Source: Candidatus Saccharimonadota bacterium (GTDB lineage Bacteria; Bacteroidota; Bacteroidia; Flavobacteriales; Blattabacteriaceae). From it: 32,000 nt of DNA. The notes beneath the pieces are model-generated. The model did no database searches and was not told where the DNA came from. It was given only the letters and a program-made list of their open reading frames with translations. This document shows, piece after piece, positions 1 through 32,000 of this stretch. Made by a program: the position numbers and the translations under genes. Location: assembly GCF_964030875.1 (NCBI RefSeq), contig NZ_OZ034981.1, positions 30,001 through 62,000 of the forward strand, in the 5' to 3' direction. How positions within the stretch are numbered: position 1 is the first letter of the stretch; each line of letters starts with the position of its first letter.

Positions 1-202
1 CTAGAACATGATCATAAAAACTAAAATCATTACAAGGAACACCATCTAACTCTGATTGTAGGATCCAATGTTGTTTACGAAGTTCTTTAGCAGACTTAAA
101 CAATTGTTCCTCTCTGATTGTTTCTTCCCAGTATTGTTCTATAGCTTTCTTTAGCTCACGATCCATTCCGATTCTAGGATAACCTAGATTGTGTTTGAGC
201 AT
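1..202 (-). CDS. metE: Cobalamin-independent methionine synthase (5-methyltetrahydropteroyltriglutamate--homocysteine methyltransferase), N-terminal part; the gene runs off the left edge
   Basis: The reverse complement from the ATG (cat at 200-202) reads MLKHNLGYPRIGMDRELKKAIEQYWEETIREEQLFKSAKELRKQHWILQSELDGVPCNDFSFYDHVL. This is colinear with the MetE N-terminus pattern LGFPRxGxxRELKKAxExYW...GDFxxYDHVL. It is absent from the ORF track only because the window edge truncates it. Confidence 0.8.
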   Translation of the reverse strand, partial: MLKHNLGYPRIGMDRELKKAIEQYWEETIREEQLFKSAKELRKQHWILQSELDGVPCNDFSFYDHVL

Positions 203-254
203 AAAATTCTCCAATTTTAGGGGAAATTGATATTAAAAAAATAATACAATTCGG

Positions 255-1208
255 ATGAAGAAGTATCCAAAAATAGTATTTATGGGGAGCTCAAGTTTTT
301 CTGTTGTCTCTCTTGAAGAAATTTTGAGAAAAAAATATAATGTCATTGGGGTGGTTACTGCTCCAGATCATCCTTCTGGAAGAAAACAAAAAAAAGAGAA
401 ATTTTCGGTAAAAGAATGTGCAATTAAGAATCATCTTGCGCTTTTGCAACCAAAAAATTTGCAAAATACTGATTTTTTAGAAGTTTTACGGTCTTGGAAA
501 GCCGATATAATTGTCGTAGTTTCCTACCGTAAAATTCCAAAGTGTATTTGGGAACTACCTCCTTTAGGTAGTTTTAATCTTCATGCTTCTTTGCTTCCAA
601 ATTACCGTGGAGCAGCTCCAATACAGTGGGTTATTATGAATGGAGAAAAAGAAACTGGAGTCAGTACTTTACTATTAAATGATAAAATAGACACAGGAGA
701 ATTGCTATTGCAGAGAAAAACTTTTATTGGACCAAAAGAAACTGCCGGAGATCTTTATCAAAGATTAGCTAATATAGGTGCTAATGCAGTGATTGATACT
801 ATTCAAGGAATTATTGAAAATAAAATAAAACCTAAACCACAGTCTATAAACGGGACTATAAAAAAGGCGCCTAAGCTATTTCATAGAGATGGAAAAATTA
901 ATTGGAAAGATTCCATAGAAACTATTTATAACAAAATTCGTGGTCTTAGTCCTTTTCTTGGAGCTTGGACGCAGTTAATGGATAATTCAGGTCAAAAATG
1001 TAAGTTGAAAATCTATTCTGCCAACTGTATACGTGAAAAACATGATATAACAGTAGGAAATATTCTCATCGATAATAAATATATGAAAGTCTCTCTAAAA
1101 GAGGGATATATTTCTATTGTAGAAGCACAAATAGAAGGAAAACGACGGATACCTGTAAAAGATATCATAAACGGAATGCAAGGAAAAAATTATACCATAA
1201 TCTACTAA
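255..1208 (+). CDS. fmt: Methionyl-tRNA formyltransferase
   Basis: 317-aa ORF with the formyltransferase core (IVFMGSSSF, FNLHASLLPNYRGAAPIQW) followed by an Fmt C-terminal domain. Confidence 0.9.
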   Translation: MKKYPKIVFMGSSSFSVVSLEEILRKKYNVIGVVTAPDHPSGRKQKKEKFSVKECAIKNHLALLQPKNLQNTDFLEVLRSWKADIIVVVSYRKIPKCIWELPPLGSFNLHASLLPNYRGAAPIQWVIMNGEKETGVSTLLLNDKIDTGELLLQRKTFIGPKETAGDLYQRLANIGANAVIDTIQGIIENKIKPKPQSINGTIKKAPKLFHRDGKINWKDSIETIYNKIRGLSPFLGAWTQLMDNSGQKCKLKIYSANCIREKHDITVGNILIDNKYMKVSLKEGYISIVEAQIEGKRRIPVKDIINGMQGKNYTIIY

Positions 1209-1238
1209 GATGCTTATTAAATGTATATCCTTAACCGT

Positions 1239-1312
1239 GGCGTGGTAGCTAAGCTGGTTATAGCGTCGGATTCATAACTCGTAGGTCGTGGGTTCTAGAC
1301 CTCCCCACGCTA
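1239..1312 (+). tRNA. tRNA with CAT anticodon (elongator Met or lysidine-type Ile2)
   Basis: Hand-folded 74-nt cloverleaf: acceptor ggcgtgg/ccacgct (G1-U72 wobble), D stem gcta/tagc, anticodon loop ttCATaa (CAT at 1273-1275), T loop ttctaga. The anticodon stem is weak (3 pairs plus 2 mismatches). It lacks the three G:C pairs of an initiator tRNA. Confidence 0.75.
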
Positions 1313-1342
1313 CTTTTGTAGAGATTATAAAATATAGTTTCT

Positions 1343-2437
1343 ATGAAATTCATAGTTTCAAGTTCACAACTTTTAACCCAACTTAAAATATTACTTGGAC
1401 TAATTAGCAGTAGTAATGCTCTACCTATATTAGATAATTTTCTTTTTGAATTACAGGGAGATAAGCTTATTATTACTTCGTCCGATTTAGAGACTACTAT
1501 AAGTTGTAAAACGCAAGTAAATTCTTACACAGTAGGTAAAATAGCAGTTACAGCAAGGTTTATTACTGATATAATCAAAAATTTTGATGAGCAAACACTT
1601 ACGTTTTCTACAAGAAGAGATACTCTAGAAATTACTTCAGAACAAGGATCTTATTCTTTACCATTTAAAAATGGGGAAGAATTTCCTAAAGCTCCGATTC
1701 TAGAGAGGCAAAATATGTTGCTGTTAAAAACAAATACTTTATTAAAGGTGATCAATAAAACTCTTTTTGCTACTAGTTCCGATGAATTTTTACTAGTAAT
1801 GACGGGTGTTCTTTTCCAACTGACTCCAGAAGGATCTACTTTTGTCGCTACCGATGCTCATAAACTGGTTAAACATGTGATAAAAGATTTAAAGACCGAA
1901 AAAATTACTGAATTCATTCTTCCCAAGAAACCATTGAAGCTGCTTAAAAATATGCTTTCTGAAGAAGGGGAGCTAACTATAGAATATAATGAAACTAATA
2001 CCCGTTTGATTTTTGACAACAAAATTCTGACATGTCAACTAATTAATGGAAAATATCCAAATTATGAAACAGTAATTCCAAAAGAGAGCAATAAAGTTCT
2101 TACTATTAACCGAAAGTTCTTTTTAAGAATTCTGAAAAGAATTTCTATTTTTTCTAATAAAATTTGTTTCCATTTCAATAGAGACCAAACAAAAATAATT
2201 GCAGAAGATGTTGATTTTTCAAACAAAGCGCAAGAAATCTTTCCTTTCGATTATAAGGGAGAAGACATTACAATAGGTTTTAATTCAAAATTTATTATAG
2301 AAATACTATACCATCTACGTTCTGAGGAGATAATATTTAAAATGTCGGAACCCAACCTCGCCGGTATTTTAATCCCTTTAGAAAATGAAGAAGGAGAAGT
2401 TATGATGTTAGTTATGCCTATAATGCTTAACGATTAA
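1343..2437 (+). CDS. dnaN: DNA polymerase III beta subunit (sliding clamp)
   Basis: 364-aa ORF of typical length with a three-domain clamp-like sequence (MKFIVSSSQLL..., ...ATDAHKLV..., C-terminal LVMPIML). Confidence 0.9.
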   Translation: MKFIVSSSQLLTQLKILLGLISSSNALPILDNFLFELQGDKLIITSSDLETTISCKTQVNSYTVGKIAVTARFITDIIKNFDEQTLTFSTRRDTLEITSEQGSYSLPFKNGEEFPKAPILERQNMLLLKTNTLLKVINKTLFATSSDEFLLVMTGVLFQLTPEGSTFVATDAHKLVKHVIKDLKTEKITEFILPKKPLKLLKNMLSEEGELTIEYNETNTRLIFDNKILTCQLINGKYPNYETVIPKESNKVLTINRKFFLRILKRISIFSNKICFHFNRDQTKIIAEDVDFSNKAQEIFPFDYKGEDITIGFNSKFIIEILYHLRSEEIIFKMSEPNLAGILIPLENEEGEVMMLVMPIMLND

Positions 2438-2453
2438 AAATATTTGCCATTGC

Positions 2454-4532
2454 ATGAAAATATCTTACAACTGGCTGACGAAATATTTATACTCTGAATT
2501 AACGGCTAACCATATTTGTGAAATACTTACTGATATAGGGCTTGAAGTAGAAAATTGTGAAGAATTATATAGTCCACTTTTAACGAAAAAAGATTATCTA
2601 CTTGAAGTAAATATTACACCTAATCGTTCATATGCTCTTAGTCATTTTGGTATAGCAAAAGATATTTATGCTGCTCTCAAGGTGAGAAAATATAAAGTAG
2701 AAATTCATAGACCTGATATAAAGAATTTTAAATCAGAGAAAAGTGTTTTATGTTTCCCAATCTCTATAAAATCTCCTGAACATTGTATACGTTATAGCGG
2801 ATGTTTTATAAAAGGTGTAAGAATCTCCCCCTCTCCTACTTGGCTACAGAAACGGTTACAATCTATACAATTAAATACTATTAATAATGTCGTAGACGTT
2901 ACCAACTTTGTTATGAACGAGATAGGGCAACCTATTCACGTTTTTGATTATGATAATATTAAAGGAGAAAAAATATACATAAAAACATTATCTAATAATG
3001 GGATACCGTTTCAAACAGTAGATAAGAGAAAATATCTCCTTCATAAGGAAGACCTAATGATTTGTGATACTCATAGACCACTTTTTTTAGCTGGTATTTT
3101 AGGAAGTATTCATTCAAGCGTTACTGATAAAACACAAAATATATTCCTTGAAAGCGCCTGTTTTAATACTATGAATATAAGAAAAAGTGTTAAAAGACAT
3201 GCTGTGAACACTGATGCTTCCTTTCGAGTTGAACGTGGAACAGATCCCGAACAAGTACTTTATGCTCTCAAACGAGCAGCACTACTAATACAAGAAATTG
3301 CAGGTGGAAGAATATCTGAACCTATAGATCTTTATCCTAAACCTGTAAAATGTTTTACAATAGAATTGCGTTATGAAACAATCAATAGGATTTTAGGTGA
3401 AACGCTTCGGAAGAATGAAGTCAAAAAAATTCTTTACTTATTGGATATAAATATTTTATCAGAAAATAAAAAAATGCTCAGGGTTTCTGTCCCCCCAAAG
3501 AGAATAGATGTCCAAAACGAATGTGATATCATAGAAGAAATTTTAAGAATGTATGGATATAATCGGGTAAAAACATCTGGAACCTTTTGTTTTTCTCTAA
3601 AGGTCGAAAAAAAAATACCTAATTATGAAACAACGAAAGAAAAAATATCCACATTTTTGAATGCACAAGGCTTTTATGAAGTAATTAATTTATCTATGAC
3701 GCATTACAAATATAAACAATTCTTCAGGGACGAATCTTTTAAAGCTATTGAACTATTAAATCCGCTTAGCGAAGATTGCTCCCTTTTGAGACAAAGTTTA
3801 TTGTTCGGACTTTTAGAACGTGTTTCTCATAACATTAATCATAGGAATACTTTTTTAAAACTCTTCGAATGGGGAAAAATTTATGGCAAAAAAAACGAAA
3901 AATATATAGAAAATGAACGTTTATCGTTGGTAATAAGTGGAAAAAAAAATAAAAAACATTGGTTACACTCCAATGAATTCTTTTCATTTTTTGCACTAAA
4001 AGGTATTGTGGAAGCTTTACTAAAAATCAGTGGGGTTACCCATTTTGAACAAATACTTACAGAAGACAACCTATTAGGTAATAGTCTTTTGTTTACCTAT
4101 AAACAGTATGATCTAGTTAGACTGGGATGTGTCAAGAAATCTATAATAGAGCATTTTGATATTAAACAAGAAGTATTTTATGCTGAAATATATTGGGAAT
4201 ATTTAATAAAAATATTTAAGGTAAACAGAATTGTTTTTAATAAATTGCCTAAATATCCTGGGGTTCGTAGAGATTTATCTATTTTGATAAATAGAAATAT
4301 ATCTTTTGAAGAACTCTATCAAGAGTCGAAAAAAACCGAAAAAAAACTTCTTAAAGAAGTACATCTATTTGATGTATATGAAGGAGAAAAGCTACCTTTC
4401 GGGAAAAAATCTTATGCTTTGAGTTTCTATTTTGAAGACCAAGAACGTACTCTAACTGTTGATCGTATAAATCATGTTATGGATAACATCCGTAACGCTC
4501 TTAAAAAATCCTTATATGCAGAGTTTAGATAG
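2454..4532 (+). CDS. pheT: Phenylalanine--tRNA ligase beta subunit, short form lacking the B2 OB-fold tRNA-binding domain
   Basis: 692-aa ORF. The N-terminus MKISYNWL..LTDIGLEVE is the B1 domain. It then runs almost directly into the ITPNRSYALSHFGIAKD motif that normally follows the roughly 100-aa OB-fold domain. B3/4, B5 and the C-terminal FDX-ACB-like end (KKSYALSFYFEDQERTLT) are present. Confidence 0.9.
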   Translation: MKISYNWLTKYLYSELTANHICEILTDIGLEVENCEELYSPLLTKKDYLLEVNITPNRSYALSHFGIAKDIYAALKVRKYKVEIHRPDIKNFKSEKSVLCFPISIKSPEHCIRYSGCFIKGVRISPSPTWLQKRLQSIQLNTINNVVDVTNFVMNEIGQPIHVFDYDNIKGEKIYIKTLSNNGIPFQTVDKRKYLLHKEDLMICDTHRPLFLAGILGSIHSSVTDKTQNIFLESACFNTMNIRKSVKRHAVNTDASFRVERGTDPEQVLYALKRAALLIQEIAGGRISEPIDLYPKPVKCFTIELRYETINRILGETLRKNEVKKILYLLDINILSENKKMLRVSVPPKRIDVQNECDIIEEILRMYGYNRVKTSGTFCFSLKVEKKIPNYETTKEKISTFLNAQGFYEVINLSMTHYKYKQFFRDESFKAIELLNPLSEDCSLLRQSLLFGLLERVSHNINHRNTFLKLFEWGKIYGKKNEKYIENERLSLVISGKKNKKHWLHSNEFFSFFALKGIVEALLKISGVTHFEQILTEDNLLGNSLLFTYKQYDLVRLGCVKKSIIEHFDIKQEVFYAEIYWEYLIKIFKVNRIVFNKLPKYPGVRRDLSILINRNISFEELYQESKKTEKKLLKEVHLFDVYEGEKLPFGKKSYALSFYFEDQERTLTVDRINHVMDNIRNALKKSLYAEFR

Positions 4533-4781
4533 AAGTGGGGTTCCCCATTTATCTAAAACAATACAATTTTTAGTCTTTTTATTCATGACATTATCAGCAT
4601 TTTGGTGTATAAGATTCTTAGTTTCTATAATTCCCTACTGGATCACAATGGGATCAGTTTATGGTATAATAAGGATGAAGTGCAAAGAAAACCAACAAAA
4701 AAAATAGTATGGGGTCAACATTCTTGATGTGGATCGTAGGCAAGAGGGTACAAAAGCATCTAAGAGTTCAATGTACTGTTT

Positions 4782-5756
4782 TTAAGGGGTTTTAAGACGT
4801 TTCCATAAAGCCTCTTTGAGTTCTTCTAATCCTTTTTTATTATGAGAAGATATGAATATCGGATGTAAATCTAGAGGAATTTTTTCTTTAATACTTTGAT
4901 TGTCTAATAAATCAGATTTAGAAATAACCAAAAGATGCTTTTTATTCATAATATTAGGATTATAAGCCGATATCTCTTTCAAAAGAATATCATATTCTTT
5001 TACAACATCTCTAGAATTAGCAGGTATCAAAAAGACAAGCACTGCATTACGTTCAATATGACGAAGAAAACGATCCCCTATCCCTCTTCCTTTACTTGCC
5101 CCATCTATAATGCCAGGAATATCAGCCAGTATAAAGGATTGTTTATTTTTGTACTGCACAATTCCTAGTTGAGGAACTAGAGTCGTAAAAGCATAATCTG
5201 CAATTTTAGGTTTGGCTTCTGTAAGTACGGAAAGTAGTGTAGACTTTCCTGCATTAGGAAATCCGACGATCCCTACATCTGACAATATTTTTAGTTCTAA
5301 AAAAATCCATTCTTCTTTTCCTGTAAACCCAGGTTGTGAATATTTCTTTAACGCATTTCTAAAATGCCAATTACCTAGACCACCTCTTCCTCCCTCTAAC
5401 AGCATTTTTTTTTGCCTTTCCTGAGTGATTTCAAAAATCAGATTTTCTTTTTTATCTTTTACTATTGTTCCAATAGGGACTTGCAATACTAGATCTTGTC
5501 CTGACGCTCCTTTCATCCTATTTCCTTTTCCTGGTAGTCCGTTTTCAGCTTTATAATGCCTGTTATATTTAAAATGAAGTAACGTCCATATTTTACAATT
5601 CCCCTGCAAGAAAATACTTCCTCCATTTCCTCCATCTCCTCCGTCAAAACCACCTTTATACACAAATTTTTCCCTACGAAAATGTAATGACCCGGAACCT
5701 CCATCTCCACTTTTGCAAAAAATTTTTACTTGGTCTATGAAATTACCTGTATACAT
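4782..5756 (-). CDS. obg: GTPase Obg/CgtA
   Basis: 324-aa ORF with a glycine-rich Obg fold (GDGGSGSLHFRREKF..GGFDGGDGGNGG) and GTPase motifs (GFPNAGKST, DIPGII, SKSD). Confidence 0.9.
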   Translation of the reverse strand: MYTGNFIDQVKIFCKSGDGGSGSLHFRREKFVYKGGFDGGDGGNGGSIFLQGNCKIWTLLHFKYNRHYKAENGLPGKGNRMKGASGQDLVLQVPIGTIVKDKKENLIFEITQERQKKMLLEGGRGGLGNWHFRNALKKYSQPGFTGKEEWIFLELKILSDVGIVGFPNAGKSTLLSVLTEAKPKIADYAFTTLVPQLGIVQYKNKQSFILADIPGIIDGASKGRGIGDRFLRHIERNAVLVFLIPANSRDVVKEYDILLKEISAYNPNIMNKKHLLVISKSDLLDNQSIKEKIPLDLHPIFISSHNKKGLEELKEALWKRLKTP

Positions 5757-5857
5757 GAAGAAATTATATGATAGATCTCCAGAAGGATGTTTTAAGTTCG
5801 CGCATAAAAAAAGTCAACGTGCTATATGTCCGTAGTGATATGCAGGATGGGTTTAAA

Positions 5858-7249
5858 CTATATATGAATACATGTACCATAGGCATCAGATACAGCTTCC
5901 ATAATTGCTTCACTAAGAGTAGGATGAGGATGTATAGACTTAAGAATTTCATGACTGGTTGTTTCTAATTTACGAGCGATCACAGCTTCTGTAATTATGT
6001 CCGTAACACCTGTACCTATTATATGACATCCTAGCCATTCACCATATTTAGCATCAAAAATAACTTTAATAAAACCTTCATTTTCACCATTAATAGTGGA
6101 TTTTCCAAGAGCCGAAAAAGGAAATTTACCGACCTTAGTATCATATCCTTTTTCTTTAGTTTCTTTTTCAGTGAGACCTACTGAGGCTATTTCCGGACTG
6201 CAATAAATACAACTCGGAATATTTCCATAATCGATAGGTTCTACATCCAGACCTTGGATATGCTCTACACAGGTAAGGCCTTCGGAAGAAGCAACGTGTG
6301 CTAATGCAGGGCCGTGTACTACATCACCGATGGCATAATAACCATCAATATTTGTTCGATAAAAATTATCCACTATAATAGATCCCCTACGATCCATTTT
6401 AATACCTACTTCTTCTAATCCGAGTAATTCCACATTAGGCGTAACACCTACGGCTGAAAGTACTACATCAGTTTCTATAATTCTTTCTTGTTTAGGACCT
6501 TTAATAGAAACTTTTAGGTCTTTACCAGAGGTATCTACTTTAAATACTGATGAAGAAGTAAGAACTTCTATACCACTTTTTTTAAAAGAAAGTTCTAGTT
6601 GTTGAGAAATTTCCGAGTCTTCTGTTGGAAGAATATTAGCAAGCTTTTCTATTAAAGTAACTTTCGTTCCCAACGTATTATAAAAATAGGCAAATTCGAC
6701 TCCAATTGCTCCTGAACCTACAACCATCAGACGTTTAGGAAGCTCAGACAAGACAAGAGCTTGACGATAATCTATAATCTTCTTACCGTCCTGAGGAAGA
6801 TCGGGAAGATTTATAGAACGTGCTCCAGTAGCAAGGATAATGTACTGGGATGTGTATTCACATTCTTTTTCATTTTCTTTAAATACAATAACTTTTTTCC
6901 CAGGATGAATTTTCGCCCTTCCAAAAATCACTTCTATTTTATTTTTCCGCATCAAAAAATTAATCCCTTTTCTCATCTTTTCAGACAGATTTCTGCTACG
7001 TTTAATAATACTAAGAAAATCGAAATGAATATTTTCAGCGATCAATCCATAATCTTCTGCATGTTTAAGAGAATGAAATGTATTTGCACTTTTAAGCAAA
7101 GATTTAGTGGGTATGCACCCCCAATTTAGACAAATTCCACCAAGATGCTCTTTTTCAATAATGGCTGTTTTCAGACCTAATTGTGCAGCTCGTATCGCCG
7201 CTACATAACCACCGGGACCACTACCAATAACGATTAAATCAAAATCCAT
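5858..7249 (-). CDS. lpdA: Dihydrolipoyl dehydrogenase (E3)
   Basis: 463-aa ORF with the FAD site DLIVIGSGPGGYVAAIRAAQLG, the redox disulfide GGICLNWGCIPTK and the C-terminal HPHPTLSE interface motif. Confidence 0.9.
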   Translation of the reverse strand: MDFDLIVIGSGPGGYVAAIRAAQLGLKTAIIEKEHLGGICLNWGCIPTKSLLKSANTFHSLKHAEDYGLIAENIHFDFLSIIKRSRNLSEKMRKGINFLMRKNKIEVIFGRAKIHPGKKVIVFKENEKECEYTSQYIILATGARSINLPDLPQDGKKIIDYRQALVLSELPKRLMVVGSGAIGVEFAYFYNTLGTKVTLIEKLANILPTEDSEISQQLELSFKKSGIEVLTSSSVFKVDTSGKDLKVSIKGPKQERIIETDVVLSAVGVTPNVELLGLEEVGIKMDRRGSIIVDNFYRTNIDGYYAIGDVVHGPALAHVASSEGLTCVEHIQGLDVEPIDYGNIPSCIYCSPEIASVGLTEKETKEKGYDTKVGKFPFSALGKSTINGENEGFIKVIFDAKYGEWLGCHIIGTGVTDIITEAVIARKLETTSHEILKSIHPHPTLSEAIMEAVSDAYGTCIHI

Positions 7250-7416
7250 ATAAAAAAGACGTTAGAAAAATTCTAATATATATTTTAAGTAATAAATTTG
7301 CCTCTAAACATGAGGAAGTATAATCGTAGTAACGTAAGGCAAAGAATCACACACTGAGTGGAAGAAAAATAATCGGAGCTTAAGCACGAGATAAACATTG
7401 ATATTACGGATAAAAG

Positions 7417-8325
7417 ATGAAGAAACAACTACGCGGGATAGGTATAGCTCTCGCAACGCCTTTTGACGAAAAAAATAGAGTAGATTTCAAAGGTTTAGAA
7501 CGACTAACAGAACACGTTTTAAAAGAAGATATAGATTATCTAGTTCTTCTAGGTACTACTGCTGAATCAGCAACATTGAAAAATGAGGAAAAGAACGATA
7601 TTATACGTTGTATTCATTCTATGAATAAAAAAAAAGTCCCTATTGTCCTCAGTATCGGAGGTAATAATACCGAAAAAGTAATTCAAAAAATTGAACAGAC
7701 CCAGATTTTTGATTTTGAAGCTATTCTTTCAATAGTACCTTATTATAATAGACCTTCCCAAGAAGGGATTTATCAGCATTTTAAACAAATAGTAGAGAAA
7801 ACCAAGGCTAAAATTATTTTATATAACGTACCTTCTCGAACAGGATCTAATATTCTTCCAAAAACTGTATTACGGCTTTCGAAAGAATTTGAAAATATTG
7901 TAGCTATTAAAGAAGTTTCTGGAAGCCTTATACAATCTTATGAAATCATAAAGGAAAAGCCTACACATTTCAGTGTAATTTCCGGAGACGATATCCTAGC
8001 TCTTCCTACTATTTTAGGTGGAGGGGACGGTCTGATATCAGTTCTTGGACAAGGTTTTCCAAATGTCTTTTCTAAAATGGTACATAACGCACTAGAAGGT
8101 AATGTGAAAGAGTCGTTTAAACATTATTATCAAATGTTAGATCTGATGAATCTTATTTATAAAGAAGGAAACCCTTCAGGTATTAAATCATTATTACATA
8201 TATTAAACGTATGTGAATCTTATGTTCGTTTACCTATTGTAAGAGCTTCAGAAATTCTTTCAAGAAAAATAGAGGAGGCTCTCAAGCGTTATATAAAAAT
8301 ATGTAACAAAAAAACTTCCGTATAG
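7417..8325 (+). CDS. dapA: 4-hydroxy-tetrahydrodipicolinate synthase
   Basis: 302-aa ORF with DapA family motifs (GIGIALATPF, LLGTTAESATL, YNVPSRTG, IKEVSG). Confidence 0.9.
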   Translation: MKKQLRGIGIALATPFDEKNRVDFKGLERLTEHVLKEDIDYLVLLGTTAESATLKNEEKNDIIRCIHSMNKKKVPIVLSIGGNNTEKVIQKIEQTQIFDFEAILSIVPYYNRPSQEGIYQHFKQIVEKTKAKIILYNVPSRTGSNILPKTVLRLSKEFENIVAIKEVSGSLIQSYEIIKEKPTHFSVISGDDILALPTILGGGDGLISVLGQGFPNVFSKMVHNALEGNVKESFKHYYQMLDLMNLIYKEGNPSGIKSLLHILNVCESYVRLPIVRASEILSRKIEEALKRYIKICNKKTSV

Positions 8326-8378
8326 TAGATTGAAACGATTTTCTTTACAAAGCGATAGCCAAAAGTAATTAAAAAAAT

Positions 8379-8672
8379 ATGAACTATACCGAAATTATCG
8401 ACCGAAAAGAATTAGAAAAGTGTGGAGAAAATATTTATGTAATTATAAATATACTTGGGAAGCGTTCGAATAAAATTATCAATTATATTAAAATTAAATT
8501 ACAGAAACAACTTGAATCGTCCTCAAAAAATTTATTAGAGAATATTCTTGAAAAGAAAGAACAGATAGAAATCTATAGAACTTATGAAAATCTTCCGAAA
8601 CCGACCTCCATGGCTATTCAAGAATTGATAGATGGAAAGTTATTTTTCTATAACCCAAATGAGTATAATTAA
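8379..8672 (+). CDS. rpoZ: DNA-directed RNA polymerase omega subunit (Bacteroidota type), probable
   Basis: 97-aa ORF. Its layout NIYVIINILGKRSNKI...KEQIEIYRTYENLPKPTSMAIQELIDGKL resembles flavobacterial omega as recalled from the family; no search was run. Confidence 0.6.
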   Translation: MNYTEIIDRKELEKCGENIYVIINILGKRSNKIINYIKIKLQKQLESSSKNLLENILEKKEQIEIYRTYENLPKPTSMAIQELIDGKLFFYNPNEYN

Positions 8673-8713
8673 CCCCTAATGGAGCAGGAACTGCATAAAC
8701 CTGCGGCTAGAAT

Positions 8714-8904
8714 TTAAAACCCGTATTCGGATATCATGAATAAGTTACTCATCTTAAAGGTGAGACGTAAACTGCGCAAGCTTTAGCTGCTACACTAGCG
8801 TATAGCACGAACACTTTCTCTGTGGCAAGTGCACTTCCATCAAATACATACCCAGTAATTCCTTGTTTAGCGATACCTTGTTTAGCGATAAGTGTATGCG
8901 GTAT
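8714..8904 (-). pseudogene. Possible eroded transketolase C-terminal remnant
   Basis: A minus-strand open segment at 8749-8904 reads IPHTLIAKQGIAKQGITGYVFDGSALATEKVFVLYASVAAKACAVYVSPLR*. A downstream fragment in another frame reads SNLFMISEYGF*. In order, these resemble the transketolase C-terminal motifs IA+GGYVL.D, IFIATGSEV..A..AA and RVVSMP, then LLFEEFGFT. There is no start codon, the frames are broken, and much sequence is missing. Confidence 0.3.
8861..8890. repeat. 15-bp perfect tandem duplication (ccttgtttagcgata x2)
   Basis: Read directly at 8861-8875 and 8876-8890. On the minus strand it duplicates five codons (IAKQG IAKQG) in frame within the putative relic. Confidence 0.9.
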
Positions 8905-8971
8905 CTATAAAATATAAGCTTAGCATTCCAAAAGGAACACGAGATTTTTTACATTTTTGGTTGATCTCCTT

Positions 8972-9059
8972 CGTTATGATTTAACAGTGCCTTTTGCACG
9001 TTATGATTTAACAGTGCCTTTTGCACGTTATGATTTAACAGTGCCTTTTGCACGTTATG
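8972..9059. repeat. 27-bp tandem array, 3 perfect copies plus a 7-nt partial copy (unit cgttatgatttaacagtgccttttgca)
   Basis: Copies at 8972-8998, 8999-9025 and 9026-9052 are identical. Positions 9053-9059 repeat the first 7 nt. Confidence 0.95.
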
Positions 9060-9423
9060 TTTTTTCCTTTTAAAATCTATAAACAAGTATGGAGGTTGAA
9101 TAGTCCTCAAAAAGCTAGAATTTTATAAATGTGATGCCGATGTTATCAGCTCTAGATCAATTTAACTTTACGATGCCTTAACTCAGATTACCAGTTCAAT
9201 CACAGAGAATATAATTAAACATCTTTAAGTGTTTTTATAAATTCTTTTATGGTTATAAACGAGGAAAGAAGGCTTTAAATTTGAACCTTAGATTAGTTCG
9301 TGGTATTACACAGGAATGATATGCTAGGTCGGAGGGGTGCGGAACTTCCTTTGGGTTGAAAAACGTATACATTACGGATACATGCTAGACGTAATATTTA
9401 ATACATTCCATCATAATTATATA

Positions 9424-9467
9424 TCAACTGTCAACTGTCAACTGTAAACTGTCAACTGTCAACTGTC
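9424..9467. repeat. Heptanucleotide microsatellite (tcaactg) x6.3, one variant copy taaactg
   Basis: Read directly: tcaactg tcaactg tcaactg taaactg tcaactg tcaactg tc. Confidence 0.9.
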
Positions 9468-9598
9468 TAAACAACTTAAGTATGTTAATAAACGTGGATT
9501 TTACCATAATAGAAAAAGGAATTACAATCAATTTATCACTATGTAGAAAAAATAGCTAAATACTATCCGACCTTGAGAGGTCAGTGAACGTCAATATT

Positions 9599-10189
9599 TT
9601 AGGGTAGACAATATACCTTAAACACGGCTTCAAAAAGATTCTTTAACTCCAAAATTACTTTTTCCATAGAAAATTTCCGTCCTAATTCTTGAGCAATTGA
9701 ACTTACTCCTTTTCCTTTTAGCCCACAAGGGCTAATCTGATTAAAATAACTCATATCAGTATTAATGTTTAGCGCCAATCCATGCATACTTACCCAATTA
9801 CTCATTTTAATACCTATAGCACATATTTTTCGTGCAGAAGACTTTCCTACATCCAACCAAACTCCTGTTTCTCCTAATAATCTGTCACAAGACAATCCGT
9901 ATAGAGATAATAAACGAATGACAACTTCTTCTAAAGAACGTAAATATTTATGTATATCTATAAAAAAAGATTCTAAATCTAATATAGGATAAACTACCAG
10001 TTGTCCAGGACCATGGTAAGTAACATTACCTCCTCTGTCAATTTTGTAAAAACGGGCTCCTAATTGGTTCAGACGCTTTGTAGATAATAAAATGTAATCG
10101 TCATATTTAGCTTTTCTACCTATAGTATATACATGCGGATGTTCGGCTAATAAAAGATAACCGACATTTCTTTGATCTTTAAAAGACAT
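9599..10189 (-). CDS. lipB: Octanoyltransferase LipB, main (C-terminal 196-codon) reading frame; the N-terminal part lies upstream in another frame
   Basis: The ORF contains LLLAEHPHVYTIGRKA, DRGGNVTYHGPGQLVVYPI, RKICAIGIKMSNWVSMHGLALN and ISPCGL, which are LipB catalytic-core motifs. It lacks the usual N-terminal roughly 35 residues. Confidence 0.85.
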   Translation of the reverse strand: MSFKDQRNVGYLLLAEHPHVYTIGRKAKYDDYILLSTKRLNQLGARFYKIDRGGNVTYHGPGQLVVYPILDLESFFIDIHKYLRSLEEVVIRLLSLYGLSCDRLLGETGVWLDVGKSSARKICAIGIKMSNWVSMHGLALNINTDMSYFNQISPCGLKGKGVSSIAQELGRKFSMEKVILELKNLFEAVFKVYCLP

Positions 10190-10290
10190 TTTTTTTTAAT
10201 GAGAAGTTGTTGAAACAGATATTTTTGATATTCCCAAGACTTTAAATAATCTATAAGACCTAAATTATTTCCCCAAACAATTTTTTTCAT
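10147..10290 (-). pseudogene. lipB: lipB N-terminal fragment, out of frame with the main ORF at an A9 tract
   Basis: Minus-strand ATG at 10290 gives MKKIVWGNNLGLIDYLKSWEYQKYLFQQLLIKKK, then runs out of frame to a TAG at 10147-10149. The LGLxDY...W..Q pattern is the canonical LipB N-terminus. The frames meet in the + strand T9 run at 10189-10197. Confidence 0.7.
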
Positions 10291-10373
10291 TGTTAATGTT
10301 CAAATATACTACTAGTTCTTGAGCAATTTTTCCGTCTTATAAAATAAAACCTACATAAGTGTTATTCGACCCT

Positions 10374-10736
10374 CTATGCTAAAGAGGAGTTTCTTTTTTC
10401 TTTTAGACACGATTTTTTACCTCTTAGTTTAGAAAAGTAATAAATTTTTGATCGTCTGACTTTTCCTTTTTTATTAACTTCTATTTTTTTAATATTAGGT
10501 TGGCTTATTATAAATAAACGTTCAACTCCCACGTCTCCACTCATTTTTCTAACAGAAAAAGTGGCTGTATAACCTTCTCCTTTTTTTTTAATGACTACTC
10601 CTTTAAAGGATTGTACACGAATTTTTGATCCTTCTTTGATCTCAGAAAAAACAGTAATGGTATCTCCAGGATTAAAATTAGTACTCTCTTTTTTATAAAG
10701 AGATTTTTCTTGTACATATTTTATGAGTGTGTGCAT
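10374..10736 (-). CDS. rplS: 50S ribosomal protein L19
   Basis: 120-aa ORF; FNPGDTITV...RVQSFKGVVIKKKG...TFSVRK...GVERLF is the L19 signature. Confidence 0.9.
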   Translation of the reverse strand: MHTLIKYVQEKSLYKKESTNFNPGDTITVFSEIKEGSKIRVQSFKGVVIKKKGEGYTATFSVRKMSGDVGVERLFIISQPNIKKIEVNKKGKVRRSKIYYFSKLRGKKSCLKEKRNSSLA

Positions 10737-10868
10737 GGCATAAAAAAAAACATTTTAAACAAATATACATATATTAAAAAAATTACCATGGTAATTATTG
10801 ATCGTGGTTATTAATAAATTGTCGTTATTCTTCTTGGTTCTTGGCGTATATTACAGATATAATTCGTA

Positions 10869-10943
10869 GGCCTCGTAGCTTAATTGGACAGAGCATCTGA
10901 CTACGGATCAGAAGGTTTGTGGGTTCGACTCCCTCCGAGGTCA
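10869..10943 (+). tRNA. tRNA-Arg (ACG)
   Basis: Hand-folded 75 nt: acceptor ggcctcg/cgaggtc, D stem gctt/gagc, perfect anticodon stem tctga/tcaga with loop ctACGga (ACG at 10903-10905), T loop ttcgact. There is one U-U mismatch in the T stem. Confidence 0.85.
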
Positions 10944-10981
10944 CACCATAATGAGTTATTTATCAAAACGTTAAGAATAAT

Positions 10982-11391
10982 CTGCACCCCATAATTCTGT
11001 TCGCAGATCTAGAAATAAGGGATGATTTCCAATTTATTAATGCTGTATATTTGCCTAAGAACCAATAATCCGATATCGTCGTTTATAATTATTCCGTAGA
11101 TTTTTAAAATCACAGTATGACGTAAAGTGATGTCGTCTATGTTCCCAGTAACTACTCGTTTGTAGAAATACTACTTTATAGAATTCCTTTTTGTAATTTG
11201 ACAGAGCCTTCGTAAGGAACTTGACGAACATACTAAGCGTGAGAGTCTACTTCACCTACGCACATGCCCTTATGATTGGTATAAAAATTCCGATTTTTAA
11301 CGAGTGCTGTATGCATTATGTAGGAGAAACTATAGCAAAAAAATTATCACTATATTTTAAGAGTATAGACAACCTTTTTTCTCCAAAGACT
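10982..11391 (+). pseudogene. Possible eroded NAD-dependent DNA ligase (LigA) remnant
   Basis: Frame of 11311-11376 reads MHYVGETIAKKLSLYFKSIDNL. This matches the LigA helix-hairpin-helix segment GIRxVGExxAxxLAxxFxSIDxL. A weaker upstream fragment in another frame (10982-11068), LHPIILFADLEIRDDFQF, resembles IPLxL...LEIRGE of the adenylation domain. Order and strand are consistent, but stops and frame changes intervene. Confidence 0.3.
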
Positions 11392-11426
11392 TAAAGAGGA
11401 CGGGTTGAATGTAAAAAAAATGAACG

Positions 11427-13853
11427 ATGAAATATATTGAAAATAAAATCATAAACATTTTAGAATCGGATTTTGAACATGATACAGAATTTATTCCTTT
11501 GATAAATCAGGATGAGGAAGAACCTCTACTTAAAGAGGGTGGAGTTACAGAACAAATTACTATTTTACCAGTACGAAACGTTGTTTTGTTCCCTGGAGTA
11601 GTTATTCCTATTACAGCTGGACGCACTCGTTCTATTCAATTACTTCAAGATACTTACCGTGCGGACAAAACAGTAGGAGTACTTACCCAGAAAGATATGA
11701 ATATAGACCAACCTACTGAAAAAGACTTGTATCCTATTGGGACAGTATCTAAGATTTTAAAACTATTAAAAATGCCCGATGGGAATACTACAGTAATTCT
11801 TCAGGGAAAACACCGATTTATCATTAAGCAATTCATTCAAGAAAAACCCTATTTCAAAGCTGAAATTTTCCCATTACAAGAACTACATCCTCTTCTTGAG
11901 GATAAAGAATATCTGACTTTAGTAGAATCCATAAAAGAGTTAGCTATAAAAATTATACAAGAAAATACCAACATACCATCTGAAGCAAATTTTGCTATTA
12001 GAAACATAGAAAACCCTTCATTTCTTATTAATTTTGTGGCAGCTAATATGGGATTCCCAATCAAAGATAAACAAAATCTTCTAAATGAAAACGATATAAA
12101 AAAAAGAGCGGTAAAAACCTATCGTTTTTTGAGCATAGAACATCAGCAAATACGTATTAAAAATGAGATTCAATCTCGAGTTCGTAGCGATATGGACCAA
12201 CAACAACGGGAATATTTTCTACAACAGCAAATCAAGGCTATCCAAGAGGAATTGGGTGATCTTTCTGATGAAAAAGAAATTGAAGAGATGCGTACTAAGG
12301 CTGCTAGAAAAAAATGGCCTAAGGAAGTATCGGAACAATTTGAGAAGGAACTTTACAAGTTCCAAAGGAGTAATTCTCAAATGCCTGAATATACTGTACA
12401 ACGCAATTATTTAGATCTAATGCTTGATTTACCTTGGAAAAAATATTCTAAAGACCATTTTGATTTATATAGAGTGCAGAAAATTCTTGACAGAGAACAT
12501 GCTGGACTTGAGAAAGTCAAAGAGAGAATTATTGAACATTTAGCTGTATTAAAGCTACGTGCTGATATGCGTTCTCCTATTCTATGTCTCTATGGTCCTC
12601 CAGGGGTTGGAAAAACTTCTCTAGGAAAATCTATTGCTTACGCACTAAAAAGAAAATACGTCCGGATTTCATTAGGAGGTATGTCCGATGAAGCTGAAAT
12701 TCGCGGACATCGTAGAACTTATATTGGAGCAATGCCAGGACGAATATTACAATCTATAAAAAAATCAAAAACTTCTAATCCTGTTTTTGTTTTAGATGAA
12801 ATTGATAAAATGTGTTCCGGAGCACATGGAGATCCTTCATCAGCTATGCTTGAAGTCTTAGATCCGGAACAGAATACTTCTTTTTACGATAATTTTTTAG
12901 AATTAGGTTATGATCTTTCTAAGGTGTTTTTTATAGCTACTGCCAACTCACTTTCTAGCATAGACTCTCCGCTTTTAGATCGTATGGAAATCATTGAAAT
13001 AAATGGATATACTATTGAAGAAAAAATAGAAATTTCTTACAAACATATACTGCCAAAACAATTAAAAGCTCATGGGTTAAAAAGAACTGATTTAATACTG
13101 GGAAAAAAACAATTTGAAAAAGTTATCGAAAGTTATACAAAAGAATCCGGGGTCAGAGAGTTAGAAAAACAGTTTGCTAAGTTGGCTAGACATGCAGCTA
13201 AAAATATTGCGATAGGAAATACATTTTCAAAACGATTGAGTGTAGAGGAGATAGAAAAAATATTAGGAGTACCTAAAGATATAGAACGTTATGAAGGAGA
13301 GAGTATACCAATTGGTGTTGTTACTGGATTAGCTTGGACTAGTACAGGTGGTGATATTCTTTATATTGAATCTATTCTTTCACAAGGAAAAGGTCTATTA
13401 AGTATTACTGGAAACCTGGGAGAAATTATGAAAGAGTCTGCTACTATTGCGTTACAATACATAAAAGCTCACTATCAGGAGTTTAATATAGATCCCAATC
13501 TGTTTTCAAAAACAAATATACATATACACGTTCCTGAAGGTGCTGTTCCGAAAGATGGACCATCGGCTGGTATTACTATGCTTGCATCCTTGATATCAAG
13601 TTATACAGGTAGAAAAGTCAAACCTTATTTAGCAATGACAGGTGAAATTACTTTACGAGGAAGAGTATTGCCTGTGGGAGGCATTAAAGAAAAAATATTG
13701 GCAGCGAAACGTTCATGCATTAAGGAGATCATTCTTTCTCATAAAAATAGAAAAGATATTGCTGATATTAAGAAAGAATATCTGGAGGGCTTGACGTTTT
13801 TTTACGTGAAAGAGATGAAGGAAGTAATCGATATTGCTTTAATGAAAAATTAG
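11427..13853 (+). CDS. lon: ATP-dependent Lon protease
   Basis: 808-aa ORF with a Lon N-domain, the AAA+ Walker [10 protein letters not shown], and the protease site [11 protein letters not shown] with the catalytic Ser. Confidence 0.95.
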
Positions 13854-13858
13854 TATAC

Positions 13859-15085
13859 ATGAATTTATCATCTACTCTAGATGTAGAACTATTACGAACT
13901 TTAGCAGAAAAGTATGGGACACCCTTATACGTATACGATGCTGAGAAAATTATGAATCAGGATGAAAAAATAAAGCAAGCCTTTTCTTGTATAGATAAAC
14001 TTGGAATACACTATGCTTGCAAAGCAAACACGAATCTAAATATTTTAAAATTATTAAAAAAAAAAGGAATAGGATTAGATACTGTTTCTATTCAAGAGGT
14101 AGAGATTGGAATATTGGCAGGATTTACCCCAAAAAAAATTATATATACTCCTAATGGAGTCTCTATGGAGGAGATAATAAAAGCGAAAGAATTTGGGGTA
14201 CGTATTCACATAGATAATCTTTCTCTATTGGAGCAATTTGGACAAGAATTCTCTTTAGATTATCCTATCGGGATTCGGATTAATCCACATATTGTGGGTG
14301 GAGGTAATGAAAAAATTTCTGTTGGACATATCGATTCTAAATTTGGGATTTCTTACTATCAATTTCCCCATATCAAACGGATTGTAGAAAATACTAAGTT
14401 AAAAGTAGAAGGACTTCATATGCATACAGGCTCTGATATATTGGATGTAGAAATTTTTTTAAGAGGTGCTGATATTTTATTCGATGCAGCTATAAAATTC
14501 AAAGATCTAGAATATATAGATTTTGGCAGCGGTTTTAAAGTATCTTATAACCCGGTAGATGTCCCAACATATATTCAAAAGTTAGGACCTTTATTAGGTA
14601 AAAAAGTTAATAAATTTTATAACGAATATGGGAAAACACTTTGTTTAGTGTTTGAACCTGGAAAATTTCTCCTGAGTGAATCAGGTTATTTTCTTGTCAA
14701 AGTAAATACTATTAAACAAACTATTTCATCAGTTTTTGCTTGTGTAAATTCAGGTTTTAATCACTTTATTCGACCAATGTTTTACAATGCTTATCATAAC
14801 ATCGAAAATATTTCTAATCCGTCAGGACGTGTTCGTTTATATACAGTGGTAGGATATATATGTGAATCGGATACTTTTGGTTTAAATCAGAAAATAAGTG
14901 AAATTCATGAGGGAGATATTCTATGTTTGAGGAACGCCGGGGCTTATTGTTTTTGTATGTCCTCAAATTATAATTCTAGATATCGTCCGGCCGAAGTGAT
15001 GATTTATAAAAAACAGGATTATCTAATCAGACAAAGAGAAACTATTCAAGATATATTAAGAAATATAGTGGAAATAACTCTATAA
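13859..15085 (+). CDS. lysA: Diaminopimelate decarboxylase
   Basis: 408-aa ORF of the PLP-dependent Orn/DAP decarboxylase fold ([31 protein letters not shown]). Confidence 0.9.
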
Positions 15086-15094
15086 GAGAGAGTT

Positions 15095-15182
15095 GGAGAG
15101 GTGGCAGAGTGGTCTATTGCGGTGGTCTTGAAAACCATTGAGAGTAACATCTCCGCGGGTTCGAATCCCTCCTTCTCCGCCA
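15095..15182 (+). tRNA. tRNA-Ser (TGA), CCA encoded
   Basis: Acceptor ggagagg/cttctcc, 3-bp D stem, anticodon stem gtggt/accat with loop ctTGAaa (TGA at 15129-15131), long variable arm, T loop ttcgaat, terminal gcca. Confidence 0.9.
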
Positions 15183-15189
15183 TATTTTA

Positions 15190-15264
15190 GGACATTTAGC
15201 TCAGTTGGTTAAGAGCGATACCTTGACAGGGTATAGGTCATCGGTTCAATTCCGATAATGTCCA
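15190..15264 (+). tRNA. tRNA-Val (GAC)
   Basis: Fully paired cloverleaf: acceptor ggacatt/aatgtcc, D gctc/gagc, anticodon stem atacc/ggtat with loop ttGACag (15225-15227), T arm atcgg-ttcaatt-ccgat. Confidence 0.9.
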
Positions 15265-15300
15265 CGGGTGAAATTTTTTACTGAACGGATTTAAAATGAG

Positions 15301-15375
15301 TGGGCTGTACTGGATTCGAACCAGCGACCTTCTACTCGTAAGGTAGACGCTCTAACCCAGCTAAGCTAACCGCCC
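15301..15375 (-). tRNA. tRNA-Val (TAC)
   Basis: The reverse complement gggcggttagcttagctgggttagagcgtctaccttacgagtagaaggtcgctggttcgaatccagtacagccca folds with anticodon stem tctac/gtaga and loop ctTACga. There is one G-A mismatch in the acceptor stem. Confidence 0.85.
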
Positions 15376-15396
15376 TTTTACAAATATAACATATTT

Positions 15397-15546
15397 TTCT
15401 ATTCAGTTAATCCAGCGTGCATCGTTCTATTCAGTTAATCCAGCGTGCATCGTTCTATTCAGTTAATCCAGCGTGCATCGTTCTATTCAGTTAATCCAGC
15501 GTGCATCGTTCTATTCAGTTAATCCAGCGTGCATCGTTTTATTCTA
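15397..15546. repeat. 28-bp tandem array A, 5 perfect copies plus a partial copy (unit ttctattcagttaatccagcgtgcatcg)
   Basis: Identical copies start at 15397, 15425, 15453, 15481 and 15509. A degenerate partial copy follows from 15537. Confidence 0.95.
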
Positions 15547-15553
15547 GCTCCTA

Positions 15554-15574
15554 AAGTCCCAAGTCCCAATCCCC
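15554..15574. repeat. 7-bp triplet aagtccc aagtccc aatcccc in the core between the two 28-bp arrays
   Basis: Read directly at 15554-15560, 15561-15567 and 15568-15574 (the third copy has 2 changes). Confidence 0.6.
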
Positions 15575-15663
15575 GCATAACTGTTGCACGATGCGGATAA
15601 CATAGTGCTACCAATCCACAAATGGCCAAGGAGCATCGTAAATGGTGCCATCGACTGAAAACT

Positions 15664-15775
15664 TTTGGAACAGTAACTGAAGCGATGCTCCTTTGGAACA
15701 GTAACTGAAGCGATGCTCCTTTGGAACAGTAACTGAAGCGATGCTCCTTTGGAACAGTAACTGAAGCGATGCTCC
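15664..15775. repeat. 28-bp tandem array B, 4 perfect copies (unit tttggaacagtaactgaagcgatgctcc), related to the reverse complement of array A
   Basis: Identical copies start at 15664, 15692, 15720 and 15748. The rotated unit cgatgctcctttggaacagtaactgaag and rc(A) cgatgcacgctggattaactgaatagaa share cgatgc, tgga and taactgaa in the same order. Confidence 0.95.
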
Positions 15776-15908
15776 TAAAAAATTTTGCAGTGGTTAGTAA
15801 AGTAGCACATCAAATATTATCAAACAGGGGAGAATTTAGTACAATGTAATGCATATTACGCACATAGGTTTCGTGTCTCTCTATCTTTAATTTTTACGGC
15901 ATGCTTAT

Positions 15909-15925
15909 ACCGGATTATGGCCGGT
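15909..15925 (-). terminator. GC-rich hairpin just 3' of the helicase stop codon; weak terminator candidate
   Basis: accgg-attatgg-ccggt forms a 5-bp stem 9 nt downstream of the stop at 15934. No U-tract follows, so this is only a candidate. Confidence 0.25.
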
Positions 15926-15933
15926 GAAAAATT

Positions 15934-17862
15934 TTATTTATGTTGGACATATCTTGTTAAACGTTCTTGTCCTATTTCTTCTATAAAACGACTAGGGACT
16001 CCATAAACGAGTTTTCCCCAACGATAACGAGTTGTCGCGTAACTTAAAATCACCTGTTTCTGAGCTCGGGTTAGAGCTACATAAAACAGACGTCTTTCTT
16101 CTTCAAGATTAGCGTAATTTTTGACGCTAAGCATAGATGGAAAAAGATTTTCTTCCATACCCACTATAAAAATGATAGGAAATTCTAATCCTTTTGAGAG
16201 ATGAACAGTCATAAGAGAAACCCTATCATCATCAGTTTTTTCTATATCGCTAGCTAAGGCAATATTTTTTAAAAAAACAGAGAGTGAGGTATAGGCCTGT
16301 ATACTGTTTATAAATTCTTGTACATTTTCATAGCGGGAAAGACCTTCAGTAGGATTGTCTTTACATAAATCACTAAGTAAATCAGAAGTTTTAACCACTT
16401 CTTTAGCAGTAGCATACGCTCCTTCAGCTAATTTTATAGAACAATGTTTGATAATTACAAAAAACTCTTTAAGTTTGGCGGTTATTCTTTTATGAAGACA
16501 CATCTCTTTAGCATAAAAAGAGATATTATTTAATACTTCATACAGTGTTTTTCCATGTTTATCTGCAGTTACAAGAAGTTTATTAATAGTAGATGGTCCT
16601 ATTCCACGATGCGGATAGTTGATAATCCTAAGAAGAGCTTCCTCATCGTTTGGATTTACCAAAATCCGGAGATAAGCAAGTAAATCTTTAATTTCTTTTC
16701 TTTGATAAAAAGAAATACCTCCATAGATTTTATAAGGAATCTTCTTTTTGTTAAGAGACTCTTCCAGGGCTCTTGACTGAGCATTGGTACGGTAAAGAAT
16801 AGCGAAATCCTTGTTCTGCAATTTATATTGCAATTTTATTTCAAAAAGGGTATTTGCTACAAAATCACCTTCCTCTTTATCAGAAATAGCACCATAAAAT
16901 TTAATTTTTTCTCCTTTTTCGTTATTAGTCCAATTTTTTTTATACATCTGTTCCTTGTTACAAGCAATGACATTATTAGCTGCCTGTACAATATGTACAG
17001 TAGATCTATAATTCTGTTCTAATCGAAAAATTTTAGCATAGGGATAATCCAACTGGAAATTTTGTATATTTTTAATATTTGCTCCACGAAAAGCATAAAT
17101 GCTTTGTGCATCATCCCCTACTACAAATAGGTTTTTATAACGAGAGGCTAAAGCTCTGATGATAAGATATTGAGAGTAATTTGTGTCTTGATACTCATCT
17201 ACAAGAATATATTTGAACCGTTCTTGGTACTTGGATAACACCTCTGGAAAACGGGTGAAGAGTTCATTGGTACGTAATAGAATATCATCAAAATCCATAG
17301 CACCGTATTTAAAACAACGATCTATATAGGCTTGGTAAATATATCCTAAACGGGTAGCGTTTTGTGAATGACGTGTAAAATTATCAAAGTAATTCTGTAC
17401 GGTAATCAAATTGTTTTTTAGACGAGAAATTCTAGAAAGAACTGTTTTAGGTTTAGAAAAACATTTTTCTAAATGTAGCTCTTCAATGATTTTTTTAATG
17501 ACGTGTTCAGCGTCTTTCTGATCATAAATAGTATAATCTGAAGGATATCCTAACCTATAAATTTCTGTATGGAGTATTCTAGCAAATACTGAATGAAAAG
17601 TCCCAATACACAGATTTTTAATGTTGATATTTCCTGTTAAATGAGCAATCCGTTGCTTCATTTCTCTAGCAGATTTATTGGTAAAAGTAAGTGCTAGTAT
17701 ATGCAACGGATCAATACCTTGATTCATCAAATGAGCAATTCTATAAGTAAGTACACGAGTTTTTCCTGAACCCGCTCCAGCAATCACTATGATAGGTCCT
17801 GTTACAGTAGTAACAATTTTTAATTGAATAGAATTCAGATCGGCTATATAATTAAATTTCAT
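15934..17862 (-). CDS. uvrD: ATP-dependent DNA helicase, UvrD/PcrA/Rep family (SF1)
   Basis: 642-aa ORF with the SF1 motifs AGAGSGKTRVLT, DEYQDTN, GDDAQSIYAFRGA, QNYRS, TVHLSKGLEFP and YVALTRAQ. It is shorter than typical family members. The symbol is a family-level guess. Confidence 0.85.
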   Translation of the reverse strand: MKFNYIADLNSIQLKIVTTVTGPIIVIAGAGSGKTRVLTYRIAHLMNQGIDPLHILALTFTNKSAREMKQRIAHLTGNINIKNLCIGTFHSVFARILHTEIYRLGYPSDYTIYDQKDAEHVIKKIIEELHLEKCFSKPKTVLSRISRLKNNLITVQNYFDNFTRHSQNATRLGYIYQAYIDRCFKYGAMDFDDILLRTNELFTRFPEVLSKYQERFKYILVDEYQDTNYSQYLIIRALASRYKNLFVVGDDAQSIYAFRGANIKNIQNFQLDYPYAKIFRLEQNYRSTVHIVQAANNVIACNKEQMYKKNWTNNEKGEKIKFYGAISDKEEGDFVANTLFEIKLQYKLQNKDFAILYRTNAQSRALEESLNKKKIPYKIYGGISFYQRKEIKDLLAYLRILVNPNDEEALLRIINYPHRGIGPSTINKLLVTADKHGKTLYEVLNNISFYAKEMCLHKRITAKLKEFFVIIKHCSIKLAEGAYATAKEVVKTSDLLSDLCKDNPTEGLSRYENVQEFINSIQAYTSLSVFLKNIALASDIEKTDDDRVSLMTVHLSKGLEFPIIFIVGMEENLFPSMLSVKNYANLEEERRLFYVALTRAQKQVILSYATTRYRWGKLVYGVPSRFIEEIGQERLTRYVQHK

Positions 17863-17941
17863 CTAAACATTTTAGGTACACGTAAACGAAGGTATTATTG
17901 TGCTATGCGTTCGGATGCTGAATTTAACGCTCTGCATTTTA

Positions 17942-17976
17942 TATTCCATCGATGTGGTATTCCATCGATGTGGTAT
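17942..17976. repeat. 16-bp tandem duplication (tattccatcgatgtgg x2.2)
   Basis: Copies at 17942-17957 and 17958-17973 are identical, and tat is repeated at 17974-17976. Each unit holds the palindrome catcgatg. Confidence 0.85.
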
Positions 17977-18005
17977 GAGGAGGACGAACAACAGCTAGAC
18001 CTCAT

Positions 18006-19052
18006 TCAGTTTTCTTTTCGAGGTCTCAGTCGTCGGATAGTATCCCCTACTTCCCAAAGTTCACTTTTTCTCAATTCCTCAAGTTCTTCTTGAAGTTGTT
18101 CTTTATAATTATTTTGTAGATTGGATGTTATAGTGCGCTCAGCCTCATTTCCTGAGGCTACTTCGTGGTAAAGTTCTTGAAAAACAGGCATAACAGCATC
18201 TTTAAATCTTTTCCACCAGTCTAAAGCTCCTCTTTGAGCAGTAGTAGAACAATTAGAATACATCCATTCCATACCATTTTCTCCAATAAGTGGCATCAAA
18301 CTTTCGGTAAATTCTTCAACCGTTTCGTTAAAGGACTCTGAAGGAGAATGACCATGGTCACGTAATATTTGATATTGAGCAGAAAAAATCCCCTGTATCG
18401 CTCCCATCAAAGTACCCCTTTCTCCGACCAGATCTGAAAACACCTCATTTCTAAAATTAGTTTCAAACATATAACCAGAACCTATAGCGATTCCTATCGC
18501 AAAAGTCTTTTCCTTAGCACGACCGCTATAGTCTTGATAAATAGCATAGCTAGAATTAATTCCTGTACCTTTTAGAAATAACCTTCTGACACTAGTCCCC
18601 GATCCTTTTGGGGCAACTAGAAAAACATCAATGTCTTTAGGAGGATAAATACCTGTTTTATTTTGAAAAGTAATACCAAATCCATGAGAAAAATATAGAG
18701 ATTTACCAGTAGTAAGATACTTATTAAGTAAAGGCCATACCGAAATTTGTCCTGCGTCAGACAACAAATTCATAATAATTGTACCACGACTAACGGCTTC
18801 TTCTATCTCAAATAGATTCTTTCCTTCTATCCAACCGTCTTTCAAAGCTTTTTCCCAGGAAACAGAATTTTTCCTCTGTCCTATAATTACAGTCAAACCA
18901 TTATCCCTAAGATTTAAAGCCTGTCCAGGACCTTGTATACCATATCCTATTACAGATAGGATTTCATCTTTCAATATTTTTTTTGCCCTTTCTAAAGAAA
19001 ATTCATTTCTCATCAGAACATTTTCTTCCATGGGGCCAAATTTAATTTTCAC
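18006..19052 (-). CDS. ilvC: Ketol-acid reductoisomerase (class I)
   Basis: 348-aa ORF with the NADP site VIGYGIQGPGQALNLRDNG and KARI C-terminal knot-domain motifs. Confidence 0.9.
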   Translation of the reverse strand: MKIKFGPMEENVLMRNEFSLERAKKILKDEILSVIGYGIQGPGQALNLRDNGLTVIIGQRKNSVSWEKALKDGWIEGKNLFEIEEAVSRGTIIMNLLSDAGQISVWPLLNKYLTTGKSLYFSHGFGITFQNKTGIYPPKDIDVFLVAPKGSGTSVRRLFLKGTGINSSYAIYQDYSGRAKEKTFAIGIAIGSGYMFETNFRNEVFSDLVGERGTLMGAIQGIFSAQYQILRDHGHSPSESFNETVEEFTESLMPLIGENGMEWMYSNCSTTAQRGALDWWKRFKDAVMPVFQELYHEVASGNEAERTITSNLQNNYKEQLQEELEELRKSELWEVGDTIRRLRPRKEN

Positions 19053-19081
19053 CTTTATTAAGTTTATATTTATATTTATTT

Positions 19082-19321
19082 TTAATAATAAAGTATTGAA
19101 ATAATTCCGAGGTGTTTTTCTATTTGTTTTGCTATTTTATCAATAGACACTTCAGTACATTTTACCTCTAAGGTATAACGCATTATATATTGTTTTTTTG
19201 CATCATAAATATTTAGATAAATCATCCTAAAATTACTCCGATTCAATAAAATAATAACACGGTTAATCAACCTTTCAATATTACTGGCTAGAATTGAAAT
19301 TTTAATACAAACGGATTTCAT
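19082..19321 (-). CDS. ilvN: Acetolactate synthase small (regulatory) subunit, minimal ACT-domain form
   Basis: 79-aa ORF between ilvB and ilvC with an ACT-like pattern (ISILASNIERLINRVIILLNRSNFRMIYLNI...MRYTLEV). It overlaps the ilvB 3' end by 20 nt. Confidence 0.65.
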   Translation of the reverse strand: MKSVCIKISILASNIERLINRVIILLNRSNFRMIYLNIYDAKKQYIMRYTLEVKCTEVSIDKIAKQIEKHLGIISILYY

Positions 19322-20993
19322 CTACGGATGCTCCAATCGTTATCATGGGGAAAACATTATATTCTCTTTCTACGATTATTTCCAGTAGATAGGCTGTATT
19401 ACATTCAAACATTTCTTTTACAGCTTCTGGGATTTTTTTTCTTTTTTCTATTTTCTTCCCACTAATATTATAAGCTTGAGCTAAACGTATAAAATCAGGA
19501 TTGAGTAATGCGCTGAAAGCATAACGTCTTTTAAAAAAAAGCTCTTGCCATTGTCTCACCATACCTAGAAATCCGTTATTGAGTAACACAATTTTTATTG
19601 GAAGATTATTTTTAAGAAGAATTCCTAATTCTTGAAAGGTCATTTGAAAACCTCCATCTCCTATTACGCATATAATTTGACGATATATCGCTCCTAATTG
19701 CGATCCTATAGCTGCTGGCAAAGAAAAACCCATTGTCCCTAATCCTCCTGAGGTAATTTGGCTTTTACTATAGGAAAAATAAAAATATCGTGAAGCTATC
19801 ATCTGATGTTGTCCGACATCGGTTACCATGACAGCATTTTGATTTTTATATTGATTAATCCACTGTATTATTTCTCCCATAGTCAAGCTTTCTTTTTTGG
19901 GATACAAATCTTTTTGGACAATTTTTTCCTCTTGCTTTTGTATAGTTATGAAATACGATATCCATTCTTTACGAATATTTTCCTGAACTCTTTCAGTCAA
20001 TAAAGGTAAAGTCTTTTTGCAATCTCCTAATACAGGTACAACACATGGAATGTTTTTTCCAATTTCACAAGCTTCTATTTCCAAATGAATTATTTTAGCT
20101 TGTATAGCATATATGTTTATATTTCCAGTGACTCTATCGTCGAAACGCATTCCTATTGCGATAAGAATATCACATTGATTAGTTAATACATTGGGGGCAT
20201 AATGACCATGCATACCAATCATTCCGACAAAAAGAGGATGATTATTATCTATTATACCCAGTCCCAAAAGAGTACTTGCAATAGGTATATTTGCTTTTTC
20301 TGAGAGAGCTTTTAACTCTTCTTCTGCTTCAGCTAGAATTACTCCCTGTCCGACTAAAATCAATGGTCTTTTTGCTGCATTAATTAAAATGGCAGCTTCT
20401 TCTATTTTATTGACCTCCACCTTAGGTAAGGAACGAAAATACGATACTTGATGAAAAAGGATTTCTTCAAAAATAGCTTCTTGAAGCTGAGCGTCTTTCG
20501 TGATATCTATCAGGACTGGACCAGGACGTCCACTACGAGCGATGTCAAATGATTTCCGTATTGTTTTACAAATATCCTGTGCTTTAGTAATTTGCACATT
20601 CCACTTAGTTACAGGGAATGAAAGATCTAAAATATTGGTTTCCTGAAAAGCGTCTGTACCCAAAAGATTATATGACACTTGTCCAGTAATACAAATTATT
20701 GGAGTGCTATCTATAAGTGCATCAGCTAAACCGGTAATTAGATTAGTAGCTCCTGGACCTGAGGTAGATATACATACTCCAACCTTTCCACTAACCCTAG
20801 CATATCCCTGAGCAGCATGTATAGCTCCTTGTTCATGACGCGTCAGTATATGACATATATTATCTGCATGTCGATCTAAAGAATCATAAACAGGCATAAT
20901 AGCCCCTCCGGGATAACCAAAGAGATACTCTACACGTTCTATTAAAAGATTTTTGACTAAAATATCACATCCTTTATCTTTTTTTAGATTCAT
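19302..20993 (-). CDS. ilvB: Acetolactate synthase large subunit (ThDP-dependent)
   Basis: ThDP enzyme motifs are present (GYPGGAIMPVYD, GPGATNL, GDGGFQM...NN). The preferred start is the ATG at 20993 (MNLKKDKGCDILV...), which forms an ATGA overlap with the ilvD stop. The track ORF extends to 21020. Confidence 0.9.
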   Translation of the reverse strand: MNLKKDKGCDILVKNLLIERVEYLFGYPGGAIMPVYDSLDRHADNICHILTRHEQGAIHAAQGYARVSGKVGVCISTSGPGATNLITGLADALIDSTPIICITGQVSYNLLGTDAFQETNILDLSFPVTKWNVQITKAQDICKTIRKSFDIARSGRPGPVLIDITKDAQLQEAIFEEILFHQVSYFRSLPKVEVNKIEEAAILINAAKRPLILVGQGVILAEAEEELKALSEKANIPIASTLLGLGIIDNNHPLFVGMIGMHGHYAPNVLTNQCDILIAIGMRFDDRVTGNINIYAIQAKIIHLEIEACEIGKNIPCVVPVLGDCKKTLPLLTERVQENIRKEWISYFITIQKQEEKIVQKDLYPKKESLTMGEIIQWINQYKNQNAVMVTDVGQHQMIASRYFYFSYSKSQITSGGLGTMGFSLPAAIGSQLGAIYRQIICVIGDGGFQMTFQELGILLKNNLPIKIVLLNNGFLGMVRQWQELFFKRRYAFSALLNPDFIRLAQAYNISGKKIEKRKKIPEAVKEMFECNTAYLLEIIVEREYNVFPMITIGASVDEIRLY

Positions 20994-22681
20994 GTTTCTA
21001 TGAATTGGTCTGTAACGCACCCTTCGGAAGCGTAAGAAACTGTTTTTGAATATTTATAGAGATATCCCATATTTACTTTAAAAGTCGGAGCTCTCCATTT
21101 TTTTCTCCGTATATACCATTCATTTTCATTTATTTCAAGGTTAATAGTATTATTAACTGCATTTATAGTAACAATATCTCCATCATTTATTAATGCGATA
21201 GGACCACCTTCTTGTGCTTCAGGAGTGATATGACCTACAACAAAACCGTGTGATCCTCCAGAAAATCTACCATCAGTGATAAGAGCTACTTCTTTTCCCA
21301 AACCTGCTCCAGTTATATAAGCCGTAGGTTTTAGCATTTCAGGCATCCCTGGTCCTCCTTTAGGACCTACATATCGAATAACTATGACTTCTCCTTTATT
21401 TATTTTACAAAGTAAAATAGAACGATTGAAAGCATCCTCTGAATTAAACACTCTAGCACGTCCTGAAAATTTCATTTTTTCTTGTCCAGTAATCTTTGCC
21501 ACAGATCCTCCTGGAGCAATATTTCCATAAAGAATGCGAAAATGTCCTTCTTTTTTAATGGGATGATTTATAGAATAAATAACTTTCTGATCAAAAGACA
21601 GCGAGGGGACATCTTTTAAATTTTCTTTTAAAGTGTCTCCAGTAACTGTAAGACAGTCTCCTTCAAGGAGACCATTTTCCAACAAATATTTCATAATCAC
21701 TGGAATTCCACCTATAGCATGTATATCTTCCATTAAAAATTTCCCACTAGGTTTTAGATTTCCAATGAGAGGAACACTATCGTTAATTTGTTGAAAATCT
21801 GTAAGTGTAAGGTCAATTTCTGCTGTTTTAGCAATTGCTAATAAATGCAGTATTAGATTAGTGGACCCTCCGATAGCAGTAGTTAGACTTATCGCATTTT
21901 TTAAAGAGTTTTTAGTAATAATCTTTTTAGGTTTAATATCTTTCTGCAAAAGTTTTTGAATCACTCCCCCCATCTTAAAACACTCCCATTCTTTATCTGC
22001 ACCAATAGCAGGTGTAGAAGAAGAATAAGGTAAGGTCATTCCCATTGCTTCAAGAGCAGCTGCCATAGTATTAGCTGTATACATCCCACCGCAAGCACCA
22101 GCACCAGGACAAGAATTTTTTATAATCTTTTTATATTCTTCTTCGGATATTTTTTTAGTTTTCCTTTTACCTAAAGCTTCAAAAGATGATACTACGTCTA
22201 GTTTTTCACCTTTATAATAACCTGAAGCAATACTACCACCATATACGATAACTGAAGGACGATTAATTCTAATGAGAGCAATTAGAACACCAGGCATATT
22301 TTTATCGCAACCAGGTATGGCTATTATACCATCATAATGCTGAGAGTTTGCTACTGTTTCTATACTATCAGCAATAATTTCTCGAGAAGGTAAAGAATAT
22401 CTCATCCCTGGAGTTCCCATAGATATACCATCACTTACGCCTATAGTGTTAAATCGTAAACCGACTAACTCTTTTTCGTGAACAGATTTTTTTATACTCC
22501 TTCCTAAACGATTCAAATGCATATTGCAAGGATTTCCCTCGTACCAGTTGCTTACAATCCCTACCTGCGCTTTTTTAAAATATTCTTCTGGAAGTCCTGT
22601 AGCATACAGCATAGCCTTAGCTGCTGGAAGATTTGTATTTTGCGTGAGTTGTGCACTCAAATAGTTAATCTTTTTATTCAT
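20990..22681 (-). CDS. ilvD: Dihydroxy-acid dehydratase
   Basis: 563-aa ORF with IlvD/Edd motifs (CDKNMPG, SLITDGRFSG-like ALITDGRFSGGSHG, GGPIAL). Confidence 0.95.
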   Translation of the reverse strand: MNKKINYLSAQLTQNTNLPAAKAMLYATGLPEEYFKKAQVGIVSNWYEGNPCNMHLNRLGRSIKKSVHEKELVGLRFNTIGVSDGISMGTPGMRYSLPSREIIADSIETVANSQHYDGIIAIPGCDKNMPGVLIALIRINRPSVIVYGGSIASGYYKGEKLDVVSSFEALGKRKTKKISEEEYKKIIKNSCPGAGACGGMYTANTMAAALEAMGMTLPYSSSTPAIGADKEWECFKMGGVIQKLLQKDIKPKKIITKNSLKNAISLTTAIGGSTNLILHLLAIAKTAEIDLTLTDFQQINDSVPLIGNLKPSGKFLMEDIHAIGGIPVIMKYLLENGLLEGDCLTVTGDTLKENLKDVPSLSFDQKVIYSINHPIKKEGHFRILYGNIAPGGSVAKITGQEKMKFSGRARVFNSEDAFNRSILLCKINKGEVIVIRYVGPKGGPGMPEMLKPTAYITGAGLGKEVALITDGRFSGGSHGFVVGHITPEAQEGGPIALINDGDIVTINAVNNTINLEINENEWYIRRKKWRAPTFKVNMGYLYKYSKTVSYASEGCVTDQFIET

Positions 22682-22841
22682 GATTTACAAAGTAGATTAT
22701 GGATTCCCTATCCAGAGATAACTCCATCTGGTGGATAATATCACAAACGTATTCAGCAGAAAGTAGGCTCGATATAAATATGATTTTATATATTTATTTA
22801 GGAATGAGTACCATTATTAAGTAGACTAAAAAAAATCGCCT

Positions 22842-24338
22842 ATGTCTTTATCAGAACAAGAAATTATACGTCGAAATAAATTGAAAAAAATAAGTGAATT
22901 AGGTATAGAAAACTATCCAGCAGCTACTTATAATACAAGTGCTTCTATAAAAGAACTTATAGAAAAGTATGAAAAAAATAAACCAGCTAGTTTAGCCGGA
23001 CGTATTATGCGTATGCGGATCATGGGAAAATCGTCTTTCGTTGAATTAAAAGACTATAGCGGAATAATACAACTTTATGTAAAGCGTTCCGAGATTTCGG
23101 AGAATAAAGAAAAAACTTTTTATCAGATTTTTTTTAAAAAATTGTTAGATGTAGGAGATATTATTGGGGTAAAAGGATTCATGTTTAAGACTAGAACTGG
23201 AGAGATTACTCTTCATGTAAAAGAACTTGTATTGCTCAGTAAGTCGCTACGACCCCTTCCTCATGTAAAAACCGATCATAATGGGAATATCTATGATGCC
23301 TTTTCTACCCAGGAACAACGATACCGCATGCGGTACATAGATCTTATTGTAAATGACAAAATAAAAAAAATTTTTCTACAACGAACTCGTATCATACAAT
23401 ATATCCGAAACTTTCTCAATGAATATGGTTATTTAGAAGTGGAAACTCCTATACTTCAGCCAATTGCCGGAGGAGCCCATGCCTTACCGTTTGTTACTTA
23501 TCACAATACTCTAAATATTCCTTTATATCTACGGATTTCTAATGAACTTTATCTCAAAAGACTCATTGTAGGTGGATTTAATGGAGTATATGAATTTTCT
23601 AGAGATTTTCGCAACGAGGGGATGGACAGAACTCATAATCCTGAATTCGTTATTTTAGAGTTATACGTTGCCTATAAAGATTATTACTGGATGATGAATT
23701 TCACTGAAATTCTTCTGGAAAAACTTTGTTTCAACATTCATGGAAGTACAGAAATTAACATAGAAGGCCAGACAATCTCTTTTAAAAAATCCTTTCCTAG
23801 GATACCAATTTATGAAGCTATTCAAATTCATACAGGATTTGACATTAGTCATCTGAATGAGAAAGAATTACAAATGGTTTGTAAAAAATTGGAGATAGAA
23901 GTTGACAAAACGATGGGAAAAGGTAAACTTATTGATGAAATTTTTAGTAAAAAATGTGAAAAACACTACATACAACCTACCTTTATTACAGATTATCCTG
24001 TAGAGATGAGTCCCTTGACTAAAAAACATCGGGAGAAAAAAGGACTCACTGAACGGTATGAACTATTTATAAATAAAAAAGAGATAGCTAATGCTTATTC
24101 AGAACTAAATGACCCTATCGATCAATTAGAACGTTTTAAAGAACAAATCGACGAAAAAGGAAATGATGAATCTATGCGTATAGATTATGATTTTATTCGA
24201 TCCCTTGAATTTGGCATGCCACCGACTTCGGGTATTGGTATAGGTATAGATCGATTGGTCATGTTACTTACTAAACAAAATTCAATACAAGAAGTTTTGT
24301 TATTTCCACAAATGCGGACGGATAAAAATCATTCATGA
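22842..24338 (+). CDS. lysS: Lysine--tRNA ligase (class II)
   Basis: 498-aa ORF with an OB anticodon-binding N-domain and class II motifs (FRNEGMDRTHNPEF, GIGIGIDRLVMLLT). Confidence 0.95.
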   Translation: MSLSEQEIIRRNKLKKISELGIENYPAATYNTSASIKELIEKYEKNKPASLAGRIMRMRIMGKSSFVELKDYSGIIQLYVKRSEISENKEKTFYQIFFKKLLDVGDIIGVKGFMFKTRTGEITLHVKELVLLSKSLRPLPHVKTDHNGNIYDAFSTQEQRYRMRYIDLIVNDKIKKIFLQRTRIIQYIRNFLNEYGYLEVETPILQPIAGGAHALPFVTYHNTLNIPLYLRISNELYLKRLIVGGFNGVYEFSRDFRNEGMDRTHNPEFVILELYVAYKDYYWMMNFTEILLEKLCFNIHGSTEINIEGQTISFKKSFPRIPIYEAIQIHTGFDISHLNEKELQMVCKKLEIEVDKTMGKGKLIDEIFSKKCEKHYIQPTFITDYPVEMSPLTKKHREKKGLTERYELFINKKEIANAYSELNDPIDQLERFKEQIDEKGNDESMRIDYDFIRSLEFGMPPTSGIGIGIDRLVMLLTKQNSIQEVLLFPQMRTDKNHS

Positions 24339-25667
24339 AACTGTAAGTAACCTATATTCGGCTTCGTTGGCTTTTTCAAAATGAAAAGAATTTACTACAG
24401 ACTTCATAAAGTGATGAATATTTTCATTACATAAATTTACTCCGTGGGTTGGGACTTCTCTTTTACAGGGTTGAAAATTTCCATTCTGTATCTCACACCC
24501 TACTTTTTTATAAGCATCTCGGAAAGACATTCCTTCCTGCACATATTTATTTACCGATTCTACGCTAAAAAGATAATGATATTTACTATAATTTAGTATA
24601 TTGTTATTAATAATCATCTGTTCAAACAGATATTTATAGATATGAAGACAACTTTTAAAATCATCGAATATTGGTAGTAATATTTCTTTTATTCTTTGAA
24701 AATCACGGTGATATCCAGAAGGGAAATTCGCTATAATCAGAGCTATTTCGTTAGGCAACGAATTTATTTTATTACATAGAGAACGAATAAGTTCAAAAAC
24801 ATCTATATTTTTCTTATGCGGCATGATGCTGGACCCGGTAGTAATATGATCAGGAAAGGTAATAAAGCCAAAATTTGGGCTAGTGTATAAGCAAATATCC
24901 TGTGATAGTTTGGCCAAAGTATACGAAATAGATGCTAGGGCATCTGCCACTACACGTTCACTTTTTCCACGTCCCATTTGGGCATATATTACGTTATAAT
25001 TAAAATTTTCAAATCCTAATATATGTGTAGTAAATTCTCTATCTAGGGGAAAGGAAGATCCATAGCCAGCTGCTGAACCTAAGGGATTTTTATTCGTTAT
25101 GCGATAGGCAGCTTGTAGCAATAGTAAATCGTCTGTAAAACTTTCAGCATACGAAGAAAACCAAAGTCCGAAAGAAGAAGGCATAGCTATATGATCATGT
25201 GTATATCCTGGCATCAATATATCCTTGTAATTCTCACTAAGAGTGATAAGTGTCTTAAAGAGACTATATACATTTTCAACCAAATATTGAATTTTTTGTC
25301 TGATGAAGAGTTTTATATCTAACAATATTTGATCATTACGTGATCGTCCGCTATGTATTTTTTTCCCAATTTCTCCAAGTCGGAGTGTTAAAATAATCTC
25401 TACTTGAGAATGTACATCTTCCACATAGTCTGAAATAGAAAAATTTCCCTCTACAATTTCTAAATAAATTTTTTTTAGCTCTTGCATCAAAACTTTAAAT
25501 TCATTTACTTTTAATAGTTCTATGCTAGAAAGCATAGATATATGTGCCATTGTACTTATAATATCATAAGGAGCTAGTAACAAATCCAATTTTCTCTCTT
25601 TACCAAAAGTGAATTTTTCAATTTCTTTACTGAGGTTATTTTTTTTCTTCCAAAGCTTCACCATCAT
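24333..25667 (-). CDS. argH: Argininosuccinate lyase
   Basis: 444-aa ORF with fumarase/ASL superfamily signatures (SGRSRNDQ, GSSIMPHKKN). Confidence 0.9.
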   Translation of the reverse strand: MMVKLWKKKNNLSKEIEKFTFGKERKLDLLLAPYDIISTMAHISMLSSIELLKVNEFKVLMQELKKIYLEIVEGNFSISDYVEDVHSQVEIILTLRLGEIGKKIHSGRSRNDQILLDIKLFIRQKIQYLVENVYSLFKTLITLSENYKDILMPGYTHDHIAMPSSFGLWFSSYAESFTDDLLLLQAAYRITNKNPLGSAAGYGSSFPLDREFTTHILGFENFNYNVIYAQMGRGKSERVVADALASISYTLAKLSQDICLYTSPNFGFITFPDHITTGSSIMPHKKNIDVFELIRSLCNKINSLPNEIALIIANFPSGYHRDFQRIKEILLPIFDDFKSCLHIYKYLFEQMIINNNILNYSKYHYLFSVESVNKYVQEGMSFRDAYKKVGCEIQNGNFQPCKREVPTHGVNLCNENIHHFMKSVVNSFHFEKANEAEYRLLTVS

Positions 25668-25679
25668 GATAATTAATAT

Positions 25680-26027
25680 TTAGGAGTGCAAGAATTTTTT
25701 TTTCTCTAGTAGTTCATCTTTACTTTCTATAGATTCTTCATCCAGAACGCAACAATCCACTGGACATACAGAAGCACATCTGGGCTCATCGTAAAAACCT
25801 ACACATTCAGTACATTTATCTGCAACAATAAAATAAATATCATTTTTTTTAGGTGCTTGAGGTTTACATGCTTCTGTGGTAACACCCGATTTAAGTGGAA
25901 TTACACCTTTCAAATTTGTACCATCTGAAAAACGCCACTTAAACGATCCTTCGTAAATAGCATTATTGGGGCATTCAGGTTCGCATGCTCCACAGTTAAT
26001 GCATTCCTCAGTAATTTTGATAGCCAT
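25680..26027 (-). CDS. Ferredoxin, 2x[4Fe-4S] type
   Basis: 115-aa ORF with cysteine clusters CINCGACEPECP and CTECVGF...CASVCP. Confidence 0.85.
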   Translation of the reverse strand: MAIKITEECINCGACEPECPNNAIYEGSFKWRFSDGTNLKGVIPLKSGVTTEACKPQAPKKNDIYFIVADKCTECVGFYDEPRCASVCPVDCCVLDEESIESKDELLEKKKFLHS

Positions 26028-26153
26028 ATGATTTTATATTTGTTAGAGCTTCGCTTAGAGAATAATAGCTAATCTAATGAAGATTTTTCTGTAATAAATC
26101 TTACTTTAATTGAAAAAGAGTTATAAATTAACAAAAATTAAAAAAGATAAAAG

Positions 26154-26351
26154 ATGCTAATGATTAAGATAAAAGATGGAGAGTCTATTGAAAAAGCAAT
26201 TAAGCGTTATAAACGAAAATGCGAGAAAATACGTCTGATGAAAGAATTTAGAAAAATACAATTTTATATTAAACCTTCAATAAAAAAAAGAGAGGCATTT
26301 TTAAAAGCCTATTATAAACAATACTTAATTTCTAAAAAGGAGAATATTTGA
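26154..26351 (+). CDS. rpsU: 30S ribosomal protein S21
   Basis: 65-aa basic ORF; ESIEKAIKRYKRKCEKIRLMKEFRKIQFYIKPSIKKRE is the S21 pattern. Confidence 0.85.
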   Translation: MLMIKIKDGESIEKAIKRYKRKCEKIRLMKEFRKIQFYIKPSIKKREAFLKAYYKQYLISKKENI

Positions 26352-26449
26352 TAAAAAACGTAGATCATGAATGTCCTCTCTAAAGGTATTACCTAGGAGC
26401 ATTTATAATGAATATTTATTTTTCAATGAGTTTTTACGTTTAATAATAA

Positions 26450-26641
26450 ATATTTAAAACAAGTATTTCTTCTATAAAATCTATTTTTTTTTCTGCTTTA
26501 TTATTTGGAATAATGCATTTAAATCCATGGCAAATTATAATAGCGTTTTTATTTGGAATAATTTATATCGGTACACGTTCTATATTTTTGCATCTGAAAT
26601 GTCTTATTTATTTTTCAAACCAAATCGTCATGGAAATATGA
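26450..26641 (+). pseudogene. Possible remnant of a CPBP (CAAX/Abi) intramembrane protease C-terminus
   Basis: The stop-to-stop frame reads IFKTSISSIKSIFFSALLFGIMHLNPWQIIIAFLFGIIYIGTRSIFLHLKCLIYFSNQIVMEI*. It contains the CPBP FxxxH motif (FGIMH) and a later H...N region in hydrophobic helices. There is no start codon and the EExxxR motif is missing. Confidence 0.35.
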
Positions 26642-26687
26642 TAATTGTTTAAAACAAAGTGCGATTATTTTTTAAAAATTAAAATTA

Positions 26688-27476
26688 TTGCGTTATTTTA
26701 TTGAACTATCTTTTAATGGAACTAAATATCATGGTTGGCAGATACAGAAAACCGGAATATCCGTCGAGGAAGTGTTAGAAAATTGTCTATCCTCTCTATT
26801 AAAGATGCCAGTTAATATTATTGGAGCTGGAAGGACAGATAGCGGGGTCCACGCCAAACAATTTTTTGCTCACTTTGATTATCCATATTTTCTGACCCCA
26901 AGGTTTATACAGAAACTTAATTCATTCTTACCTAAAGACATTAAAGTATACAATATTTACTTGATGCAACCGAAAGCACATGCACGTTTCAGTGCTCTAT
27001 GCCGTACTTATGAATATTTTATTTCTTTAGGGAAAAGTCCTTTCTTTAAAGAATTTAGTTGGCAATGGTTATCTAATCCACCTGACATTGCAAAAATGAA
27101 CCAAGCAGCTATGATCTTAAAAAGATACGAAGATTTTAGTACTTTCTGTAAGTCTCATTCTAATAATAAAACAAGTTTTTGTAAAATAGAATATTCTTAT
27201 TGGAAATACAAGAAGGGGTTATTGTGTTTCCAAATAACGTCTAATAGATTTTTAAGAAACATGGTTAGATCTATTGTTGGAACTCTTATTAGAGTCGGCA
27301 TAGGGAAAATTGATTCAAAAGATTTTTGCCAAATTGTTGAATCTAAAAATAGTAAAATGGCAGGATGTTCAGTACCAGCAAAAGGATTATTCTTAAAATC
27401 TGTATCTTATCCAAGCGATATTTTTTGTATTACTCCCTGTCTTTTGATGAGACGAGAAATTGGTCGTATTCTTTAA
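26688..27476 (+). CDS. truA: tRNA pseudouridine(38-40) synthase TruA
   Basis: 262-aa ORF starting at [23 protein letters not shown] and the catalytic [11 protein letters not shown] motif are present. The 3' end overlaps rpoC by 47 nt. Confidence 0.85.
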
Positions 27477-30400
27477 GACCTGTTCCTGCAGGTACTTTGT
27501 GTCCGACAATAACATTTTCTTTTAATCCAAGTAAGTAATCAGATTTTCCACTAATTGCAGCCTCATTCAATACTTTAGTTGTCTCTTGGAAAGAGGCTGC
27601 AGATATGAATGACTTTGTTTGCAAAGATGCACGTGTAATGCCCTGAAGTACAGGTTTAGCTATAGCAGGAATCGCATTGCGAGCACGCATAATCCTCTTA
27701 CCATTTTGTCTTAGAATATAATTTTCATTATTCCATTCGGTTAAATTTATTATTTGTCCAGGTTTAAACTGCTCAGAATTACCAGGATCTTCTACTACTT
27801 TAAGACTTGAAATTCTGTCGTTTTCTTCAAAAAAATCAGTTTTATATTCTATACTATCTTTTATAAACCGTGTATCTCCAGAATCTATAATTTTTACCTT
27901 TCGCATCATTTGACCAACGATAATTTCAAAATGCTTATCATTTATTTTTACTCCCTGTAATCGGTAGATCTCTTGTATTTCATTTACTAAATATTTTTGA
28001 ACTTCTTTAGCTCCCTTAATATGAAGTAGATTTGAAGGTGTAATCGCACCTTCTGAAAGTGCTGTCCCTGCTTTAACATAATCATTTTCTTGAACTAGAA
28101 TTTGATTGGATAACTTAACAAAATATTTTTTTGTGTCTCCGCTTTTCGATGCAATAATAATCTCACGATGACCTCTTTTAATATTTCCAAAACTCACCAC
28201 TCCATCAATTTCCGATATCACTCCTGGATTAGAAGGATTACGTGCTTCACACAATTCAGTTACACGTGGCAATCCTCCAGTAATATCTGTTGTTTTTCCA
28301 TATTTTCTAGGAATCTTTACAAGAATTTGTCCTGCTGTAATTACTTCCCCATCTTCTACAATTAAGTGAGCACCAACAGGAAGATTGTAAATTTTTAAGT
28401 AGTTTCCTTCCTTATCAAGGATACTTAAAGAGGGAATTATGTTTTGATCTCTAGATTCAGAAATGACTTTTAACCCGGCTTGTTCATCTATGGTAAAGGT
28501 TATTCCCTGTTCTATATATTCATAGACTATGGTTCCGGAATACTCAGAAATAATAACAGCATTATAAGGATCCCATCGACAAATTTCCGTTCCTTTTTTT
28601 ATAGTAACTCCATGATGGACAAATAAAGTTGCTCCGTAAGGAATATTATTCTGCATTAATATGGAATCATCTCTTCCTAAGAGTCTCATCTCTGTAGAAC
28701 GTGAAACCACTAATTCTAGACCTTTTTCATCTTGGACTGTCCTAATATCTTCAAATTCTATAATTCCATCAAAACTAGCACGGATTTGGGAAGATTCAGA
28801 AATATTTACAGCCGTTCCACCTACATGAAACGTCCTAAGTGTCAATTGTGTACCCGGCTCTCCTATCGATTGAGCAGCAATAACACCTACTGCTTCTCCT
28901 TTATTAACCAATTGTCCTGTTGACAGGTTTATACCATAGCATTTAGCACAAATACCTCTTTTAGATTCACAGGTCAGTGGGGATCGAACTTCTACCGTTT
29001 CTATTCCCAATTCTTCTATAAGAAGAGCTTTATCTGCATCAAACATTTCATCATAAGCGACTATAATTTCATCCTTACTAGGATGATAGATATCATAAAG
29101 AGCAATTCTTCCCAAAAGACGTTCAGAGAAATTTTCTATCATTTCTTCATTCTTTTTAAGAGCACTTATTTCAATTCCTATAATCGTCCCACAATCTTCT
29201 TCCGTAACGATAATATCTTGAGCTACGTCTACAAGACGTCGTGTGAGATAACCTGCATCAGCTGTTTTTATAGCTGTATCTGCTAACCCTTTTCTAGCAC
29301 CGTGCGTAGAAATAAAATACTCTAGGATAGAAATACCTTCACGGAAATTGGATAAAATTGGATTTTCAATAATTCCTCCGCTAGTACGTTGTGGTTTTGC
29401 CATCAAGCCACGCATTCCTGAAAGTTGTCGAATCTGTTCTTTCGATCCCCTAGCTCCTGAATCAAGCATCATATATACTGAATTAAACCCTTGATGGTCT
29501 TCATACATTTGTTTCATTACTTTTTCAGTTAATAGGGCATTGGTACTTGTCCAGATATCAATAACTTGATTATAACGTTCATTATTAGTAATCAAACCCA
29601 GATTATAGTTAATTTTAACTGCATCTATTTGCTCAATAGCACTATTAATCAGAGTTTGTTTATTATTAGGAATAATAATATCACCTAAACTAAAGGAAAG
29701 CCCACCTTTAAAGGAATTATAAAAACCTAGTTCCTTAACATCGTCTAGAAATTTTACTGTGGTAGGAACATTAGTAAGCATCAATATTTTACCAATTATA
29801 TCACGTAAAGACCTCTTAGTTAGTAACTCATTAATATATCCTACTTTTTTAGGAACCACTTGATTAAATAGTACTCTCCCTACAGTCGTTTCCACAATTC
29901 TATCTACAAGTTTATTCTTTTCGAGAATAGGGACTTTTACTTTTATCCCTGCATGGATTTCTGCCGCACCTTCATTATACGCTATCTGGACTTCTTCTGT
30001 TGAAGAAAATACTAATCCTTCACCTTTAATTTTCCTATCTGATGTAGATTTAAAACATTTTGTCATATAATAAAGTCCTAGGACCATGTCTTGTGATGGA
30101 ACAGTAATAGGAGATCCATTAGCAGGATTTAAAATGTTTTGTGACGACAGCAGAAGTAATTTAGCTTCTAGAATAGCCTCTGGTCCCAGTGGGAGATGTA
30201 CCGCCATCTGATCACCGTCAAAATCTGCATTGAAAGCTGTGCAGACCAATGGGTGCAGTTGTATAGCTTTACCCTCAATGAGTTTGGGATAAAAAGCTTG
30301 AATTCCTAATCTATGCAATGTAGGAGCACGGTTAAGCAGTACTGGATGCCCTTTAAGCACATTATCCAAGACATACCATACAAACGGATCACGGTTATCA

Positions 30401-31638
30401 ACAAGTTTTTTAGCTGATTTTACGGTTTCAACAATACCACGTTCTAGTAATTTCCTAATAATAAAAGGTTTGTAAAGTTCTGCAGCCAGATCTTTGGGAA
30501 GTCCACATTCGTATAGTTTTAACTTCGGTCCTACTACAATTACAGAACGTGCTGAATAATCTACACGTTTTCCTAAAAGATTATGACGAAATCGTCCTTG
30601 CTTACCTTTAAGTGAATCAGATAAAGATTTCAAAGTTCGATTACGATTCATAGCGGATGTTTTCTTTGTGTTATCATATAATGAATCCACTGCTTCTTGA
30701 AGCATCCGTTTTTCATTTCGAAGAATAATATCAGGAGCCTTTATTTGTAAAAGACGTTTCAATCGATTATTACGAATAATAATTCGACGATAGAGATCGT
30801 TTAAATCTGAAGTTGCAAAACGTCCACCCTCTAGAGGTACTAAAGGACGTAATTCAGGTGGAATCACTGGAAGAGCGTGAATAATCATCCACTCTTTACA
30901 ATTTTTTTTAGATGATTCTATAAATGCTTCTACTACCTGCAACCGTTTTAGAGCTTCTAGACGTCGTTGTTTATATGTTTCATTCTCGGCTTTATGACGA
31001 AGACTAGAAGAAAGTTCATCTAGATTTACTCGTTTAAGTAGTTCTTCTATACATTCAGCACCCATCTTAGCGAGAAATTTATTAGGATCTCTATCATCAA
31101 GGTCGAGATTTTCCTTTGGTAGATTCTCTACTATTTGTAGATACTCTTCCTCCATTAAAAATTCCATTTTTTTCAAAGGGGTACCATCGGGATATTGGGC
31201 AATACCCGGCTGGATGACCACATATCGTTCATAATAAACGATAAGGTCAAGTTTTTTTGAAGGAATACCTAAAAGGTAACCAATCTTATTGGGTAATGAT
31301 CTAATATACCAGATATGTACCACAGGGACTACTAAATTAATATGTCCAATACGTTCACGTCGGACTTTTTTTTCTGTAACCTCTACACCGCATCTGTCAC
31401 AGACAATCCCCTTATAACGAATTCTTCTATATTTTCCACAAGAACACTCATAATCCTTTATGGGACCAAAAATTCGTTCACAAAATAGTCCGTCACGTTC
31501 TGGTTTATGAGTCCGATAATTAATTGTTTCAGGTTTTAGTACTTCTCCGTAAGATTCTTGAAGGATATACTCCGGAGAGGCCAAACTTATAGTAACCTTG
31601 TTAAAGTTTTGAACTTTTTTAGTTGTTTTTATAGACAT
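27430..31638 (-). CDS. rpoC: DNA-directed RNA polymerase beta' subunit
   Basis: 1402-aa ORF with the zinc-binding CSCGKY..C..CGVEV and the catalytic [12 protein letters not shown] motif. Confidence 0.97.
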
Positions 31639-31693
31639 TTATAAAAATTTATAGTTCAGATTTTTCGCGAAGAGTACGAAATGAACGATATAT

Positions 31694-32000
<307 letters not shown>

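Follow-up and report, generated by a model that had tools for sequence, protein, structure and literature searches.

The lipB gene of Walczuchella from Icerya purchasi, a scale-insect endosymbiont, is split by a frameshift that lies beside a run of nine A residues (A9). The window, by which we mean the whole stretch of 32,000 nucleotides that was analysed, comes from Walczuchella ICPU, which was sequenced with PCR-free Illumina at 1,523x. Here lipB is encoded by two overlapping open reading frames (ORFs) in different frames, not by a single uninterrupted one (Table 1). The upstream ORF reads MKKIVWGNNLGLIDYLKSWEYQKYLFQQLLIKKK before it enters its out-of-frame tail (ORF list), and the final A of the A9 tract doubles as the first letter of the downstream ATG (10189). 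Conceptual insertion of one A fuses the two parts as ...LLIKKKMSFKDQ..., giving a protein of 230 aa with no stop between the two frames. We consider the matter evenly balanced as to whether this is a leaky, old and fixed frameshift, with lipB still in use via slippage at A9; this is the reading that we prefer.

Table 1. Features of the split lipB gene and its surroundings, in positions of the window
Feature	Position	Strand	Remarks
lpdA (dihydrolipoyl dehydrogenase), intact	5858..7249	-	TIGR01350, 571 bits (cut-off 408.8)
Terminator-like hairpin just past the lipB stop	9567..9584	-	consensus match only
Downstream ORF, 196 codons and stop	9599..10189	-	LipB catalytic body; contains K155 and, within the PCG motif, C189 (numbering of the fused protein)
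Actual lesion site	10175..10188	-	alignments A1 and A3 and mafft against the intact LLAX gene
A9 tract (sense; T9 on the + strand)	10189..10197	-	candidate slippage site; also an A_AAA_AAA -1 slippery heptamer
TAA stop of the downstream frame, immediately upstream of the junction	10196..10198	-	read off the sequence
Upstream ORF as present in the DNA	10147..10290	-	47 aa: 34 LipB residues and a 13-residue out-of-frame tail, then stop
LipB N-terminal 34 codons (beta1 and helix alpha1)	10189..10290	-	frame opened by the ATG at 10290

The ORFs, the A9 tract, the TAA and the ATGs described in an earlier note on this DNA are all in the sequence where that note placed them. A second split gene at the overlapping ORFs 19302-21020 and 20990-22681 was ruled out: these are ilvB and ilvD, each complete. 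Among Rfam families, tRNAs and none besides were found in the 32-kb window.

The fused protein has the sequence characteristics of LipB over its full length. It scores 182.7 bits against NCBIfam NF010925 (cut-off 155), 164.9 bits against TIGR00214 (cut-off 83.55) and 153.7 bits against Pfam PF21948 (cut-off 27), in agreement with the claim of the earlier note that A10 would restore a full-length LipB of 230 aa. The Pfam LplA-B_cat domain is covered at 1-199 by the fusion, compared with 20-199 by the 196-aa ORF alone, and the T. thermophilus LipB 2qht aligns over the fusion junction (E=1.5e-44). That the N-terminus of LipB lies upstream in another frame, as had also been claimed, is borne out by the 34 upstream codons. 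Their residues are identical at 31 of 34 positions to the intact LipB of Walczuchella LLAX, a match far above chance, and they include the motif residues. Specifically, L10, G11, D14, Y15, W19, Q22 and K33 fall in columns that are invariant among 15 aligned LipBs (alignment A2), and the same is true of K155 and C189 in the downstream part.

In the AF2 model of the intact orthologue, beta1 spans residues 4-12 and alpha1 residues 15-35. The junction falls at the end of alpha1, where a low-confidence loop begins (36-44; pLDDT ~68). The LipB alignment indicates that the length of the alpha1-beta2 loop differs widely among Flavobacteriia. The fusion aligns end to end with canonical LipBs (T. thermophilus 2qht/2qhs and M. 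tuberculosis 1w66) and, like them, retains both invariant residues, Lys and Cys, together with LGxxDY..W..Q at the N-terminus. It differs from them in being encoded by two overlapping frames and in its shortened alpha1-beta2 loop. The predicted function of the fused LipB is octanoyl/lipoyl transfer onto a lipoyl domain, for instance of E2 or GcvH. A fused 230-aa version was absent from a collection of 15 billion proteins.

To place the lesion in the genus, relatives of the 196-aa protein were gathered by homology search and cluster listing. Among the Walczuchella sequences compared, the intact form of LipB (239 aa) occurs only in LLAX, the symbiont of Llaveia, and its gene carries A9 too. Relative to LLAX, the frameshift is the loss of 4 bp, one TGTC unit of TGTCTGTC, directly 3' of A9, and it is accompanied by an in-frame loss of 6 bp (TGTTTC) after TTTTAAAGA. 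The earlier note had put the frameshift inside the A9 tract; the lesion is instead a deletion immediately 3' of a tract that is also nine A's long in the intact gene. The identical split, with A9, is present in ICPU, ICSE, CRGE and CRMU, which make up the complete Crypticerya+Icerya subclade, and in an independent Logan assembly. The three sister genomes, which are complete, have it as a 42-aa and a 196-aa ORF. In them NCBI labels the 196-aa ORF as LipB and the 42-aa piece as a hypothetical protein.

Elsewhere in the genus the gene has been destroyed. In the Drosicha symbionts lipB is dead, with three stops and the catalytic Pro-Cys deleted, and an independent 32-nt deletion, between AAATGTC direct repeats, occurs at the same spot; in all, three separate deletions adjoin the lipB A9 tract. 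The losses of lipB in the Drosicha symbionts and in the L091/L092 lineage were independent, and the gene is therefore dispensable in some Walczuchella. A comparison of tract length among relatives, which the earlier note had proposed as a check, revealed no difference. A9 is present in 8/8 of the Walczuchella sequences, in intact, split and dead copies alike, which rules out strain-to-strain variation of tract length. Because the intact LLAX gene and even the dead Drosicha copies carry A9, this comparison identifies A9 as the ancestral in-frame, KKK-coding state. For the same reason, that A9 is kept even in dead copies, its conservation is uninformative on selection for slippage.

How has the gene evolved since the frameshift? 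Within the Icerya/Crypticerya clade, 19/692 sites of lipB are variable, compared with 79/3688 in intact coding sequence (p=0.33) and 82/1583 in non-coding sequence (p=0.01), so that lipB stands at about half the non-coding level. In a three-taxon relative-rate test, the rate of lipB on the Iceryini branch is 1.28x that of its intact neighbours (p=0.23), whereas the dead Drosicha lipB evolved at 5.0x (p=6e-9). Replacements in the split gene rarely touch LipB-conserved positions: these make up 36% of sites and received 2 of 23 replacements, both conservative (P=0.003), compared with 6 of 17 in Drosicha. The 34 N-terminal codons are also more conserved than the adjacent spacer (2/102 vs 8/73 variable sites, p=0.018).

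Other measures are less telling. No indel has arisen in lipB within the clade, whereas 43 indel events were counted over 2,361 columns of non-coding DNA (P ~1e-5), but this test is inflated because the non-coding controls are rich in tandem repeats, and we have downgraded it. It is weak also because the dead copy of lipB in Drosicha picked up no more than 2 indels per ~28 substitutions. The within-clade dN/dS of 0.57 (13 replacements, 6 synonymous changes) comes from few events and does not differ significantly from 1 (p=0.19), and the stem branch carries 11 replacements to 1 synonymous change. Selection on the split lipB is relaxed at best. Nevertheless, across the four Icerya+Crypticerya genomes there are no further indels or stops. 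Of the marks of a pseudogene (faster rate, stops, indels, catalytic loss), none is seen in the four split genomes and all are seen in the Drosicha copy. These patterns suggest that the split lipB evolves like a working gene, which fits rescue.

As a sign that lipoylation is probably still needed, the earlier note had pointed to lpdA, which is indeed intact in the window (Table 1). Within the Icerya/Crypticerya clade its pN/pS is 0.28-0.36. It is intact and constrained in this clade only; the Drosicha, LLAX and L091/L092 lineages all have an eroded copy. The argument from lpdA is weaker than it looks because LLAX, with an intact lipB, has an eroded lpdA. For LLAX, no fatty-acid synthesis genes are reported, and the cofactor genes listed are ispB, menA and menB only, with lipA not among them (PMC3971599). 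With such a gene content it is doubtful where octanoyl-ACP would come from and whether lipA is present.

The preferred explanation, a leaky frameshift rescued at A9, would run as follows. On the stem of the Icerya/Crypticerya branch, the 4-bp deletion would have occurred beside a pre-existing in-frame A9 that encoded Lys-Lys-Lys, along with the 6-bp in-frame deletion. As A9 matches the length of the RNA:DNA hybrid, RNA polymerase could slip backwards on it. A fraction of transcripts would then be A10 and would encode ...LLIKKK-MSFKDQ..., a 230-aa LipB that would differ from the ancestral protein only in the surface loop joining helix alpha1 to strand beta2, which would be shorter. Ribosomes that slip by -1 on A_AAA_AAA would arrive at the same product and may add to it. 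As a catalytic modifier, LipB would be required at low levels only, and correction of a minority of the product may be enough. Given this small need, we propose that selection has kept both halves open.

Published work on such runs is compatible with this scheme. Transcription errors at A/T runs are mostly single-nucleotide insertions and rise exponentially with run length (PMC5574713). Bacterial A/T runs of nine slip, and in frameshifted genes of Buchnera and Blochmannia 12-50% of transcripts are corrected (PMC5009743). A9 is at the low end of the tract lengths shown to slip. We infer that slippage occurs and that its product is made and active. A stronger form of the proposal, which we advance tentatively and at somewhat less than even confidence, is that selection may have preserved the frameshift from a time before the symbionts of Icerya and Crypticerya parted, and that LipB synthesis throughout the clade may then be obligatorily dependent on recoding, through +1A slippage of RNA polymerase, -1 slippage of the ribosome, or both.

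Alternative explanations must be weighed against this one. An assembly or sequencing error, in which the genome is truly A10 and the gene intact, is scarcely credible. Homopolymers are classic sites of error, but the four genomes, each sequenced separately, and the Logan re-assembly agree in both A9 and frame, and the ICPU data are PCR-free and very deep (see above). In addition, the tract of LLAX is likewise A9, and the loss of 4 bp outside it fully accounts for the difference in frame. With five independent sequences sharing A9 and the frame break, the split is genuine and not the homopolymer miscount that the earlier note had listed as a possible refutation. A more serious alternative, although we think it unlikely, is that lipB is a young pseudogene: the 4-bp deletion killed it, further lesions are yet to come, and A9 is there by coincidence or as a mutational cause only. 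The gene was, after all, degraded independently in the Drosicha and L091/L092 lineages. The genome paper describes Walczuchella as unusually pseudogene-rich, with an eroding energy metabolism, and 32 pseudogenized CDSs are predicted in this genome (PMC12188211). Sense A9-A10 tracts are themselves common, with 7 in 6 intact genes of the window, so that one lesion at the side of a tract is not very improbable; in-frame A9 tracts occur, for instance, in rplS (10581-10589) and dapA (7627-7635). Three deletions at one tract mark it as a mutational hotspot. The same case can be made from the dN/dS, which is not significantly below 1, from the excess of replacements on the stem, and from the few indels gained by a dead lipB, which make the zero count in the split gene weak evidence. 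Arguing against a young pseudogene, the frameshift is older than the Icerya/Crypticerya split, yet both halves are open in 4/4 genomes. The branch rate is close to that of the neighbouring genes and far from that of the dead copy, variable sites are half as frequent as in non-coding DNA, conserved positions have been spared by replacements and no stops have appeared. Furthermore, lpdA is under purifying selection in the Icerya/Crypticerya clade only.

Two further alternatives concern how a product is obtained from the split gene. Initiation at the internal ATG (10189) would yield the 196-aa product, which would act alone or, by fragment complementation, with a separately made N-terminal peptide of 42-47 aa, with no recoding. 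This we regard as improbable, despite several points in its favour. Bacteroidia do without Shine-Dalgarno (SD) sequences, and initiation is favoured when A stands at -3 and elsewhere upstream and when there is little structure (PMC6847099); eight A's precede the ATG at 10189 and the region is unstructured. Both the catalytic Lys and the catalytic Cys are in the 196-aa part, NCBI calls this ORF LipB in the sister genomes, and internal initiation explains the C-terminal constraint equally well. Counter to this, the 196-aa product would be without beta1 and the 21-residue alpha1, which form part of the high-confidence core (pLDDT 90-94), and the lost part holds the seven residues that are invariant in the aligned LipBs. 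The start context is no adaptation, as the intact gene of LLAX already holds AAAAAAAAATG, there out of frame. A stand-alone fragment would also not require the 34 N-terminal codons to be kept better than the spacer. The two-piece variant would account for that conservation; no earlier case of a LipB in two pieces is known to us. Alternatively, -1 ribosomal frameshifting could be the main route of rescue, with ribosomes slipping at AUU AAA AAA AAA and then reading AUG UCU... to make the same 230-aa protein. The tract contains a canonical X_XXY_YYZ heptamer (A_AAA_AAA) in the zero frame, the TAA (10198-10196) lies just upstream of where the -1 frame opens, and the product is the one that A10 RNA would give. 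Frameshifting of a corrective kind has been discussed for endosymbionts and organelles (PMC5009743). According to the genome paper, some Walczuchella genomes have only a pseudogene of mnmE, which is needed for tRNA-Lys U34 modification (PMC12188211), and its loss could by inference raise slippage on AAA codons. Still, a stimulatory structure was absent 5-9 nt past the heptamer: the downstream fold, with an MFE of -11.4 kcal/mol, does not improve on shuffled sequences (mean -9.6, z=-0.65), and the lone hairpin starts 21 nt downstream. SD-type stimulators are reported not to be read by Bacteroidia ribosomes. Slippage of the -1 type is usually low when there is no stimulator. As the main route of rescue, we regard ribosomal frameshifting as improbable too.

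Slippage rescue in insect symbionts is well known, and lipB is an incremental addition to it. The closest parallels to the preferred reading are the frameshifted genes of Buchnera and Blochmannia that are rescued at poly(A) (Tamas et al. 2008 and Wernegreen et al. 2010, both cited in PMC3971599; PMC5009743; PMC3017870). In those cases, as here, an AT-rich obligate insect endosymbiont has a long sense poly(A) run at the frame break, where this class of genes has an A or T homopolymer of about 9 nt or more, and one extra A restores the ORF (here, A10 restores 230 aa). The frameshift is likewise common to diverged lineages, with no other degradation and no acceleration of rate. The differences are that the lipB indel lies outside the homopolymer, being a deletion in an adjoining 4-bp tandem repeat that leaves A9 unchanged, and that the host of lipB is a Bacteroidota symbiont whereas Buchnera and Blochmannia are gammaproteobacteria. 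The A9 of lipB is also shorter than the tracts of most validated cases of slippage, and the lipB case is known from sequence alone.

Nearer still are genes from Walczuchella itself. Choi et al. 2025 screened fragmented genes for tracts >8 bp and, in their main text, name only carB, trpC and mnmE, which they flag as pseudogenes with a poly(A/T) tract and as 'potentially rescuable by transcriptional slippage' (PMC12188211). lipB has in common with these three the genomes, the mechanism that is proposed and the kind of evidence, namely sequence only. Unlike them, lipB goes unnamed in the main text of the genome paper (PMC12188211). Set against these three genes, lipB has a clade-wide frameshift and the rate of intact genes. 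In a different class are Thermus thermophilus dnaX and the transposases of IS elements, in which A9 or A_AAA_AAG supports programmed recoding, transcriptional or by -1 ribosomal slippage (PMC5009743). They resemble lipB in having a run of nine A's or A_AAA_AAA at a frame overlap, where slippage of RNA polymerase and of the ribosome are both possible. In the programmed systems, however, two useful products are made in set ratios, often with stimulators. For lipB no stimulator was found, and the short upstream product is without evident function. Thus, recoding of lipB looks corrective, not programmed.

If the stronger form of the proposal is true, lipB would be, as far as the literature consulted shows, the first conserved recoding-dependent gene described in a Bacteroidota endosymbiont. 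The position of the lesion indicates that a rescuable frameshift need not alter the homopolymer itself. Ordinary Lys-Lys-Lys tracts would then be latent 'safety nets' that allow nearby indels to fix in genes that are still needed. Walczuchella offers a natural comparison within one genus, with the same A9 beside a lipB that is intact (Llaveia), split but constrained (Icerya/Crypticerya) or dead (Drosicha), and the idea that slippage buffers frameshifts is therefore directly testable. For annotation, the 42-aa and 196-aa pieces should be considered either one gene that needs recoding or a pseudogene, and the choice alters the metabolic reconstruction of lipoate-dependent enzymes in the symbionts of Icerya and Crypticerya.

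The lipB gene of the Walczuchella symbiont of Icerya purchasi (ICPU) is split on the minus strand, and the earlier note's description of its open reading frames (ORFs), its tract and the fusion expected from A10 was borne out in every detail. The upstream ORF runs for 13 further codons beyond the A9 tract. One added A joins both ORFs as a single 230-aa protein, which scores 182.7 bits against the NCBIfam LipB equivalog NF010925 (cut-off 155) and 164.9 bits against TIGR00214 (cut-off 83.55). The fused protein matches positions 1-199 of the Pfam LplA-B_cat profile and the 196-aa ORF by itself positions 20-199, and the alignment of T. thermophilus LipB 2qht spans the junction (E=1.5e-44).

Features of the lipB locus, its counterparts in relatives and the rest of the window
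Feature	Sequence	Position	Strand	Remark
Upstream ORF	window	10290 (ATG) to 10147 (stop)	minus	MKKIVWGNNLGLIDYLKSWEYQKYLFQQLLIKKK
A9 tract	window	10197-10189	minus	codons 32-34 of upstream ORF
TAA	window	10198-10196	minus	closes frame of 196-codon ORF just upstream
196-codon ORF	window	10189-9599	minus	ATG begins with last A of A9
Dead Drosicha lipB	L086	about 4465-5140
lipB fragments	L091	2591-3119
lpdA	window	5858-7249		intact
lpdA, fragmented or shrunken	L086 (Drosicha); L091; L092	7557-8313; 15-456; 1125-1602
lpdA, visible 5' part	L001 (LLAX)	6477-6699
lipB-orf97 spacer	window	8673-9598
HGTP_anticodon ORFs	L001 (LLAX); L086 (Drosicha)	3714-3965; 5099-5401
97-aa ORF	window	8379-8672	plus
Tandem repeats	window	8972-9063, 9424-9467, 15397-15544, 15664-15776; also 8861-8890, 17942-17976		non-coding
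In-frame tracts, pheT	window	3607-3615, 3941-3949
In-frame tract, obgE	window	5405-5413
In-frame tract, dapA	window	7627-7635
In-frame tract, rplS	window	10581-10589
In-frame tract, lysA	window	14056-14065		A10
In-frame tract, ferredoxin	window	25695-25703
pheT	window	2454-4532
pcrA/uvrD-like helicase	window	15934-17862		642 aa
ilvB start (GTG)/ilvD end	window	20990-21020	minus	31-nt overlap
truA/rpoC 3' ends	window	27430-27476	plus/minus	convergent 47-nt overlap

The identical ORF pair occurs in three more complete genomes, CP170563 (ICSE), CP170565 (CRGE) and CP170566 (CRMU), where the NCBI annotation calls the 42-aa product hypothetical and the 196-aa product LipB. The same split sequence was recovered from SRR29856495 in an independent Logan assembly. 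For ICPU itself, Choi et al. 2025 (PMC12188211) used PCR-free Illumina libraries and reached 1,523x coverage. The earlier note had asked for tract length to be compared in related strains: a nucleotide alignment of the locus (A1) has A9 in every split copy, and an assembly error that miscounted the homopolymer can be dismissed as having next to no probability. Together with ICPU these genomes make up the whole Crypticerya+Icerya subclade, sister to Drosicha+Llaveia. The frameshift therefore arose on the Crypticerya+Icerya stem.

The nearest species-representative genome, Candidatus Walczuchella monophlebidarum of Llaveia axin (LLAX, CP006873), has an intact lipB of 239 aa, likewise with A9. 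When aligned with LLAX, the split genomes show two gaps: directly after A9 one TGTC unit of TGTCTGTC is missing, a loss of 4 bp that shifts the frame, and a second gap slightly further on, of 6 bp, is in frame. The 4-bp deletion is most likely the derived state, because outgroup LipBs have an equally long or longer loop at this site and because an LLAX-like ancestor requires one event where a frameshifted ancestor would require two. Drosicha symbionts and the L091 lineage carry a different deletion, of 32 nt, that starts from the same A9 and lies between AAATGTC direct repeats. Judged from these alignments, the spot adjoining A9 is a deletion hotspot, and A9 itself is ancestral sequence coding for Lys-Lys-Lys, not the mutation site. 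Thus an extra A does restore the frame as arithmetic, but the earlier placing of the frameshift inside A9 does not hold, since intact LLAX also has A9 and TGTC was lost beside it.

The dead copy of the Drosicha symbionts served as a within-genus control. Besides three in-frame stops (codons 20, 107 and 215) and the 32-nt deletion abutting A9, it has lost its catalytic Pro-Cys to a 6-bp deletion and shows radical substitutions at invariant residues. In the L091 lineage only fragments are left, about 72-94% identical. By this comparison lipB is a gene inactivated independently at least two more times in the genus. In a three-taxon relative-rate test against the pooled intact neighbours lon, rplS, dapA and orf97, split lipB evolved at 1.28x on the Icerya/Crypticerya branch (p=0.23), and dead lipB at 5.0x on the Drosicha branch (p=6e-9). 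Since the frameshift, 19/692 lipB sites have become variable in the clade, compared with 79/3688 in intact coding sequence (p=0.33) and 82/1583 in non-coding DNA (p=0.01). There are no indel events in split lipB versus 43 in 2,361 non-coding columns, a contrast weaker than its nominal P because tandem repeats abound in the non-coding DNA and dead Drosicha lipB has only 2 indels to about 28 substitutions. Only 2/23 replacements in split lipB fall at LipB-conserved positions (36% of sites), both conservative (P=0.003), with no stops; the Drosicha copy has 6/17, plus its three stops. The N-terminal 34 codons vary at 2/102 sites versus 8/73 in the adjoining spacer (p=0.018).

Within-clade dN/dS is 0.57 (13 replacements, 6 synonymous), neither significantly lower than 1 (p=0.19) nor significantly higher than the neighbours' 0.30 (p=0.30), and the stem branch of the split clade has 11 replacements versus 1 synonymous change. 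Relaxed but persisting constraint appears a fair summary of several partly independent tests (P roughly 0.003-0.04). That lipB is a young pseudogene, dying after the frameshift, is rather unlikely.

As the earlier note stated, the window has an intact lpdA (571 bits); the gene is under purifying selection within the Icerya/Crypticerya clade. It is fragmented or shrunken in Drosicha and in the ERZ15609813/ERR10687444 lineage (L091 and L092), and in LLAX several frame-breaking indels interrupt its visible 5' part despite the intact lipB. Intact lpdA is thus confined to the clade in which split lipB has been kept open, a retention that would fit a continuing need for lipoylation there. Counting against such a need, fatty-acid synthesis genes are absent from LLAX according to its genome paper, in which ispB, menA and menB are the sole cofactor genes named (PMC3971599), and Choi et al. 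note korB, which offers a route from 2-oxoglutarate that does not need lipoate (PMC12188211).

How could the split gene yield a protein? In an AlphaFold model of intact LLAX LipB (pLDDT 87.8), beta1 (4-12) and helix alpha1 (15-35) are followed by a low-confidence loop (36-44) and beta2 (45-53). The frame break falls exactly at the end of alpha1, before a loop whose length is highly variable in Flavobacteriia. Compared with the ancestral ...NKKKCLSFKDVSQRNV..., the A10 product, ...IKKK-MSFKDQRNV..., has a shorter loop and no other difference. Single-base insertions are the main transcription error in A/T runs and increase exponentially as the run lengthens (PMC5574713), and the required +1A is therefore the favoured error. 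Runs of 9 nt slip in bacteria, and 12-50% of frameshifted Buchnera/Blochmannia transcripts are corrected (PMC5009743). RNA polymerase would add one A at A9, and the A10 transcripts would encode the 230-aa LipB with its shortened loop. We see an even chance that lipB is a maintained, leaky gene rescued mainly in this way.

Ribosomal -1 frameshifting, by a slip on A_AAA_AAA, would yield the same protein, but it ranks second to transcriptional slippage because no stimulatory structure was found 3' of the site (z=-0.65); as the main route it is quite improbable. Alternatively, the 196-aa ORF could be initiated independently at its own ATG, where the eight preceding A's resemble the A-rich initiation signals that Bacteroidia use without a Shine-Dalgarno sequence (PMC6847099). 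Its product would lack beta1, alpha1 and 7 family-invariant residues, so activity on its own is unlikely. A two-piece enzyme, in which a separately made N-peptide complements the 196-aa product, is possible; we know of no precedent for such complementation of LipB. Internal initiation or a two-piece enzyme is, on the whole, improbable.

The remaining genes of the window are fmt, dnaN, pheT, obgE, dapA, rplS, lon, lysA, a pcrA/uvrD-like helicase, ilvC, ilvB, ilvD, lysS, argH, ferredoxin, truA, rpoC and the end of rpoB; ilvB overlaps ilvD, and truA overlaps rpoC. The pheT product matches profile positions 154-798 only, its N-terminal roughly 150 residues being absent, and the helicase ends before the 725-position PcrA profile does and scores below its cut-off (691 versus 911); by these profiles both may be truncated or eroding. 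The 97-aa ORF has no NCBIfam match and, in relatives, a faint precomputed Pfam RNA_pol_Rpb6 match; it may be rpoZ (omega subunit), and its constraint is the strongest among neighbourhood ORFs (pN/pS 0-0.08 within the clade). The 926-bp spacer between lipB and orf97 is the remnant of an eroded aminoacyl-tRNA synthetase gene: the equivalent region in LLAX and Drosicha has 83-100-aa ORFs with Pfam HGTP_anticodon, and no ORF of that type is left in the window's spacer. The non-coding stretches of this tiny genome contain near-perfect tandem repeats (27 bp x3.4, 7 bp x6.3, 28 bp x5.3 and 28 bp x4.0; 94-100% identity), and most sister-genome indels occur in these stretches. A/T runs of at least 8 number 30, against about 7 expected by our own estimate from base composition, and seven in-frame sense-strand A9-A10 tracts lie within six intact genes. 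If A9 slips appreciably, these six genes would pay in frameshifted transcripts.

Correction of poly(A)-tract frameshifts by polymerase infidelity is established in Buchnera and Blochmannia, and Walczuchella lipB presents the same scenario. It differs from the textbook case in that the indel lies beside the tract, not within it, the tract is only A9, and the organism is a Bacteroidota symbiont. Both Walczuchella genome papers already invoke slippage correction at poly(A) (PMC12188211, PMC3971599); the main text of Choi et al. 2025 (PMC12188211) describes a screen of fragmented genes for tracts >8 bp and names carB, trpC and mnmE, and lipB is absent from that main text. The main value of the locus is a corrected annotation, together with a series of intact, split and dead lipB in one genus for testing slippage-mediated rescue.

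Follow-up and report, generated by a model that had tools for sequence, protein, structure and literature searches.

Two perfect tandem arrays, A and B, share a 28-bp period and flank a short unique core next to a tRNA cluster in the ~289-kb genome of 'Candidatus Walczuchella'. They raise the question of whether such a locus is a functional site of the chromosome or a by-product of its replication. The window, that is the whole stretch of 32,000 nucleotides analysed here, belongs to this symbiont, a flavobacterium that lives in the scale insect Icerya purchasi (ICPU; cf. Table 1 of PMC12188211). An earlier note, made from the letters alone, offered three candidates: protein-binding arrays of the iteron kind, a structured non-coding RNA, and a minisatellite formed by slippage where mismatch repair is weak. 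The comparative data back the third. The arrays are best read as ordinary slippage minisatellites, and not as an origin, a protein-binding site or an RNA gene. We put at roughly 0.85 the probability that A and B are young, neutral minisatellites made in situ by RecA-independent replication slippage in unconstrained spacer.

Arrays, core and genomic setting

TRF, repeat finding and pattern searches agree on the array coordinates and confirm the two perfect 28-bp arrays that had been described (see the table). The copies of A and B are arranged head-to-tail, with a start-to-start distance equal to the unit length. No unique spacers separate the directly abutting units, which excludes a CRISPR array. 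With up to three mismatches allowed, neither unit has a match outside its array in the 32-kb window, and shuffled sequences gave an expectation of 0 by chance.

Table. Features of the array locus and of the neighbouring 27-bp array (positions in the window)
Feature	Coordinates	Strand	Basis and remarks
27-bp unit x3.4 array	8972..9063		TRF; 4.4 copies in CP170564.1, 5.4 in ICSE, one in CRMU, CRGE and LLAX
tRNA-Ser, tRNA-Val(gac), tRNA-Val(tac) cluster	15095-15375		ARAGORN
tRNA-Val(tac) gene	15300..15375	-	ARAGORN and Rfam RF00005, 63.8 bits; on the - strand it directly follows the spacer with the repeats
TATATTTG, putative tRNA-Val promoter element	15381..15388	-	Fits the Bacteroidetes -7 motif TAnnTTTG; located upstream of the tRNA, 5 nt from its 5' end
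Array A, 28-bp unit TTCTATTCAGTTAATCCAGCGTGCATCG	15397..15544		5 perfect copies (15397-15536) and an 8-nt partial copy (15537-15544, 1 mismatch)
Unique core	15545..15663		Alignment; ordinary spacer sequence common to CRMU, CRGE and ICSE, and partly to the Drosicha strains (CACCATTTACGATGCTCCTTGG)
7-bp mini-array AAGTCCC x~3	15554..15573		TRF; small duplication found in ICPU only
Hairpin ccgcat-12 nt-atgcgg	15573..15596		Invariant in four Icerya/Crypticerya-clade strains
11-nt AAGGAGCATCG	15628..15638		Exact complement of the B-copy junction
Array B, 28-bp unit TTTGGAACAGTAACTGAAGCGATGCTCC	15664..15776		4 perfect copies (15664-15775) and 1 nt
Remaining spacer	15777..15933	-	Alignment and ORF list
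UvrD/PcrA-family helicase gene	15934..17862	-	Pfam; 642 aa; without the C-terminal PF21196 domain

Both arrays lie within a 558-bp spacer, bordered by tRNA-Val(tac) on one side and by the UvrD/PcrA helicase gene on the other. ARAGORN and Pfam bear out these neighbours, which had been named from the sequence as a tRNA cluster and a UvrD-family helicase. The helicase, the spacer and tRNA-Val(tac) have a common minus-strand orientation, and the other neighbours of the spacer are lon, lysA and ilv genes. The array spacer contains no ORF longer than 36 aa. Its G+C content is 0.40 compared with ~0.33 for the locus, in line with the higher G+C noted previously, and on this account the spacer may derive from ex-coding DNA.

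The helicase is C-terminally truncated, as judged from the lengths and domains of its homologues, which reach ~770 aa in free-living Flavobacteriales. Positions ~15856-15899 are the one-time 3' coding end of the gene and are still in-frame coding sequence in LLAX and the Drosicha strains. A clade-specific insertion of ~45 bp at ~15900-15945 crosses position 15933 into the helicase ORF and supplies the present stop codon (15934-15936). No remnant of the lost C-terminus was found in the array spacer: when the terminal 260 aa of seven full-length (~770 aa) homologues were compared by tblastn with the spacers of four strains, homology ended at the present stop and nothing consistent followed. A mobile-element origin was likewise rejected, as blastn against 72,556 plasmids and 50,697 phages returned no match.

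The 7-bp mini-array, the hairpin and the 11-nt segment complementary to B were all found in the core as reported. The mini-array unit is present in one copy in sister strains (GGGACTT or GGTACTT). One arm of the hairpin and its loop (AACAGTTATGCGG) are themselves amplified fivefold in ICSE. The complementarity of AAGGAGCATCG predates the array: CRMU and CRGE, with B in single copy, have it as a 10-bp inverted repeat, which two uncompensated changes break in ICSE.

Single-copy ancestry in sister genomes

We compared the window with six other Walczuchella genomes, including CRMU, CRGE, ICSE, LLAX and Drosicha strains. The closest relative of the window strain is CRMU, with 99.6% nucleotide identity in the helicase gene. 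A scan of genome contigs for further relatives gave LLAX only, and two metagenome pattern scans gave none.

Unit A is single-copy in all six of the other genomes. Unit B is identical and single-copy in CRMU and CRGE, single-copy with four substitutions in ICSE, and present as a diverged single copy in the Drosicha strains. Absence of the arrays from sister strains had been named beforehand as an outcome that would count against a functional site, and the CRMU spacer is indeed array-free, with the same sequence in an independent Logan assembly. CRGE and ICSE also carry A and B once each and have other segments amplified instead: in CRGE 34 bp x4 from the spacer and 25 bp x4 from a segment that includes the tRNA 3' end, and in ICSE 12 bp x8 and 13 bp x5. 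All five full A copies of the window carry a T>C change specific to ICPU (CACGCTGG; CACGTTGG elsewhere). Therefore, either the amplification of A is later than this substitution, or the copies were homogenised.

In sister genomes each unit stands once at the corresponding site, so A and B arose independently and in place, each from its own unique sequence. This supersedes the proposal that they are diverged members of one array family in inverted orientation. The words common to B and the reverse complement of A are present as the earlier note stated, but the similarity exceeds that of shuffled controls only marginally: global and local alignments with rotations, tested against 300-2000 shuffles, gave P values of 0.017-0.15 depending on the scoring scheme.

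The same pattern extends beyond the spacer. In a unit-by-strain matrix of the seven genomes, amplification is confined to a single lineage for 13 of the 16 array units, and for ten of these 13 a single-copy counterpart was detected in at least one sister strain. The remaining units are a 27-mer amplified in both Icerya strains (3 or 4 copies in ICPU, 5 in ICSE), a 12-mer that is multi-copy in ICSE (8) and CRGE (4), and a short CRMU 9-mer with several matches in most strains. The arrays of all strains are located in spacers or in short ORF calls without Pfam domains. Across the syntenic ~22 kb (~8-14% of each genome) there are six arrays in ICPU, six in ICSE, two in CRMU and two in CRGE, and two to three small ones in the Drosicha strains; LLAX has five distinct loci, with periods of 6, 14, 21 and 24/25 bp, two of which reach at least three copies. 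The periods span 6-34 bp and seem to cluster at 27-28 bp, a length seen in six of ~16 amplification events whose sequences are unrelated. Such clustering among unrelated sequences is outside the prediction of simple slippage.

Proposed slippage and its rivals

In the ancestor, each 28-bp segment would have been present once in the spacer. The ancestral state of A is GAATAAAA-20 nt-GAATAGAA, an 8-nt direct repeat (7/8 match) at a spacing of exactly 28 bp. Mispairing of these pre-existing repeats may have caused the first duplication, and the resulting two perfect copies could have undergone more slippage to reach five. Array B would have expanded to four copies with a boundary homology of 1 nt. 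The identity of the copies would then reflect recent expansion and not constraint.

The layout of n copies plus k nucleotides is shared with other arrays. An imperfect k-nt direct repeat already flanks the single-copy orthologue, with k being 8 nt for A, 11 nt for the 27-mer, 5 nt for the CRGE 25-mer, 9 nt for the CRGE 34-mer and 10 nt for an ICSE 28-mer. We regard this layout, together with the pre-existing flanking repeat, as the signature of slipped-strand duplication. Flanking microhomology is almost absent from array B (1 nt), and was not found in the 12-, 13- and 14-bp arrays either; therefore, the initiating duplication is not always due to mispairing of direct repeats.

The neighbouring 27-bp array is direct evidence of rapid copy-number change. 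The window and CP170564.1, both from I. purchasi, have no mismatches over 21.9 kb, and their sole indel is one unit of this array, while the copy numbers of A and B are equal in the two assemblies; the CP1705xx genomes are Illumina/SPAdes assemblies, in which absolute copy numbers could be under-estimated.

Bacterial VNTR or minisatellite loci, which are used for MLVA typing, arise by slipped-strand mispairing between short direct repeats, and their RecA-independent expansion and deletion has been studied in E. coli. The Walczuchella arrays resemble them in their perfect head-to-tail copies followed by a partial copy, in the direct repeats that flank the unduplicated allele, and in copy number that differs between otherwise identical isolates, as in the 27-bp array, A and B being the same in both assemblies. 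Unlike VNTR hosts, Walczuchella has no known recombination or mismatch-repair system, which leaves replication-based routes only.

The rival that survives best is a regulatory effect, in which the five A copies, as extra polymerase or factor sites or as a spacer, would alter the transcription of tRNA-Val(tac), and array B, located just downstream of the helicase gene and on the strand shared by helicase, spacer and tRNA, may affect helicase read-through. A reading of the sequence and a sigma-70-style scan suggest that TATATTTG acts as the promoter element of the tRNA. It is unique sequence outside array A and is kept as TATCTTTG or TATATTTG in all seven genomes, so that a -7 box of the form TAnnTTTG is conserved beside the tRNA. 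The scan paired TATATT with the -35-like TTAACT of the last A copy, at 16-nt spacing and with TG present. Moreover, the A0 block AGCTAGAATAAAACGATGCACGYTGGATTAACT is 100% conserved in all seven genomes and single-copy in the others, amid spacer sequence that is unalignable between clades. This implies an overlap of unit A with a constrained element, which is probably the region upstream of tRNA-Val.

Nevertheless, sister strains manage with one copy of A, and the spacing from TTAACT to the box is 16, 20 or 24 nt according to clade, which makes the -35 role doubtful. Unrelated segments, including the tRNA 3' end, are amplified in other strains, which argues for a sequence-blind process. Since the tRNA-proximal A copy restores the ancestral junction to the putative promoter exactly, tRNA-Val expression need not change, and no change is the default expectation. 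We consider a regulatory role improbable, and the arrays as such are probably neutral.

It is still less probable that the assembler created the arrays or truncated their copy numbers. The suspicion is reasonable for published genomes that are short-read SPAdes assemblies, in which many arrays total 105-160 bp, near the read and k-mer length, and for which uneven coverage at 'repetitive sequences' was noted (PMC12188211). However, ICPU was covered 1,523x (PMC12188211), and the window and CP170564.1 agree in A and B even though they are different sequence versions, the window having one 27-bp unit fewer elsewhere. The independent CRMU Logan contig stops at position 16602, 4 nt into a CRMU 28-bp array (16599-16711), as expected for a real repeat that exceeds the assembly k-mer. 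Furthermore, the units stem from genuine single-copy orthologues with flanking microhomology, which assemblers do not invent.

Iteron-like binding arrays at a replication origin, terminus or partition site appeared attractive, as arrays of equal period stand on either side of a G+C-richer core, at a convergent gene junction (plus-strand genes to 15265, minus-strand genes from 15300) that lies at ~47% of the chromosome in the LLAX record. Iterons are conserved among related replicons, usually have spacers of fixed phase, and are found beside a rep or dnaA gene and an AT-rich unwinding element. A and B share with them short (~20-30 bp) tandem direct repeats near an intergenic region, but they abut perfectly, are strain-specific, are unrelated to each other save for the marginal similarity, and adjoin no initiator gene, be it rep or dnaA, and no par gene. 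An essential cis-site would be expected to be conserved, yet CRMU has no arrays in the spacer, and those of CRGE and ICSE are unrelated. The convergent junction is not special either, given ~10 flips of gene orientation in the window. GC skew over 41.6 kb tracks gene orientation (coefficient 0.10), and in a replichore regression on the 29 genes of this segment a breakpoint at the locus is not the best one and removes 4.7% (all sites) or 0.1% (third positions) of the residual variance, so no replichore-type skew break is present at the locus within 41.6 kb. Non-conservation largely refutes the iteron reading, and what probability it retains is very small.

Equally faint is the chance that the stretch between helicase and tRNA is transcribed into a structured non-coding RNA or a long A/B hairpin. 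This reading was suggested by the 11-nt perfect complement of the core to each B copy, by the words TTCAGTTA and TAACTGAA common to B and A in inverted orientation, and by the ccgcat/atgcgg hairpin in a spacer co-oriented with its flanking genes. In the Rfam search called for by the earlier note, run at the gathering threshold and at E<=10 on amplified and single-copy spacers, only the tRNA was recovered, apart from two chance-level matches to the C/D-box snoRNA sR20 inside array A on the minus strand (15.1-15.2 bits compared with a gathering score of 44; E 2.3-2.4). Minimum-free-energy z-scores of -0.52 (CRMU, single-copy) and -1.19 (ICPU) are within the range of shuffles. In ICSE, each of the two proposed long-range stems has substitutions in one arm (AGGAG>CGTAG and TTCAGTTA>TTAAGTTA) and none in its partner, in a comparison of few informative sequences, and the region is not alignable in LLAX.

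Probable minisatellites in a reduced replication system

The proposed slippage minisatellites may be tied to the gene losses that Walczuchella has suffered in replication and repair. LLAX has no mutL, dnaB, primase or recombination genes (PMC3971599). All seven genomes lack dnaB and dnaG, and three of the seven keep mutS (PMC12188211), while Pol III subunits including dnaQ are retained (PMC12188211, PMC3971599).

A precedent is 'Candidatus Portiera aleyrodidarum' of Bemisia tabaci, in which short tandem repeats have proliferated in intergenic regions (Sloan & Moran 2013, PMC3673631). Both are obligate insect endosymbionts with tiny genomes and repeats concentrated in enlarged intergenic regions (PMC3673631); in both, the repeats are lineage-specific relative to sister lineages and indels comprise whole repeat units. 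In contrast to the sharp 7-bp spike of the Portiera repeats, the periods of Walczuchella spread over 6-34 bp around the apparent 27-28-bp cluster. The gene losses differ as well: the B. tabaci Portiera, whose genome is heavily rearranged, has lost several Pol III subunits, dnaQ among them, whereas Walczuchella keeps dnaQ, lacks dnaB, dnaG and mutL, and has completely syntenic genomes (PMC12188211). The Walczuchella arrays are previously unreported; neither genome paper mentions tandem repeats, the word 'tandem' being absent from PMC12188211 and 'repeat' from PMC3971599.

Reading the arrays as mutational debris removes the tempting interpretation of the locus as an origin, iteron site or RNA gene. 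It also explains part of the spacer-length differences between strictly syntenic genomes, and such arrays can confound short-read assemblies and pseudogene calls. As they evolve faster than SNPs, they may serve for strain typing in a scale insect that is invasive worldwide.

We speculate, as an unlikely extension, that Walczuchella has undergone a genome-wide burst of minisatellites, clearest in the Icerya/Crypticerya clade and outpacing point substitutions. Its preferred slip of ~27-28 bp would reflect replication without the symbiont's own DnaB, DnaG, Pol I-type flap removal and mismatch repair; priming by the host, or flaps or primers of fixed size, are examples of what might set that length. 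If so, the arrays would be a mutational signature of organelle-like replication and VNTR markers for invasive Icerya purchasi, and a 27-28-bp preference that held genome-wide would offer a handle on replication in a bacterium lacking its own helicase and primase.

Two 28-bp arrays beside the helicase gene

The window derives from Walczuchella ICPU, the obligate symbiont carried by the cottony cushion scale (Icerya purchasi), with a 288,943-bp genome (Choi et al. 2025, PMC12188211, Table 1); the helicase protein of the window is also encoded on that chromosome, CP170564.1. The spacer between tRNA-Val(tac) and a helicase gene carries two 28-bp tandem arrays, A and B, separated by a core (see table). 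Repeat finding and mismatch-tolerant pattern searches identified five perfect copies in A and four in B, and no extra unit of either with up to three mismatches elsewhere in the 32-kb window. The core holds a 7-bp mini-array, a ccgcat/atgcgg hairpin, and an 11-nt segment, AAGGAGCATCG, complementary to the junction of the B copies. TRF, repeat and pattern searches recovered the arrays and all of these core features, as described in the earlier note. No ORF crossing the spacer exceeds 36 aa.

Coordinates of repeats and neighboring features (window positions unless a locus is named)
Feature	Position	Unit and copies	Remarks
Array A	15397-15544	28 bp x5.3	99% matches, TRF
Array B	15664-15776	28 bp x4.0	100% matches, TRF
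Mini-array	15554-15573	7 bp	core
Array-bearing spacer	15376-15933		558 bp; G+C 0.40 vs ~0.33 locally
tRNA-Val(tac)	15300-15375 (-)		one flank of spacer
UvrD/PcrA-family helicase gene	15934-17862 (-)		other flank of spacer
Putative -7 box TATATTTG	15381-15388		conserved, Bacteroidetes-type, beside tRNA
Insertion CAACATAAATAAAATTTTTCACCGGCCATAATCCGGTATAAGCATG	~15900-15945 (-)		~45 bp
Segment next to insertion	15856-15899		~45 nt; still coding in LLAX and Drosicha clades
27-mer AAATCATAACGTGCAAAAGGCACTGTT	8972-9063; CP170564.1 locus (L001) 18800-18918; ICSE locus (L010) 18886-19031	27 bp
926-bp spacer	8673-9598	15 bp x2; 27 bp x3.4; 7 bp x6.3	three arrays
lon-rplS spacer	10945-11426		no arrays in ICPU
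ICSE lon-rplS arrays	L010 16421-17068	27 bp x6; ACGTTT x19
CRMU lon-rplS array	L011 16599-16711	28 bp x4
LLAX lon-rplS array	L002 16226-16309	14 bp x6	directly beside orthologue of ICSE unit
CRGE array AATCCAGTCCCGCCCACTCATTTTA	L013 (CP170565.1) 12422-12526	25 bp x4.2	spans tRNA-Val(tac) 3' end and trailer
ilvC-helicase spacer repeat	17942-17976	16 bp x2.2, perfect	143-bp spacer, G+C 0.41

The ICPU helicase has its best homologues in 'Candidatus Walczuchella monophlebidarum' (94-95% identity), followed by those of endosymbiotic and free-living Flavobacteriales at up to 71%. The protein has 642 residues, compared to ~770 in free-living relatives, and is missing the C-terminal PF21196 domain. 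The spacer was considered as a decayed helicase C-terminus and rejected, as tblastn detected no trace past the present stop. That stop codon is supplied by the CAACATAAATAAAATTTTTCACCGGCCATAATCCGGTATAAGCATG insertion, present in the four Icerya/Crypticerya-clade genomes and absent from LLAX and the Drosicha strains. The neighboring tRNA-Val(tac) reads ...CCAGTACAGCCCA in ICPU and ...CCAGTACTGCCCA in LLAX and the Drosicha strains, which by our reading would leave a G-A mismatch in the acceptor stem in place of the G5-U68 wobble pair; a third version, CCCGCCCA, is found in CRGE.

Array copy number among Walczuchella genomes

We compared the syntenic locus across the six remaining published Walczuchella genomes and several Logan assemblies of independent origin. 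A and B are single-copy in CRMU, CRGE, and ICSE, the helicase genes of which are 99.6, 99.5, and 98.6% identical in nucleotide sequence to that of ICPU. In LLAX and two Drosicha strains (~96.5-97%), A is single-copy and B is diverged or unalignable. The spacers of these three strains and of CRMU contain no other arrays, and an independent Logan contig of CRMU is identical to the published spacer. CRGE carries a 34-bp unit x4.3 and a 25-bp unit x4.2, and ICSE carries TAACCACTGCAA x8 and AACAGTTATGCGG x5, the latter formed by one arm and the loop of the ICPU core hairpin. By unit-by-strain count, 13 of 16 array units are amplified in just one lineage, and for ten of the 13 a single copy was found in one or more sister strains. 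Both Icerya strains, ICPU and ICSE, have several copies of the 27-mer, a 12-mer occurs eight times in ICSE and four times in CRGE, and a short CRMU 9-mer has several matches in most strains.

Since A and B are single-copy in sister genomes, they do not descend from one inverted family of diverged arrays, the reading put forward in the earlier note; the inverted words that they share are present, but 1.7-15% of shuffled sequences score as high, the share varying with the scoring scheme. A and B each arose in place from their own unique sequence, and they were amplified once ICPU had split from the nearest relatives with a sequenced genome. A T>C change specific to ICPU is found in each of the five full A copies, and thus the amplification is later than the substitution or the copies were homogenised.

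Copy number of the 27-mer is 3.4 in the window, 4.4 in CP170564.1 (the published ICPU genome), 5.4 in ICSE, and one in CRMU, CRGE, and LLAX. Over 21.9 kb, the window and CP170564.1 differ by zero mismatches and one 27-bp gap, equal to one 27-mer unit, which indicates that the window comes from another I. purchasi symbiont assembly or version. RefSeq includes a protein set under the name 'Candidatus Walczuchella endosymbiont of Icerya purchasi', and BioProject PRJEB75090 is cited in PMC13459715. Copy number of the 27-mer thus shifted while zero point substitutions accumulated. Arrays A and B do not differ between the two versions, which supports their reality, if not their own instability.

Probable replication slippage and alternative explanations

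The earlier note listed a slippage minisatellite among its candidates, and the strain-specific arrays with single-copy counterparts in sisters favor it: we estimate a probability of about 85% that these two strain-specific arrays were generated by slippage, as minisatellites. Single-copy orthologues of each array were located between conserved flanks. Several arrays have the form of n copies plus k nt, and even in the allele without the duplication the unit is bracketed by a k-nt imperfect direct repeat: GAATAAAA ... GAATAGAA (7/8, spaced by exactly 28 bp) for A, AAAACATAACG ... AAATCATAACG (10/11, 27 bp) for the 27-mer, AATCC ... AATCC (25 bp) for the CRGE 25-mer, 9 nt (34 bp) for the CRGE 34-mer, and 10 nt (28 bp) for the ICSE 28-mer. 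Such bracketing repeats are the classical footprint of slipped-strand mispairing, which would have made the first duplication; perfect repeats, once formed, would expand readily. Boundary homology is just 0-1 nt in array B and a few others, so that mispairing of this kind does not account for every initiating event. LLAX is without mutL, dnaB, primase, and recombination genes (PMC3971599); dnaB and dnaG are missing from all seven Walczuchella genomes, and mutS is kept in only three (PMC12188211). Lacking RecA and a functional MutSL, the symbiont would have replication slippage as its only obvious route.

A regulatory side-effect of array A amplification is improbable, though it fares best among the alternatives. 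The A progenitor block AGCTAGAATAAAACGATGCACGYTGGATTAACT, just upstream of the putative -7 box, is invariant in all seven genomes, while its surroundings are unalignable between clades. However, the tRNA-proximal A copy reproduces the ancestral junction, and the default expectation is therefore no change. That the arrays or their copy numbers are assembly artefacts is less probable still, given that two sequence versions agree, that coverage is 1,523x, and that the progenitors exist as genuine single-copy orthologues; the published genomes are short-read, and for this reason copy numbers could be lower bounds.

Two other candidates of the earlier note are very improbable. Iterons of a replication origin, terminus or partition site are contradicted by the non-conservation of the arrays among strains, by the lack of an adjoining initiator gene, and by a per-gene GC-skew regression on orientation and breakpoint over 41.6 kb, in which orientation was dominant (0.10) and a breakpoint at the locus explained 4.7% of the residual variance for all sites and 0.1% for third positions, with better breakpoints located elsewhere. 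A structured RNA is equally doubtful, as Rfam returned only the tRNA and, in array A, two matches to the sR20 snoRNA at chance level (15 bits, E ~2.3), MFE z-scores are -0.52 and -1.19 for the single-copy and amplified spacers, and both long-range stems carry uncompensated substitutions in ICSE. A mobile-element origin was rejected with zero plasmid or phage matches.

Further arrays and a possible preferred slip length

All arrays lie in long spacers or short Pfam-less ORF calls. The counterpart of the 926-bp spacer in LLAX and the Drosicha strains still contains short ORFs matching PF03129 (HGTP_anticodon), which marks the spacer as the decayed remnant of an aminoacyl-tRNA synthetase gene. 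A second hotspot is the lon-rplS spacer, with different arrays in ICSE, CRMU, and LLAX; the Logan CRMU contig stops 4 nt inside the CRMU 28-bp array. A 9-bp unit related to the ilvC-helicase spacer repeat occurs x4 at the same site in CRMU (ATACCACAT). The position of the CRGE 25-bp array indicates that amplification also strikes the end of a functional gene; the ancestral AATCC ... AATCC repeat of this array is seen in ICPU and LLAX.

Neither Walczuchella genome paper mentions tandem repeats (PMC12188211, PMC3971599). The nearest parallel described so far comes from Portiera of Bemisia tabaci, where short tandem repeats have proliferated in the enlarged intergenic regions (PMC3673631). Both are obligate endosymbionts with lineage-specific intergenic arrays and indels the size of one unit, and in both, going by the literature, genes for replication and repair are eroded. 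Portiera differs in its 7-bp period spike, dnaQ loss, and extensive rearrangement, whereas Walczuchella genomes are fully syntenic, keep Pol III subunits, and have periods of 6 to 34 bp.

Among arrays of at least three copies, periods of 27-28 bp occur in six of ~16 amplification events with unrelated unit sequences (ICPU A and B, the ICPU/ICSE 27-mer, ICSE 28 and 27, and CRMU 28), a post hoc count covering ~8-14% of each genome. This clustering possibly reflects a preferred slip length. If the preference is genome-wide, it would tie slip length to the unusual replication apparatus of the symbiont.
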